A stretch of DNA of 64,000 bases from a virus: the IMG/VR virus record IMGVR_UViG_3300040801_002513, positions 2,318 to 66,317 of that record, one strand, 5' to 3'. Position numbers and translations under genes: made by a program. The notes below the pieces were generated by a model that saw only the letters and a list, made by a program, of their open reading frames with translations, did no database searches and was not told the DNA's origin. This document shows positions 1 through 64,000 of the stretch, one piece after another; the stretch's first letter is position 1; the number at the start of each line of letters is the position of its first letter.

Positions 1-2449
1 GTTTAACACTTTCTTTTAACCATTTAGCTATATCCTGAGTCAACGCTTGTTTGTTATCTGGGGTCTGCTTGGATAACTTTTTAGTGTACTCATCTAATAA
101 AGCTGAAGGAGAAGCCTCTCGGACCCCTTTACCTAATATACTTTCAAGCTTTTTGACATCTACAATGTCCATTGTCCATTGTTTGCCTTGTTGCTTAAAG
201 GCTCTATGGCTGCCCTTTTTTGCGTCGCCTCTTTCAACTATTTGCCAATCCTGGTAACGCTCTTCTATTGGTTTCCCGGTTTTTTTACTTATAATAGGAT
301 TACCTTTAGCATCTGTTTTATACTTAGGCTTAAAAGCTTCTTTAGCTTGGGTGTATATGGTAGATTGTAGCTCATCTAAAGATCTAGCTAGCCGCTCCAT
401 ATTATTATAAACTTTAGTCTCATATTCATTCTTTCCAGAAGCTCTGTCTTGATAAGTAGCTGTAGGTAAAATAACCTCTGGTTTATATATAATAGGTATA
501 GTAGCAGCTTTACTTTTGAATTCTGCTGTACTTGTAGGAGGTGCCCCTGCGCTATCCTTACGTTGCCTAGTAAGCTCTTCAGTAGCAGCATTATTACTCT
601 GAATAGCATTATTAAGCTCTTGAATAAGACTTTTTATTTGAGGGACTAACTGAAGAACTTCTTTTTTACTTGTACCTGCCATACCAGAAGAATCTACGTC
701 TTTAATTTCTAGCTTAGACAGTTTGTTGAAGAAATTATCTAATTTACCCTCAATAGGCTTAGTAATAATATCAGACCTAGGGTCTAAGTCTTTATTGGCA
801 GCTTTTTTAGTAGTACGTGCCTCTTCTTTTCGGTCCATAACACTATGGAGAGAATTTAATCTTGCGTATAAAGAATTAATGGCCTGCTCTAAAGATTTTA
901 CTTCTTTAGTTAAATTATCCTTACCTCTGCTTGTTATCTGTGTTCCATTATGATCTTTACCAGAATCTAAAGATTGCTGCTTTTTAGTTAAAGAAGTTAC
1001 CTTCTTTTCTATCTCTGCCCCTATAGACGCGCTTACCATGTCAAAATTACGCACTAACTTGGTTAATTTACTCTCTAATTCAACAAGTGCAGAACTATCT
1101 ATACCTAATTTTAGACCTTCTTTACCTTGTTTTTTTAACAGCGCTATACTATGAAGTATCTGCTCTACAGACTGGGAATCAACATCTATACCTAAAGTCA
1201 TAAGCTGATCTTTAGATAGGTCACTGAGCTCTTTCTTTACTTTACCAGAGTCTAATTGTACCCCAATGGTAGTTGTTTGATCTTGTGTTATACCATCTAA
1301 AACTTGTTGTGCTTCCTTATCTCCTGTTACTTTTAAACGTACTTCTATTGTTTGGGCACCTTTTAGTAAATCTACTACACTGCGCAAGTCTTCTATACTT
1401 TTCTTTACATCTACAAGTTTAGGTAATTTAACTTCAGTTACAGAAACGTCTTGTACTTGTTTTGAAGTACTTCCTACAGTCTTTATAAGTTTATCTAATT
1501 CTGGGGAATTGTTAGTTGATTTCATGCTGGAAAGTTCAGACATGAAAGACTTAAGGACTTTAGTGAACTCTTGAATATTACCTTCTAGTTTAGAAGAATC
1601 AAAAGTGTTATTTATAGTAGCACCTTGAGAATTTTTATTATAAGAATTTACAGAAGTACTTAACAGAGATACTACTTTTGTCAATAACTGTTTTACGTCG
1701 TTATCTGATTTTGTAGAAGCTTCTCTTACGTTTTTATTTAATGATGCATTTAATTTTTGAAGTTCTTTGGTTATTTCAGAAGATATACCTAAATCACTTT
1801 GCTTGGATATACTCTTTACATTGCTGATGGTACCTTTAGCGGAAGAAACTTTATTAACTACTGCATTCAAAGCAGCAACCACTGCTTGCATATCAGAGTC
1901 TTTATTTTGTGATTTGACTGCCTCTAGTAGTTTAGGGAGTACTGACATATCCCTATTCAAAGCTGATAACTCTTTAACTACTTTAGACATATCTACTACT
2001 TGCTGGGTAGGAATAGCAGCAGCTATGTCACTCACCATACGTTTTACATTTATAGAACTTCCTTGGGCGGCGGCAGGGAGATTTTTAGCTAAACCTTCTT
2101 TTAATGCTTTAGTTATTGCGGCCTCTATATTTTTGGTATCTACTTTTACATCTGGTGAAGACGCACTATTAATGGCTTTCTCTAAAGACTTCCCTAGGTC
2201 ACTAGCTAAAGTCTTAGTTGCCTTTTGAATATCAACTCCGCCATTTTTGGCCTTACTACGTGATACTCCATTACTTAAAGCCGAACTTATAGCCTTACTA
2301 ATAGAATTTTCCATAGTTTTTAGGGATCTACTCAAAGCCTGTTCAATGGTCTTACTTATGGCAGATGTGTCCACTTGCTGAGCTTTAGTGGAGCCTAGGA
2401 CTCTTGAGTCTTCTTTATTCTGAATAGTGATTTTATATTCGCCAGCCAA
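1..2449 (-). CDS. Tape measure-like giant tail protein, N-terminal part (runs off window start)
   Basis: Not in the ORF track because there is no stop in the window. TTG start at 2449 after a GGGGGA RBS gives MAGEYKITIQNKEDSRVLGSTKAQQ..., and the frame is still open at base 1. K/S/A-rich helical sequence directly downstream of tail chaperones and the major tail gene. Confidence 0.7.
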   Translation of the reverse strand, partial: MAGEYKITIQNKEDSRVLGSTKAQQVDTSAISKTIEQALSRSLKTMENSISKAISSALSNGVSRSKAKNGGVDIQKATKTLASDLGKSLEKAINSASSPDVKVDTKNIEAAITKALKEGLAKNLPAAAQGSSINVKRMVSDIAAAIPTQQVVDMSKVVKELSALNRDMSVLPKLLEAVKSQNKDSDMQAVVAALNAVVNKVSSAKGTISNVKSISKQSDLGISSEITKELQKLNASLNKNVREASTKSDNDVKQLLTKVVSLLSTSVNSYNKNSQGATINNTFDSSKLEGNIQEFTKVLKSFMSELSSMKSTNNSPELDKLIKTVGSTSKQVQDVSVTEVKLPKLVDVKKSIEDLRSVVDLLKGAQTIEVRLKVTGDKEAQQVLDGITQDQTTTIGVQLDSGKVKKELSDLSKDQLMTLGIDVDSQSVEQILHSIALLKKQGKEGLKLGIDSSALVELESKLTKLVRNFDMVSASIGAEIEKKVTSLTKKQQSLDSGKDHNGTQITSRGKDNLTKEVKSLEQAINSLYARLNSLHSVMDRKEEARTTKKAANKDLDPRSDIITKPIEGKLDNFFNKLSKLEIKDVDSSGMAGTSKKEVLQLVPQIKSLIQELNNAIQSNNAATEELTRQRKDSAGAPPTSTAEFKSKAATIPIIYKPEVILPTATYQDRASGKNEYETKVYNNMERLARSLDELQSTIYTQAKEAFKPKYKTDAKGNPIISKKTGKPIEERYQDWQIVERGDAKKGSHRAFKQQGKQWTMDIVDVKKLESILGKGVREASPSALLDEYTKKLSKQTPDNKQALTQDIAKWLKESVK

Positions 2450-2453
2450 TAGA

Positions 2454-3464
2454 TTATCCCCCTACGGTTCTTTTCTTAATGTCCGCCCTGTCTTTAACTT
2501 TTTGGGCTTCCTTGGGTTTATCATACGTAATATCTTGGTACAGTTCGTTAGACCTTGTTACAATGACCTCTTCTGAGTCAAAAGCTGATAAAGTTCCTTT
2601 GTGCTTTATTTTTCTCTCTTTATTTATAGAAGTTTCATTATTCATCTCATTGTAGTAATCTTCCATGAACTTATCTAAGAGTTCATCATCATTTATTACA
2701 TTATCGGAGGGCCTATCATTGGGCATCATTGAGTAGATCTGGTCATAGTAGTTAGACCAATATACTAAATTAAGCTGGTCAACACTATAATCAACAGCGG
2801 GAATTCCTAATAAGGTGTCCGAAGTTTTCATACTATTATTATACCTTATTCTCCATAAGGTACTTCTAGCTATAAATCTTATTACTGATATATCTATACC
2901 CCGTATAAAATTTACGTAAGCAGAAAGTATTTTAGTTTTTAAACTATCATCCTTCTCATGTATAAAATCTTCGTAAGTACTCCAGTACTTATTACCAGAA
3001 CTGTCATAAGTACATTCGTAGCAATTAAAATTATTTACTTCTTCTTCCGCTTTAGTTTCAGCAGACATGTACAACTTTGAATATTTTTTATAAAGCAGTG
3101 TAGATATTTGTTCGTTTAAATCTGTTATAATTTTTCTAATTCTTTCTTGATTAGCTTTTACTTTTAAAGTTTTTTTCAGAACAACCTCTTGTGCTTTTAC
3201 CTGAGATTGTAATTTAGCTACTTTATTAGTATCGTCTTCGCTAAATATCCCTCTTGCCAATATTATGTCTTCGAGATCTTTCTTAGGTAATAAGCCCTCA
3301 GCTAACGCTTTCTCAAAAGCTTCTTCGTAAATTAATTTAGACTTTACCTTAATCTCATTACTTGGGTGGTAAATATAAATAAACTCATTTTTGAAGCGTA
3401 AAAAAGTTTTTCCAAGGGCTATCTTACTAATTACTAGATCTGTCTCTTCATAGGTCAATTCCAT
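2454..3464 (-). CDS. Putative tail assembly chaperone / pre-tape-measure protein
   Basis: 336 aa; lies between the major tail gene and tape measure; shares sequence style with the upstream 247-aa ORF. Confidence 0.5.
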   Translation of the reverse strand: MELTYEETDLVISKIALGKTFLRFKNEFIYIYHPSNEIKVKSKLIYEEAFEKALAEGLLPKKDLEDIILARGIFSEDDTNKVAKLQSQVKAQEVVLKKTLKVKANQERIRKIITDLNEQISTLLYKKYSKLYMSAETKAEEEVNNFNCYECTYDSSGNKYWSTYEDFIHEKDDSLKTKILSAYVNFIRGIDISVIRFIARSTLWRIRYNNSMKTSDTLLGIPAVDYSVDQLNLVYWSNYYDQIYSMMPNDRPSDNVINDDELLDKFMEDYYNEMNNETSINKERKIKHKGTLSAFDSEEVIVTRSNELYQDITYDKPKEAQKVKDRADIKKRTVGG

Positions 3465-3508
3465 AGAAGTAAGGCGTGAGCAGTAGTCTGCCCACGCCTA
3501 GCCCATTA

Positions 3509-4252
3509 TTAGTCAGTTTTCTTAGTATCTTTAGTTCTACGAGATGCCGGCTTTTTCTTAACTTCCAGGGCTTTTTCTTCAGCCTTTTCTTCTTCGACTT
3601 CTTTTGCCATATCTGCTATTTCTTTTATAACTTCTACAGAAGCTTCTGCTTCTAGCTCTTTCATAGCTTTAGCTTCGGGGGTATTATCTAGGAAATCACT
3701 ATCTAAACCTTGCAAGTACAACATGATTTCAAAACGTGCTTGCTGAGCTAAAGACTGTACCTTCTCTGTAAGATAAGTATTATAGTCTGGCCATATATTT
3801 TTACCAAACTCATCTACTACTAATCTTGAGGTTAAGAACTCTAATCTGGCATCATCAGCCATCTGCTCGCAAGTATTACCTAGTGGGGCATTTAAACGTT
3901 GGTTCCATTGGAATAATTCTTCTCTAGCTACAGCCACTTGTACAGCTAGTTCTGCTTTCTCTTCAGAATTTTTTGCCTCTGATAAAGCAGACACTTTAGC
4001 ACCTAACTCAGAAGAAAGTTCATTAGACCGCTGTTCAAACTCTGGGCCTATGATACCTCGTCTCATTAGAATATCTGTCATCTCAGCTGTAGTTGTAATA
4101 CCAGCAACCAGACTTTTGGTGTAGGACTTACTATACTCCCAGTCAGCCCCTCTGATATCTTCTGCGGTAGGAGAAACAATGTAGTAAGTTGTTTCTGTAT
4201 TTGCATTAAAAAACGATCTTAAATCTTCTTTACTAAATTCTTTATTTTCCAT
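3509..4252 (-). CDS. Putative tail assembly chaperone
   Basis: 247 aa, acidic and helical, GGAG RBS, synteny. Confidence 0.5.
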   Translation of the reverse strand: MENKEFSKEDLRSFFNANTETTYYIVSPTAEDIRGADWEYSKSYTKSLVAGITTTAEMTDILMRRGIIGPEFEQRSNELSSELGAKVSALSEAKNSEEKAELAVQVAVAREELFQWNQRLNAPLGNTCEQMADDARLEFLTSRLVVDEFGKNIWPDYNTYLTEKVQSLAQQARFEIMLYLQGLDSDFLDNTPEAKAMKELEAEASVEVIKEIADMAKEVEEEKAEEKALEVKKKPASRRTKDTKKTD

Positions 4253-4262
4253 ATCCAGCTCC

Positions 4263-4505
4263 TTATCTATTCTTAAATTCTATGACATCTTCAGTTCTCT
4301 CTACGAGTTCAATCTCATAGTTACTTAATTCTGAAGCTATCGTCCTGATACAATCGTTGCCAACACGTAAGATCTTACCTCTAAGTACCGAAAATCGGTC
4401 CTTCTCTGAAACAGCTATTGATGTATAATCTAGTACTGATTCAAATAACTTAGTAACTTCTTTACGCATTACATCTTCCAAGTGCTTCCTTCCGGCTTCG
4501 TCCAT
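4263..4505 (-). CDS. Hypothetical protein
   Basis: 80 aa with a strong AAGGAGG RBS. Confidence 0.7.
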   Translation of the reverse strand: MDEAGRKHLEDVMRKEVTKLFESVLDYTSIAVSEKDRFSVLRGKILRVGNDCIRTIASELSNYEIELVERTEDVIEFKNR

Positions 4506-4577
4506 AATTCCTCCTTAATCCTAGCCTTAATAAATATGTACCTTAAACCTACTATTATATAGTCAGTTTATTCAGAC

Positions 4578-4619
4578 AAAAAAAATGGTACTTACAGTGA
4601 TAACACCATAAGTACCATT
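4578..4619 (-). terminator. Intrinsic terminator after the major tail gene
   Basis: AATGGTACTTA/TAAGTACCATT stem followed by a T-run on the minus strand. Confidence 0.7.
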
Positions 4620-4647
4620 ATTACTATACAAACTTCAGTTAGAAATA

Positions 4648-6237
4648 TTAGCCAATTCTTCTAACTTTATTTCCGCTCGTAAGATTACCAATAGAAATAT
4701 CTCCTTTAACTGCGTAGAGATCATTAGTAGAACGGAAAGAGAAGGTCTGAGTTGCATTAGAACCCATATCCAAAGACATGCCTTCGTCTGTAATCTTAAT
4801 ATGCTCAACAATCATAGTCTTAAGAGCAACCTCTGTATCAGAAGCAGAGTATGTTCCCATAACACCGTCTAACCAGTAGTTCTGTCCAATAAGGTCAGAA
4901 CCTGCAGCGATTACGCGGTTAGATCCTGTACCACCAGCTTCTTCATCTGTCTGAGCGTAGACTTTTACAACTAGTTTTAAATCTTCAGAACCCATCAAAT
5001 CAGCAAGACCGATGTCGTCCAAAGTACCTGCGTCGAAATCTGCTAGCTTATCAGCAACCTTAGCCCAGTTTTCTAAGTCACCTGCTGTAGAGTCTACAGA
5101 TACGGTTAAAGGTACAGGAAGAGTAAGAGGCCTATCATAAGGTGATAAGTGACCTAACTCCTGTAAAGGCTCACGTGTAAGGTCAGCAGAGATGGAAGTA
5201 CTTGTCAATCTCCAAGCGATATCGAAAGAAGTATCTGTATCCGATATAATATGAACTTCAACCTGGCCTTGACGTAATGCACCCAACATGTCAGGTTTAT
5301 TAACGTCGTCTAAAAGTGCAAAGTACTTATTAGAAGCACCTGACCCATAAGCATCGGCAGCGTAGATAACTTCAATGGAATCACCCTCTAGTATAGCTGC
5401 CCCTGTAGGGAAGTATATAGTGTGAGCAGAACCAGTGTCATGATAAACAAAAGTATCTAAAGCAGCTGCGACACCAGCAACAATTTCGATATTGGTCATC
5501 GTATTGTTAGCAACGTCATACCACGTAACAGCTGGTGCGCCAGCATCACTCTTTCTAAGGAAGCCAAGTCCAGTAGAAAGGGTAGCAATGTTAGCAGCAG
5601 CATCTAAGGTTAAGTCTACATCCCCGTCAGTGATATTCTGAGCAGTTAAAACATAGGAGTCTGAATTAACAAAACGTCCGTCATTTAACAACCACATTTT
5701 GTTATCAGTTTCCATACCGTAATTCTCTGTAGCGTTAGCTCCAGAAGAATAACTGAACTCCAGGCTGTTAACATAGACCTTATCCATGAAAAGTGTCTGG
5801 TCTATATTATCTGCCAAAGAACCTAGAGAACACTCCTCTTGTACAGGTGCCCATAAGGTAACTCCAGGAAGTGCTCCACAAGAAACAGCAAAGTCTGCAA
5901 CGCCCACACCGTGCAGGTAAGTACCTGTAGCAGATAGTGAAGCATCAACTACTTGTAAATTAGCGTTTGTTCCTGACGCGGTTGCGTTCATAGCACGTCT
6001 TGCTGGTAGAACCTGAGCAAGAGTTGCCATTGTAGTTACATCACCAAAGTCATTAGTATTCAAAGTGACTGCGACAGAAGGTACATCATCAACAACGTCG
6101 ATAATGTCCAAGTGACCCAGTTCGAAAATATCTTCACTAGTAAAGGTAGTTGTACTACCTAGGGATTGTACTCTATAGAGTAAATCTCCGTTGCACCACA
6201 CACTTTGTGATGCGTAAATTATTCTATTTCTAGCCAT
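4648..6237 (-). CDS. Major tail (tube) protein
   Basis: 529 aa starting MARNRIIYASQSV; acidic, G/A/S/T-rich structural composition; strong RBS and own terminator; precedes chaperones and tape measure. Confidence 0.7.
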   Translation of the reverse strand: MARNRIIYASQSVWCNGDLLYRVQSLGSTTTFTSEDIFELGHLDIIDVVDDVPSVAVTLNTNDFGDVTTMATLAQVLPARRAMNATASGTNANLQVVDASLSATGTYLHGVGVADFAVSCGALPGVTLWAPVQEECSLGSLADNIDQTLFMDKVYVNSLEFSYSSGANATENYGMETDNKMWLLNDGRFVNSDSYVLTAQNITDGDVDLTLDAAANIATLSTGLGFLRKSDAGAPAVTWYDVANNTMTNIEIVAGVAAALDTFVYHDTGSAHTIYFPTGAAILEGDSIEVIYAADAYGSGASNKYFALLDDVNKPDMLGALRQGQVEVHIISDTDTSFDIAWRLTSTSISADLTREPLQELGHLSPYDRPLTLPVPLTVSVDSTAGDLENWAKVADKLADFDAGTLDDIGLADLMGSEDLKLVVKVYAQTDEEAGGTGSNRVIAAGSDLIGQNYWLDGVMGTYSASDTEVALKTMIVEHIKITDEGMSLDMGSNATQTFSFRSTNDLYAVKGDISIGNLTSGNKVRRIG

Positions 6238-6320
6238 AATTGATCTCCTTAATCAAAATTTATAAATTTCAAAAAATCAGGTTAGTTTTTTTTATTGGCC
6301 TTTTCCTTTCAATATACTCC

Positions 6321-6333
6321 AGGTTAGTTAATT
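6321..6333 (-). promoter_or_regulatory. Candidate phage late-promoter motif (AATTAACTAACCT); representative of a recurring motif
   Basis: Similar TWAACTAACY motif in minus-strand intergenic regions at ~4561, 6279, 15876, 23918, 34182, 37164, 38656, 40367 and 61440. Confidence 0.45.
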
Positions 6334-6352
6334 ATTAGATAACTTACAGGGT

Positions 6353-7213
6353 CTAACCTTCATAAGTTGTCATATCAAAAGTTATCTTTGACCTATAAGC
6401 ATTTAAATCGGATAAGGCGACCTCGTCTTTGCCTTTTGACATAACAATAGGTAGACTTACGTGCTTCGTTACAACGTTCTCAAACCTCAAGTTACTTACA
6501 CCGCTGACAGTAGTTCTTATAAAAAAATTATCTGTTTTATCATCAGTGTATCTTCTACCTCTAAAAGTACCATCGAAATCTAAAACTGTACCCTCAGGAA
6601 AATCATAATACGGACAACTCTTTTGATATAAACCATCGTGTAAAACTTCCGCTAAATCATTTCTTTCTGCAGTTGATGAAGCAAATATAATTAAAGATAC
6701 TTTACGTTCAGTATATTTTCCTCCACCTAACTGAAATCCCTTTTTAACTGTACTATTTACATCTATTACTACTACTGGTGGTTTTGAAGCCGTTACAGCG
6801 CTCCATTCATCTACTAGACTAACGTAATGCCAATAGTAATCAATATAAGCAGGTTTTACATCTGGAGTAGTTATTATACGTCCAGTTATATAATCTACTA
6901 TATAACTATTATCGTCGATGACTGTTAAATCCTCATCATATAGATATACTCTATCTCTTTGCTCTGTGGTACCAGATATAGTTGTACAAACTAAAGGTAC
7001 TCCAGTAAGGTCGTCAAAATAAGCAAGGCCTCTACCATATTCAAAAGGATTAGGTTCCAAGTAAGTATCTATATCATATACAGCTTTTGAGTCCGAAGAT
7101 AATGAAGTAGAGTATACCAAGTTGTCCTTCTCTTGAAACTCTATAAAATCTTTTAGTATTATATCCTTTAAGTACAGGTATAAGCTAGAGTCTTCTTTCC
7201 TTAGTCTATACAT
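6353..7213 (-). CDS. Tail terminator / tail completion protein
   Basis: 286 aa immediately upstream of the major tail gene; motif GFQLGG...IFASSTAERNDLAEVL. Confidence 0.5.
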   Translation of the reverse strand: MYRLRKEDSSLYLYLKDIILKDFIEFQEKDNLVYSTSLSSDSKAVYDIDTYLEPNPFEYGRGLAYFDDLTGVPLVCTTISGTTEQRDRVYLYDEDLTVIDDNSYIVDYITGRIITTPDVKPAYIDYYWHYVSLVDEWSAVTASKPPVVVIDVNSTVKKGFQLGGGKYTERKVSLIIFASSTAERNDLAEVLHDGLYQKSCPYYDFPEGTVLDFDGTFRGRRYTDDKTDNFFIRTTVSGVSNLRFENVVTKHVSLPIVMSKGKDEVALSDLNAYRSKITFDMTTYEG

Positions 7214-7867
7214 TTAACGTATTCTCCTAGTAACTTCCTTTATAGAGCTGTCTATGGCTTTTTCTATTATAGTGTTCACGTTATCCTCAAAAAAAGCAAT
7301 CCCATCATCAAATAAATTTATAGGTGCTGAGTTAGAGAACGGGAATACTACCAACCTCTTACCTAAAATAGCTTCAACTATCTTATATAAAGTCCCCCTT
7401 GTATGTAGTAAATAAAAACGTAGTTCTCTAGGGGTGGAAGGGTCAAAAAATGGAGGTAAGTCCATTATAACTCTTTTTAGTTTATCATCTATATCTTTTT
7501 TCGACTTAAGTACATCGTAGTCTTCTTGTGGTAATTCTAAGTATTTACCAGCTATACCATGAACTAATAACTCTACAAAACGTAATCTACCCGCAAAATT
7601 AAAAGTATCTTCAGTAGGTATACGTAGTAGTAAATCATCCTCTTCATCTATATAACTAAAATTCTCTAAAGCCTGTTTATACTCATCATAAAAATAAATT
7701 GGTTTAGCCAAACTATCTTTATCTGTAACTATATTAGATAAGTCTGTGTCGTAGGTGTCTAAATACACCTCTATAAGATCGGGTAAAAACTTAGAAAGAC
7801 TTTTACTAGTATTTTTAGCAAAATTTCCTTCCAAGTCTCTACTTACTTGTTTACCTACCTTACCCAT
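7214..7867 (-). CDS. Putative neck/tail completion protein
   Basis: 217 aa; synteny within the head-tail joining block. Confidence 0.4.
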   Translation of the reverse strand: MGKVGKQVSRDLEGNFAKNTSKSLSKFLPDLIEVYLDTYDTDLSNIVTDKDSLAKPIYFYDEYKQALENFSYIDEEDDLLLRIPTEDTFNFAGRLRFVELLVHGIAGKYLELPQEDYDVLKSKKDIDDKLKRVIMDLPPFFDPSTPRELRFYLLHTRGTLYKIVEAILGKRLVVFPFSNSAPINLFDDGIAFFEDNVNTIIEKAIDSSIKEVTRRIR

Positions 7868-7873
7868 TACAAG

Positions 7874-8242
7874 TTAGTTAAACTTTATAATTACAGTAGG
7901 GGTGGGTAGACCACCAGTTACAGGTTCTATGTACTCAAAAGGAAACTCTGCTGAACGTCCAGACTCTTCTGTAGCATTATAAGCAGATAATGTGAACACA
8001 CTTCTACCGTTAGGAACCTCTAATATACCAGACCAGCTACGTGTTGTTGGATCTTCCATATCTACAGCCACTATTTCTGTGCCGTCTGGTAATTTATGGT
8101 ACAATTTGAACCCCGCTGTTTCCATAGCCGAAGTACCATTGTAAGCAAAGTTTATGGTTACATTTACTGGGGCCGCTGAACTATACGAAGCACAAGCTAA
8201 GATGAATAAACTTATTATGAACAAACTTAAGTTTTTAATCAT
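7874..8242 (-). CDS. Secreted single Fn3/Ig-like domain protein
   Basis: Signal peptide, then GFKLY...FTLSAY...ESGRS; similar to 39505-39870 and 39873-40328. Confidence 0.55.
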   Translation of the reverse strand: MIKNLSLFIISLFILACASYSSAAPVNVTINFAYNGTSAMETAGFKLYHKLPDGTEIVAVDMEDPTTRSWSGILEVPNGRSVFTLSAYNATEESGRSAEFPFEYIEPVTGGLPTPTVIIKFN

Positions 8243-8260
8243 TTTATTTCTCCTGCATTA

Positions 8261-8845
8261 TTAATAATCTTTTAATTGTTCTTCTCTATCTATACGTGGC
8301 TTCTCTGTGGTAAATGCTGTTACAATCATCAGAGATTTGTTGCCTAATCCACGTAATGTAGGTAGTTTTGATAGTTTACATTCTATCCCATCTACTCGTA
8401 TAGAACTACAGTTTTTAAATACCTCAAAATACTTAGGATCTACTTTTAATTCTATTATCGTACTACCCTCTACGCCAGCTGCTGTATAAGTTAAATCAGA
8501 ATTAGCGTCTGGTGCCCAAGTAATTTTACAGTCAATCCAAACCTTACGTACAGTTTCCAAGTAACCTTGTCCTTTACATACGGGACATCTTCCTCTAGAA
8601 AAGTATTTATACCTAAGACCTATACCTCCAGCATTAATATACTCTTGTTGCTTTTGTGTAGCCTCTTGGATAGTCCATTTACACTCATTGGTACTGGTAT
8701 CCGTAAGCTTATCATAATAACAATTAAAGCACTCATACTTAGCGGGTTGCTTAAAAACTTCTATGGGCCTACCAAGGTCTTTAATTACACTGTTAATTCT
8801 TTTTTTGTAATTACGCTTGGTCTTATCACTTATTCTTTTTCTCAT
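8261..8845 (-). CDS. Head closure / head-tail joining protein with CxxC motifs
   Basis: 194 aa with CFNC and CPVCKGQG; synteny. Confidence 0.5.
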   Translation of the reverse strand: MRKRISDKTKRNYKKRINSVIKDLGRPIEVFKQPAKYECFNCYYDKLTDTSTNECKWTIQEATQKQQEYINAGGIGLRYKYFSRGRCPVCKGQGYLETVRKVWIDCKITWAPDANSDLTYTAAGVEGSTIIELKVDPKYFEVFKNCSSIRVDGIECKLSKLPTLRGLGNKSLMIVTAFTTEKPRIDREEQLKDY

Positions 8846-8860
8846 AATAGTATACTCGAC

Positions 8861-9814
8861 TTAGTCGATTCTAACTCCACCGATGCCCAGGAGTCTTACG
8901 GATTTTATAGCGTCATCTAATCTTTTACGTAACTTTGCTAACATCTTCTCCCTTTGATTCAGGCCGGGAGTAGGATTATAAGAATCCCTATCGTCGTCAA
9001 TTATTGCGCCATCCTCTGTTATAGCTTCCCAAGTTTCAGAACTTAATATATCATAGGCTGTTTGTAGCATATAAATCTCTGGTGTACAACTACTCTCACT
9101 CAAAGGCGTTGGTGGGAAACATGTGTCATATGCCTCCATAATTTGTCTATCACTATTCCTAAAAGTATAATACCACACATCTACTGCGTACTCTACTCCA
9201 GATACTGTGGTAACCGTGGTATCTATAGCTTCATTAAATCTAAGATATCTATACCCATTAACCGACGGGTCTGTTATATTATTATATTGTGTTCCATACA
9301 TATTTATACTACAAGGCCAACCATGTTCATCAAACTCAAATACCCTACCATCTGGGTGAATATTAGACTCCGCTTCTTGCCCAAATTGTCTATTTAACTC
9401 TATTGGGTCTCCAGTATAAAGTCTTATCTTATTTATGATTCTTTGTTCTGAGGTACCATAATTAATTTCTGGTGGATACACAGGGTTATAAAAGAAACTA
9501 CCTAATTCACCTTGTATGGGGTCTGACCAAGCACTTGAGGTAGACTCAGTCTCATTTACATATCTACTAATATACCAACTGTCAGTAGTACCGTCAGGAT
9601 CTACATAGTAGTATTGTGTATAACTAGAGGATAATAAAACATCACTCACACCATCTCTATTATTTATCTGGTCTATACCTAATATAGTAGCATAATTATT
9701 AATATCTACCGTTGCTGTGGGAGTCCCTATACCGCTGTAACGTCTGACTTGTACCCTACTAAAAACCTGAAGTACATCAGTTATATTATCTACTGTTATC
9801 GTTATATTTATCAT
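8861..9814 (-). CDS. Head-tail adaptor-like virion protein
   Basis: 317 aa; KIRLYTGD motif and C-terminal helix typical of connector proteins; synteny. Confidence 0.45.
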   Translation of the reverse strand: MINITITVDNITDVLQVFSRVQVRRYSGIGTPTATVDINNYATILGIDQINNRDGVSDVLLSSSYTQYYYVDPDGTTDSWYISRYVNETESTSSAWSDPIQGELGSFFYNPVYPPEINYGTSEQRIINKIRLYTGDPIELNRQFGQEAESNIHPDGRVFEFDEHGWPCSINMYGTQYNNITDPSVNGYRYLRFNEAIDTTVTTVSGVEYAVDVWYYTFRNSDRQIMEAYDTCFPPTPLSESSCTPEIYMLQTAYDILSSETWEAITEDGAIIDDDRDSYNPTPGLNQREKMLAKLRKRLDDAIKSVRLLGIGGVRID

Positions 9815-9906
9815 TTATATTTCCTATGTACTTTAATTTTATCTTTTATAGTAACTACTACTATAAGGAAGATAAATAATTAGTAGGGTATTCTTTCAAA
9901 TTTAAC

Positions 9907-10413
9907 TTATACACCTATTTCTGCTATTCTAGTATTACGTTCGTACATCCTTGTCCTATATTCTGTAGCTATTGTAGCAGCTATCAAAAGCGCATCTTCA
10001 AAACTTATATTCGCATGATTCACGTTATCTACATCCCAGAGAGTTACCGAGGTTTCCCCCTTATTTTGAGCCAGCGTTACCGCCCCACTTATAGCTGAAG
10101 CAGAACCATCACCACCAGTCCACAAAATACCGTTAACTTCTACTGGAGGATGCGTTAGATACTCGGATTTGATTTTATCAGTAAGTGCCTCCTGACGCTC
10201 ACTAATTCCAAGTGGTGTTCTTTCCCACCCTCCAAGTGCTGTATATGTATAATGTCCTATTTTGAAGTCTGCTGGGAAAGGGACTTCTATACTTTCAAAA
10301 TCATTTGATGTAACGGAAGCATTATTAAAAAATGGCCCAAACAGCCCTTCTTCTGTTAATGTTAAATCACCTACATAACGTACGATATTTGTGTCTTTTT
10401 CTACAATGATCAT
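9907..10413 (-). CDS. Fibre assembly chaperone (DUF4376-like)
   Basis: Follows a fibre gene; C-terminal VEVNGILWTGG...LWDVDN pattern. Confidence 0.5.
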   Translation of the reverse strand: MIIVEKDTNIVRYVGDLTLTEEGLFGPFFNNASVTSNDFESIEVPFPADFKIGHYTYTALGGWERTPLGISERQEALTDKIKSEYLTHPPVEVNGILWTGGDGSASAISGAVTLAQNKGETSVTLWDVDNVNHANISFEDALLIAATIATEYRTRMYERNTRIAEIGV

Positions 10414-10415
10414 AC

Positions 10416-11825
10416 TTATTCTCCAAATATCTGAAAAACTATATCACTTGAAATCATAGTAGCTGAAAGTATCTGTGATTCACTAATAACGAACCCGCTA
10501 GGGTGGTGTCCTACCACCCCAGATGTGTTTAGCACTACAGGACTTTCAGCTAAAATAGTTGATTCCTCTATTTTTAACACAGCCCCTGTTAGATAATCAG
10601 AGCTAGAATCATCTTCATATAAAACAACAGCCCTATTATCACTTAATCTAAAAACGTTCATAAAGTCCGTATAGCCTATCTCAAACCTTACTTCTGCCCC
10701 TATAGATATGCTATTATCCATATTAATGTTTAAAACCCTAGCCTGTCCATATGGGTTTGCGTAAGTTATTACGCATTTATTCTCAGTTAAAGCCGTAATT
10801 GCTAAAAACCCTACACTTGGTCCTGTTACATTAGTTAATGGGCCTACGCTGATGGAATCATCAGAATTCCTAATTATTACTCTAGCTAAACAGTCACCAA
10901 GGTTATCAGAATCCGTAAAAAACGCGATAGCCTTATTCTCGGATAACCTTGCTGTTAAAGCATAGTTGGCTTTACTTGTGTATACGGAATATAGGCTACC
11001 GAAAGTGGGAATTGTAGAACTGTTTGGTACAGTTATTATTTGAGCTTGGAGACCCCCAGTAATGCCACTAACATGTAAAACTTTAGACTCTGTTGCGTCT
11101 GAAGTCATTAATTCCACACCAGCTTGAATACCCGTAAATAAATCATCGGTTTTATAAAAAGTGCCATAAGTTGTATTTGTAGGGTCTGGTGCAATAACCA
11201 TGACATGAGATCTGTTATAACTCAAATGTTTATAAAGAAACAGCAATCTACCATCTCCTAAAAGGGTAGTGTGAAAGTTACCCCCAGATTGAGTAGCCTG
11301 AGGGTATACTCTATTCCCCAGGTAAACTTCTCCATTTGAGTAATCTACCCAAAGGCCGTTAAGGCGACCACTGGTACCATCCTCAAAAAGTACGTATGCA
11401 CTATTTTCAGAGAGCTTAGCCATAGTAAACATCCCTGACGCATACGCATACACTTCCTTTGCCGCCCCTTTAACAGAAAAATCTAACTCTGCCTGTAAAA
11501 GAAGCCCTGAAGATCCTAATTGACCAGCCCAAACATTTGCATCCGTTGTATTATCTGTACAAACAAAAATTTCCCCAGAAACAGTGTTGAGGTAGGTCTT
11601 ACCTGTAGATGGTGGGTTAATGTTATAATTAGGTTTTGTGGTTCCACTATAATCAAACGGAACCCCGCCATTCTGAATAGGCAGTACAGAATAAGTAGAT
11701 ACTCCATCCCCTATTCTAAAAGAGCGGTTTGTCGTATCAAAACAAAGTTGTCCATCAGGTATTACTGGGTTGGCTGTTGTCCAATTAGCTGCTGTATCTC
11801 TACGCTGTCTTAATATACTAGCCAT
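10416..11825 (-). CDS. Fibre/receptor-binding protein (Mtd-N/hyaluronidase-N-like start, beta-propeller-like C-terminus)
   Basis: RQRRDTAANWTTANPVIPDGQLCFDT...IGDG N-terminus; repeated LSENKA/LTENKC/LSDNRA blades. Confidence 0.6.
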   Translation of the reverse strand: MASILRQRRDTAANWTTANPVIPDGQLCFDTTNRSFRIGDGVSTYSVLPIQNGGVPFDYSGTTKPNYNINPPSTGKTYLNTVSGEIFVCTDNTTDANVWAGQLGSSGLLLQAELDFSVKGAAKEVYAYASGMFTMAKLSENSAYVLFEDGTSGRLNGLWVDYSNGEVYLGNRVYPQATQSGGNFHTTLLGDGRLLFLYKHLSYNRSHVMVIAPDPTNTTYGTFYKTDDLFTGIQAGVELMTSDATESKVLHVSGITGGLQAQIITVPNSSTIPTFGSLYSVYTSKANYALTARLSENKAIAFFTDSDNLGDCLARVIIRNSDDSISVGPLTNVTGPSVGFLAITALTENKCVITYANPYGQARVLNINMDNSISIGAEVRFEIGYTDFMNVFRLSDNRAVVLYEDDSSSDYLTGAVLKIEESTILAESPVVLNTSGVVGHHPSGFVISESQILSATMISSDIVFQIFGE

Positions 11826-12355
11826 TATACCGCTCCTCCGCTTTCAAAATCAATATCCACTACAGAGTATACCGTAGCAGCCATACCTCCATCCAAATCT
11901 CCGTAGGTAATATCACCCCCTCCCGTAGAGGTTGCGGATATAATAGGATTTGATGGATCAGTGTTATCTATACTTATATCAGTGCCCGCCACAACTGATT
12001 GTAGGTACTGTGAATGGGGGTCCGCAACGATGTTAATATGATCATACGCCCAATTACTTGATATAGGGTCAGAAGTTGCCCCATTTACAGGGACATCATC
12101 TACATCTGATGCTGTAAGGCTCGCTTGTAAAACGCTAGCTATATATGCTTTTATAGATTGTTGGGTGGCAAGGGCATTAGCAGAATTAGAAATAAAACCG
12201 TCTTCATCTAGTATGGTAGCCCCAACTAAAGTGTTAGAAATCCCATTACCTATATATATTTTTTTAGTGTCGGTAGTATATCCCAACTCACCAAGAGCAA
12301 GAGTTGCTCCAGATAACTCAACTTCTGTACCTCTGCGTATTTTTATTTGTGCCAT
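11825..12355 (-). CDS. Fibre protein with Mtd-N-like domain
   Basis: IKIRRGT...GELGYTTDTKKIYIG; ends with DLDGG/ESGG motifs. Confidence 0.6.
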   Translation of the reverse strand: MAQIKIRRGTEVELSGATLALGELGYTTDTKKIYIGNGISNTLVGATILDEDGFISNSANALATQQSIKAYIASVLQASLTASDVDDVPVNGATSDPISSNWAYDHINIVADPHSQYLQSVVAGTDISIDNTDPSNPIISATSTGGGDITYGDLDGGMAATVYSVVDIDFESGGAV

Positions 12356-12386
12356 AATATACCTTTAGATATAAGTATTTAATTAA

Positions 12387-13364
12387 CTACACAAAAGTGC
12401 CGCCATCGGCCACTAAAAGGTCGGCAGATATCTCCTGCCCAATAATAGACATATTTATGGATGCTGTCCCTGATACCGTTGTTGCTATATGTAGCCCTGA
12501 ATACTCGGTGTTAGTTAGATGATAATATTCATCCTCAGTACCTCCCTGCTTACCACTTAAATTATTATGGGTTACGGTCGATCCAAATTTAACCCACGCA
12601 GTTCCGTTGTAAATATAAGCAGCGTCAATCGTCTCATTCCACGTATGCATACCTTCTGTAGGAACGGTCTCTATCCACGTAGCACCTTCCCACTCATAGA
12701 TATAATTAGCTGTTCCTGATATTGTGGTTGTTTCAGAAAATAACCCAGAAGCTGTGTTTATATATCTATCTCCAGAGGCAAGAGAAACTGGTTCCGAGGT
12801 TACTAGATTTAATTGATCTATTACTGAATCTTGAGGGTCAATGCCTGACACGATAGACGCTATTTCTGACCCAATCTTATCAGCAGACCACAAGTCAGTA
12901 GTAGCACTTCCAGAATCATTAATTTCTCTATGCTTACCAGCATCATTGATATGTGACCTGGCCTGAGATGCGGTTACCGTATTTGTAGTATCACTAATCT
13001 TATTTACATGGTTACTAGATAAATCAGTGTTTAATACACGACCATACGTAGTACCATCAGAAATACTATCTAAGTCATTAACTCCTGAACTTACATCTAT
13101 CCAATTAGACCCGTCATCAATATATGTACCACCTGTGTCTGACGCATGAAATAGCCTACCAGAAACCCCAGCAGCTGGGCGGCTTGCAAAAGTAGCAACA
13201 TACGCCTGTCCAATTAAATGTTTTGTGGAAGAAGTAGTTCCAGTACCTATATATACTTCTCCTGTGTCTGTAGTAAACCCTAATTCACCAACGTCTAAAT
13301 AATTACTGGAAGTTAGAGAGTTTAATTGCGCTAATGTTCCTCTTCTTATTTGTATTTTAGCCAT
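12387..13364 (-). CDS. Fibre protein with Mtd-N-like domain
   Basis: IQIRRGT...GELGFTTDTGEVYIG; HNNLSGKQGG..EYYHLT; ends ADGGTFV. Confidence 0.6.
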   Translation of the reverse strand: MAKIQIRRGTLAQLNSLTSSNYLDVGELGFTTDTGEVYIGTGTTSSTKHLIGQAYVATFASRPAAGVSGRLFHASDTGGTYIDDGSNWIDVSSGVNDLDSISDGTTYGRVLNTDLSSNHVNKISDTTNTVTASQARSHINDAGKHREINDSGSATTDLWSADKIGSEIASIVSGIDPQDSVIDQLNLVTSEPVSLASGDRYINTASGLFSETTTISGTANYIYEWEGATWIETVPTEGMHTWNETIDAAYIYNGTAWVKFGSTVTHNNLSGKQGGTEDEYYHLTNTEYSGLHIATTVSGTASINMSIIGQEISADLLVADGGTFV

Positions 13365-13384
13365 TTAAGTACCTATTTTTTTTA

Positions 13385-13678
13385 TTATATGAAAGAGCCG
13401 CCATCTATATCCCCACTACTCCCTAATTTCTCCCAATTATTTATATCAGTATAATCCTTACCTTTTAATCTATAAACACCATTATTAGCTTCTGTACCGT
13501 CATTATTAACAGATACGATCATCCCCACAAAAGAGTAATCCCCTCCATCGTTAGCCAACCACGTGGACTCTAGCAACAAGTCAGATTGGGTTTCTATCTT
13601 CTGTCTTGCGTCTAAAGGTCCTGCGACTTGTGGCTCAAAAGTAGCTGAATATGAGTTCGTGCCTTTAATTCTTACCAT
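13385..13678 (-). CDS. Small virion fibre-associated protein
   Basis: Likely start ATG at 13678, overlapping the upstream stop (TAATG); PLDAR...GMIVSV...NGVYRL; ends DIDGGSFI. Confidence 0.55.
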   Translation of the reverse strand: MVRIKGTNSYSATFEPQVAGPLDARQKIETQSDLLLESTWLANDGGDYSFVGMIVSVNNDGTEANNGVYRLKGKDYTDINNWEKLGSSGDIDGGSFI

Positions 13679-14811
13679 TATGCAACATACCACCTAGTTT
13701 GTCTGGAGCCAGTAGTTGGCCCATTATGAGTGTATCTTTTATAAGTTATTGTAGCCCCTTGTATAGTATGTTGTGTTTCAGATACAGTAAACGTATTTAA
13801 AGAATCAGATGCAGAGCCATTAATAATTTTCCACGCGCTGGCCGCAGTATCGTAAAATTCTACTTTAACTATATTCCCCCACGATAACATTGGGTCATCA
13901 GGAAATTCTACAATTTGTTTATCATCGCCCTCTTCAGCTACAAAATCTATCTGGATCATGGACCCATTAGATTGCAGAGGTCTTTTGGATAATGTAAGTA
14001 TATTAGATGTAGTCCCAAATACAGGAAGTACTCCTGTTATTATTTGTATATCCGTAGAGGTAGTCCCTGCGGGCAGCGGACTACCGTAGTCATTATTATA
14101 GGAAGATTTTGGTTGTACTCCTCCATCATAAGAAACATTATTTGTCCATACCTGGCTATTCACTTGTACAACATAGTTATATATACTTTGAGTGTTAGTT
14201 ACTTGGTCTGTGTCTATTATTGTAGATAGGTTAGTACCTGTATAGTTGTATCTATTCGGTAAACCACTTCTATATGGGCTATCTGCGTTGTATTGTGGGG
14301 TAATACTTCCACGATTAAAATTGGTTGTAAACCGTATTGACGAGATAACCTCACCTACCTCCCTAAATCCAGTTGTAGATGCTGTAAATGAACTTGATGG
14401 AGAAGTTAATGCAGGGAATTTCTCTTGTCTAATAAGAGCATCCCACATTTCTGTCATAGTAGCTTCTACAAATGTGTCGGCTTCATTAATACCTCCTACG
14501 GTTCGTTCAGCCGTACCTGTATATAAACAACTAACCAAAGACTCCTCCCCAGAATCTGTAGATCCTGCTGCTCTAATAGTAGGTATTAAACTTACAAAAG
14601 ACAAATTAGACTTTAATACTTCGGTCTCAGTCCTTAATCTAGGTGTTTTAAAAGAAGAGGTAGCGTTTAAATTAGTTAGTATCTCTTTACTTACTATACT
14701 ACTACTACTACTTCCTGTAATAGACATGTCTGTATCATAAATAGGTACATAGCTGCTTACACCGCGACCTTCCTGAATATCATCTTCTCCTAAACCTTTT
14801 AGTATTAGCAT
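13678..14811 (-). CDS. Virion structural protein (T/S-rich, beta-rich)
   Basis: 377 aa; composition and position. Confidence 0.5.
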   Translation of the reverse strand: MLILKGLGEDDIQEGRGVSSYVPIYDTDMSITGSSSSSIVSKEILTNLNATSSFKTPRLRTETEVLKSNLSFVSLIPTIRAAGSTDSGEESLVSCLYTGTAERTVGGINEADTFVEATMTEMWDALIRQEKFPALTSPSSSFTASTTGFREVGEVISSIRFTTNFNRGSITPQYNADSPYRSGLPNRYNYTGTNLSTIIDTDQVTNTQSIYNYVVQVNSQVWTNNVSYDGGVQPKSSYNNDYGSPLPAGTTSTDIQIITGVLPVFGTTSNILTLSKRPLQSNGSMIQIDFVAEEGDDKQIVEFPDDPMLSWGNIVKVEFYDTAASAWKIINGSASDSLNTFTVSETQHTIQGATITYKRYTHNGPTTGSRQTRWYVA

Positions 14812-14821
14812 AGCTTCTCCA

Positions 14822-14974
14822 TTACACTACTAGCACGTTTAAAAATGTTTTCTTCTCCAGGTAGTCTGCTTCATAGCATAAGTTAAATACAGCTATATCT
14901 GTAGTAAGGTTATCCTTGTTGAATATTATCATATAAATAACTAGGCCGCCTATAGCTACATAAACTAGAGCCAT
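14822..14974 (-). CDS. Small hypothetical membrane protein (50 aa)
   Basis: MALVYVAIGGLVIYMIIFNK...; AAGGA RBS; below the ORF track cutoff. Confidence 0.35.
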   Translation of the reverse strand: MALVYVAIGGLVIYMIIFNKDNLTTDIAVFNLCYEADYLEKKTFLNVLVV

Positions 14975-15050
14975 CTACTACTGTCCTTTATCTTTTCTAC
15001 ATATATTATATTAATGTACCCACCAAGTATACAATGTAAATATACACTAC

Positions 15051-15524
15051 TTACAAATGCATCCCCAACTCACCTATTCTTTTCTCTAAAATTCTACAAA
15101 GGGACTCTTTATTGGGCCGTGGCCTAGCTTCAACTAAGGCATATTTCAAAAGTTTAGAGTCCATTATTGTAGGTACGACATCTCTAGCTTTTCTTACTGG
15201 AAGATTTATAACGTCTTCTACGCTCATCTTACTGACTACGACTTCACCCCTCGTATTAGTCTCATAAATTTTATCTTTATGTACTTCTTTAACTTTGGCG
15301 ACTTCCGAGGTATAATCGGCATCTGTTTCTACTATAAGCCATTGGTCTTGTTTTCCTTTTAACTTAACTTCTTTAAGCCAGGCAATAAAATCCTCTTCTT
15401 TTATGTGGTGTTTCTTACCATACATACTATATAATGTATCTAAAGGAATTTGTTCTCCTGGTCTAACACTCATCTTAAAGATATGCATGTACGAAGTCAT
15501 TCTACTCTGTATATAACCTTTCAT
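15051..15524 (-). CDS. Hypothetical protein
   Basis: 157 aa with AAGGAG RBS. Confidence 0.7.
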   Translation of the reverse strand: MKGYIQSRMTSYMHIFKMSVRPGEQIPLDTLYSMYGKKHHIKEEDFIAWLKEVKLKGKQDQWLIVETDADYTSEVAKVKEVHKDKIYETNTRGEVVVSKMSVEDVINLPVRKARDVVPTIMDSKLLKYALVEARPRPNKESLCRILEKRIGELGMHL

Positions 15525-15549
15525 TTTAGTACTCCTTGTCCAAAATTTA

Positions 15550-15867
15550 TTATAAATCGTGCCTTGTCCTATCTATAATGTTATGCCATAAATTTGATAA
15601 CCTGTGTAGGAGTAACCCAACAATAAACCAATCTATTGCTGGATGTACTATATGTAAGTTCAGTAAAACTATACCCACAAAAGTACCTACCCAAACAGAC
15701 AAACAATATCCGCAGTCAACTAGAGAGTGAATAAAATTAAACACCTTATTTGACCGCCGATCAAAGAACCATTTACGTACAGGAGAAAATATCTCCGACT
15801 TAGCCAGTACCTCTACAAGTCCCTCTGTAATTATTACAGCTATTATAAATATTATTATATTACTCAT
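15550..15867 (-). CDS. Small membrane protein (DUF1360-like, CxxCxSVW)
   Basis: Hydrophobic segments and the motif LVDCGYCLSVWVG. Confidence 0.55.
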   Translation of the reverse strand: MSNIIIFIIAVIITEGLVEVLAKSEIFSPVRKWFFDRRSNKVFNFIHSLVDCGYCLSVWVGTFVGIVLLNLHIVHPAIDWFIVGLLLHRLSNLWHNIIDRTRHDL

Positions 15868-15950
15868 ATTATAAAGGAGTTAGTTTATTAAAATTTCATA
15901 CAAGTTTCCTGTACGCATATCCTCAAATCATCTAGACATTGCGTACATGT

Positions 15951-16781
15951 TTAGTCCTTGCTCTTATTTAAGTAATTTTTACTTCTATAAACAGCGGCAA
16001 GTACAGCTAGGCCTGTTCCGAAGAGAATTAAGGTGCCTGGTTCAGGCCCAGCTGCTACTGGTCGTGGTGGTACTATTATTTTTGTGTTTGTTGAAAACGA
16101 ATGGGAAATGTAAGGTATTTCTAGGAATATATTGGTGGTATGTGAGGGCCAAGTAATGTCTTCGCTATGACCAGGATCTATGAAAGCTACCTGAGGAAGG
16201 CCTCTATTTTCAGGAGGCGGCCCCGCAGAAGGTGATAACAGGATATCGTTACAGCAATATGTGCGTGCAGTATGTGTCCCATCAGTAATATAACCATCTC
16301 CCTTAGGTAATCTAATAGGTTTTGAGGTCTTTTTTATAACATCACCTTTTCTGTGGGAAACATATGCATATATTTCTTCGTTTTGCTGTCCTAATCTTGC
16401 GTTTTCCCAATCAAACCCTGAGTAATGGGCCAAAAGTACTTCGTCGTTTTGAATCGTTCTCAGGAAATCTTCCACTGAGGTAATACTGTTTTTTGGGCAC
16501 AGTCCCACCCACTCACCTGCTATCTCACTGCTGGCATCATTCACTTCCGTAATGTCTATAGTGTCCTGTTCTGGGGTTTTCTGATCGCTTTTTGTCCCTG
16601 CACTTTCAACGTTAACGGGCGTCTTTGTAACCGGTTCTGGAGTTGGTATCCTAGATGGATTGATGAAATAATATATAAGTGGGAGCACCAAAATAATAGC
16701 TAGTATGACAACAGACATACATATAAATCTAAGTCTTTTAAAAATATTATAGTGCCTAGATTTATATTTTGTAATTTTCAT
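15951..16781 (-). CDS. PEP-CTERM sorting-domain protein
   Basis: C-terminus GPEPGTLILFGTGLAVLAAVYRSK (PEP + TM helix + basic tail); N-terminal TM segment. Confidence 0.7.
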   Translation of the reverse strand: MKITKYKSRHYNIFKRLRFICMSVVILAIILVLPLIYYFINPSRIPTPEPVTKTPVNVESAGTKSDQKTPEQDTIDITEVNDASSEIAGEWVGLCPKNSITSVEDFLRTIQNDEVLLAHYSGFDWENARLGQQNEEIYAYVSHRKGDVIKKTSKPIRLPKGDGYITDGTHTARTYCCNDILLSPSAGPPPENRGLPQVAFIDPGHSEDITWPSHTTNIFLEIPYISHSFSTNTKIIVPPRPVAAGPEPGTLILFGTGLAVLAAVYRSKNYLNKSKD

Positions 16782-16879
16782 AACTTAGCTCCTTAAGTAT
16801 AAGTATAAGTATAAGTATATAATGTAATAAAAACCCCAACAACTAAGTTGAATGGGGTTCTATATAAGATATTAGAATT

Positions 16880-18283
16880 TTATTTTAATGTATAAATATA
16901 AGTTCTGTGTCCACAATCCCATATTCTATCATAACCTTGAGCTTGTCGTAACTCCCACTCAGTCTTACCCGTTAAGCGTTCCTCAGCTGTTTTACGTAAA
17001 GAGAAGTTTCGATATCTCTTACCTGACTTGAAATAGTGTGGGGTGTATTTAGTAAAATTATCTAAAGTAAAACCTATAACTTCGTACACAGGGTTAAATA
17101 TGTTACCATAACGCATATCACAATATGACTTGATATGGGTATAACCGTGAATAGACGCATACGCAGTCATACGTTTAAATAGCTTACCTACACCCCCAAC
17201 TACAGACACACCAGGTAAAGTACAGAAGCGCTTAAGTTCTAAAGTAGTATCTGTAGAAGTATGCTTTCTACCAATTTCACCCAAGCTGCCTACACACACT
17301 AATTCATCTTGATAAAATAAACCATATCTAACCACTGCAGTAGAAGCTCCTTGTACATGGTTTTCTCTATAGAATGAGTTAGCTTCTTTAGATGTTAGTT
17401 CTCCTACAGTACATTTTCTAGCAAAAATACGCCTAATAGGTTGGCCTAGTGCTTGTCTTATACGAGAAAACACAACGTCTTTCTGGTTCAGTAGCTCATC
17501 TTCGAATATAGTAATAAGTCTTACACCTTTAGCAAAACACTGCTGCATTTTATTGTAGTGGTAATCCCTAGGTCTGCCTGAAGAGACCTCCCCATGCCAA
17601 TATAAACCACATACCTCTATAGCCAGGCTATTGTCAGGGAAGTAAAAGTCTAACTCTTTAGGGCCTATAACAGATCGGTCATTATACTCCACGGATAAGT
17701 TATTAAACTCTTCTTTTATAAATGCACGTACTAGTTGCTCCGGTTTAGATATATAGTTATTTTGTGAGTAACAAATAATACAACGGTTATTATTATCCTT
17801 GAAATTATGGAAGGTGGTGGAGTATAAGTGCCCTTCTGGGCATAGAAGCACTAGCTCACTATAATGTGTAGTCTTGTATTTTTTTGCTGACACTAATTTA
17901 TAGTTTTCTAGTTCAACTGTACTCTTTATTTCCTTTAATTTTTCACCCTGTTGCCTATACTTGTTTAATTTATTAGCCTTGGACCTTAGGATAGATCGCC
18001 GCTTATCAACTACTTTTCTATTAGATCGCTTTCTTTGAATCTCACAATCTTCAGAACCACAATATTTTTTACTGGTATAATGAGTAGTAAACGTAACACC
18101 GCAAGATAAACAACTCCTGGAATATAGTTTAATATGTTTCTTTCTATTACGTTTCTTATCGTGTTCTTTTTGTGCTATTTTTATAGCCTCATCTTTACAA
18201 AAAATACAAAACTTTTGTTTGGGGCTTGTAGGGGTGTATTCTGTATCACATAGTTCACACTGTTTAGCTTTATAAATTCTCAT
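16880..18283 (-). CDS. Free-standing homing endonuclease-like protein (Zn ribbons + Vsr/PD-(D/E)XK-like + GNAT-like C-terminus; Hef-like)
   Basis: Multiple CxxC; ELDFYFPDNSLAIEVCGLYWHG; ELKRFC...SYCDMRY...RIWDCG. Confidence 0.65.
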   Translation of the reverse strand: MRIYKAKQCELCDTEYTPTSPKQKFCIFCKDEAIKIAQKEHDKKRNRKKHIKLYSRSCLSCGVTFTTHYTSKKYCGSEDCEIQRKRSNRKVVDKRRSILRSKANKLNKYRQQGEKLKEIKSTVELENYKLVSAKKYKTTHYSELVLLCPEGHLYSTTFHNFKDNNNRCIICYSQNNYISKPEQLVRAFIKEEFNNLSVEYNDRSVIGPKELDFYFPDNSLAIEVCGLYWHGEVSSGRPRDYHYNKMQQCFAKGVRLITIFEDELLNQKDVVFSRIRQALGQPIRRIFARKCTVGELTSKEANSFYRENHVQGASTAVVRYGLFYQDELVCVGSLGEIGRKHTSTDTTLELKRFCTLPGVSVVGGVGKLFKRMTAYASIHGYTHIKSYCDMRYGNIFNPVYEVIGFTLDNFTKYTPHYFKSGKRYRNFSLRKTAEERLTGKTEWELRQAQGYDRIWDCGHRTYIYTLK

Positions 18284-18316
18284 AATTACCTCTATTTAAA
18301 TGTTAATGTTCCTTAC

Positions 18317-18345
18317 ACTATACTATAGGTAGTTTATAAAAGCAA
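18317..18345 (-). promoter_or_regulatory. Sigma70-type promoter for the endonuclease gene
   Basis: TTGCTT-N17-TATAGT. Confidence 0.55.
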
Positions 18346-18366
18346 GACTTTTATGGGTACGAACAT

Positions 18367-18401
18367 AAAACCCCCAAGTAGCTAAACTACTTGGGGGTTT
18401 T
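18367..18401 (-). terminator. Intrinsic terminator after the major capsid gene
   Basis: AAAACCCCCAAGTAG/CTACTTGGGGGTTTT perfect stem with T-runs. Confidence 0.8.
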
Positions 18402-18441
18402 TAACGTGTAATGCAGTACTATTATACTAGCTCAATATCTC

Positions 18442-19512
18442 TTACAGAGATCTATCAATAACACCAGTACCAATCATTCTACTGTCTAAACATGCGAATC
18501 CAATCTCTGCCCAACCAAAGAATCCCATTTTCTGAACTCTTAACAATGTTGGGTCATCATATGCTTCATACTCTTTACGTATAGGCATAACCAAAGAATC
18601 ATTAGCAGTCATATCAAAACCATAAATCTGGGTCTCGCCTAAAGTACCTACGGTACCGTCAGCGTTAGTGATATTAGGATTGTCTAGGCTATACGCATTA
18701 TAGTTATTAGATCCGTCAGCAAGGAATTTACCATACTCTGAAGTACTACCATTGATATTGTACATACCAGGAGCACCAAGATGTTGAACCTCATGAAGAG
18801 ATACATTCCATATACTTCCCATACCAGCAGCTTGAAAAACTTCTCTACGGGTAATTGGGTCAATGTCTGTATCGGTCCATTCTCTAATGTCAGCAGCATC
18901 TTCTGGAGATACATAGAGGTCGGTCAAGGTACGTCCAGTACGCTTGAATCCTACCATCATTTTATTTACCAACTCTTTAGAGAGATAACCAGCACCAGTG
19001 GCTCCAGAAGCGATTTCATAAATTGGAGCAGGTCTTGAACCTAAAAGTCCTTTACCAGAGAAAGCAGAAGTAGCTGCAGGAACGATTACTCGCCATCCAC
19101 ATTCTTCTTCATAGTTAGCTAAGTCTTTAGCTACTCTAACAGCTGTTCTCTGAGCAACGTCGATTCTTGAATCACGAGCATAAGTAATCTTCCAGTCTGC
19201 GGAAGCGTTGATTGTGAATGTAGGTACGTATACCTCTTCACCGATACCCTCGATGAAGTTCTGAGCAGCATAACCTAACCCAGGAAGAACCCATACTGGG
19301 ATCTCGAAGTCTTCAGCTACTGGATATACAGCCTGAGCACCAGGAGCTAAACGTTCTACGTTAAAAAGCTGACGCATAATAGACTCTAATTCTATTTTTT
19401 GTAGAATAGGTACTGTTATAGCAGCAGCAAAAGCCTTATAAGCAGCCATACCTTCTTCGGTAGTAATATCTGCTGTAGCGGCAAACAATTTTTGCATTTC
19501 ATTGAGTTCCAT
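18442..19512 (-). CDS. Major capsid protein (HK97 fold)
   Basis: 356 aa downstream of portal, protease, scaffold and decoration genes; strong RBS and terminator; C-terminal GFFGWAEIGFACLD. Confidence 0.8.
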   Translation of the reverse strand: MELNEMQKLFAATADITTEEGMAAYKAFAAAITVPILQKIELESIMRQLFNVERLAPGAQAVYPVAEDFEIPVWVLPGLGYAAQNFIEGIGEEVYVPTFTINASADWKITYARDSRIDVAQRTAVRVAKDLANYEEECGWRVIVPAATSAFSGKGLLGSRPAPIYEIASGATGAGYLSKELVNKMMVGFKRTGRTLTDLYVSPEDAADIREWTDTDIDPITRREVFQAAGMGSIWNVSLHEVQHLGAPGMYNINGSTSEYGKFLADGSNNYNAYSLDNPNITNADGTVGTLGETQIYGFDMTANDSLVMPIRKEYEAYDDPTLLRVQKMGFFGWAEIGFACLDSRMIGTGVIDRSL

Positions 19513-19576
19513 AAGAACCTCCTTATTTATTTAGTTATGGAAGGGCGGACAAGCCGCCCCTTAATCCATTCAATTA

Positions 19577-20197
19577 TTATACTATTAACTTAACTCTGAT
19601 TGGATACAGAGTGGTATTACCCATAGTAGCGGAGGCCTTAGCGGCGCTAACGCCTTTAAGAACTCTAGCAACAACAGTAGAACTACATCTCTCACCATTA
19701 ACATCAGTACCATCAGAAGATACAGTGGAGTTGGTCAACTTAGCTTCATCAGCAGCAGCAAACAAGCTCTGTCCTGGCTTAGGTTGGTCACCCGCATCAC
19801 AAACTTTAGTAGTTGTGGTTTGTAAGGTGGTATAATGAACTGTGTCATAAATACCCAAGTGAGCTACACCTACAGGAACCTCATCAGTACCTGAGATAGC
19901 ACCGGTAGAGTCATATATAGGCTGAGCAATAGCATCGCTGGAACCTAAGTCACCAGGAAGCATCATACCTACTGGATGTACTGAATGATATCCAGTTTTA
20001 ACTTTTTGTAAACAAAAACCAAAAGGGGCCTCAGTAACTCCGTGAGCCATCTTTTTAACTATAGAGTCATCAGCAGTAGGGTCAAGGTATACAACAGAAC
20101 CTGCATACGCTACAACACTACCAGTACCAGTGGTAACTGCAGAACTTCCGTATTTGCAGAACTGGTTTTCAATTACAGGGTGTCTAGGAATAAACAT
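19577..20197 (-). CDS. Capsid decoration/cement protein
   Basis: 206 aa, G/T/A/V-rich, between scaffold and capsid genes. Confidence 0.6.
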   Translation of the reverse strand: MFIPRHPVIENQFCKYGSSAVTTGTGSVVAYAGSVVYLDPTADDSIVKKMAHGVTEAPFGFCLQKVKTGYHSVHPVGMMLPGDLGSSDAIAQPIYDSTGAISGTDEVPVGVAHLGIYDTVHYTTLQTTTTKVCDAGDQPKPGQSLFAAADEAKLTNSTVSSDGTDVNGERCSSTVVARVLKGVSAAKASATMGNTTLYPIRVKLIV

Positions 20198-20214
20198 ATT
20201 TCATCCTCCTCAAT

Positions 20215-20904
20215 TTATTTATTTTTGATAGCGTCAGCCATAGCTTTTCCCAAGTCAGCATACTTTTTTGCTAAATCTTGAGAAGGTTGCGATTCCAAAT
20301 TCAACGCGGCCTGTGCTGTTTTTCCAGGGTCTACATTTGCAGGAGGTGTAGTGTCATCAGTATCAACATCATCCTCGGCATCAGAAGCTTTTTCTTTCCC
20401 CTTTAAAGATTCTATTACTTGCGCTTTGATAGATACCAATTCTTCTTGGTAAGCCGCGAATTCTTCGTCAGACATTACCATAACTTTGGCTTTCTGAACA
20501 TCGGCAGCTTCTCTAACTACGCCAGCAGTACTTAACTCTGCCATACGCTTGTCAGCAGTAATCTCTTGTTTCATTGTAGACAACTCAAGGGTCACTTTTT
20601 CTAATTCAGCTTCTACAGCTTCTTTAGCTTCTGTGAGGTCTTTAACTACTACTTCATGAGCTTCTACAGTTGCAGCTGTGTCAGCTGCGGCAGTTTCAAT
20701 TTGTTCCTTAAGTTCAGCAACTTCTACATCTTTAGCTTCTACAGCTTCAACGCTAGCAGTTACTTGCTCAGTAAGGTCTTGAATTTTATCTGCAGATGCC
20801 TGCAAGGCATCTTCGGTTCTCTGACGAATAGTCTCTTTTTCCTTACTAGCGAAAATAGCAGTGACTACGTCTTCCACCTGTTGTTTCAATTTGTCTTCCA
20901 TCAT
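20215..20904 (-). CDS. Capsid scaffolding protein
   Basis: Acidic coiled-coil between protease and capsid genes. Confidence 0.65.
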   Translation of the reverse strand: MMEDKLKQQVEDVVTAIFASKEKETIRQRTEDALQASADKIQDLTEQVTASVEAVEAKDVEVAELKEQIETAAADTAATVEAHEVVVKDLTEAKEAVEAELEKVTLELSTMKQEITADKRMAELSTAGVVREAADVQKAKVMVMSDEEFAAYQEELVSIKAQVIESLKGKEKASDAEDDVDTDDTTPPANVDPGKTAQAALNLESQPSQDLAKKYADLGKAMADAIKNK

Positions 20905-20970
20905 TATATTCCTCCTAATTAAAAAGCAAACTTTAATTTATTTTATAACTAACCTAAATTTTACTAACTC

Positions 20971-22104
20971 CTATTCCTTTCCAACATTTTTGGCCTGTTC
21001 CAAAAGTAACTCTATGTGTTCAACCAAATAAGTAATTTTTGAATCTTTATCTAAATCGTCCAACTTTTTAGCCACTATATTATTTATTTGTGTAATACTG
21101 TAAACTTCACTTGCAGATACCCAAACCATATCTCCAGAGGTAAATCTTATGCATTCTGGGTCTGTTTGATCTCCATAAACAGGACAAGACATATCGTATT
21201 TAGAGCACCACTGCTTTTTAATTACTTTAGAATCTTGGTCCTTAACTACAGAATCATTTAACTCGTTATGGTAAGACACACAAATACCTACCGTAGTAGG
21301 GTCTTCCAAACTTGCATCTTCATTATCTATCTTACTGGAGGTTACTTTATTAGTGGCTTCATCTAGAGCGTCTTGATCTAATATTATTTCAGTCACTTCG
21401 TCTTCATCAGATGCCGACTCAAATATAATAGATGGTGGATTTGCTGGATTCTTTACTATACCAACACCTGAGAAACATATACCCCTCAATACCCTAGCTA
21501 CTTTACCTTCATCTATAATATTACCAGATTTCACAATCTTTGCAGCTTTTCCATATAGGTTCTCGTTAGATGTATCAAATCCCATGAGCCTAGCTTCGTC
21601 TAATGTAAGTATAGTATTACCAACTAGAATATCGTAAGAAGTAAAATAAGCTTCCATAGAAACTTTCCATTCGCCATTTTTTATTTCTTCAGCTACTTCT
21701 GGAAACCTTGTTTTATAAATAACGCTAGCAATTTCTATATGCATATCCTCAGCATCTAACTTAGCTATTTCTTGTTTGGTAAGCTCCTCCTTGTCAATCT
21801 TATTACCCGCATTATCCGTATACTCATGCCTGTAAATATGACCTATAATTTTATCCTCTTCATGTTCTATATCTACAGCTTTACCAGACACTGTTTTGCT
21901 GGCTGATACTATCTCGCTACCTAAAAAATGAGCATCATTTAAATTTGTACCTGTACTAACAAACCTACTAGTAAAGTAGGCTAAGTCAGGTTGTCTGTCT
22001 TTTGCGTCAGGTAAATCTATGACGGAAGCAACTTCTTGACGTAAGTCAGTTGTTTCTTTTACAGACATTAACTCGGCGGTCATGTAGAACTTATGCTTCA
22101 TCAT
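20971..22104 (-). CDS. Prohead protease
   Basis: DIEHEEDKIIGHI, WKVSMEAYF and FSGVGIVKNPANP motifs. Confidence 0.7.
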   Translation of the reverse strand: MMKHKFYMTAELMSVKETTDLRQEVASVIDLPDAKDRQPDLAYFTSRFVSTGTNLNDAHFLGSEIVSASKTVSGKAVDIEHEEDKIIGHIYRHEYTDNAGNKIDKEELTKQEIAKLDAEDMHIEIASVIYKTRFPEVAEEIKNGEWKVSMEAYFTSYDILVGNTILTLDEARLMGFDTSNENLYGKAAKIVKSGNIIDEGKVARVLRGICFSGVGIVKNPANPPSIIFESASDEDEVTEIILDQDALDEATNKVTSSKIDNEDASLEDPTTVGICVSYHNELNDSVVKDQDSKVIKKQWCSKYDMSCPVYGDQTDPECIRFTSGDMVWVSASEVYSITQINNIVAKKLDDLDKDSKITYLVEHIELLLEQAKNVGKE

Positions 22105-23887
22105 AGTCTCCTTGTTCTATTTTTGCTATTTCTTGAGTAATTAAGTCTCTCTCCTCTTTAGATAGGTGTATCAATATATCACTCAAAGAAGCGGCTTTCT
22201 TATTTACTTTATTATCTTGTAATTTACTTGGGTCTGTTTCTTGGGTCTTTTTCTTTGTAGTTCCCGTGGGTCTACCCTTAGAGGGGGTGCCTTTAGGGGC
22301 ATTTTGTGTATCTTGGGTATCTACGCCGTTAGCTGATTGTTGAAATGGGCTACCCGTCAGTCCAAAAGTACCATCCAGAACCAGAGGTAATTCATTCTGC
22401 ATATTACCTAACTCATTTTCAAAATCAAAGCCTAGACTTTCTAAAGCTGTCTCGTAAGAGAGCATTCTTCTATCTACCATAGACGCTAGTACATTCTTAT
22501 ATAATATATCATCTCTTAGTATCCCATCATCCCAACGTACTTTTGGGAATCTTTCAAAACCCATAGCTTCTGCTATTTGGCGATACTCGTTATATATCCA
22601 CCTTGTTACCTGCTTTCTAGCGTATTCTATGTCTTCTCTAATCCCTCTTACAGCCCAAGCAACATCAGAAACGCTACCAGTGCCATCAATAAGCGCTCTT
22701 GTAACAGATAATCCCCCTGTAATATCATCATTAACTTGTGCATATTTCTCCTTACCTAAAATAGCTTCTATCTCTGGACTAACTACCTTTTCAATCTTTA
22801 ATGTATGATTCCACACAACATCAAAACTTTTACTAGGTGTATTAAATAGCTGAGCAACGGCCTCAAGTTCTTCTTGGGAAACTACTGGAAACTCATCATT
22901 ACCTATAGTAATCTTTAATATATAGTTAGAGATGCCATCTAACGTACTTAAATCAGCGTTACGTAGTGCTTGTTTATATTCAATACTATCAAATACTCTT
23001 GAAGTTCTAGGGCGTGCATAACGCTCGTATGGCTGTTTTTTATATGTAATTATGTTTACTAATCTAGGGTCTAGTTGAAACTCTCCTCCTCCCTCTGCTG
23101 CTTTTTTTAATTCGGAAGGTAAAGATTTAATTAAAAGCTTCTCTTCCTCAGTTTGTTCACCAGAAGGTTTCTTCAATAGTTCCCCTAGTTCTGGGGGAGG
23201 TGTTAAACTAATAGCTACATTGTTAAACAATAAATTTCCCTGTACATTTACCAGTAAAGGATTTAATACAGTGTATCCTATAGGAAGGTGACCTTTAGAC
23301 CATATCTTTTTTTTAGCCGCTGATACTTTACCTGTAGTTTTAGCTTTAGGTTTTTTACCTACAGGTACTATAGTAGATACCCTAGGTTCGTAATTAGCTA
23401 TATATTTATATGTAGTAACGTTAGAAGTCTTAAACAAGTCTAAGTAAATCCAATCTAATACCTCTTCAAAATTAACATCGAATGCCCAAGTGTCATAAAA
23501 ATTCTTTATATCAGGATCATCTATGTCATTTTCAAAACCTTTGCTGGCTAAAGACGATAGTAAATTTATAACTGACCCTACTATAGGTTCAGTGTAGTAG
23601 TACTTCATTACTCGTTCATACAGTTTCTTAGGGTCTTCCGAATACACGTCTTTAGCTTGAGCTAAATCGGCGTAAGAACGATTCATAGTGTCACGTGTTA
23701 TAGTAGAAGACTTCTCTCTATATATACGAGGTACTATAGGGCTATCTAAAAATGCCAAAGACTTCTTGGTAGGCTCCACTAGAAATGTAGACGAACCACT
23801 CTTCTCATCTATTTCTATAGATTTTAGACCAATATCAGGATATCTTTCCTGTAACTCTGCGGTTATTTTACTTGCTGTATCTGTCAT
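22091..23887 (-). CDS. Portal protein
   Basis: 598 aa directly downstream of terminase; C-terminal GRP low-complexity tail. Confidence 0.75.
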   Translation of the reverse strand: MTDTASKITAELQERYPDIGLKSIEIDEKSGSSTFLVEPTKKSLAFLDSPIVPRIYREKSSTITRDTMNRSYADLAQAKDVYSEDPKKLYERVMKYYYTEPIVGSVINLLSSLASKGFENDIDDPDIKNFYDTWAFDVNFEEVLDWIYLDLFKTSNVTTYKYIANYEPRVSTIVPVGKKPKAKTTGKVSAAKKKIWSKGHLPIGYTVLNPLLVNVQGNLLFNNVAISLTPPPELGELLKKPSGEQTEEEKLLIKSLPSELKKAAEGGGEFQLDPRLVNIITYKKQPYERYARPRTSRVFDSIEYKQALRNADLSTLDGISNYILKITIGNDEFPVVSQEELEAVAQLFNTPSKSFDVVWNHTLKIEKVVSPEIEAILGKEKYAQVNDDITGGLSVTRALIDGTGSVSDVAWAVRGIREDIEYARKQVTRWIYNEYRQIAEAMGFERFPKVRWDDGILRDDILYKNVLASMVDRRMLSYETALESLGFDFENELGNMQNELPLVLDGTFGLTGSPFQQSANGVDTQDTQNAPKGTPSKGRPTGTTKKKTQETDPSKLQDNKVNKKAASLSDILIHLSKEERDLITQEIAKIEQGDYDEA

Positions 23888-23924
23888 ATTTTACCTACCT
23901 TAATGTTTATTTTATAGTAGTTAG

Positions 23925-26900
23925 TTAATTACGCCGTGTAAGTAACGCGTGTGGGCTTGTAACAGTACTTGTATTTGTACCTTGTGATGTCCTCCAGTTA
24001 GCTGCATCTTTTGACCTAACTAAACCACTACTACCATAAAGTATATTTTCTTCGTCATCTTCAAATTCGTGTTCTAAGGCCTTTACACCATACCCTGCTA
24101 AAATAAGAGCAGAGTAAATATCTTTATTCTGACCTTTCTTAGGTGTATCAAAATGTAAAGCTCCACTAGAAGTTTGTGTAACAATAATATTAAGACACTG
24201 TTTCTTTAGTGTTTCCATTAACTCGTAAGCGTCTTGTTTAAGTTCTGAAGTTGTAGCAACTAAATTAGAAGGAAACAACAAATGTTTATCTTCAAATAAA
24301 GAGAGTGTAGCAAAGTTAGCATCAGCTATCCAAGAAGTACTAAAAGTGGTTAGCTCTAAAATATGTCTTCCTTTTAGTTTTGCTTTATCTTTATCCCCTC
24401 TATTTATAATAGGTTCTGCTTCATTGTAACCTTCTTCCAATAAATCAGCTACTGCTTTACCGCCACCACCTCTATCCATGTAAATACGTACAGTATTATA
24501 AGTTTTACACAAATCTTGTAATGCTACTGTTACATCTTGTGTAGTATTTCCATCTAACGCTAGTACACGTACTATTCTATTAGGTTTACCTAATTTTATT
24601 ACTACTACACCACACTTAGCTTTACCTCCTTGGTTAGGGTCTATACCTATTATATAGTTCGCAGATTTGTCCCCTGATAGCTCTATATCAAAATTGCTAC
24701 CATTGGTACAGTCCTCTAGTAAAGAGGCCTTAAAGAAGCCCTCAGAGTCGCTTACCATAGCAGCCATATATTCCATGTCAAATTCGTGACTGGACATAAC
24801 TCTACGAGAGTTTTCTACGTTCTTAGGATCTAAAAATCCCTCAGGTAAGAGGGTGTAAGGTATTTGAAATACTGCATGGTCTTTAGAACCTTCTTCTATC
24901 TGATTCCAATATTGTCTCATACGTTTATACATATGATTAAATTTGTAATACCCAGAAGAAGTACCTATCATCTTGTTTACAGTGTCTTCTTCGAAATCAC
25001 TATCAGTAGCTAAACCTTCAGCTATTAGTCTCTTTTTACGTTCTAACTCCCGTACTTGTACCATAGGGTCTAATTTTGTAATAGACATAGGTGCTAGTAC
25101 AGTCTCTATAATCTTTTGAGGTACTTGTGCAAACTCATCTACTAATATACAGTAAAAACGAGACCCTCTAATTTTAGCGCCATCTGCGCCGATAGGTAAG
25201 GCCTCTATAAAGGCGTTATTATGCCCAGCTACTGATTTAAACTTTAAGTAACAGGTATCAGAACCTCTAATAGGTCTTTTCTCTGTAGCTTCTTTTAATA
25301 TAGCTGATTTAGTGTATAACTTTTCTACTTCTGCAAATATCATCTTAGAGTTGTGGCTTATAAAACCACTACTAAAATAACAAGACTCATTATCTACCTC
25401 TATATCCATTGTAGGAGCAAAAAAGTGGTCCTTACTGGTAACCTTAACGAAGTGAAAGCCATCTTGTAGATATTGGTTATAGAGTGCTGGATGTGTGTTT
25501 ACTAACGCTGCAGGTAGTCCCAAGTCTATAGCTAAACTACTTTCTCTTTCATTAAAATGGCTACTTACGTAGCCATCTAACAACTCTTTTTTTCTTGTTA
25601 GTTTAAATAAACCTATTTCTCTAGATATTTCTAAATTTCTTCTGCCAGTAATCCTAACTTTGTACCCTGTATTACATACGGAGTATTTACCTCTATCTAA
25701 AAGTTTTCTTTTACCTGCTTTAGTACTTATACCACACTGAGCTACTATACCTATATTAAGTAGGCACGATTGTACTTCTTTAGCCAACTGTATAGAAGAA
25801 GTAGATAAGCTAATCTCACAATGTGTAGAACCATTCTTGTGTTGTTGTATATAACAACTACCGTCAGTGTCTAACAGGCCTTGTATGAAATTTACAAAAC
25901 ATTCCTTAGAAGATTTTTTAATTACGTCAGGTATCTTTTTGTCTAAAGCAGTAGTTTTTGTAAAACCGCACTGTAATAAATAATTTACTAGCTTCTTACA
26001 ATAGTAAGCTATTTGAGGTGTTCTATTTAGGGGTGTCCTGTCTGTGGGAGTTATATTGAAGTATTTCAATACCAATGCTTCAAAAGCCAGTAGTAAAGCC
26101 GCATCGGCACTTGTAAACATAACTCTATATTTTCTCCCAGAAGAGTCTATAGATATACAACCGTCACCTATTAAAAGGCCAAATAAGTAAGCTAACTCAG
26201 GTGTAAGCTCTGTAGGTATATTACAGTCTTTAGTACGCCAGGCATGTTTAAAGGCGTAGTCAGGTAATATATTATCATTAGCAAAGTAATTAAATCCTTG
26301 TTTTATTAATACGTAGTCACCTATATTTAAGTCTGCCAGATCAACAAATTGTATCTTTGCAGTGATAGTATTTAATACCACTATAGCGTGGTCTGCCGTA
26401 CCTTGCAACTCAAAACCTTTAGTAGTTTTTATACCTATGCAGTCCCTATCAGGATTCAGCCACTTACTTAGTATTTTATTTTGGCTATATAAAGACTGTG
26501 TGTAGATTTCAGTATCTCCCTGTACTAAGTCATACATTGCGTCAGTAGAGGTAACCATACCTTTAGAAGTCCAAAAAGTGTCGTAAGTACTTGATTTCAC
26601 TAGACTTTGTCTAAATGAAGGAGCAATTAGACCCGCTCTATACCCTGGATATAACAAACAAAGTAGTGTGGCTAGTAACCCTGACATAAAAGTATTGTGG
26701 TTAATAAAGCCATTTGTCATGTAGTTAGGTTCTATATCCGATCCCATATCCATTTCAAAATCATAGCAGTCTCCCTGCCAATCTTCTATTGATACTACCG
26801 TATCAAAGTAATAATGGTACTTAAGGATATTTTCTATATTACTTATACTTTTACTTATACCATCTATTTTAAAATCACTATTATTCACAGTATTATAAGA

Positions 26901-28190
26901 TAACAAAAATCTATGTAGCTCGGAATAAGTCAACTCTTTTTTATTACCTGTTTTTATATTGAAGCTTGGTTTTTTATGTGTATTATATAAAGTATTATAG
27001 TAGGCAGCTATAGCTTTACATATCTGTAAAATGTAAGGTATAGTATCTTTATTTACGTTAGTAGTTTTATTACTGAAGTAGGAGTCTAGAAGAGTTTGTT
27101 TTCTTTCTACTCTAAAACCTACTAATTCTTTAAATTTATAAGAATCTTCCGAGTACATATCTAGTAAATAAGCTTTACCAAATATAGATTTTGTTTTTTT
27201 AGTGCGTAATCTAGATACCATACCCAAGTTAAGTAACATCATCTGTACTTCTGAAAGAAGCTTCTTAGATACTGAACAACATGATACACCACCAGTACTA
27301 TTAGCAGTACCATCAGTGTCAAAATAGCCTTGTAAGAAGGCTATTTGCGCTTCTTTATTAGCTGTACGTATAGAGTATGGAACAGCCTTATCATACGAAA
27401 GTACTCTAGGTATGTTATATTTATCAAAAAAGTAATTAAATGTATAAGAGAATCTAAATATATATACACAGTCACTTCGTTTATCTACACGTATACTATA
27501 CCCTATATTATTTCTACTACAATAACTAGCACAAAAAGCTATAATACTTTCGTCAGCAGAAGTGAGTGTTACAGGATTATTACCACTATAACTACCATCA
27601 CCTATGAGTAAACCTATTAGATATCCTGTGTCTATTGATACTTTGCTATTTCCAAAAGCATTCTGGGCCCTTTGGATACACACCCTATCCCCAATTTTAA
27701 AATCAGCTAGTGTTTTATAAGTAAAATTACCTTCGATATCTATAGTGAGCAGAGGGTGATGATCACTACCTCTCTTAATCATACCATTTTGGGTCTCTAA
27801 CTGTTTACCTTTTATACCTTTCTCTAAACATAACTTCTTTATAGGTCTAAAACCTTCGGAGGTATATAAATCTTTACAGTAGTCTATTACTACATCTTCT
27901 CCGTCGCTTAAATATTTAGGTATACTGGGGAGTATTTCATGAAGATATACTAAACCTTCTCGATTAAAACTGGCCAACTCATATATACTACTACTTTTTC
28001 CTGCACCCCTACCACATATAGCTAAAGTGTAAGGTTTGAACCACATAGCTTCAAACATTATACGTTGTATAGGAGCTAGATCTACACCTAGTAACTCATA
28101 GGCAGCTATACAGGGATTATCTCTATAAAACTGTATAAGATCTGGACCTTGTTGTAGGACTATATCCATATTTTTGGTTAACTTACTCAA
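23925..28190 (-). CDS. terL: Terminase large subunit interrupted by two inteins (~568 aa after splicing)
   Basis: Spliced Walker A GRGAGK|T, APSFRQ|SK, Walker B ILVDEF, RNase H-like IGIDP...KDIYSAL. Confidence 0.9.
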   Translation of the reverse strand: MSKLTKNMDIVLQQGPDLIQFYRDNPCIAAYELLGVDLAPIQRIMFEAMWFKPYTLAICGRGAGKSSSIYELASFNREGLVYLHEILPSIPKYLSDGEDVVIDYCKDLYTSEGFRPIKKLCLEKGIKGKQLETQNGMIKRGSDHHPLLTIDIEGNFTYKTLADFKIGDRVCIQRAQNAFGNSKVSIDTGYLIGLLIGDGSYSGNNPVTLTSADESIIAFCASYCSRNNIGYSIRVDKRSDCVYIFRFSYTFNYFFDKYNIPRVLSYDKAVPYSIRTANKEAQIAFLQGYFDTDGTANSTGGVSCCSVSKKLLSEVQMMLLNLGMVSRLRTKKTKSIFGKAYLLDMYSEDSYKFKELVGFRVERKQTLLDSYFSNKTTNVNKDTIPYILQICKAIAAYYNTLYNTHKKPSFNIKTGNKKELTYSELHRFLLSYNTVNNSDFKIDGISKSISNIENILKYHYYFDTVVSIEDWQGDCYDFEMDMGSDIEPNYMTNGFINHNTFMSGLLATLLCLLYPGYRAGLIAPSFRQSLVKSSTYDTFWTSKGMVTSTDAMYDLVQGDTEIYTQSLYSQNKILSKWLNPDRDCIGIKTTKGFELQGTADHAIVVLNTITAKIQFVDLADLNIGDYVLIKQGFNYFANDNILPDYAFKHAWRTKDCNIPTELTPELAYLFGLLIGDGCISIDSSGRKYRVMFTSADAALLLAFEALVLKYFNITPTDRTPLNRTPQIAYYCKKLVNYLLQCGFTKTTALDKKIPDVIKKSSKECFVNFIQGLLDTDGSCYIQQHKNGSTHCEISLSTSSIQLAKEVQSCLLNIGIVAQCGISTKAGKRKLLDRGKYSVCNTGYKVRITGRRNLEISREIGLFKLTRKKELLDGYVSSHFNERESSLAIDLGLPAALVNTHPALYNQYLQDGFHFVKVTSKDHFFAPTMDIEVDNESCYFSSGFISHNSKMIFAEVEKLYTKSAILKEATEKRPIRGSDTCYLKFKSVAGHNNAFIEALPIGADGAKIRGSRFYCILVDEFAQVPQKIIETVLAPMSITKLDPMVQVRELERKKRLIAEGLATDSDFEEDTVNKMIGTSSGYYKFNHMYKRMRQYWNQIEEGSKDHAVFQIPYTLLPEGFLDPKNVENSRRVMSSHEFDMEYMAAMVSDSEGFFKASLLEDCTNGSNFDIELSGDKSANYIIGIDPNQGGKAKCGVVVIKLGKPNRIVRVLALDGNTTQDVTVALQDLCKTYNTVRIYMDRGGGGKAVADLLEEGYNEAEPIINRGDKDKAKLKGRHILELTTFSTSWIADANFATLSLFEDKHLLFPSNLVATTSELKQDAYELMETLKKQCLNIIVTQTSSGALHFDTPKKGQNKDIYSALILAGYGVKALEHEFEDDEENILYGSSGLVRSKDAANWRTSQGTNTSTVTSPHALLTRRN
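25350..26606 (-). mobile_element. Intein 2 (419 aa) with LAGLIDADG endonuclease
   Basis: Starts with Ser after APSFRQ; TADH block B; ends SGFISHN|S; LFGLLIGDG and FIQGLLDTDG motifs. Confidence 0.85.
26694..27995 (-). mobile_element. Intein 1 (434 aa) with LAGLIDADG endonuclease, inserted in the terminase P-loop
   Basis: Starts with Ser after GAGK; ends NGFINHN|T; LIGLLIGDG and FLQGYFDTDG motifs. Confidence 0.85.
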
Positions 28191-28696
28191 TCTATATCAT
28201 CCTTACTGCTATTAGCTTCTAGACTATCTAATAACTCATTCTGGCTAGCCTTCATATCTCTAGCCTTTTTTTCTAATTTAGCTTTCTTAGAATCATCAAA
28301 AGCTACTGCTAGGTCCACAATACTAAAGCCTTTAAACTCATTAGGGTCTATCCTATCTTTTCTTCTAGATGCCAAGTTATCTTTTATTTTATCACTCTGT
28401 TTACGTAGTTTTTCCATAGAATTTGAATAATTTAAATGACTATCCGCGTCATCTTTACTCTGTTTCATCAAACGTATTTCAATGATCTTGTTAGTTACTA
28501 GTGTCATTATATCGTCTATATCTGAAGACGTTAAGTCGTCCTCATCAAAGTCTTTCAAGTATATATCAATTAAACTATGGTATATAACAATCTCGTCGTC
28601 ATCAAACATATCCTTTATGGGGATTATATTTGTTAATAGCTCCCTAGGTTTAGGTGCTGCTTTAGGTCTTCCTACTGGTCTAGCCATCTTCAACAC
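28187..28696 (-). CDS. Putative terminase small subunit
   Basis: 169 aa, helical, overlapping the terL start. Confidence 0.45.
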   Translation of the reverse strand: MLKMARPVGRPKAAPKPRELLTNIIPIKDMFDDDEIVIYHSLIDIYLKDFDEDDLTSSDIDDIMTLVTNKIIEIRLMKQSKDDADSHLNYSNSMEKLRKQSDKIKDNLASRRKDRIDPNEFKGFSIVDLAVAFDDSKKAKLEKKARDMKASQNELLDSLEANSSKDDID

Positions 28697-29141
28697 CTAT
28701 GTGAAGTATGTTACATACTTCCGCAAAATTTAAACCTAAGTCTTCACATTGTTGCTTAAGCTCGCATATATCTTCTGGGTCAGACATTCTATTGACTAGA
28801 TGGGGGTTATCTTCCATACTTATATTGTACTCTATAGAGATTTCCCTAAATCTTTTGGAGTTTAATGAGCGTTCAGTATAAATATTATTTGTTTCATCAA
28901 ATAAAGCACTTATCTTATCGAACCACTCCTTATTATCTATAGAACTATCAATCTCCTTTTGATATTCTTCATATAGTTCAGAAGATAATGGATACATATT
29001 CCTAAAATAAGAAATCAGCGTTCTCGAAATCTTCTCTTTTGTAGCTTCCGAATGACGCTGTCCTTTTTCAGAGTTACTTATAGCTTTTTTACTTTCAGCA
29101 CTCAACTTAAAACCTAATGGCCGCCCCCTACCTTTATTCAT
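28680..29141 (-). CDS. NUMOD3-motif DNA-binding protein
   Basis: KLSAESKKAISNSEKGQRHSEATKEKIS tandem NUMOD3-like repeats. Confidence 0.55.
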   Translation of the reverse strand: MNKGRGRPLGFKLSAESKKAISNSEKGQRHSEATKEKISRTLISYFRNMYPLSSELYEEYQKEIDSSIDNKEWFDKISALFDETNNIYTERSLNSKRFREISIEYNISMEDNPHLVNRMSDPEDICELKQQCEDLGLNFAEVCNILHIGVEDG

Positions 29142-29463
29142 AGCTCTCCACCTCGATTACTTTAGCATATGTGTTACATTTCCTACATATAGCTCCTACA
29201 CATGTGGTGGAAACGCTTATAGGAGCTTCGCAGTTCCCACATAATTTGATTACTTGGCGTTTAGCTTTTTTAGGTTTTGAGAACTCAAAAGGTAGTTGTT
29301 TATATTTATCTGCATAAGCAGATTCTTTATGGATTCTTTTATTTAGATTATTTACTCCTTCAGTAGGTTCGAATCTTCTAGGACTACCAGGAGGTAACTC
29401 GGAACTAATGGAAGTTTTATCCATATGTTTTTTAACATCATCTTTAAATACGCTATTAACCAT
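29134..29463 (-). CDS. Zn-ribbon hypothetical protein
   Basis: CGNC...CRKC. Confidence 0.6.
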   Translation of the reverse strand: MVNSVFKDDVKKHMDKTSISSELPPGSPRRFEPTEGVNNLNKRIHKESAYADKYKQLPFEFSKPKKAKRQVIKLCGNCEAPISVSTTCVGAICRKCNTYAKVIEVESYE

Positions 29464-30052
29464 CGAATCTATCCTCTTGTTTTACTGTTAAAGTTTTCTT
29501 ACTTGCTATGTAATCACTCAAATAAACACAAAGTTCTTCCGGGGTATATTGCGCTAAAGGTTTATTCCAAGGACTAATGCTCCAAGGACCATAATGATAA
29601 CCAACACCATTACGTATTAAATTATAATCTTTTTCAGATAATATATGTGTATCTCTGTGTACTTCTTCGACTAACTTAGCGCCTAAATCTGGATGGTACT
29701 TCACAGTGTGTCCTGTACGTGTTATACCCTGCTTGCGTAAATCATGGATAATACAGGCGGCTATAATAGCGTCTCTATTAGTCTCACAACCTAGTCCTCT
29801 GGCTAAATCGTAAGCTACAGTAACAACTTTTTTTGTGTGTAATACTGTACCTACCGCGCAAAGTTCGTCTATAGGGTGATACTTACCGCTAGATGATGCT
29901 GGGCAGTCAACGAAGAAATACGAAGGTGCCATCATTAGGCATATCTCTGTGAATTCTCTTATAACTTCATCAAATATTAAATCTAGTTCCACTCTAAAAG
30001 TAGCTACCTTCTCTTCGGGGGTAATTCTTTTCGTCATAATTCTTATCCTCAC
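29456..30052 (-). CDS. HD-domain phosphohydrolase
   Basis: PASSSGKYHP...HTK...IIHDLRK...HYGPW...SDYIAS. Confidence 0.75.
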   Translation of the reverse strand: MRIRIMTKRITPEEKVATFRVELDLIFDEVIREFTEICLMMAPSYFFVDCPASSSGKYHPIDELCAVGTVLHTKKVVTVAYDLARGLGCETNRDAIIAACIIHDLRKQGITRTGHTVKYHPDLGAKLVEEVHRDTHILSEKDYNLIRNGVGYHYGPWSISPWNKPLAQYTPEELCVYLSDYIASKKTLTVKQEDRFDG

Positions 30053-30119
30053 ATAAAGTTAATATTTATTAAATATAAATATTATACTAACATAAACCTG
30101 CAAATAATGCAAGCTTTTT

Positions 30120-30350
30120 TTAATAAGGTGGTAAAGTAATATCTTCGCTATCTAGGTTTATAGGTGTGACTATAGCCTTATTAGAATTAGGATTATACCC
30201 TTGTTGAGGGAACGTATCTTGATGATACCTCCTCTGAGGATTGTTAAGGCTAGTGTCTAAAAATTTAGCCTTAACATCCTCGGAGTAAGGTTTCTTCTCC
30301 TGTACTGTAACGAATTTAGGAAATCTATACTCGTCCATACTTATAGGCAT
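30120..30350 (-). CDS. Hypothetical protein
   Basis: 76 aa with GGAG RBS. Confidence 0.6.
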   Translation of the reverse strand: MPISMDEYRFPKFVTVQEKKPYSEDVKAKFLDTSLNNPQRRYHQDTFPQQGYNPNSNKAIVTPINLDSEDITLPPY

Positions 30351-30360
30351 TTTAAGCTCC

Positions 30361-30639
30361 TTATAAGACTTCTGTACTTTCTACGAATCTCTTCATAAAT
30401 TCCTTAAACTCTGCTTTAGCCTCTACGGAAGCTTCTTCTTTCATACCAAAGTAGCCAATCATATCCATTACAAAATCTGGGGTCATATCACCTTCCCACT
30501 CGTAATTAATATTCATAAATTGGTCTTTGCCTTTCTTGATACCTATAGAGGCATAATTATAACCGTAAGTACTTTTATAAATACTTACATTTACTATCTC
30601 GCCTGAGGTAAAATTTAATGCATACTTTTTGTCTGCCAT
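30361..30639 (-). CDS. Hypothetical protein
   Basis: Likely start MADKKY after GGAGG. Confidence 0.6.
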   Translation of the reverse strand: MADKKYALNFTSGEIVNVSIYKSTYGYNYASIGIKKGKDQFMNINYEWEGDMTPDFVMDMIGYFGMKEEASVEAKAEFKEFMKRFVESTEVL

Positions 30640-30661
30640 TGGATATTCCTCCATATATTAA

Positions 30662-32083
30662 CTATTTTTTTAAAGTCTTTCTTTTTGTGTTAAATTCCAA
30701 GAAATCTTTTATTTTATCCCACTTTCTATTTAGATATATCTCTGGTGATAACCACTCAAATACGTCTACAGCTTTAAAATTATACCACCTCAACTCATAT
30801 AAATCCGTATCTTTATGTTTATTTTTTATGCCTTTTATTGGTATAAAGTCATATATAAAATCTACAACTTCTTTACTACTTAATATCATAATGCCTAGAG
30901 TTTTACCACTTGTATATATAGAACCGTCACCATCAATTAAGCCTACAGTCCATTGCTTTAAACATTCTACCTCATTACGTATGATTGAGGGTATCTTCTC
31001 TTTAGTTGACTTTCTGGGTTGTAAATCCCAGTATTTTAAATTATGTATCACATAAGGATTATCACAAATAAAGTAATTAAATAAGGTTCCTGGTTTATAA
31101 CCAGAAGAAAGCTTAGTGTATATCGGCTTACGTGAACCTAAGTAAACTTTAAATCCCTCTACTAGACTCCTATCAGTAGACCCAAAGTCTACAACATATC
31201 TTGTTGCTGAGTTCCCAGATCTTTTTATGCATCCGTCTGCAACAAGTAGGCCTGCGTAGTAGCTTGCTTCTTTTGTTGGTAGTAGAAAAGAGTCATTGTT
31301 TGTAGGGTATTTGACTCTTTTTATTGGTACCAATAACCTACTACACCACCATACAATCTTATCTCTACTACATCCGTGAGTGTCAGATATGTTGTTAGTG
31401 GTTAAGCCTTGTATATGTATGCTTTTGTACAAGTACTCCCTCAGGTCAGATTTGGTACTACAACCTAAAATATTAAACTTCAACTTTTCTTTAATACATA
31501 AGTATTTTTCCCACCTACTGACAAGTGAAGATAACTTACCATCATTCATAATTGTCTTAGTGTCAAAATTAAACCAACTTAATGACACTTCAGAGTCATG
31601 GTTTGATATATTAAAATTTCCAGGCCTTAGTACGTACCAACAATCTCCTGACACAGAATCTACATAAGCCTTTTCATCCTTAAATCTCAAATCATCAATA
31701 CAATAATTAGTTCCTTCTATTATTCTAGCTTTTAGTTGGTCAATATGCCAACTAGGTTTAAATTTTCTAATTAGGTCTGTACCTATGAACTGCATCAACT
31801 CTCTTATAGAATTGAAAATACTACTTTCTCTGGTGGAGAGTATGTCACTCTCAAGTATATCTAAACGTAAAGATAGTAACTCATAAGAAATGGTGTACTT
31901 ACTTAGCACATCCTTATTATTTTCAAGAAAACACCTATCTATACCTATAAGTTCACATATTAGATCTTTCAGCCCATCAGCAAATTTTATTATCTCAAAA
32001 CCATTGTTTATACATACATTTGCTAACTCGGATTTACCTGAACTCATTCTACCAGCTAAAGCTATAATCATTACTTCTCCCAA
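30662..32083 (-). CDS. Deoxynucleoside monophosphate kinase fused to HTH + LAGLIDADG endonuclease
   Basis: N-terminal AGRMSSGKS, FADGLK, RELMQFIGTD, DDLRFKDE; C-terminal YYAGLLVADG and VGLIDGDG. Confidence 0.75.
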   Translation of the reverse strand: MGEVMIIALAGRMSSGKSELANVCINNGFEIIKFADGLKDLICELIGIDRCFLENNKDVLSKYTISYELLSLRLDILESDILSTRESSIFNSIRELMQFIGTDLIRKFKPSWHIDQLKARIIEGTNYCIDDLRFKDEKAYVDSVSGDCWYVLRPGNFNISNHDSEVSLSWFNFDTKTIMNDGKLSSLVSRWEKYLCIKEKLKFNILGCSTKSDLREYLYKSIHIQGLTTNNISDTHGCSRDKIVWWCSRLLVPIKRVKYPTNNDSFLLPTKEASYYAGLLVADGCIKRSGNSATRYVVDFGSTDRSLVEGFKVYLGSRKPIYTKLSSGYKPGTLFNYFICDNPYVIHNLKYWDLQPRKSTKEKIPSIIRNEVECLKQWTVGLIDGDGSIYTSGKTLGIMILSSKEVVDFIYDFIPIKGIKNKHKDTDLYELRWYNFKAVDVFEWLSPEIYLNRKWDKIKDFLEFNTKRKTLKK

Positions 32084-32499
32084 TCTGTTAAAATATCACT
32101 ACTAAGAATAGCCATATGAATATTAATGTACTCTTCAAATATTATGTCTATCTTATCTAGTAATGCAAATGCGTCTAAAGATTTAGAGTTGTCTCTATCT
32201 ATAATCGCCTTAAATGTATTTATTTTCTCTTCTAGTGTATCTGTAAGATGTAGAGCTTCATATATACTAACATTCGTATCATCTATATTAATGACTGTGC
32301 CTCTGTTTAGATCATCCAATAGAATGTCATGACTACGTATCTTACTTAATAATCCAAACTTCTCATTTATAGCTTTAGTATATAAATCACCCTTTATTTC
32401 AGATGAAGATTTGCTAATAGCATTTATATATCTATCTATTATATCTAATTTAGTTTTAAGAAATTTACGTCTTAGAACTATTTCACTAACTAACATCAC
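32071..32499 (-). CDS. Hypothetical protein
   Basis: 142 aa, overlapping neighbours in the operon. Confidence 0.6.
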   Translation of the reverse strand: MMLVSEIVLRRKFLKTKLDIIDRYINAISKSSSEIKGDLYTKAINEKFGLLSKIRSHDILLDDLNRGTVINIDDTNVSIYEALHLTDTLEEKINTFKAIIDRDNSKSLDAFALLDKIDIIFEEYINIHMAILSSDILTDWEK

Positions 32500-32714
32500 A
32501 CTAACTCTACGTCTACCGCTTGTATTCCTTTATCTGTATTTTTTAATACAAAAGATATAGGTTGTTTTGCTTTTAGTGTTTTATAACCTTCCATGTTTAT
32601 AACTGAATAGTGAATAAAATATTCTTCATCATTTGGGTCGTTATCTAGAACTGCAAACCCATAACCTCTATCGTTCGAAAACCATCGGACTTTTCCTAAA
32701 ACTCTCTCACTCAT
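32496..32714 (-). CDS. Cold-shock domain protein
   Basis: GKVRWFSNDRGYGF...FIHYSVI..EGYKTL...KGIQAVDV (RNP1/RNP2). Confidence 0.9.
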   Translation of the reverse strand: MSERVLGKVRWFSNDRGYGFAVLDNDPNDEEYFIHYSVINMEGYKTLKAKQPISFVLKNTDKGIQAVDVELV

Positions 32715-32759
32715 AATAACTCCTATAATTTAAAATTCTTTGGTAACTAACCTGTAATA

Positions 32760-33173
32760 TTATTTTAATACCTTTATTTCGAAGTGAGGGAGGTCCATAA
32801 AAGTCTGATCATCAAGTTCATCATCACGGTCCCAATTACCTCCCCATCTTATAGTAATACCCAACATTGCGGCTACACCTTGTACAAAACCTGCAAACTC
32901 ATAAAACTTTTCTCTGTCATCCCATCTAATGTGGGGCTTGTTTTGGAAGTAAGGTACTACATCTACTCCCTCACTTGGAAAAGAGTTGTGTTTACTCTCT
33001 GGAAATTTTAATTTAGACCTACCACCATGGTAGGCATCATTTTGTTCCTTCTCTCCTCTATGTCCACAGATAACAGAACAGTCGTAGTATTTAACTACTT
33101 CTCTAAAAAGTTTTTGTAAATCTGCATGACACTGATTTAAGTTGTTCTCAGATCTTTTACCAAACTTTGCCAT
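32760..33173 (-). CDS. Endolysin, M15 family L-Ala-D-Glu peptidase
   Basis: GHRGEKEQ, SKHN...VD, IRWGGNW, DLPHFE. Confidence 0.85.
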   Translation of the reverse strand: MAKFGKRSENNLNQCHADLQKLFREVVKYYDCSVICGHRGEKEQNDAYHGGRSKLKFPESKHNSFPSEGVDVVPYFQNKPHIRWDDREKFYEFAGFVQGVAAMLGITIRWGGNWDRDDELDDQTFMDLPHFEIKVLK

Positions 33174-33175
33174 TA

Positions 33176-33544
33176 TTAGTCTCCTGCCTTAGTATCTTTA
33201 GGTTTAGATTTAGTTGCTGGTTTATCTACAGCTTTTACGGCGTTAAATTCTTTAAGCTTAGCGTCTAAATCCATTATGATATTATTACGTATCTCCAACT
33301 CTTCAGCATGAGCTGTTTCAAGCACTTCAATGATGTCTTCGTAGTTAGATATGTCAGCTTTATAATCTTCTATTTCCTGTAGTAGACTTTTGTATATAGG
33401 ATCTTTAGCCCTTTTTACTGCTTTTTGTCTTTCGTGGGGAGATTTCATTATAAGAGGACGTCTTCTATCGTCTGCGTTCTTATTATACGCCTGAGTTCCA
33501 CCACCTAATACTTTCACTCCGTCACCTTCAATTTTAATACCCAT
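33176..33544 (-). CDS. Coiled-coil hypothetical protein
   Basis: 122 aa with GGAG RBS. Confidence 0.6.
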   Translation of the reverse strand: MGIKIEGDGVKVLGGGTQAYNKNADDRRRPLIMKSPHERQKAVKRAKDPIYKSLLQEIEDYKADISNYEDIIEVLETAHAEELEIRNNIIMDLDAKLKEFNAVKAVDKPATKSKPKDTKAGD

Positions 33545-33554
33545 TTAATTCTCC

Positions 33555-34124
33555 CTAAATAATTTTATCTACTAATCCATACTCTACTGCCTCTTCTGCC
33601 TCTAGCCAATGATCTCTACTCATATCCTTTTTAATCTTAGCTAAAGGTTTTCCAGTAAAGGCTACGTATTGTTTTGCCATCTTTTCATAAAGCTTCTTAT
33701 ATTTCTCTACTTGATTAAAAATATCATTAGCCTTACCTTGTGTTCCTCCAGAAAATTCGTGTATCATAACTTCTGCGTTAGGTAATATACATCTTTTACC
33801 TTTTGTACCTGCTGCTAGTATAAAACTACCCGCAGAACAACATTGGCCTATACCTACTGTGTGTATATCTGGCTTAACGAAGTTCATTACATCGAAGATA
33901 CTATACATACTGGTAATAGACCCTCCAGGACTATTTACATAAATATAGATATCTTTATCTGGCTCTTGGGAATTAAGGTACAATAATTGAGCTACTGTGT
34001 GATTTGCCATGGTGTCATTAAACTCACCTTGTATGTATATGATCCTATCTTTTAACAGTCTACTAAAAATTTCATAGCTCTTCTCTTTTTCATTATCACC
34101 TTCGATTACATATGATAAATTCAT
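33555..34124 (-). CDS. clpP: ATP-dependent Clp protease proteolytic subunit
   Basis: FSRLLKDRII, YVNSPGGS, CSAGS (Ser), MIHE (His), SRDHWL (Asp), AVEYGLVD. Confidence 0.9.
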   Translation of the reverse strand: MNLSYVIEGDNEKEKSYEIFSRLLKDRIIYIQGEFNDTMANHTVAQLLYLNSQEPDKDIYIYVNSPGGSITSMYSIFDVMNFVKPDIHTVGIGQCCSAGSFILAAGTKGKRCILPNAEVMIHEFSGGTQGKANDIFNQVEKYKKLYEKMAKQYVAFTGKPLAKIKKDMSRDHWLEAEEAVEYGLVDKII

Positions 34125-34194
34125 AATTATACCTCTTATTTTAAATTAAAATGCTACCAATTACTGTGGTATTATGTTACCTTAGTTAGTTTAT

Positions 34195-34479
34195 TTATAG
34201 TCTATCAAGTATACTACTATCTACAAATAAATTTTTAATACAACAAGTTTTTTCGTTACTTAAGAATTTGTTACAATCTAGCACTATATGATCCAAATCA
34301 ATGCATAATTTTGTACACGAAATATGTATAAAATCTTCCATAGTATCGTCAGAAAGATCCTCAGGCTCATCAAACTCATTGAGTACTGTTAAGCCTTCAG
34401 CACTGATATCTCTTATAACCCTATGTGTACAGTGTTTGCACAAAGAATTATTTATTAGATATTCTATGTCATTTTCCAT
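34195..34479 (-). CDS. Cys-containing hypothetical protein
   Basis: SLCKHCTHR. Confidence 0.55.
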   Translation of the reverse strand: MENDIEYLINNSLCKHCTHRVIRDISAEGLTVLNEFDEPEDLSDDTMEDFIHISCTKLCIDLDHIVLDCNKFLSNEKTCCIKNLFVDSSILDRL

Positions 34480-34482
34480 ATT

Positions 34483-34683
34483 TTATTTTGGTTTATGTGC
34501 TCTAGATACGGTTTCTGGAGTTTTATGCGTAGTTATTTTGTTCTGCTTACGCATACGCTTTATTTTACAATTAATAGAATCTAGGTCTCTACCTGGTAAC
34601 ATATCTATTAACTCGAATATAGTGCTCTCCTCATAGTTATCTATAAGTATTTTCTCTTCAGAGAAGGTCCATCTTTTTGCCAC
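34483..34683 (-). CDS. Small HTH/Myb-like DNA-binding protein
   Basis: KRWTFSEEKIL...LPGRDLDSI; GGAGG RBS with GTG start. Confidence 0.55.
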   Translation of the reverse strand: MAKRWTFSEEKILIDNYEESTIFELIDMLPGRDLDSINCKIKRMRKQNKITTHKTPETVSRAHKPK

Positions 34684-34723
34684 GGTACACCTCCAAAATT
34701 AATGTTGTTTACAGCTTAGGTCG

Positions 34724-34936
34724 TTATCCCTGTTTATTAACATCATCAATGTAATCCGTCATGGAAGTTCCGATATGTATTTCCTGAAGCAGATCTCTCA
34801 TTATGTTTAATACGTCTGTATTACCAGTACCATTAGCTATAGCAGTGTCAATACTGTCTTCAATAGCGTCTTTTTTGTTCTTCCATTCTTTGGAAGGTTC
34901 TGTGTAAGAAAACAGATGTGATAACTTTAGTGTCAT
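34724..34936 (-). CDS. Hypothetical protein
   Basis: 70 aa with AAGGA RBS. Confidence 0.55.
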   Translation of the reverse strand: MTLKLSHLFSYTEPSKEWKNKKDAIEDSIDTAIANGTGNTDVLNIMRDLLQEIHIGTSMTDYIDDVNKQG

Positions 34937-35013
34937 AGTGTCCTTTAAGTGTTATTATTGTAATTATGTAAACTATCCCCTTACAATTTAAGAGGATAGT
35001 TTATTACAGTGTA

Positions 35014-36288
35014 TCAGAAGGCTTTATCTTGAAGTTTTTCAGCTAATTCCAGTAAATTACTTCTGTAACTGTGTTTTAAATTTACATACGCCATGGATTC
35101 ATGAGGCATAGCGCGTAACAGTTTTAGTAATCCACTGTTACTTGGCTTTATAGAATAACTTTGAGCTAAGTCCCCCATTAAGATTATACGTGATTCATCT
35201 GTAGCCCTTGACAATATCATACTCATGAGATCAATCGTACAGTATTGTACTTCGTCAACTAATAAGTAGTCGTCAAGTAAACTTAGTCCTTGTAAACTGT
35301 TGGCGTCTATAAGTTCAAAAAGCTTTTTGAAAATCTCTTCTTTTACAAAGTCGTACCCTTTGCCGTCTTTTTCTTGTAAATTAGTGTTACCAAATAAGAA
35401 GTAAACTGCACTCAAAAAACCCATTGCCCAAGAGGCCAGTTTTTCTTGCACACTTCCAGGTAAAAATCCTATTTCATACTTTCTGTCTATGCCAACTGGC
35501 GGGCGACTTATGAAAGTTTTTTTAAGATTATTAGCAATGGCGTAAGATGTACTTAAAAGTGTTTTACCTGAACCCCATTTACCTGTAATTAGTACATGAG
35601 GTGAATTTTCTAAAGCGTAGATAGCACATACTTGGTACAAGTCACGTGCTTTAACTGTCATCTTATCATTTTCAATTGACCTGTAAGTAGGTAAATTATC
35701 AATACGTTCTAGGATTGATTTAAGTGGATTATTGGCATAAACCATAGTTGACTTGCCTTCGGCTTCTATAAACGCAAAGAACCAACTATTTTTTACAAAA
35801 GGTTTGTCTCCAACTAAATAATCAAAGGCTTCGTGGTAACTAACATCTGTGTAGGCTTGCTGGTAGGTAAAACCTTCTGTTATTTCTCGGGTAGTGGTAT
35901 ATAAATAAGGATTATAAATACCATTAGCTATATTACCGTATAATTTTGCAGGTACTTCTTTACTTTCAGATATAATACTCATTGATATATCTTTAGTGGC
36001 TATAGTAGCCCCAGTCTGTCTAGCTGCTTCTATTATAAGTTCATCATTGTTAGATAAGTCTGTAGTATTAACTACGAATTCTATACTATCTGGATGTTTA
36101 GTTTGAAACTCTTTAATAGAAGATATAGCTGCTCTAGCTGAATAAGATAAGTCGGGATTATTCTTGTGTTTGTCTAACTCTTTTAATACTACTATAGACA
36201 TTACTATTTTATCATAGTCTACCTTTAGTTTGAAAAGTATGTTAGGTTCATCTAGGAGCAAATTAGTATCAACAAGTATTTTTGTCAT
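35014..36288 (-). CDS. phoH: PIN-PhoH (PhoH2-like) protein
   Basis: PIN motifs LVDTNLLL, ELD, NNDELI, ATKD; Walker A GKWGSGKT, IGFLPG, LVDEVQ, MGDLAQ. Confidence 0.85.
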   Translation of the reverse strand: MTKILVDTNLLLDEPNILFKLKVDYDKIVMSIVVLKELDKHKNNPDLSYSARAAISSIKEFQTKHPDSIEFVVNTTDLSNNDELIIEAARQTGATIATKDISMSIISESKEVPAKLYGNIANGIYNPYLYTTTREITEGFTYQQAYTDVSYHEAFDYLVGDKPFVKNSWFFAFIEAEGKSTMVYANNPLKSILERIDNLPTYRSIENDKMTVKARDLYQVCAIYALENSPHVLITGKWGSGKTLLSTSYAIANNLKKTFISRPPVGIDRKYEIGFLPGSVQEKLASWAMGFLSAVYFLFGNTNLQEKDGKGYDFVKEEIFKKLFELIDANSLQGLSLLDDYLLVDEVQYCTIDLMSMILSRATDESRIILMGDLAQSYSIKPSNSGLLKLLRAMPHESMAYVNLKHSYRSNLLELAEKLQDKAF

Positions 36289-36337
36289 TCTACCTCCGAA
36301 ATTAAAAATCCCTAGAACGCATCAGCGAACTAGGGTT

Positions 36338-36778
36338 TTATTGTAAGATTGAAAAAGGTTTTTTGTGAAACCATACGTATAACCAACCTACTAAAAATAC
36401 AGATATAGATGAGGTTATAATGACGTATAACTTCTGTACCATTGTAAATATAGATGATATATTAGGTATGTTGAAAGATCCACTATCTAATATAATAAGG
36501 TCATACATGGATGCTTCTATTATAGTTAAGTCATGTATAACTACTATACCAAAACAAATCATTGTCACCATACATAGGGAAACTAAAACACCTACCGGTA
36601 TTTTTAAACCTTTCTCTATAAGAGAATCTTTAGCCATGTATAGTTTTGTAGTTATGGTAAGGGAGAATACTAAAGAGGCTATCCACCAAGCCATACCAGA
36701 ACTCCACACCAGCTCTATTATATCAAAGTTGTTGTCTAATACGGTGTTTAATATAATGTCTTTAATCTCTACCACCAC
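36338..36778 (-). CDS. Multi-pass membrane protein
   Basis: Three hydrophobic helices. Confidence 0.55.
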   Translation of the reverse strand: MVVEIKDIILNTVLDNNFDIIELVWSSGMAWWIASLVFSLTITTKLYMAKDSLIEKGLKIPVGVLVSLCMVTMICFGIVVIHDLTIIEASMYDLIILDSGSFNIPNISSIFTMVQKLYVIITSSISVFLVGWLYVWFHKKPFSILQ

Positions 36779-37076
36779 TTAGATTATTAATTATTAAGTT
36801 AGATAGTTGTTTAAAGTTAGAATGTAGAGTTTCATCTAAGCTGTCTATTTGTGTCTTTAGGTCGTCTATCTGTCCTGTCAAATCTGTTATATCTGTTTCT
36901 TGTTTTTTGTCTTTCTCTGCGTATGTTTTAAAAAGATTCAAAGAATTAGTTTGTATAGTTTGTAATACTTTTATTCTTGAATCCATATGAAAATACAGGC
37001 CTGTCATGGACATCATGTAGATAATCACGACATAAAACATAAATTTCTCCATCCTTTCATTTAAGGCTGATACCAT
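36762..37076 (-). CDS. Membrane-anchored coiled-coil protein
   Basis: TM segment followed by heptad repeats. Confidence 0.55.
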   Translation of the reverse strand: MVSALNERMEKFMFYVVIIYMMSMTGLYFHMDSRIKVLQTIQTNSLNLFKTYAEKDKKQETDITDLTGQIDDLKTQIDSLDETLHSNFKQLSNLIINNLSGGRD

Positions 37077-37183
37077 GACATGCCTCCCAAAATAGAAATT
37101 ACTGGATTATAATAAACTACTAATTACTAGGTCTTATCCTATTAAGACCACTTACTATAGTAAAGGTTAGATAAACAATGTTT

Positions 37184-37393
37184 TTATACACCACACTCCT
37201 GAAAAGTTTGAGAACTTTCTCTAAATACAGCTATCTTACTGAAGTCTTCGCCACTAATTTTTATAACCGACATGTCGTAGATGAGTGTAGTTTTATTATC
37301 ACAGGAACATACGTCTACATCACCTTCTACTGAAGCTTCTAAAATCTCATCACAGTTTAAACATCTAATTAAAGTTATCATATTATTCTCCAT
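37184..37393 (-). CDS. Small Zn-binding protein
   Basis: RCLNCDEIL...CSC. Confidence 0.55.
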   Translation of the reverse strand: MENNMITLIRCLNCDEILEASVEGDVDVCSCDNKTTLIYDMSVIKISGEDFSKIAVFRESSQTFQECGV

Positions 37394-37748
37394 CCCCTAA
37401 TAAAGCATAGGTAAGTAATTCTTTCATTGTAGATAGCTCTTCTTTAAAAGCATCCATATCCTCTGAGTTAGCTATAATAGCTCCGGCGGCCATGTCTAAC
37501 ATTGAACCTTCTTGATTTGACAAGGTCTCTAGCTCTATTTGTTTTTGAGTAATCATTGCTTTTTCCCAAAACTCCATAAACTGTTCCAAAAATACAACCG
37601 GATCAGCCATAGAAGTTAAATAGTCTTTAAACATTGTAAACACCATGGTGTCAATAAAATCATCAGCTATCTGTTTTGATGTATTTGTCAATTTAGATAT
37701 CTCATACATAAGTTTAGTATCAGCTGCACTAACTTTCTCCGAAGTCAT
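37383..37748 (-). CDS. Hypothetical protein
   Basis: 121 aa with AGGAG RBS. Confidence 0.65.
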   Translation of the reverse strand: MTSEKVSAADTKLMYEISKLTNTSKQIADDFIDTMVFTMFKDYLTSMADPVVFLEQFMEFWEKAMITQKQIELETLSNQEGSMLDMAAGAIIANSEDMDAFKEELSTMKELLTYALLGDGE

Positions 37749-37763
37749 AGTAATTCTCCTAAT

Positions 37764-38036
37764 TTAATTGTGTGGATTGTAAACAAAAGATTGTTTGTCA
37801 GAAACATTCTTTATCATGTTGCCTTCTAATATGCAACGATGATTACTATTTAATTTATTATATTTTATTATATCTGAGGTAAGGGTAACATTCATAATTA
37901 TAGGGTCGCGGCCCATTAACATACTAATAAGGTTTCTACGAAACTCTAAAAAATCTTCTTCTGTTTCAAACAATGAGAAGTCTACTTGATGTAGGTAATC
38001 TTGTAGTTGTTGTGTAGCTGGGATTAAGTTACTCAT
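37764..38036 (-). CDS. Hypothetical protein
   Basis: 90 aa with AAGGA RBS. Confidence 0.55.
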   Translation of the reverse strand: MSNLIPATQQLQDYLHQVDFSLFETEEDFLEFRRNLISMLMGRDPIIMNVTLTSDIIKYNKLNSNHRCILEGNMIKNVSDKQSFVYNPHN

Positions 38037-38584
38037 AGTATTTCCTTATGTTCTAATTTTAATTGTTAAGTATATTATACTAGATTTTAGGTAGTTTGTC
38101 AAGTACTTTATTAATTTTAGTTTGTATTTTACTAGGTGGATACGAGTAGTTATAGATGATATGTAATCAAGTAGTAATACTAGTACTGATGTATCATACC
38201 AGAGGAGGAGGGATTGAGTGTAGTTTTCCAGCCCTACATGTACAAAAAGAACGGATCTGTTGTGTACATTAGGACTGGAAGAAAGATATATCATACCGTC
38301 AGTATCGGTTATATCGTTCGTTGAGAGAATTAACATGCCCAGGTCTAACTTTACCATGCGAGAAAAAACCCTATCAAATCCTTTCTCTGTTCTCTCCCAG
38401 GCTAGTCAAGCTAGCTAGTACGGCAGGAACTTAATCCTATCTGGGTGGAAACTATTATTTTACTTAATTCAACTGCCCGCTCCAGGGCATACCCACTTAA
38501 TTTCTTAAGCACCTACATGGGATGGATTACTAGGTAGGTTTAAATCTTAATACAAAATATAATATTAAGGATAGTTGTATACTG

Positions 38585-38613
38585 CTTATAACAAATTCAT
38601 AACAAAAAGTCAA
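38585..38613 (-). promoter_or_regulatory. Sigma70-type promoter
   Basis: TTGACT-N17-TATAAG. Confidence 0.55.
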
Positions 38614-38789
38614 CCCTTTTTTACATTTAATTTCATTTTTCTTACTTACCCTTCCTAGTTAGTTTATTCTACTAGCCTCTTCTAGATTTGAAGAGCCGAG
38701 ACTTTCGACGGGCTTACACCCCTACTCTTCTAACGACCATAGGGGTAGGTTAGTCTCCTAGTAGGCCCACAAATAGGGACGCGGGCCAA

Positions 38790-39410
38790 AGTTAGTACTA
38801 CTATAGACCATGAAGAGTACTAGGTTCTATAGTAGTAATAATAGTAGTACTAATAGAGTTTCTAAGTAAATCTTTGAAACAGAAATCGTAGACCTGTTAA
38901 GTACTACTAGAGTTTCTACCATTTGTTGAAACAGAGTAGTTATATAGAAAGAAGAGAGGGATCAAGGATAGGGGGGGGGACGTACTAATATTATTACTAC
39001 TATCAACAACGCTGCAACAAAGAAATCTAGCACCGTTATTAGTACTAATAGCCTGCCTACTACATAGGGGCAAATCTAGGACCTATTATTAGTAGTATAG
39101 TATTACTACTATAGTAGTTTACTCTTCAGTAGTTTAACACCATATAGAATGTATAAAACAACACCGGTGACAACAATTATGGGAATAGCTTTTAGTAGTA
39201 TAATAATAGTACTAATATCTTCTTTAGATGGCTTTGCTCTTATCATATTATTACTCTAGGGTATATTAGTACTCTCTAGGTACTATATTTATTACTACTA
39301 TAGCCTATAGTACTCTAGGATACTAGTACTATATTTATTACTCTACTGTACTTTATTAGTACTCTAGCGGGTATATTAGTACTCTACTATAATTATTACT
39401 ACTAATGGTC
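38790..39410. repeat. AT-rich TAGTA/TACTA/AGTACT repeat region
   Basis: No ORF; recurrent TATTAGTACTCT, TACTATATTTATTACT and ATATTATTACTACTAT words. Confidence 0.65.
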
Positions 39411-39504
39411 TTCTAAAATAGGGGTGGTACTAAGCTGTCTTGCTCAATTTGCTAACATGGTTTCTTGTCATAGATATTGTCTATAGGATATGTTTTATGA
39501 CATT

Positions 39505-39870
39505 TTATTTTATATCTGTTATATTTAATTTAATTATTATTGGTATTAAGGGAGAAGTAGGGTCTGTTGCTTCTTCTATAGTAAAAGTGTATGGGGGTGA
39601 TTTAGGTCCTTCTGTTCCATCTACAAATGTGGCCGCCATAGTATAATTATGTGTTCCTGGTAAGGAGTTAAAAGCACAGTCGAAAGTATTTGTGTTTATG
39701 ACTGTTGTTGTACATATTTCAATGTTGTTCTGGTACAATACGAATCCTTCTAGTTTGGGTACTTCTGGTGGGGTGTAAGCGTATTCTATCTGTATCACCC
39801 TCTCATCTGCAGCCCCGGCAATTCCTAGTAGTAATAATAGTAGTAGAGGTATAAGTAGTAGCATTCGCAT
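39505..39870 (-). CDS. Secreted single Fn3/Ig-like domain protein
   Basis: Signal peptide; EGFVLYQ...YTMAA...EGPKS. Confidence 0.6.
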   Translation of the reverse strand: MRMLLLIPLLLLLLLGIAGAADERVIQIEYAYTPPEVPKLEGFVLYQNNIEICTTTVINTNTFDCAFNSLPGTHNYTMAATFVDGTEGPKSPPYTFTIEEATDPTSPLIPIIIKLNITDIK

Positions 39871-39872
39871 AG

Positions 39873-40328
39873 TTATAGTCTCAATAGTAGAGTTTTAATA
39901 GTAGGTGCCGCTTGGATACCTACAGTAACAATATCAGAGTAGTCACTCTCACAATAAGGGCTGCCATCTTCTCTGTATTTAGTTAATTCCTTTTCTGGAG
40001 TACATTCACCGTCTACGTAAGCTGTTAGTGCAAAACTGTATTCTTTATAGGGAGAAACTCCATCTATCTCAATATAGCCCCGGCCTTCCTCCACAGGATT
40101 AAATATCACTGCGTCTGGATTATGTGCTGTGGTTTTACTGACAGTCTTAGGCTTATTATTGTTAAGTCCTTCACAGTTAAAAGGTATTATTGGTGTAGTA
40201 TTCTCTTTAAAATATAAGGTGTATCCTGTTAGTGGTTCTGGGTTCTGTTCCCAACTGAATTTTATCTTATATGCCTGGACATTAAATGCTAATAAAAGCA
40301 TCGGTATCAAAAATGATATAAACTTCAT
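39873..40328 (-). CDS. Secreted Fn3-like domain protein
   Basis: Signal peptide; FSWEQNPEPLTGYTLY...FALTAY...ESDYS. Confidence 0.6.
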   Translation of the reverse strand: MKFISFLIPMLLLAFNVQAYKIKFSWEQNPEPLTGYTLYFKENTTPIIPFNCEGLNNNKPKTVSKTTAHNPDAVIFNPVEEGRGYIEIDGVSPYKEYSFALTAYVDGECTPEKELTKYREDGSPYCESDYSDIVTVGIQAAPTIKTLLLRL

Positions 40329-40622
40329 TTAGGCCCCCAAAGTTAAATTTTATCTTTTGCTATACTAGGGTTACTTAATAGTAATGGTCGAAAGAGTAAA
40401 AAATACGATAATTTATAGCGAGTGGTACCCGATCTCTATATAGGGGGTAAATTCGCATTTTTGTTTATTATAGCCCCCTTTGCTGTATTGTTACTCTCTT
40501 AACAGCTAGTGGTACTTCTTAACGAAGTACAAAGAAGAGACATAAAAAGCATGTCTCTTATAGACAAAAACACCGTCTCAACTTCGAGACCCCCCCCCTC
40601 CCCTTCAACTTTGGAGAATATC

Positions 40623-40925
40623 ATGAAATCTACCTACGTATCAGCATCACAAATTCATTGGGGCCACGACCTGTTTCAACTAGAGCCTGTTAGTTTCAAC
40701 GAGGCTCTCGAGGACTACTATGAATCCATGAAGGGTCAGAGGATCAGGGCAAAGGCGTACCGCTTCAACGGTACTGGCCTTGCTGAGAAGTTAAATGAGT
40801 ACTACCCAGAGGAGTTCAGAAGGACCTCTGCAGGTCTGTTACTGGCCTTCGTATATAAAGGCATCCCTATGGATGTCACTGTAGACGGTAGAGGCCAGTA
40901 CTTCAGGCTTTGCGAGGATTATTAA
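40623..40925 (+). CDS. Hypothetical cassette protein
   Basis: Start reassigned to the ATG after GGAG (MKSTYVSASQ). Confidence 0.7.
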   Translation: MKSTYVSASQIHWGHDLFQLEPVSFNEALEDYYESMKGQRIRAKAYRFNGTGLAEKLNEYYPEEFRRTSAGLLLAFVYKGIPMDVTVDGRGQYFRLCEDY

Positions 40926-40931
40926 CCTTTC

Positions 40932-40973
40932 CTGTACCGCTGCCCTTCGGGGTAGTGGTACAGCTTTTTGAAG
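40932..40973 (+). terminator. Representative cassette element: terminator-like hairpin (cUUCGg loop, G-U pairs, CTTTTT) fused to the putative promoter motif
   Basis: CTGTACCGCTGCCC-TTCG-GGGTAGTGGTACAG-CTTTTTGAAG; identical copies at 41365 and 43143. Confidence 0.8.
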
Positions 40974-41024
40974 GAGCAACGGCCATGTGGGTCACCGCTC
41001 CATAACTCCAATCAGGAGATTGTT

Positions 41025-41357
41025 ATGAAAATCGAAATAGTTCAGTCCATTCATGGTATCGACGTTGTTAGCGTAGATGGTGTTAAGTCTTCCAAAGCTG
41101 TAGCCGAGATAGTTCTAGAGGCCGTCAGCCGTATAGAGACAGTTAGAGAGCACGAGGCTAACATAGCGCCACTTACACCCGAGGAGCAGTACGACCCATG
41201 TCAAGGCTGTAATGGCCTTGGCTGTGAGGCCATGTGTGCTGCTGAAGGTGGCGTTCCTGGCTCAGATATGGCCTGGGGCCCTGAAGACGGCAACTGCTGC
41301 CCATGCGGTGGTACCAGCTGTGACGGTACCTGTGGTAACAACAGGCCTCCGTTCTAA
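41025..41357 (+). CDS. Hypothetical protein with Cys/Gly-rich C-terminus
   Basis: ATG after AGGAG; CQGCNGLGC...CCPCGGTSCDGTC. Confidence 0.7.
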   Translation: MKIEIVQSIHGIDVVSVDGVKSSKAVAEIVLEAVSRIETVREHEANIAPLTPEEQYDPCQGCNGLGCEAMCAAEGGVPGSDMAWGPEDGNCCPCGGTSCDGTCGNNRPPF

Positions 41358-41457
41358 GCCTACACTGTACCGCTGCCCTTCGGGGTAGTGGTACAGCTTT
41401 TTGAAGAGGCAACGCCCATTCGGGGCACCGCCTCACCTTCCTACTAAGGAGATCATC

Positions 41458-41712
41458 ATGGCAAATACACAAAGCGACCTTTTTTCCTATTTCTCTGACC
41501 TCTACAAAGAGGTTAATGGCTCTCGCCCTTACGGTGAGTTCTTCTCCAATCTGGATGATTGGGAGATTCAGGATTGGTGTATGCGGTTGGAGTGGCAGCT
41601 CCAAGAGGAGCAAGACCTCTGTGAATGGGCTGAGGCCCACATGGCAGAGGAGGTACGTTGGGACGCCATGCAAGCTGACCCGTCGCCCGACAAGTACGAG
41701 GCTTACTGTTAG
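41458..41712 (+). CDS. Small acidic hypothetical protein
   Basis: AAGGAG RBS; FSDLYKEVNGSRP. Confidence 0.7.
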   Translation: MANTQSDLFSYFSDLYKEVNGSRPYGEFFSNLDDWEIQDWCMRLEWQLQEEQDLCEWAEAHMAEEVRWDAMQADPSPDKYEAYC

Positions 41713-41852
41713 GCCTCACCTGTACTGCTGCCCTTCGGGGTAGTGGTACAGCTTTTTGAAGGAGATACGGCCCAATGCGCAATTCTGTGCATGGATGGGA
41801 GCTACACTGTCTCTATCACTCCACGGCCCCTCATAGGGCAAGGGAGAGCACC

Positions 41853-42155
41853 ATGGCAATATTATCCCTCATCGGTTGTTACCTCGTAGACGACGTTCTT
41901 GTTCCAGCTAAGGCTCAAGAGATAGGCAAAATCAGCTACTTTGTTGACACAGTAGATGATGTACCTAATGTGTCTATCGCAGTACGTAAGCGCCATCAGC
42001 TTACTACAGCCAAAGGCTCCTCTGAACCTGTATCTATAGGTATCCCTACCCGCAAGGGTACACTCTACGCCTATAGGCAGAACGGGTACTACATCGAAGT
42101 TCAGATGAAGAAAATGGTTGCCCATCTAACATTTCAAAAAGAGATGAAGAGGTAA
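41853..42155 (+). CDS. Hypothetical cassette protein
   Basis: GGGAG RBS; bounded by cassette elements. Confidence 0.65.
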   Translation: MAILSLIGCYLVDDVLVPAKAQEIGKISYFVDTVDDVPNVSIAVRKRHQLTTAKGSSEPVSIGIPTRKGTLYAYRQNGYYIEVQMKKMVAHLTFQKEMKR

Positions 42156-42258
42156 CTAATAGCTGTACCAGCTTCCATAGTGGTACAGCTTTTTGAAGGA
42201 GTCAGCAGCTTCGCTGGCTTCGCCCTAAATCCAGAGCCTACGGGCAAAGGAGCTTGTT

Positions 42259-42657
42259 ATGCTGAATATATACGTACGGCTGCCCTATAAAGGCTCCAGC
42301 CGGGTAGAAATGGAGCTGGTAGAATGTCATGGGGGGTTTAGATACTCCATGACATTTGACGTATACACCCAGGCATCACAGCTGTGTGAAATCAGCATCG
42401 CTGCGATGCCTAGAAAGAAGAGCTTCTTGGAATATTGCGAAGGGAGAAGTCCCTTCACAAACAAGGAGACAGCCAAGAGATCGCTGATCTTCTTCCAGGA
42501 GTGTCTGAATTTCTTGGAAGAAGAGTTTTCTGGTTGGATGGGGCATTGCAACCCATCTGATCCAAGGAGGCTTAGGATTTACTCCGCTTACCTCAGTAAA
42601 AGGGGTAAAGAAGGAATCAAAGTCAATGAGTATGGCACATTGACTTGGGAGCTGTAA
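42259..42657 (+). CDS. Hypothetical cassette protein
   Basis: AAGGAG RBS; DPRRLRIYSAYL. Confidence 0.7.
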   Translation: MLNIYVRLPYKGSSRVEMELVECHGGFRYSMTFDVYTQASQLCEISIAAMPRKKSFLEYCEGRSPFTNKETAKRSLIFFQECLNFLEEEFSGWMGHCNPSDPRRLRIYSAYLSKRGKEGIKVNEYGTLTWEL

Positions 42658-42794
42658 GCCTCACTGTACCACTGCCCAGGTTGGGTAGTGGTACAGCTTT
42701 TTGAAGGAGGTAAGGCCCGGCCTGCAATTCAGCAGGTGGTTGGGAGCTACACTGCCTCTTCAACTCCAACGCTTTCGGGCAAAGGAGAGATACC

Positions 42795-43136
42795 ATGGCA
42801 GATCTCAAACTCATCATCGCGGCTACAGCAGCTTTCCCAACAATCGAGTGGTCACATATCGACTGCTCAATGGGGGAAACGTTGGTAATCAGCCATCTGA
42901 TGCCGATGAAATCAGCTGCTGGCTGGTACCTGGGTAGGGCTTGTGTTGAGGTTGATGACCCTCACAGCCCAAATCACATAAACGTAGATTTTGGCTACGG
43001 GCCTTACTCCAGAGAAACGGGGTATTACCCAGATGAGGCCACTCTGCGTAAGGTACACGAGGCAGATATGTTACCTGTGAGAGATTGCGTAGAGAATAAC
43101 GCTCTCTACGACTCGGGTAGACTACCTAAGCCGTAA
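42795..43136 (+). CDS. Conserved hypothetical protein (SAAGWYLG...PYSRETGYY)
   Basis: RBS; motif resembles small proteins of phages/ICEs. Confidence 0.7.
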   Translation: MADLKLIIAATAAFPTIEWSHIDCSMGETLVISHLMPMKSAAGWYLGRACVEVDDPHSPNHINVDFGYGPYSRETGYYPDEATLRKVHEADMLPVRDCVENNALYDSGRLPKP

Positions 43137-43232
43137 ACCTAACTGTACCGCTGCCCTTCGGGGTAGTGGTACAGCTTTTTGAAGGCAGCGCCATATGGGC
43201 TACGCCATTAACCTTTTGTAAGGAGACTCACC

Positions 43233-43553
43233 ATGAAAACTATCATCCACGCAACATTTACAATAGTATGTATACTCATAATAGTATTGGCCACCTTGGT
43301 TATATCCAATATACTGTCTAAGCCTGCTACCGATACTGCTAAGGTTATTCATGATGAGCCTATGTCAGCTTATCACGATATCCTCTGTATAGAGGAAGAC
43401 GGCAGTGCTGAAACCTACAGCATCCCTGTTCCAGTATTCGAGGGATTCAGCGATGAGTTTGTAGAAGACTACCTTGAGTACGCAGGGCAGCAGTTCTGCG
43501 ATAGCATAAAAAACAAGAGCCGGTACCTTCACGATGTAGGTGAAGACCGATAA
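43233..43553 (+). CDS. Membrane-anchored hypothetical protein
   Basis: N-terminal TM segment. Confidence 0.7.
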   Translation: MKTIIHATFTIVCILIIVLATLVISNILSKPATDTAKVIHDEPMSAYHDILCIEEDGSAETYSIPVPVFEGFSDEFVEDYLEYAGQQFCDSIKNKSRYLHDVGEDR

Positions 43554-43656
43554 CCCATCTGTACCATTACTCCTGTGTGAGTAGTGGTACAGCTTTTTGA
43601 AGGCAATGCTCGTGTAGAAGCAGCGCCTCACTTTAACTCCAACTAAGGAGAATATC

Positions 43657-43923
43657 ATGAGAAATATAGACAAAGTAGAGTTGAAATGCGCGTTAGATGC
43701 AATTTTAACAAAAAATAGGGAGATGTATCGAGCTGCTTGGCAGGAGAGCACCTCAGACGAACTGAGGAAGCAGTACAGCTCATGGTGCAGAGCTAAAGAG
43801 GAAGAAATCGCCTCGACGTTAGAGGATTTTGCCATCTATACCGAAAGGGTTAGCCTCGGGGGGCTTACCCCTCAAGTATTAATTGAGGGCAAGTCGATGT
43901 ACCTAACAAAATTGTTTTATTAG
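43657..43923 (+). CDS. Hypothetical protein, paralog of 48182-48445
   Basis: MRNIDKVEL vs MRNTDKVEL, with near-identical flanks. Confidence 0.8.
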   Translation: MRNIDKVELKCALDAILTKNREMYRAAWQESTSDELRKQYSSWCRAKEEEIASTLEDFAIYTERVSLGGLTPQVLIEGKSMYLTKLFY

Positions 43924-44319
43924 TTGCCGGCAAGGCAATTTCCATAGCACATTCGCACCACACCTGGCTTAGGCTAGGTGTGGTGCTTTCTTTTTTAAAA
44001 GCGCCCTGGGACTTCGTAAAGGAGTTCTTGAGTAACACAGTAGACCAAATAGCAGTACAGCTTTTTGAAGTAATACCGCTTCAGTTTTGCCCCGACTAGA
44101 GGGGATTGCGAGGTACTCATGAAAGTACACACAGTTTTTACAGCGAAGAATAACCTCATCACCCAAATTGTCGCTGAGGGAAACCCTGGCGTGCTGACTC
44201 TCCTTTGTCCCCACATACGATTCATTTCTCAAACTTTAATCAAAAAACTACTGCAGATAGTGGTACAACTTTTTGAACGGGCACAGCCATAAGGCAAAGC
44301 CCACAATAGGAGATATACT

Positions 44320-44466
44320 ATGGAATGTGTTATATGCGGCAAAATCAACTGTGAAGAAAACCCTGGGTGTGAGGCAGCTAGCTCTCTGCTGGAGGACATC
44401 TACATGGATGAGTACTGTTGCTATACTTGCGGTCAAGAGTTTGATGACTGCACTTGCGAAGAATAA
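44320..44466 (+). CDS. 48-aa Cys-rich acidic miniprotein
   Basis: AGGAG RBS; MECVICGKINCEENPGCEAASSLLEDIYMDEYCCYTCGQEFDDCTCEE; fills a cassette exactly. Confidence 0.65.
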   Translation: MECVICGKINCEENPGCEAASSLLEDIYMDEYCCYTCGQEFDDCTCEE

Positions 44467-44568
44467 CCTTTACTGTACCATTGCCCAAGTTGGGTAGTGG
44501 TACAGTTTATTGAAGGAGCAATGCCCATATGGGGCGCCGCTCTATAACTCCATATAAGGAGATTTACC

Positions 44569-44871
44569 ATGACTAAGCTTACTCTTGACCCAGCCATCAT
44601 CGCCGCTTTCTCAGCTCACAGTATTGAGTTGGAACACCGCCCTGAGCTCAACGAGGGTCGCGGCCTATGGCAATACGATGACGGCCCTGACGGGGCAATC
44701 ATTGAATTGTGGGTTGGCATCAATGGTACCGGTAATGTAGGTGTATTCGGCACCTATGATGCTGGTGATTTTGGCCAACAGTACGGCCTGTCTAGCAACA
44801 TGTCAGATTGGATAGAGAACTTCGCTCAATATCTGCCATTCATGGCCAAAGGTGAAGAATTCGATTGGTAA
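44569..44871 (+). CDS. Acidic hypothetical cassette protein
   Basis: AAGGAG RBS; bounded by cassette elements. Confidence 0.7.
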   Translation: MTKLTLDPAIIAAFSAHSIELEHRPELNEGRGLWQYDDGPDGAIIELWVGINGTGNVGVFGTYDAGDFGQQYGLSSNMSDWIENFAQYLPFMAKGEEFDW

Positions 44872-44961
44872 CCCTTACGCTGTACCAGCTTCCTTAGTGG
44901 TACAGCTTTTTGAAGGCATAGCTCACAAAGAGCAGCGCCATAACTCCAATGGAGAGATATC

Positions 44962-45294
44962 ATGTCCAATACACAGATTTTTACAATAGCAGTAATGTCA
45001 GCAGCTAATGAAGTACGTGGTGCTGAAAAGAAAAGTGTTAAATACTTCTTAGGTGAACTGGTAGAAATTGGATGTTCATTCACCAGATGTACAGACACAT
45101 ATTGTATAAGACTTTCTAGCTTCTTCAATAGTGAGGAAGAGGTGCAAAAAACTGAACTTATACCCCATATCGTGGTTGAACAAGGGCCATTAGTAATAGG
45201 TAAGGGTATTAAGTACTACCCATCAAAGAGCTGTATATCGCCTATCAACCAATGGGCCTTAGAAAAAAGGTTCAACAAGCGTATAAAGAAATAA
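44962..45294 (+). CDS. Hypothetical cassette protein
   Basis: GGAG RBS; bounded by cassette elements. Confidence 0.7.
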   Translation: MSNTQIFTIAVMSAANEVRGAEKKSVKYFLGELVEIGCSFTRCTDTYCIRLSSFFNSEEEVQKTELIPHIVVEQGPLVIGKGIKYYPSKSCISPINQWALEKRFNKRIKK

Positions 45295-45394
45295 CCCATT
45301 ACACTGTACCAGCTTCCATAGTGGTACAGGGTTTTGAAGGAGCTTACATATCGTTGGCTCTAAAATCCAACGCCTACGGGCAAAGGAGTCTGTT

Positions 45395-45889
45395 ATGATC
45401 ACCATTAAACTCACCGGCCACTTACACGTTGGTAGTGCTACTGAGACCTCTTCTGATTGTGGTAACTGTGACGGTGCACGTTGCGAGGAATGCCACAAGC
45501 GTTGGGTCTTCGAGGGTACTACCTACTACAGTTACGAGGCTGCTTTGGAAGCAGAGGCTAAAAGCCTTTCTGCTTGGCAGGACCTAGTACCTGGTGTAGA
45601 GATGCCTTCTGACCCACAATTCGCCCTCAATGCTGATGGAGAGTTAACAGCTCTCTGTTGGAGTTGGGAAGAGGGGGACCATCTGGTAGTTTGTAACCCA
45701 GATGCTCCAGCATACGAAGCAGTGTATGCTAAGGCCCTCAAAGCTACTGAGTTGTGGGTGAAATGTCCTTGTGTTGATAAAGCAGACCATTGCTACGCCA
45801 ATGACTGTAGTATCATGGGATGCAATGACACACGCTGTCAATATGAGGTAAAACACCGTGGGCGTAAGGAGCGCAAATGGTACATGTAG
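45395..45889 (+). CDS. Cys-rich hypothetical protein
   Basis: DCGNCDGARCEEC and CPC...HC...C...C...C. Confidence 0.7.
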   Translation: MITIKLTGHLHVGSATETSSDCGNCDGARCEECHKRWVFEGTTYYSYEAALEAEAKSLSAWQDLVPGVEMPSDPQFALNADGELTALCWSWEEGDHLVVCNPDAPAYEAVYAKALKATELWVKCPCVDKADHCYANDCSIMGCNDTRCQYEVKHRGRKERKWYM

Positions 45890-45982
45890 TACAAAGACAG
45901 GGCCAGCTTGTATAGTGGTCCTGTTTTTTGAAGGGCAAAGGCATAAGGCCACAGCCCATAACTCCAAATAAGGAGAATCACC

Positions 45983-46195
45983 ATGCGTAACCACAGCACC
46001 GATGTGCTGGCTAATAAAATCAATAGCGATTACGCTAATGCTGGTATTACACCAGAAGAACTTATTGAAGCTACTGAAGGCGCCTTTGATATCACTATCA
46101 GAGAAGACTACCTGGCCTTTCACATTGTAGAAGACAGCACCGTATATACTATATACATGTGGCGTAAAAACAACTACTGGAATGTGAAGGCATAA
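45983..46195 (+). CDS. Hypothetical protein
   Basis: AAGGAG RBS. Confidence 0.65.
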   Translation: MRNHSTDVLANKINSDYANAGITPEELIEATEGAFDITIREDYLAFHIVEDSTVYTIYMWRKNNYWNVKA

Positions 46196-46213
46196 CATTA
46201 AAGGAGATTAGTC

Positions 46214-46414
46214 ATGGCAAAACACACTGTTGTTAGCAAAGCTGTAGCAGAAAAGATTTGTAGTAATGAAGGCCTCATCCTTAGCGATGTTGTTAAAGAA
46301 GCACAGCTCCTTAAAAGCGGTGCTAAGCTTAAATATCGCAAGCCTAGGTATTACATAGCTGGTTACGCCGAATCAGGTATTGATGTAGAAACCACACTCT
46401 CGAATGTAGTATAA
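46214..46414 (+). CDS. Hypothetical protein
   Basis: AAGGAG RBS. Confidence 0.65.
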   Translation: MAKHTVVSKAVAEKICSNEGLILSDVVKEAQLLKSGAKLKYRKPRYYIAGYAESGIDVETTLSNVV

Positions 46415-46511
46415 TATCCACTGTACCACTGCCCAAGTTGGGTAGTGGTACATTGTTTTGAAGCAGCGCCATATGGGCAACGCTCACCCTAACCTCCAAT
46501 TGGAGATTGTT

Positions 46512-46799
46512 ATGAAAACAGTGCGCTTTTGTAATACCTGCAGCTCAACTGAGCTAACGAGAATGGAAGTAGATGGGTTCTTCTCCTCAACAGTATGTGT
46601 TACTTGCGGGAGTGCTGATATTGCCTCCCGTGAAGAGCCTGAATGGTTTGACCTATCTAACTGGTCAGACCTGCCAAAGGGCTTGACTATAAATTCTCAA
46701 GGGTTTGTGGAAGACCCTTGGGGTAATGAGCTATTCAAACTACGTAAAGGCGATACTGTCTATTCTGTGACAGACCGTCTTAACTCAGATATGGAATAG
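46512..46799 (+). CDS. Zn-ribbon hypothetical protein
   Basis: FCNTC...CVTCGS; ATG after GGAG. Confidence 0.65.
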   Translation: MKTVRFCNTCSSTELTRMEVDGFFSSTVCVTCGSADIASREEPEWFDLSNWSDLPKGLTINSQGFVEDPWGNELFKLRKGDTVYSVTDRLNSDME

Positions 46800-46899
46800 C
46801 CTCTTCTGTACCATTGTCTAGTTTAGGCAGTGGTACAGCTTTTTGAAGGAGCAGCGCCATATAGGCATCGCTCTATAACTCCAGCTAAGGAGAATCACA

Positions 46900-48072
46900 A
46901 TGTCTTTATCTACAATTGAAGTGGAAGGCGGCAAAGTTGTTGTCAAAATTGGAGAATCTGACCCTTATATTATTGACTATAGGCCTAAATTCTCCCTACT
47001 TGAGGTGGTAAGTAAGTTCTGCCCAGCAACTGTACGTTTGTTCGACAAACACAGCATGTACAAAGATGCTGGCGATATGCTTGGTGTATCTGTAAAAATG
47101 TTTACCAAGATGCTCAATGGTGCCATGCACAGAGCTTATATCGCACCACACTATGACCTTATAAAAAGATTTGGATACTTCAAAGGATTCCTTAATGGAG
47201 ACTTAGTACAAAAGGTAAGGATGAACCGTAAGTATATAGAGAACTTCATAGCAGATAACTGTAGCAATACAGCTGCTTTCGGCCTCTTATATGACAGCCC
47301 CAAAGAGGCTAAAACCAAACTTGGTAAAGGTTTGTGGAAAAAACTGTGTAATAATAGCGCTACAAGAAATGATAACATAGTTAAATTAGTTATCCTTTCT
47401 TGTCAGTATGAGACAGATGATATAGCATTTGCTCAAACCATACCATCTACACTATTACTGTTGAAAGACATCATGTTTCTCCACGATTTAAACAGCACAA
47501 TAATGCAGGACTTTGTAAAGAGTGTAAAAAAGCCGTTGTATAAGGTAGAAGAATCTCATATAACAAAGTTGCGTAGTACCTGGTATGACTGTAAAAGACT
47601 TATGGAAAATGAAGGTCTAGAGTTTAATCCTAACTGGAGTATCAAACGTGTCACAGAAGAACATGACGCTGCTATTACCAGAAACAATAGGAAAAAATAC
47701 TCAGATGAAGAGTTCGACTACTGCAACCAGCTGCCTAATACCGTAACTAAGGGCGATTTCACTGCGACCTTAGTTCGTACACCCCTCGCACTATACACAA
47801 TTGGTGTGAGAGAACACCACTGTGTTGCTATGTACAGTGGTTTGTGTAAATCTGGGCAATACATAGTGTATGAGATAACAGGCCTAACTACGGAAGTTAG
47901 TATACTAGGCTTTGGGGGTGATAACCACACTCAGCACTACCATGCGTGCAATGAGTTAGTAACCAATCCCAACCTTAAAGACTTCGGAATATACGTAGAA
48001 AAGCATATAAGGTCAGTATTCACCTTTAAAGAACTTAGTACCTTTTATGCCGGACCGGTTATAGACCTATAA
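46900..48072 (+). CDS. PcfJ-like domain protein
   Basis: C-terminal WSIKRVTEEHD...GVREHHCVAMY. Confidence 0.65.
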   Translation: MSLSTIEVEGGKVVVKIGESDPYIIDYRPKFSLLEVVSKFCPATVRLFDKHSMYKDAGDMLGVSVKMFTKMLNGAMHRAYIAPHYDLIKRFGYFKGFLNGDLVQKVRMNRKYIENFIADNCSNTAAFGLLYDSPKEAKTKLGKGLWKKLCNNSATRNDNIVKLVILSCQYETDDIAFAQTIPSTLLLLKDIMFLHDLNSTIMQDFVKSVKKPLYKVEESHITKLRSTWYDCKRLMENEGLEFNPNWSIKRVTEEHDAAITRNNRKKYSDEEFDYCNQLPNTVTKGDFTATLVRTPLALYTIGVREHHCVAMYSGLCKSGQYIVYEITGLTTEVSILGFGGDNHTQHYHACNELVTNPNLKDFGIYVEKHIRSVFTFKELSTFYAGPVIDL

Positions 48073-48181
48073 GCTGTTGAAAACTGTACCATTACTCCTG
48101 TGTGAGTAGTGGTACAGTTTTTTGAAGGCAATGCTCATGTAGAAGCAGCGCCTCACTTTAACTCCAGCTAAGGAAAATATC

Positions 48182-48445
48182 ATGAGAAATACAGACAAAG
48201 TAGAACTGCGCACAAAATTGGACTCAGTTTTAACTGAAAACAGAGACCGTTATATAGTCTCTTGGAAAAACAGCCCATCTGCCGCACTCAGACAGCAGTA
48301 CAGAAAGTGGTGCATAGCTCAGGAGAAGGAAGTTGCCTCTACCTTAGAAGAATTCGGTATTACTACCGATAGAGTTAGCCTCAGCGGACTTTACCCACAA
48401 GTATTAATTGCTGACAAGGCGATTTCCCTAGCACAATTGATGTAG
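48182..48445 (+). CDS. Hypothetical protein, paralog of 43657-43923
   Basis: Duplicated cassette. Confidence 0.8.
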   Translation: MRNTDKVELRTKLDSVLTENRDRYIVSWKNSPSAALRQQYRKWCIAQEKEVASTLEEFGITTDRVSLSGLYPQVLIADKAISLAQLM

Positions 48446-48843
48446 CACATTCGCACCACACCTGGCTTAGGCTAGGTGTGGTGCTATCTTTATTAAAAGC
48501 GCCCTGTATTTTCATATGTAAGTACAGGGTATTACAAAGGCTAACAGTACCAATTACCTTCACAGGTTATACGCTAGTGGTACAACCTCTTGAAGTTAAA
48601 CAATCAACTTAGGAGGTACAGGTGTTCCAGCTAAAAAACAACAACTCCGCAATTCTATTAACAACCTACAGCAGCACAAACACGGCTTTACGGGGGACGA
48701 GACCCTGCCGCCCATCAGCTCTTATGCCGTCTCATGCTTTTCATTTCTGCACTTAATAGTGGTACAACTTTTTGAAGGAGCACAATGGGTGCTTCGCAGT
48801 ACAATCACGGCCCACTTCCGGGCAAAGATTTAAGGAGAATACC

Positions 48844-49455
48844 ATGAATTTAGCTATCGTTATCGGAAACCTAGGTGAAACCCCAGTAGTTCGTAAAACT
48901 GCCGCTGGTATGTCAGTTACTACATTCTCTCTGGCCACCACTGAGCGTTGGAAAAAGGACGGGGTTAAGCAGGAGAAAACCACTTGGCACAAGATTCAGG
49001 CCTGGGGTACTAACGCAGATAATTGCGCCGCGTACCTGTCCAAAGGATCAAAGCTGCAGGTCACTGGCCGTATGGAAATCCAGCCTTGGACTGACCAGCA
49101 AGGTATTAAGAGAAATCCCACCATCATCGTGATGAGTGAGATGGAGATGTTAGGCGATCCTGGACATAGGAACGAGTCTAACAATAGTACTCCTGCTCAA
49201 AATACTGCGACAACCAACTCTGCTTGTAAATTCACCTATAAGCAGATGAAAGACGGTGGTTGGACCGATGAGCAACTACTGGCTGACCCCCAGTATGCGC
49301 ACTTGGTACCGAAGAAAGCCGCACCTCCTGCCCCACCAAAACCTCCTGTGGCGCAAAACAATCCGCCATCTCCACCCACACCTATATCTGTGGCACCTCC
49401 TCAGGGTTGTGCCAGTTCTCAGGGTTTCGTGCCTGACGAGGACTATGGAGTGTAA
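48844..49455 (+). CDS. ssb: Single-stranded DNA-binding protein with Pro-rich tail
   Basis: MNLAIVIGNLGETP...FSLAT...TTWHKIQAWG..A...YLSKGSKLQVTGR. Confidence 0.9.
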   Translation: MNLAIVIGNLGETPVVRKTAAGMSVTTFSLATTERWKKDGVKQEKTTWHKIQAWGTNADNCAAYLSKGSKLQVTGRMEIQPWTDQQGIKRNPTIIVMSEMEMLGDPGHRNESNNSTPAQNTATTNSACKFTYKQMKDGGWTDEQLLADPQYAHLVPKKAAPPAPPKPPVAQNNPPSPPTPISVAPPQGCASSQGFVPDEDYGV

Positions 49456-49553
49456 CATTAACTCAGTACCCGCTTGTATAGGGGTACTGATTTTTTGAAG
49501 TCAACTGTAGTATTACTCAAATCAAAGCCTAATAAAGGGCAAAGGAGATTACA

Positions 49554-50126
49554 ATGCATTATGACATCAAAAATCATTCTATCGTAGTTAGCACATTCGA
49601 AGGTAAAATAGTGACCTTAGATCTGCATCACTACAATGAGATCAAACTCAGTTATGACAAAAAAGTTGGTAAAGTTATTATGGATTTAGTGGAACCTGTA
49701 AAATCTAGGTTCATTATGGATATGTATCCAGAAGTTCCTAAGAAAGAAGTACCTGTAATGCCTACAGCTAAAACTGTAAAAGAACCTACAACTGGTGAAC
49801 GTTGTAAAATAATGCCACAACCAACTAAAAAAAGAACAATCAGTAGACGTGCTACTACTACATATTCTAAACCGATGAAGAAAATGTCGGTACAAAGTAT
49901 AAGTACACTATACCTACTGTACAAAAAAGGAGAACCTGTACAAAAACTATCCAGAAAATACGATATAAAAGTAAACACAATATACAGTTGGGTATCCACT
50001 ATAACTCGTGTACTATCTGGAGCACCTGTAGAAAAAGTGCATAAAAAACTGCAGCAAACAGCGGTCTATATAAAAAGCCAGGGGCTATCTGAAGGGTGTA
50101 CGGTGAAACACTCCCAGGCCGCCTAA
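49554..50126 (+). CDS. HTH DNA-binding protein
   Basis: KGEPVQKLSRKYDIKVNTIYSWV. Confidence 0.6.
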   Translation: MHYDIKNHSIVVSTFEGKIVTLDLHHYNEIKLSYDKKVGKVIMDLVEPVKSRFIMDMYPEVPKKEVPVMPTAKTVKEPTTGERCKIMPQPTKKRTISRRATTTYSKPMKKMSVQSISTLYLLYKKGEPVQKLSRKYDIKVNTIYSWVSTITRVLSGAPVEKVHKKLQQTAVYIKSQGLSEGCTVKHSQAA

Positions 50127-50223
50127 ACAAATACAGTACCATTGCACTTCGGTGTAGTGGTACTGTTTTTTGAAGCAATGCTGCTTTACAATTCAGCGCT
50201 CATTTTGAGCAAAGGAGAACACA

Positions 50224-50484
50224 ATGTCAAAACTCATTAACTTTACCTGCGAAGAATGTGAGAAAACAGGACTAACAGAAGCTGATGGACTTGAAATGGA
50301 GTCAGGTTTTGTATGCACCGATTGCCTGTACGCCACTTCTACACCGGTTACAGAAGACTATTTGGAAGACCCCACACAAGAGGGCCATGATACTGAATCT
50401 AGAGTATCGTATACAGTACTTACAACGATAGTAACTGTGCTCATGTACTTCAGCACTTTAATCATTAAACATTGGAGAAAATAA
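50224..50484 (+). CDS. Zn-finger + C-terminal TM small protein
   Basis: CEEC...CTDC; hydrophobic C-terminus. Confidence 0.6.
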   Translation: MSKLINFTCEECEKTGLTEADGLEMESGFVCTDCLYATSTPVTEDYLEDPTQEGHDTESRVSYTVLTTIVTVLMYFSTLIIKHWRK

Positions 50485-50933
50485 TGATTACAGAAATTAA
50501 AAAAGATATATTATCTGATATAGACCCAGAACAGCCTACTGTAATTATCCATGGCTGTAACTGTTTCCATACAATGGGTACTGGTGTGGCTAAAAGCCTA
50601 AAAGAAGCCTACCCACAGGTATACAAAGCTGACGTAGCGTACAAGCCTAAAGGAGACAAAAGAAAGTTGGGTCTCCATAGTATGGCAAAAATAAACGATA
50701 ACCTTTATGTGCTCAATTGCTATACTCAATACAGATATGGCAAAGAAGGTGTATTTGCAGACTACGAAGCAATAGAGAAATGCCTGAAGTATATAGGCAA
50801 AAATCTATCACCTCTCTACACAATCCGCACCAGCAAAATAGGTTGCGGTAATGCAGGAGGAGATTGGAAGAAAGTCAAAGCTTTGATAAAGACACACCTG
50901 TCAAAGTTTGACGTATATGTATATTACATTTAA
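50484..50933 (+). CDS. Macrodomain (Appr-1-p/DarG-like ADP-ribosylhydrolase)
   Basis: IIHGCNCFHTMGTGVA...NCYTQY...KIGCGNAGGDW. Confidence 0.85.
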   Translation: MITEIKKDILSDIDPEQPTVIIHGCNCFHTMGTGVAKSLKEAYPQVYKADVAYKPKGDKRKLGLHSMAKINDNLYVLNCYTQYRYGKEGVFADYEAIEKCLKYIGKNLSPLYTIRTSKIGCGNAGGDWKKVKALIKTHLSKFDVYVYYI

Positions 50934-50962
50934 TTAAACGTCCTCGGACAAAGGAAAGCAAC

Positions 50963-51187
50963 ATGGACTGGCAAAAACCTAATATTAAAAGGCTTGTAGC
51001 TAAAACTCAAATCGCTGCTAACAAACAAGTTGCAGAAGAACGCCTCATTGAAATGCAGTCAGAACCAAAATATGTCTACGGATATATGATAGGCTTCGAT
51101 ATGGACAATGAGTACTCCGTAGTAGGAATGTACGACTACGGTAACGCTCCAGCAGGAGACCATAAAGAAGTTTTCGTTTGCACATAA
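50963..51187 (+). CDS. Hypothetical protein
   Basis: AAGGA RBS. Confidence 0.6.
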   Translation: MDWQKPNIKRLVAKTQIAANKQVAEERLIEMQSEPKYVYGYMIGFDMDNEYSVVGMYDYGNAPAGDHKEVFVCT

Positions 51188-51223
51188 ATTCAAAGCCCTC
51201 GAAAGGGGGCAAAGGAGCACACC

Positions 51224-51472
51224 ATGGCACTTACATGTCTTAACTGTGGAAATGCAGGAGTACTTTGTAACTGTACTGATGAAAGCGAGATGTATGAAGA
51301 TGTTGAAACATTTCACATTTACATATGGCCCGATGATACCTGGGTACTGGCTGAAGACTACGATGAACAAGAATACAGCTTCATGTCAGATGACTTTGCT
51401 ATCGAAGAACTCGGCGGCGACTGGACCGAGGAAGATATTGAAACCTTTGTAATCAATTTCAACAAAAGATAA
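51224..51472 (+). CDS. Small acidic Cys-containing protein
   Basis: AAGGAG RBS; very acidic. Confidence 0.65.
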   Translation: MALTCLNCGNAGVLCNCTDESEMYEDVETFHIYIWPDDTWVLAEDYDEQEYSFMSDDFAIEELGGDWTEEDIETFVINFNKR

Positions 51473-51476
51473 CTCC

Positions 51477-51905
51477 ATGGATATAATGGAAGCTTTACTC
51501 TGGCTGTGCCTTAATATATACCACGAGGCACGGTCAGATGACAGATTGGGGCAATTAGCAGTTGCTCATGTGACACTGAATAGAGCTGAGTTACGGGGCC
51601 TCACAGTAAGAGAGGTCGTCCTACAGCCCGCACAATTTAGTTGGGTTGACAAAGTAGACATCATGCCTAAAGAGCACAATACAATGCTAGAAATTGCCAA
51701 CGTAGCTAAAACAGCATTTAGTGGTAAGGATATTACGGGAGGAGCAACACATTACCATCATGTGTCAATCCAACCACATTGGGCCGATAAGATGGAATAC
51801 ATAACCACATTCGGCTCACACAAGTTTTACAAGAAGTACAAAGTAAAAGTATTAACCGCAGGTAATTTCAAATCAAAGCCTAACAAGGCAAGGAGAAAAT
51901 CATGA
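51477..51905 (+). CDS. Cell wall hydrolase (SleB/Hydrolase_2 family)
   Basis: LNIYHEAR...VAHVTLNR...QFSW...DITGGATHYH...HKFY. Confidence 0.85.
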   Translation: MDIMEALLWLCLNIYHEARSDDRLGQLAVAHVTLNRAELRGLTVREVVLQPAQFSWVDKVDIMPKEHNTMLEIANVAKTAFSGKDITGGATHYHHVSIQPHWADKMEYITTFGSHKFYKKYKVKVLTAGNFKSKPNKARRKS

Positions 51906-52063
51906 TCTATAAAATTATCAATGGTGTTGTATGTAGACCAACTTCCCAACAAGAAGCAATCCTAAAATCTCGAATTAGAAAAGAATACAACAAATATCCA
52001 ACAGAGCAAAAACGAGTAAGAGCTGATGAAAAAATAGCACCACCAAAAGTAGCTTACTGCTAG
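51902..52063 (+). CDS. 53-aa hypothetical protein
   Basis: AAGGAG RBS; MIYKIINGVVCRPTSQ. Confidence 0.5.
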   Translation: MIYKIINGVVCRPTSQQEAILKSRIRKEYNKYPTEQKRVRADEKIAPPKVAYC

Positions 52064-52412
52064 CACTATTAATACAACCACCTCTGATAACTTAGGGGTG
52101 GTGGTATTATTTTTTGAAGTAATAAAGCTTCACAGCCACTTTTGGCATAGGAGAATTCACTTATGGGCATTATACCTAAACCTATTTGTTCATTTCCAAC
52201 AGAATACAAAGTGATAATACCGCAAAAGTTTAACCAAATCTGGAACCCTGGGAATATATAGCGCTTTTGTCCCCGCATACGATTCATTTCTCCAATTTAA
52301 AGCAAATACTAATAACACAAACTCAAAGACAGCGCCACAAACAGTAGTGGTACTGTTTTTTGAAGCAATGCTGCTTTACAATTCAGCGCTCATTTGAGCA
52401 AGGGGACTCATC

Positions 52413-52616
52413 ATGGAAACAAACAGTAGAGACATTGTACCAACAGAAATAGAAATTAAGCTGCAAAAATACGATTGGCTGAAAGTAGAAGAAAAGGAGG
52501 AGAAAGCAGAAGTACTAACGATAGGCTGTACAAATGGCATGATTACAGTAGCAAAAGGACAAATTATGGATTTCTTAAACTTGATCGAATGCCCATTGTA
52601 TGAACTGATACCTTAA
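52413..52616 (+). CDS. Hypothetical protein
   Basis: Follows a cassette leader. Confidence 0.6.
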   Translation: METNSRDIVPTEIEIKLQKYDWLKVEEKEEKAEVLTIGCTNGMITVAKGQIMDFLNLIECPLYELIP

Positions 52617-52634
52617 CAAAACGGGGGAGAGAAA

Positions 52635-52859
52635 ATGAAAGTCTTAAACCTATTATTAGTATTAACATTCTTATCACTAATGTTCTACATGTGTACTACA
52701 ACAATAGAACGCTACAAACAAGAAAAAGAAATCCCAATACAACCAATAACAGAAGACGAATGCTGGGCAAAAGGAGGACATTGGATATTCAACGGAGATA
52801 TGGACCAATATGGTACTGACCAAAGTAGTTTTACATGCGTAATAATAGAGGAAGAATAA
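52635..52859 (+). CDS. Small membrane-anchored protein
   Basis: TM segment + ECWAKGGHW. Confidence 0.6.
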   Translation: MKVLNLLLVLTFLSLMFYMCTTTIERYKQEKEIPIQPITEDECWAKGGHWIFNGDMDQYGTDQSSFTCVIIEEE

Positions 52860-52860
52860 A

Positions 52861-53037
52861 ATGATTACAAAAGACACTAAGAAAACACTACGACGACGAA
52901 TAACAGATAAACTATGCAAAGACGAGAAATTTCTAAATGAAATGATTGGTGCTGCAATAGAAATAGGAGGTATAAAACACACAGACATACTAAACACAAA
53001 AGACATAAGAAAAATATTAGGCTTACCAACAATATGA
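52861..53037 (+). CDS. 58-aa hypothetical protein
   Basis: GAGG RBS; MITKDTKKTLRRR. Confidence 0.45.
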   Translation: MITKDTKKTLRRRITDKLCKDEKFLNEMIGAAIEIGGIKHTDILNTKDIRKILGLPTI

Positions 53038-53233
53038 ATTATAAGACTGCCTCAGTGCATAACACTGGGGTGGTCTTTCAGCATTTAAAAGCCCCTGTCA
53101 CTCCGAGCGATAGTCAGTGGTAATGTCTTGCGTCTGATTGGGGATGGGGATGGGGAATGGGGTAGTAGTGGTACTATTTTTTGAAGTTAATCGCAGTCAA
53201 ATAAGTAGTACAACCTAACTAAAGGAGAACACC

Positions 53234-53698
53234 ATGAACAACGCAAAAACAGCTAACAAGGTAATAAAAACAGCACTAATGGCTGCCACACTGTTGATGA
53301 CAACAACCCTGCCATACTCAAACGCACTTGCCGCTGAAGGACTTTCATATGAGAGGATAGAATGCTTCTTCTATGACACACCTATAGAACTAGCAGTAAT
53401 GATGCCAGCAACCTTCACACAAGAACAAAGAGAGGTAGAATCAGCACGAGTATGTAACTCTATCAAACTCACTAGAATGAACAGGGCTACCCTATTAACC
53501 ACAGATGCCGTTTGTGATACAGACATGAACTGTGAGTACTGGGATAGATACCACAAAAATGGCATAGAAAAAATATTTGTTGCATATGATGATGATGTAA
53601 CAAGAACACTTGTAGTAATGTGTAAAGACATCTTTGAACTTCAATTCACTGATGACCCGAGCGAGCTTAAAACAATTTGTGAAGAAGCAAAGAAATAA
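53234..53698 (+). CDS. Secreted hypothetical protein
   Basis: Signal peptide ending ALA. Confidence 0.65.
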   Translation: MNNAKTANKVIKTALMAATLLMTTTLPYSNALAAEGLSYERIECFFYDTPIELAVMMPATFTQEQREVESARVCNSIKLTRMNRATLLTTDAVCDTDMNCEYWDRYHKNGIEKIFVAYDDDVTRTLVVMCKDIFELQFTDDPSELKTICEEAKK

Positions 53699-53735
53699 TC
53701 ATGAACCCAACAACCAAATAAACAAAGGAGCTAAC

Positions 53736-54260
53736 ATGAAGAACATTATCTTATTAATAATTGCCATAGTACTTGGAATCTCAACAACCGTAGCAGCTGC
53801 GCCAAAATACTATGGAGGCCCAGCACCTACACTGATTGAACTGTATGACATCACAGAAGACGGCATCAGGCTTAAATTCAAAAACGATAGCGCATTCTAT
53901 GACTACACAAAAAGAGCCTACGGTGAAGAAGTAATAGCAGAAATCACCAAACTGGCAGAAGAAGGATTCGGTTTATACCAATACCTACTTACACTAAAAG
54001 AACAGAGAAAAGACGCACTAAGAAACCTTGACAACCTGTGTGGAGATGTATGGTGCGAAGGACCTTACGACTATAGCTTTCAAAATATTAAATGTAGCTA
54101 TGGAAAATGCACACTATACTATACAGAACTCTCCGAACCACCAAAAACTGGAGTATGTATAATCAATGGAGCCACACTAGAAGATTTTGATGATGACATG
54201 CAAGATGGGGAAGTAATAGCAAACCAAATATTTGATTACTTCTACGGATTAAGATTTTAA
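53736..54260 (+). CDS. Secreted Cys-containing protein
   Basis: MKNIILLIIAIVLG signal; LDNLCGDVWCEGPYDY. Confidence 0.65.
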   Translation: MKNIILLIIAIVLGISTTVAAAPKYYGGPAPTLIELYDITEDGIRLKFKNDSAFYDYTKRAYGEEVIAEITKLAEEGFGLYQYLLTLKEQRKDALRNLDNLCGDVWCEGPYDYSFQNIKCSYGKCTLYYTELSEPPKTGVCIINGATLEDFDDDMQDGEVIANQIFDYFYGLRF

Positions 54261-54273
54261 TAACGAGGTAAAT

Positions 54274-54627
54274 ATGCTAAACAGAAGAGACCTGATAAAA
54301 GCTGCAACAGCATCTCTAATGATAAACACTGGATTAATAACAACGTTTGTCAAAATGCTGCCAGCAGAAGAAGCTAAACATCCACAAAAGGGCAAACTTG
54401 TCTATAAAAACTATGGATATGATAACCCTAAAACTGGGGTATGCTGCTACGCCTATAATACTGTAGGTTTCAGCGTACACTTTAAATCTGGTATTAAACG
54501 CTATTGGTATGCTAGATCGGTATTTGGAGATGATAACATAAACGAGTTAATCAGACGTGCAGAATCAAAGCATGGACTAAACTCCTATATTAATCATCTT
54601 CGTACATGGCCGCGACCTACAAAGTAA
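54274..54627 (+). CDS. Tat-signal protein with KTSC-like C-terminus
   Basis: MLNRRDLIKAA twin-arginine motif; VHFKSG..YWY...GLNSYIN. Confidence 0.55.
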   Translation: MLNRRDLIKAATASLMINTGLITTFVKMLPAEEAKHPQKGKLVYKNYGYDNPKTGVCCYAYNTVGFSVHFKSGIKRYWYARSVFGDDNINELIRRAESKHGLNSYINHLRTWPRPTK

Positions 54628-54723
54628 AATAAACAAAAAACTGGTACTGCTACCCCATAACAAGGGGTAGTGGTACAAATTTTTTGAAGATAATTAAGAT
54701 TAAAATTTAATTGGAGGCAAACC

Positions 54724-55503
54724 ATGGTAAAACTATGGACAGCTCAGTACCGATATCCTGGACCATACAGATTGGATATCACCGTAAAAGGTCAAGACCC
54801 AATAGGTAAATTATTTGCACCTACTTGGGACATGGTAAACAAGTATAAACAAAACCATAATGAAGAAGAGTACATGGACTTGTACAAAGGTATGATGTAC
54901 GATAGTCAGCTTCACAACCCACAAATATGGAACGACTTACTCCGCCGTGACTATCTAGTTCTAGTTTGCTTCTGTAAATATGGAAACTTCTGCCATAGAC
55001 ACCTACTGGTAGCCGAACTAATTAAGAAAGGCGTTGCTTACCACGGTGAAATAGTAGACTTCACGCAATGGGAAAAGAAACCTGACTCAATAACAAGTTT
55101 CAAAGGCGCCTACAGTTGGTTGTCTAATTTCTACCCAACTCCAATAACTTATCAAAATATCACATATGCTAGCGTAGAACACATGTATCAAGCATGGAAA
55201 CGTCCGGCAGAAGATAGAGCAGCCTACGCAACTATTGACAAGCCTAAAAATGCAGCTAAAGGATTAAATCCAGCAGGCTGGCACACAGGTATAAAGCAAG
55301 CAATAATGTTAGAAGCATTAAAGCTTAAATTCCAACACCGTGATCTAAGAGAAAAACTTTTAGCAACAAAAGATATAGAATTAATAGAAGGTAACCAATG
55401 GCATGATAACTACTGGGGAAACTGTACATGTTACAAATGTATAACAATCCATGGTGAAAACATGCTAGGCAAAATGCTAATGAAACTAAGGGACACACTA
55501 TGA
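54724..55503 (+). CDS. DUF488-like domain fused to NADAR (YbiA/DarG1-like) domain
   Basis: FAPTWDM...LVCFC...FCHRHLL; then WLSNFY...SVEHMYQA...LLAT...EGNQWHDNYWG...GENMLGKMLM. Confidence 0.8.
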   Translation: MVKLWTAQYRYPGPYRLDITVKGQDPIGKLFAPTWDMVNKYKQNHNEEEYMDLYKGMMYDSQLHNPQIWNDLLRRDYLVLVCFCKYGNFCHRHLLVAELIKKGVAYHGEIVDFTQWEKKPDSITSFKGAYSWLSNFYPTPITYQNITYASVEHMYQAWKRPAEDRAAYATIDKPKNAAKGLNPAGWHTGIKQAIMLEALKLKFQHRDLREKLLATKDIELIEGNQWHDNYWGNCTCYKCITIHGENMLGKMLMKLRDTL

Positions 55504-55617
55504 GCACCGACAAAAAGGTCACAACCATAATAATCATCGTAAATGGAAATAAATCCTAGATGGGAGGCCAACAACACATGCTTCTCAAAAACTCTACAAA
55601 ACAGCGGAGATATTAAA

Positions 55618-56166
55618 ATGATTCCACTAAAATACGCAGGTATTGGATCAAGAACAACACCACCAAATATTCTGCACACAATGACCCGAATCGCAATACT
55701 GCTCGCCCACACTGGAATAGAGTGTAGCACAGGAGCTGCCATTGGTGCCGACCAAGCATTTGGCAATGGCGCCATAGCAGGTGGTGGCAAACTACACATA
55801 GCATTACCGTGGGATAACTACGAACTGGCATGGCAAAACTCCCTAAAAGGACAAGTAACCAAAACAGTACTTAATCCAGAATTTCACGTAGAAGCAATGC
55901 AATCGGTCAAAGAATTCCACCCAAAATGGAAAGACATATCTCAAGGTGCCTACAAGCTACACGCAAGAAACTTCCTAATAATACAAGGATGCGCATTCAT
56001 AATCTGCTGGACGCCTAATGGCGCAGTCAAAGGTGGAACAGGACAAGCCATTAGAATAGCAGAAAAAACAGGTATAAACGTATGGAACCTTGGGGATAAG
56101 AAAACACTGGACTACTTCCTGGCCGATATAGAAAAACGGATAAACGAGATACCTGAAGGATTCTAA
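55618..56166 (+). CDS. SLOG superfamily (DprA/Smf-like) nucleotide-binding protein
   Basis: YAGIGSRTTP, STGAAIGADQAF, HARN, GGTGQAIRIA. Confidence 0.75.
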   Translation: MIPLKYAGIGSRTTPPNILHTMTRIAILLAHTGIECSTGAAIGADQAFGNGAIAGGGKLHIALPWDNYELAWQNSLKGQVTKTVLNPEFHVEAMQSVKEFHPKWKDISQGAYKLHARNFLIIQGCAFIICWTPNGAVKGGTGQAIRIAEKTGINVWNLGDKKTLDYFLADIEKRINEIPEGF

Positions 56167-56263
56167 AATCATTAATAAACACAAAGACCGCTACCAACAA
56201 TGGGGGTAGTGGTCCGGGTGTTTGAGGCCCGTTAATAAGAAATCTTTACTACAGGAGAAACAC

Positions 56264-57796
56264 ATGCAACAAGAATTCATACCAATCAACCAGCTCATGG
56301 AGTCCGGAATCGACCTTGTGAGCCCACACTTGCGTTGGTTGCTTAGACACGCAATAATAGAACATTGTGGTGACAAAGCAATCAATCTCATTTCGTACTG
56401 CAAAGACATACCAAGAGATAAAAACGGCAATGCTATATGGGGAGAAACATTTGCACCATGCAAAAGCATAGCCATAAATCTAGAAGCCCACTTCGACCAC
56501 TGTATCACACAGGTACAAGACGAAGATAAAATGTGTACTTCACTACGAACTATTCTCATACGTGAACTACTTGATACAGCAATTCATGAAGCCCATCATC
56601 TTAAAGCCTCTTTCACTTCTGGAGACTTCAGCAATTCCAAACTAGAAGAAGATACGGCTAAAAAAGAAGCTTGGGAAAAATCATGGATGGCGGCAAAATA
56701 CTGGGACACAGAAGTAACAGTATTTGGGTCTGTACTAGATCCTCTGCTTAAAGACTTCTTTGAAAGTATAAAAGCAGATACCATAGAAAAACCCATAATG
56801 TGGAAAGATTTACAAGTCTACATGTGGGAAAATAACCTAGCATTCTACAACCCTGACAAGGAGCAAGAATGCAAAATGCGTGAAGCCTTCGAAACAATGG
56901 CTGGCGACGATGACCCATGGATTGATGAACCAAAAATGTTCATGGTTAGTACAATAGAACAAGCTTCCTCAACACTGGCTGATAAAGACAACAAATCTGA
57001 AGAATACGAAGAAATACCAAAAGCCTCAGACAACTCAGAAGAATTCGTGCCTCCAGATACAGAACCTGAAATTATTAATGAACCAGTAAAAGAATTTACA
57101 TACGAACAAATGATACAAGCAGGATGGACTAACAAAACTCTAGCAACAAATCCTGTTTATGCTCATCTAATTCCACCAACACCACCGACACCACCGGCAC
57201 CACCGGCACCACCAGCACCACCAGCACCACCAGCACCACCAGCACCACCTGTAACCAAATCAGAACCAACAACAACCACACAAGCTTTACAAAATGGGGT
57301 TATCAACGTACAACAGATACAAAAGACAGTTGAAAATGTTATGCGTGTATTATTTGTACACGTTATGACTAAATGTGGCTTAACAAACCAAGGAACATAC
57401 AATAACCCAACTGCAGTACTAGAACCAATAAACATATCAAACATTCCAGGCGCATCAGAACTAATGAGTCATATGGATACAGCTGACGCCAATGGAGTAT
57501 ACGCTGGAAATCAACCATGCAACGGATTCATAAAAGGTCTGGTATCCAAACAAGACCTACCAATGTACAGATTCTACTTAAACATCGGTGGAAACTTGTA
57601 CAGAAGAACATTAATACCCCAAAATCCTAACAAGTTAAACTCTAACCAAGAACTCACCAAATGGGCACAAGAAGCACGTGAAGGTGCAAAAATTATGATG
57701 CTCCTCGAAGACGGAAAAGGTCCACGAGCACATATCAAACTTGATGCCGGACAAACACTTGGACAGGAAGAGTTCAAAATCTGGGATAATAAATAA
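56264..57796 (+). CDS. Multidomain protein with HExxH motif, GWT motif and poly-Pro linker
   Basis: IHEAHH; FTYEQMIQAGWTNKTL; (PPA)n. Confidence 0.7.
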   Translation: MQQEFIPINQLMESGIDLVSPHLRWLLRHAIIEHCGDKAINLISYCKDIPRDKNGNAIWGETFAPCKSIAINLEAHFDHCITQVQDEDKMCTSLRTILIRELLDTAIHEAHHLKASFTSGDFSNSKLEEDTAKKEAWEKSWMAAKYWDTEVTVFGSVLDPLLKDFFESIKADTIEKPIMWKDLQVYMWENNLAFYNPDKEQECKMREAFETMAGDDDPWIDEPKMFMVSTIEQASSTLADKDNKSEEYEEIPKASDNSEEFVPPDTEPEIINEPVKEFTYEQMIQAGWTNKTLATNPVYAHLIPPTPPTPPAPPAPPAPPAPPAPPAPPVTKSEPTTTTQALQNGVINVQQIQKTVENVMRVLFVHVMTKCGLTNQGTYNNPTAVLEPINISNIPGASELMSHMDTADANGVYAGNQPCNGFIKGLVSKQDLPMYRFYLNIGGNLYRRTLIPQNPNKLNSNQELTKWAQEAREGAKIMMLLEDGKGPRAHIKLDAGQTLGQEEFKIWDNK

Positions 57797-57926
57797 AACC
57801 TTAACAAATCCTACATCGGGGAGTGGGGAGTAGTGGTACTGCTCCTTGATGGAGGTTAGAAAACAATCTACCTTATTTTACAGCCTCTCTTTGGGGCATT
57901 TACTAAAGTTAAAAGGAGAATTACCA

Positions 57927-58889
57927 ATGGCAAACCAAAGTTCGTTCCACCAAAACGTTGTAAATGTACGAGCCGCAGGTTCTAAAGACCAGTCTACAGG
58001 ACTTGTACTAGGCGGAATTTACTTCCCAGAACACATAACAAAAGAAGGAAAACAAGTATCAGCACATTGGGAAGGTCAATTCTTCATCAATCAGCTGGGT
58101 TGGACAGATGCAGAAGGCGTATTCCATGAGCCTAAAAACATTCCTATTCGAATCACAGCATGGAATGGTAAAAACGCAGCAGCAGGAAAAGGATTAGCAG
58201 ATGTATTTGCTAAATGTGTATCAGTTGGTAAAGAATTGTCCGCCGCTCTTCGCATAGACTACTACATGAAAACTCTCTATATCAACAACGTTGCGCAGAC
58301 AGACCACCTCGGACAGCCAATAAAAATACCTGCTTACGGTTGGCTAATCAAAAGCGACTTGCAGTGGGGTGCAGACTCATCGAACGTAATAGCACAAGAG
58401 ATTGCTAACTGGCAAGGAGTTCCAAACTTCTACAGCCGTCCACCACAATGGAACACACAAGGCACAGCTGACAATGAAGCATGGAAACTAGTTGTAACCC
58501 AACGAATGGCAACAATATATCAGGGAGAAAGCACTTACGGATACGCACGAGTAATGATTCCTGAAGGTGCTCAAATAGTTAACCAAGCAAAACAACCGTT
58601 AAGAGGAAAAGTTGAAACACCTCCACAAACATTCCAAGGACAACAACCAACAATGCCAGGAATGTCACCAACAGGTATGACAGTACCTCCACCTCCTGCC
58701 GCAGTACCTCCACCACCAGCACCACCTGCACTAACGTATCAACAACTCATAGGTGCAGGATGGACAGACGAACAAATTCGCAACAGTCAATACGCAAACC
58801 TAGCACAATCACAAGGACAGCCTCCAACAAGCGCAGCAACAGGAATGGCGCCTGGAGCAACTCCACTAAGTAATCCAGCAGGTATATAA
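57927..58889 (+). CDS. Possible divergent OB-fold/SSB-like protein with Pro-rich tail and GWT motif
   Basis: IRITAWNG...LADVFAKCVSVGKEL; LTYQQLIGAGWTDEQI. Confidence 0.55.
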   Translation: MANQSSFHQNVVNVRAAGSKDQSTGLVLGGIYFPEHITKEGKQVSAHWEGQFFINQLGWTDAEGVFHEPKNIPIRITAWNGKNAAAGKGLADVFAKCVSVGKELSAALRIDYYMKTLYINNVAQTDHLGQPIKIPAYGWLIKSDLQWGADSSNVIAQEIANWQGVPNFYSRPPQWNTQGTADNEAWKLVVTQRMATIYQGESTYGYARVMIPEGAQIVNQAKQPLRGKVETPPQTFQGQQPTMPGMSPTGMTVPPPPAAVPPPPAPPALTYQQLIGAGWTDEQIRNSQYANLAQSQGQPPTSAATGMAPGATPLSNPAGI

Positions 58890-59051
58890 CCAACTAACAT
58901 CCTCATCTCTACTAATAAAAATGGGGATGGGGATGGGGATGGGGAATAGTGGTACTGCTTTGTGAATAAAAAATTAGCTAGAATGTATCTGGCTTAGATG
59001 TAAAAACAAACACGCCTAAAATGGGCAAAAAACAACACAAGGAGATTTAAA

Positions 59052-59390
59052 ATGAAAAAGATTATCGCCGCTATCGCAATCGCTCTCTGTATGGCCGCCT
59101 CTTCAGCTTCTGCAATCGACGTTAACACCGCTACTGCCGAAGAACTCGACGCATCTCCACTCATGAGAATGGGAAAAGTCACTTCAATGAAAACAGTTGC
59201 AGAACGTGACCTGAACGGACCATTCAAAGACGCAAATGATTTGATGACTCGCGTACCAGGAATCGGAAAAATGTTCATCACCAACAATGCCGCAGAACTC
59301 CAATTCTCAAATGTAGAAACCGCACCCAAAGTAACGCCAGCAGCAACAACAACCGCACCTGCAGCAACTGCAACACCTGCCGCACAATAA
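59052..59390 (+). CDS. comEA: Secreted ComEA-like helix-hairpin-helix DNA-binding protein
   Basis: Signal peptide; IDVNTATAEEL...ERDLNGPFKDANDLMTRVPGIG. Confidence 0.75.
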   Translation: MKKIIAAIAIALCMAASSASAIDVNTATAEELDASPLMRMGKVTSMKTVAERDLNGPFKDANDLMTRVPGIGKMFITNNAAELQFSNVETAPKVTPAATTTAPAATATPAAQ

Positions 59391-59541
59391 ACAATCCTGA
59401 TCTAACCGTTACCACCGCTTGCATAGGGTGGTAACATAACTTTTTACAAATACCAAATTACTAAATCACTACCATTAACTATTACTACAAGGATATACTA
59501 AATGCAAGACATCGTACAACAATCCAAAAGAGAGAAACCAT

Positions 59542-59745
59542 ATGAAAACCACAACTACCAGCAAACTAATCAATATCAGATTAAAACTTAAAAACATTAA
59601 CACAACTAACCACATAAAAACTAAACCTCAACTCTGTCCACATTGTCTAGCAGAACTGATTCGTTTCTCAGATGATTGGACACCACCTATATGTGAAAAC
59701 CCTGTATGCCCTTTAAACAACTACACACCAAAAGGCCACTCATAA
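59542..59745 (+). CDS. Small Zn-ribbon protein
   Basis: CPHC...CENPVC. Confidence 0.5.
   Translation: MKTTTTSKLINIRLKLKNINTTNHIKTKPQLCPHCLAELIRFSDDWTPPICENPVCPLNNYTPKGHS

Positions 59746-64000: not shown

Follow-up and report, generated by a model that had tools for sequence, protein, structure and literature searches.

The question raised by this locus is whether the hairpins with a 3 × 3 nt internal loop that recur in the leaders of its small genes are a regulatory RNA in their own right, as a first-pass annotation proposed, or part of something larger. The window, as we call the whole 64,000 nt stretch of DNA analyzed, comes from a 66.3 kb record that is 25% complete (CheckV), and is a piece of the genome of an uncultivated jumbo (giant) phage. 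From about 40.5 kb, small early-type genes are arrayed on the + strand with one composite cassette before each; the downstream ORFs are mostly small, and the few that were scanned gave no Pfam or PHROG match. There is one pair of duplicated gene-plus-cassette units, at 43.6 kb and 48.1 kb. Rather than forming a regulatory switch of a new type, the hairpins most likely belong to a terminator-promoter-leader cassette that is repeated along the array.

Structure and conservation of the class I hairpins

All 11 hairpins of the first-pass annotation were found on the + strand at the positions it gave and, in keeping with the adjacency to GAAG that it described, they begin 2–4 nt into the GAAG closing a conserved motif (TAGTGGTACNGNTTTTT+GAAG) of 19–21 nt. 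These hairpins, designated class I, follow the plan stem/3 nt/stem/loop/stem/3 nt/stem. A strict descriptor (two stems of ≥3 bp, a 3 × 3 loop, a hairpin loop of 4–8 nt and a start within 6 nt) matched in 12 of the 24 window cassettes, as against 1.53 ± 1.15 (maximum 6) in 300 dinucleotide shuffles, with a background of 11% among 5000 random window positions; the match at 42198 is a plain hairpin read in another way.

The exact 3 × 3 structure is the minimum free energy (MFE) fold given by RNAfold for six of the 11 copies: 40973–41001 (5 bp/3 × 3/4 bp with a 5-nt loop; MFE −13.7, z −2.11; 44.9 bits with model R1), 41406–41434 (z −3.86; R1, 41.9 bits), 44279–44302 (4/3 × 3/3 with a 4-nt loop, the motif ending here in GAAC; z −3.81; a non-seed R1 match, E 0.021), 44915–44939 (3/3 × 3/4; z −3.89), 45933–45957 (4/3 × 3/3; z −3.09; a non-seed R1 match, E 0.2) and 46462–46484 (3/3 × 3/3, starting within GAAG; z −0.86). 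For another three copies the result is a 2 × 2 variant: 43602–43627 (8-nt loop; z −1.80), 44515–44543 (z −2.39) and 48127–48152 (z −1.87). The hairpin at 46848–46874 (5/3 × 3/3; z −2.38) has an isolated pair within the loop, and for that at 43184–43206 (3/3 × 3/3; z −1.20) the MFE favors a competing fold. The z-scores of the 11 copies span −0.86 to −3.89, their helices total 6–9 bp, and their hairpin loops, two of them of 8 nt, begin with AU or AC.

Compensatory changes, as previously described, are present on both sides at four of nine pair positions, but covariation is modest; the claim that structure is conserved while sequence is not holds only in part, the pairs next to the internal loop (three) and the first A of its 5′ strand being invariant. 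The 3 × 3 loop remains unpaired, with only 5 of 33 opposed positions pairable in the 11 window copies, and it is likewise unpaired in the orthologue from the related genome G002. Class I copies are paralogues and, since those at 43602 and 48127 are duplicates preceding duplicated genes, the 11 are not independent.

The Rfam comparison suggested by the first-pass annotation returned no Rfam 15 family for the leader hairpins: over the whole window at the gathering threshold the sole match was EGFOA (38322–38450), and over positions 36000–60000, with E up to 10, the leader hairpins had no match above noise. Class I occurs only in the record of the window, in G002 and in contig L160, where a class-I-like hairpin (5414–5441) sits ~150 nt downstream of the closest motif; model R1 finds 1 of 35 related records, and its 17 matches are all on the + strand. 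The proposal of an undescribed cis-acting RNA motif holds in that the hairpins are sense-strand elements, located in cis and with no Rfam match, but they are not a stand-alone motif, being one hairpin variant among several. Class I is a lineage-restricted variant within a wider family of structured leaders tied to a terminator/promoter-like cassette.

Leader hairpin types and the composite cassette

Curation of 11 related phage contigs gave 79 cassettes, in 70 of which the first hairpin starts ≤4 nt from the G that follows a T-run, with an offset from this G of 0 nt in 26, 3 nt in 28 and 4 nt in 10. This position combined with a dG ≤ −7 was found in 71% of the cassettes, vs. 11.5% after shuffling and 9.8% for random 36-mers that begin with GA. 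There are at least three interchangeable types of 5′-proximal hairpin, so that position is constant and type is variable. Class II (45339–45361, 42198–42221 and 48777–48795, + strand) has a helix of nine positions and a 5-nt loop; pairing, measured on a MAFFT alignment made without structural fitting, occurs in 91.3% of the cells vs. 76% in shuffles (0/500), with double-sided changes in seven of nine pairs. Class III (50172–50187, 52362–52377, 52116–52131 and 44067–44082, + strand) begins at the first G after the T-run and is paired in 55 of 55 cells, with positions +3 to +5, within GAAG, covarying with their partners. Nevertheless, pairing between the last T of the run and the base that follows the helix would be possible in 9 of 12 class III leaders, and the point where the helix ends is therefore no proof of a start at G. 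Classes II and III covary more strongly than class I. G-U pairs are common in the leader hairpins and, together with the compensatory changes, indicate selection on sense-strand RNA pairing.

Model R2, built on class II leaders, also detects class I leaders (40970, 44512, 46845, 41403 and 45930); these cross-matches show that classes I and II are one family, and a C-G-closed 5-nt loop starting with AU is common to both. Its matches, 28 of 29 of them on the + strand, include a longer 5′ domain (~60 nt) in two long leaders (41758–41817 and 42703–42761, + strand). In the window, five or six cassettes whose motif copies are weaker (49497, 53183, 54686, 56224 and 58964) have no stable 5′-proximal hairpin.

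Upstream of the leader hairpins there are predicted terminator-like hairpins, as that at 40932–40963, in which the motif contributes its first half as the 3′ arm and the T-run comes next; others are at 41365–41396, 41720–41751, 42664–42696, 43143–43174, 43559–43592, 46422–46452, 46806–46838 and 50133–50166 (all + strand). Structure predicts 28 terminator-like sites, mostly cassette hairpins, as against 10.1 ± 3.0 in shuffles. Downstream, 10 of the 11 class I leaders contain a small hairpin pairing an anti-SD with the SD, CUCC with GGAG at 41002–41023 and equivalents at 41438–41451, 43212–43223, 43637–43650, 44548–44561, 44944–44954, 45962–45975, 46494–46505, 46879–46892 and 48163–48174 (+ strand). 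Other leaders have an SD-proximal hairpin with its own 3 × 3 loop (anti-SD/3 nt/stem-loop/AAA/SD), at 45366–45387, 41819–41846, 42230–42251, 42764–42787 and 48803–48830 (+ strand), and the plan stem/3 nt/stem-loop/3 nt/stem around the SD is found in 43 of 75 leaders, vs. 8.8 ± 2.7 in shuffles.

The motif is present in 22 copies at ≤3 mismatches, all on the + strand, when 0.05 were expected, and a motif scan retrieved an array of 24 copies before small genes (40953–58967, + strand), none of them in the − strand gene block; no copy was found on the − strand of the window. The first copy, TAGTGGTACAGCTTTTT+GAAG, spans 40953–40973, and those of the other class I cassettes are at 41386–41406, 43164–43184, 43582–43602, 44258–44278, 44495–44515, 44895–44915, 45913–45933, 46443–46463, 46828–46848 and 48107–48127; weaker copies are at 49479–49500, 54668–54689 and 56207–56227 (all + strand). 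The motif is retained in cassettes lacking the 5′ arm of the terminator (44052, 48759, 53168 and 58949), comes after terminators of the ordinary kind (43955 and 48453), and has a variant ahead of the first gene of the block (about 40507); additionally, sigma-70-like sites in the window, of which none is linked to the cassette, are not enriched (30 vs. 28.0 ± 5.5 in shuffles). These characteristics, together with its restriction to the + strand, suggest that the motif acts as a putative promoter, beyond being a mere terminator arm.

The motif is also present in G002, G003, G005 and six metagenome contigs. The portal protein is 72% identical between the window and G002, and their orthologues keep the class of the leader (40970 corresponds to L091:6586 and 45336 to L091:7338). 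The more distant G008 has three copies of a different motif, also ending in a T-run and with a small hairpin immediately after. Two near-complete and more distant relatives, G029 and G025, contain a single ORF (1109 and 1180 aa, respectively) matching RNA polymerase beta and beta′ domains, which is predicted from these domains to be a two-barrel RNA polymerase; this ORF was not found in the record of the window, G002 or G003, all of which are fragments.

Proposed function of the leader hairpins

From 5′ to 3′, the cassette consists of a terminator-like hairpin; TAGTGGTACNGN plus T5–6, overlapping the 3′ arm and U-tract of this hairpin and tentatively a phage-specific promoter; a stable hairpin starting 0–4 nt after the first G (GAAG), of which the class I 3 × 3 hairpin is one of at least three interchangeable forms; a short A-rich spacer; and a weak helix between an anti-SD, (U)CC/CUCC, and the SD GGAG, followed by the start codon. 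Transcripts starting at that G would carry the hairpin at their extreme 5′ end, and we consider the chances about even that it is a protective stem-loop, impeding 5′-end-dependent decay (of the RppH/RNase E or RNase J type), with the upstream terminator hairpin possibly shielding the 3′ end of the preceding message. A search of RNA runs gave none with the sequence of the window. The leaders of ompA (hp1), papA, Bacillus subtilis aprE and T7 gene 10 have 5′ hairpins that hinder this kind of decay. Among the four functions considered in the first-pass annotation, a 5′ stabilizer is the best anatomical fit, since hairpins of every type keep to within 4 nt of the presumed start. However, the unpaired 3 × 3 loop counts against a pure stabilizer, which needs no internal loop.

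The hairpin could instead be an operator, recognized by a phage or host RNA-binding protein (for instance one that represses or activates translation, an RNA chaperone or an endonuclease) through its two short G+C stems, A-rich 3 × 3 loop and AU-starting loop. Such a role would agree with the invariance of the flanking pairs and of the first loop A, with the lack of pairing in the internal loop, including that of the G002 orthologue, with the AU-starting pentaloop of classes I and II and with the similar plan around the SD; besides, the phage encodes a cold-shock-domain protein (32496–32714, − strand). We nevertheless regard it as unlikely: three architectures occupy one position, more than one binder specific for sequence or shape would recognize, and the invariance of the flanking pairs may just reflect the recent shared descent of paralogous cassettes. 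It is improbable, too, that the 3 × 3 module, used both at the 5′ end and around the SD, is a common operator of a phage post-transcriptional regulator or of the two-barrel RNA polymerase. If true, the entire early regulon would be turned on or off by one factor, as with RegA or RegB but through recognition of structure, and this clade of jumbo phages would have its own, new RNA-protein regulatory system.

The U-rich single strand between two hairpins, which is the layout of most cassettes, could also suggest that a long polycistronic RNA is cut in the U-rich GAAG segment by an RNase E-like or phage nuclease, the hairpins capping the new 3′ and 5′ ends; we find this rather doubtful. The conserved TAGTGGTAC part is kept without an upstream hairpin, downstream of independent terminators and also ahead of the block's first gene, which is more than a simple structural cleavage site needs. 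For RNase III in particular, substrates span roughly two turns of a largely paired helix, and helices of 6–9 bp are far below this length. Incidentally, the leader hairpin would remain a 5′-end protector if the transcripts were processed in this way.

There is only a slim chance that the hairpin has little RNA function, either as a passenger in a recombining and duplicating cassette, with module shuffling like that of the promoter-early stem-loop (PeSL) cassettes of T4-type phages, or as part of a promoter acting at the level of DNA or initial transcription. The ~100 bp repeated cassette flanks small ORFs, those scanned being without family matches, as do the PeSLs (PMC2839356), class I is restricted to three contigs, with an expansion in the phage of the window, and the units at 43.6 kb and 48.1 kb are duplicates. 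Conversely, sense-strand pairing is under selection, as shown by the compensatory changes and G-U pairs, and the leader class is retained between orthologues at 72% portal identity. Least of all would we expect put/nut-like antitermination, in which the polymerase is modified to read through downstream terminators, since, although these are promoter-proximal hairpins of phage early transcripts with many terminator-like hairpins downstream, there is a copy per gene rather than per operon, no conserved boxA-like partner is present, the loops are AU-initial instead of GNRA-like pentaloops, and the hairpins are far smaller than the two-stem put RNA and have no Rfam match.

Comparison with known systems

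As boxB of nut, put and the T7 RNase III sites, the hairpins lie within phage early transcripts. The lambda nut site has a boxB with a 5-bp stem and a GNRA-like pentaloop plus a conserved boxA, and nut and put sites, with specific loops or two long stems, occur once per operon; T7 RNase III sites have a helix of ~20 bp, in which internal loops are also present. Class I stems are instead interrupted by the 3 × 3 loop, have AU or AC loops, occur once per gene and reach 6–9 bp in all, not two helical turns. Among the options advanced by the first-pass annotation, a put/nut-like signal and an RNase processing site, if of the RNase III type, thus fit poorly, considering also that there is a terminator after every gene.

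The closest analogues are the ompA/T7-type 5′ stabilizers and the T4-type PeSL cassettes. As in the former, a stable hairpin is a few nucleotides from the presumed 5′ end and, as in the ompA 5′ UTR, a second element adjoins the ribosome-binding site; however, here there is one per gene over a whole array, with several interchangeable architectures, and class I retains a 3 × 3 loop, which has no known role in stabilizers. PeSLs are described as ~100-bp repeated intergenic composites in which a stem-loop terminator and an early promoter are combined with the SD/start of the gene that follows; they flank small orphan genes, and the early region where they lie is plastic and has gene-plus-cassette duplicates (PMC2839356; PMC4122927). 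The window cassette is likewise a ~100-bp composite beside mostly small, possibly orphan genes and with duplicated gene-plus-cassette units, and its repeated intergenic stem-loop is predicted from structure to terminate upstream transcription. It does not contain the strong sigma-70-like −35/−10 early promoter with an AT-rich upstream region; its motif is TAGTGGTACNGN plus a T-run, not sigma-70-like, and its stem-loop is upstream of this motif and overlaps it, whereas that of PeSLs is between or over the −35/−10 boxes. The window cassette also adds covarying leader RNA structures, and its promoter and terminator roles are putative.

Jumbo phages with their own RNA polymerases have, according to a review, a motif that is conserved, phage-specific and located upstream of the early genes, those reviewed being ~10 nt, AT-rich and centered near −10 (PMC7598289). 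The motif in the window was likewise found bioinformatically upstream of early genes, as in phiKZ and AR9, and relatives of its phage probably also encode their own multisubunit-type RNA polymerase. In contrast, it is a G+C-containing 9-mer followed by a T-run that overlaps a terminator, and the RNA polymerase predicted for the clade differs from those of phiKZ and AR9 in that one ORF contains the beta as well as the beta′ domains.

Genomic setting and distribution of the cassettes

The window covers bases 2318–66317 of a 66,317-base IMG/VR virus record, which is 25% complete according to CheckV, and holds two divergent gene blocks. Genes up to ~40.3 kb lie on the minus strand and include those for a portal, a major head protein and PhoH, together with a large terminase ORF of 1421 aa split by intein-splicing and LAGLIDADG domains (23925–28190), a dNMP-kinase ORF with a LAGLIDADG/endonuclease part (30662–32083), a phage-encoded cold-shock-domain protein (32496–32714, E 9e-16) and the ClpP protease (33555–34124, E 4e-70). 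From ~40.5 kb, the plus strand carries a block of mostly small ORFs, followed by SSB, macro-domain, NADAR and DprA-like genes. The gap separating both blocks contains a match to the EGFOA RNA (Rfam RF02955; 38322–38450, minus strand; 42.1 bits, the gathering threshold being 37.7), which places in a jumbo-phage genome a family for which trimers or strand-exchanged dimers are reported in a 2026 preprint (bioRxiv 10.64898/2026.07.01.735769).

A DNA similarity search of 50,697 phage records found no match to the window, and single queries with the PcfJ-like protein or with PhoH retrieved no related loci. The portal query succeeded: of the 8000 candidates scored, 735 were homologues with an E-value no higher than 1e-10, the longest contigs carrying them measuring ~311 kb, and portal alignment identified an encoded relative in 262 of the 282 candidate stretches from IMG/VR. 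The window thus derives from a widespread uncultivated jumbo-phage clade, with genomes of roughly 260–310 kb and hundreds of metagenomic relatives. The sequencing runs containing this stretch were three DNA runs, all from one study, with no RNA runs listed.

Genes of the plus-strand block are preceded by a repeated cassette, composed of a terminator-like hairpin, a promoter-like motif with a T-run, GAAG, a 5′ hairpin, a hairpin pairing the Shine-Dalgarno (SD) sequence with an anti-SD, and the start codon. The conserved 19-nt motif, which includes TAGTGGTAC and ends in GAAG, occurs in 22 copies at up to three mismatches, all on the plus strand, against 0.05 expected; allowing up to four substitutions defines 24 cassettes between 40955 and 58967. 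In the IMG/VR records searched, the motif (with five or six T) is present in the relatives G002 (six copies at up to three mismatches), G003 (nine copies) and G005 (one, at the contig end), and it is multi-copy in at least six metagenome loci (L160 with L130, L179, L131, L119, L138 and L152). Matches in more distant relatives, among them G029 (100% complete), were at chance level only, and scanning IMG/VR for exact copies of the form with five T gave two single matches, both within ORFs and judged to be due to chance. From 123 raw regex hits we retained 79 curated cassettes (core with at most one mismatch, at least four T in the last six bases, and GA as the next bases), the 44 removed being mostly chance hits in coding regions; a start codon was assignable in 75 of the 79.

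A search for an equivalent cassette in G029 between 70 and 120 kb found none, only 15-nt coding tandem repeats; these form long arrays at three places (C1:~96–100 kb, L235–L237, minus strand) and probably encode pentapeptide-repeat structural proteins. Locus L240, from the more distant relative G008, has its own repeated element of GTAGTG plus a T-run, followed immediately by a small UUCG-loop hairpin, in three copies (C1:209864, 211875 and 228636), one of them preceded by GGTAGT repeats.

The motif as a putative promoter

The upstream hairpin together with its T-run is scored as an intrinsic terminator, with 28 such sites predicted where shuffles give 10.1 ± 3.0; its 3′ arm is invariant, and the 5′ arm adapts to it via G-U pairs. 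The motif is kept without any 5′ arm at 44052, 48759, 53168 and 58949, comes after ordinary terminators at 43955 and 48453, is absent from the minus strand of the window, and occurs as a variant ahead of the first gene of the plus-strand block. Additionally, in the near-complete relatives G029 and G025 a single ORF matches both RNA polymerase β (Rpb2_6) and β′ (Rpb1_2) domains (G029:C1:~45–46.4 kb, L097/L238, 1109 aa; G025:C1:~114–115.7 kb, L096/L239, 1180 aa), which suggests a fused two-barrel polymerase, and according to a review, the early genes of polymerase-encoding jumbo phages have conserved, phage-specific motifs upstream (PMC7598289). Because of its persistence without the arm, after other terminators and at the first gene, its strand specificity, the polymerase in relatives and this precedent, we infer that the motif is a putative phage-specific promoter overlapping the preceding terminator, from which transcription would start at the G after the T-run.

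The polymerase ORF was not found in the motif-carrying fragments. A search for a T7-type polymerase (PF00940) in the window's record and five large relatives gave no hit and is weakly informative, since the control gave none either. Weak Rpb1_2 matches (E 0.002–0.004) also come from two giant open frames, of 7674 and 3325 aa. Sigma-70-like sites were not enriched in the window. A sigma-54-like reading of TGGTAC-N-TTGA was discarded, the GG-to-GC spacing being off by one and the −12 GC absent with respect to the generally known consensus, as was a Bacteroidetes-type −33/−7 promoter, for which there is no conserved second element.

Runs of GGGGAT/GGGGAG repeats, G-quadruplex-like and on the plus strand (53140–53167, 57815–57832 and 58920–58948; also at L091:~14000, L131, L130 and G003), immediately precede the promoter-like motif in some cassettes, which have a degenerate T-run and no terminator arm and may constitute a second promoter subclass. 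The variant ahead of the first gene (40507–40625; also L160:1671, L091:~6154 and L119:85) lacks the T-run and has a long leader, with a C-rich tract just 5′ of the SD, an arrangement conserved in relatives.

Structure of the leader hairpins

In 70 of the 79 cassettes, no more than 4 nt separate the G after the T-run from the start of the first predicted hairpin, with offsets of 0 nt in 26, 3 nt in 28 and 4 nt in 10. This position combined with a ΔG of −7 kcal/mol or lower for the first 36 nt was found in 71% of cassettes; the corresponding frequencies are 11.5% in shuffles and 9.8% in random 36-mers starting with GA. The type of hairpin, by contrast, differs between cassettes, and we distinguish classes I to III.

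Class I has two stems separated by a 3 × 3 internal loop, and all 11 window copies reported by the first-pass annotation were found in place. We searched with a strict descriptor requiring two stems, each of 3 bp or more and set 3 nt apart on both strands, a terminal loop of 4–8 nt and a start up to 6 nt from the first G. It fits 12 of the 24 window cassettes, one of them (42198) as an alternative reading of a plain hairpin, against 1.53 ± 1.15 (maximum 6) in 300 dinucleotide shuffles and 11.3% of 5000 random window positions; requiring at least 7 bp, it fits 9 of 24, against 0.88 ± 0.81. RNAfold predicts the exact 3 × 3 fold for six of the 11 window copies and near variants for the remaining five (z −0.86 to −3.89). 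As we parse these copies, three pairs are invariant, namely the two that close the lower stem and the first of the upper stem, four of nine pair positions show double changes, and only 5 of 33 opposed positions in the internal loop could pair.

Since MAFFT misaligned the 3′ halves of five of 17 class I candidates, the other 12 seeded a covariance model, R1, which at E up to 1 gave 17 plus-strand hits and none on the minus strand in 170.7 kb of window and related loci; the five non-seed hits were 44275, 45930, L160:5414 and the doubtful 26617 and 50194. In the resulting model-fitted alignment, 99.2% of cells pair (90.4% in shuffles, 0/500), four of nine pairs change on both sides (9/500) and the covariation score is 0.225 (0.105 in shuffles, 0/500), whereas sliding the partners lowers pairing to 36–49%. 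The covariation previously claimed for the 3 × 3 hairpin thus has real support, but of modest strength, with four of nine pairs changed on both sides among copies that are paralogues. Two of them (43602 and 48127) are duplicates ahead of a small gene duplicated along with its leader (43657–43923 with 43955–43986, and 48182–48445 with 48453–48484), each gene copy being followed by the same 14-bp-stem terminator, different from the cassette hairpin.

The class II hairpin has nine helix positions and a 5-nt loop that begins with AU. In a MAFFT alignment of 18 of 19 leaders chosen by eye (the remaining one spans two loci), 91.3% of cells pair (76.0% in shuffles, 0/500), two-sided changes affect 10 of 17 pairs (2/500), and the covariation score is 0.494 (0.209 in shuffles, 0/500), with pairing of 27–45% when partners are slid; seven of the nine pairs of the 5′ helix covary. 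Class III begins at the G itself, and 12 leaders of a single 16-nt geometry were picked by eye, to the exclusion of class III leaders with other loop lengths. In a gapless alignment of the 12, all 55 cells pair, and covariation with the partner base is seen at positions +3, +4 and +5, which lie inside GAAG.

Class I occurs in 11 copies in the window, two in G002 and three to five in L160, and R1 matches only one of 35 related records. R2, a model of whole class II leaders, matches eight of them at E up to 0.01 (G002 10 times, G003 seven, G005 once, G008 twice, and four weakly), and it additionally recognises class I leaders, at 40970, 44512, 46845, 41403 and 45930. From the narrow range of R1 and this cross-recognition, we conclude that class I is a lineage-restricted variant of one leader family. 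Leader class is kept in orthologous genes of the window and G002 (40970 and L091:6586; 45336 and L091:7338). As expected from the earlier proposal of an undescribed motif, an Rfam search matched no family to the leader hairpins, and a keyword-based literature search limited to open-access articles found no earlier account of the motif. A K-turn reading was rejected, there being no tandem G-A pairs, as were small upstream ORFs from the ATG in some loops, because several loops lack it and frames are inconsistent.

The 3 × 3 plan occurs in two places, since it is also formed next to the SD. Of the 11 class I leaders, 10 have a small hairpin in which the SD is paired with CUCC (or CCUU), and in 43 of 75 leaders overall the anti-SD and SD close a 3 × 3 internal loop around a strongly covarying stem-loop, against 8.8 ± 2.7 (maximum 18) in 200 shuffles.

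Possible function and comparison with known systems

Stem-loops that stabilise transcripts from the 5′ end are exemplified by ompA, papA, aprE and T7 gene 10. The leader hairpin would likewise be a protective stem-loop, hindering 5′-end-dependent decay; we consider this its most likely function, with evenly balanced confidence, because the position rule holds whatever the hairpin architecture and because 5′-terminal base pairing is described as hindering such decay (PMC3997798). Against protection are five or six cassettes without a hairpin and one class-I-like hairpin 150 nt inside a long leader, and it leaves unexplained that the internal loop is preserved unpaired. Among the alternatives, we rank first a protein operator, the hairpin serving as a binding site, followed by a processing site, and then by a hairpin that is a mere passenger of cassette shuffling. 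Antitermination of the put/nut type ranks last. The leader hairpins probably have an ordinary function, and the preserved 3 × 3 loop is the sole feature unexplained by known stabilisers.

The cassette provides a testable map of early-expression organisation in an uncultivated jumbo-phage clade. Its genes look like monocistronic units, in each of which the terminator overlaps a putative phage-specific promoter, the 5′ end is structured and the ribosome-binding site is partly masked. Should the motif prove to be the promoter used by the clade's unusual fused β/β′ polymerase, it would offer a defined template for this enzyme; these compact, insulated terminator-promoter-leader modules could also be parts for expression engineering. 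Overall, the cassette would work in the manner of the PeSL of T4-type phages, as these are described in PMC2839356 and PMC4122927; however, it shows no sigma-70-like promoter of the kind that PeSLs carry, and adds covarying leader structures to the arrangement those sources describe.
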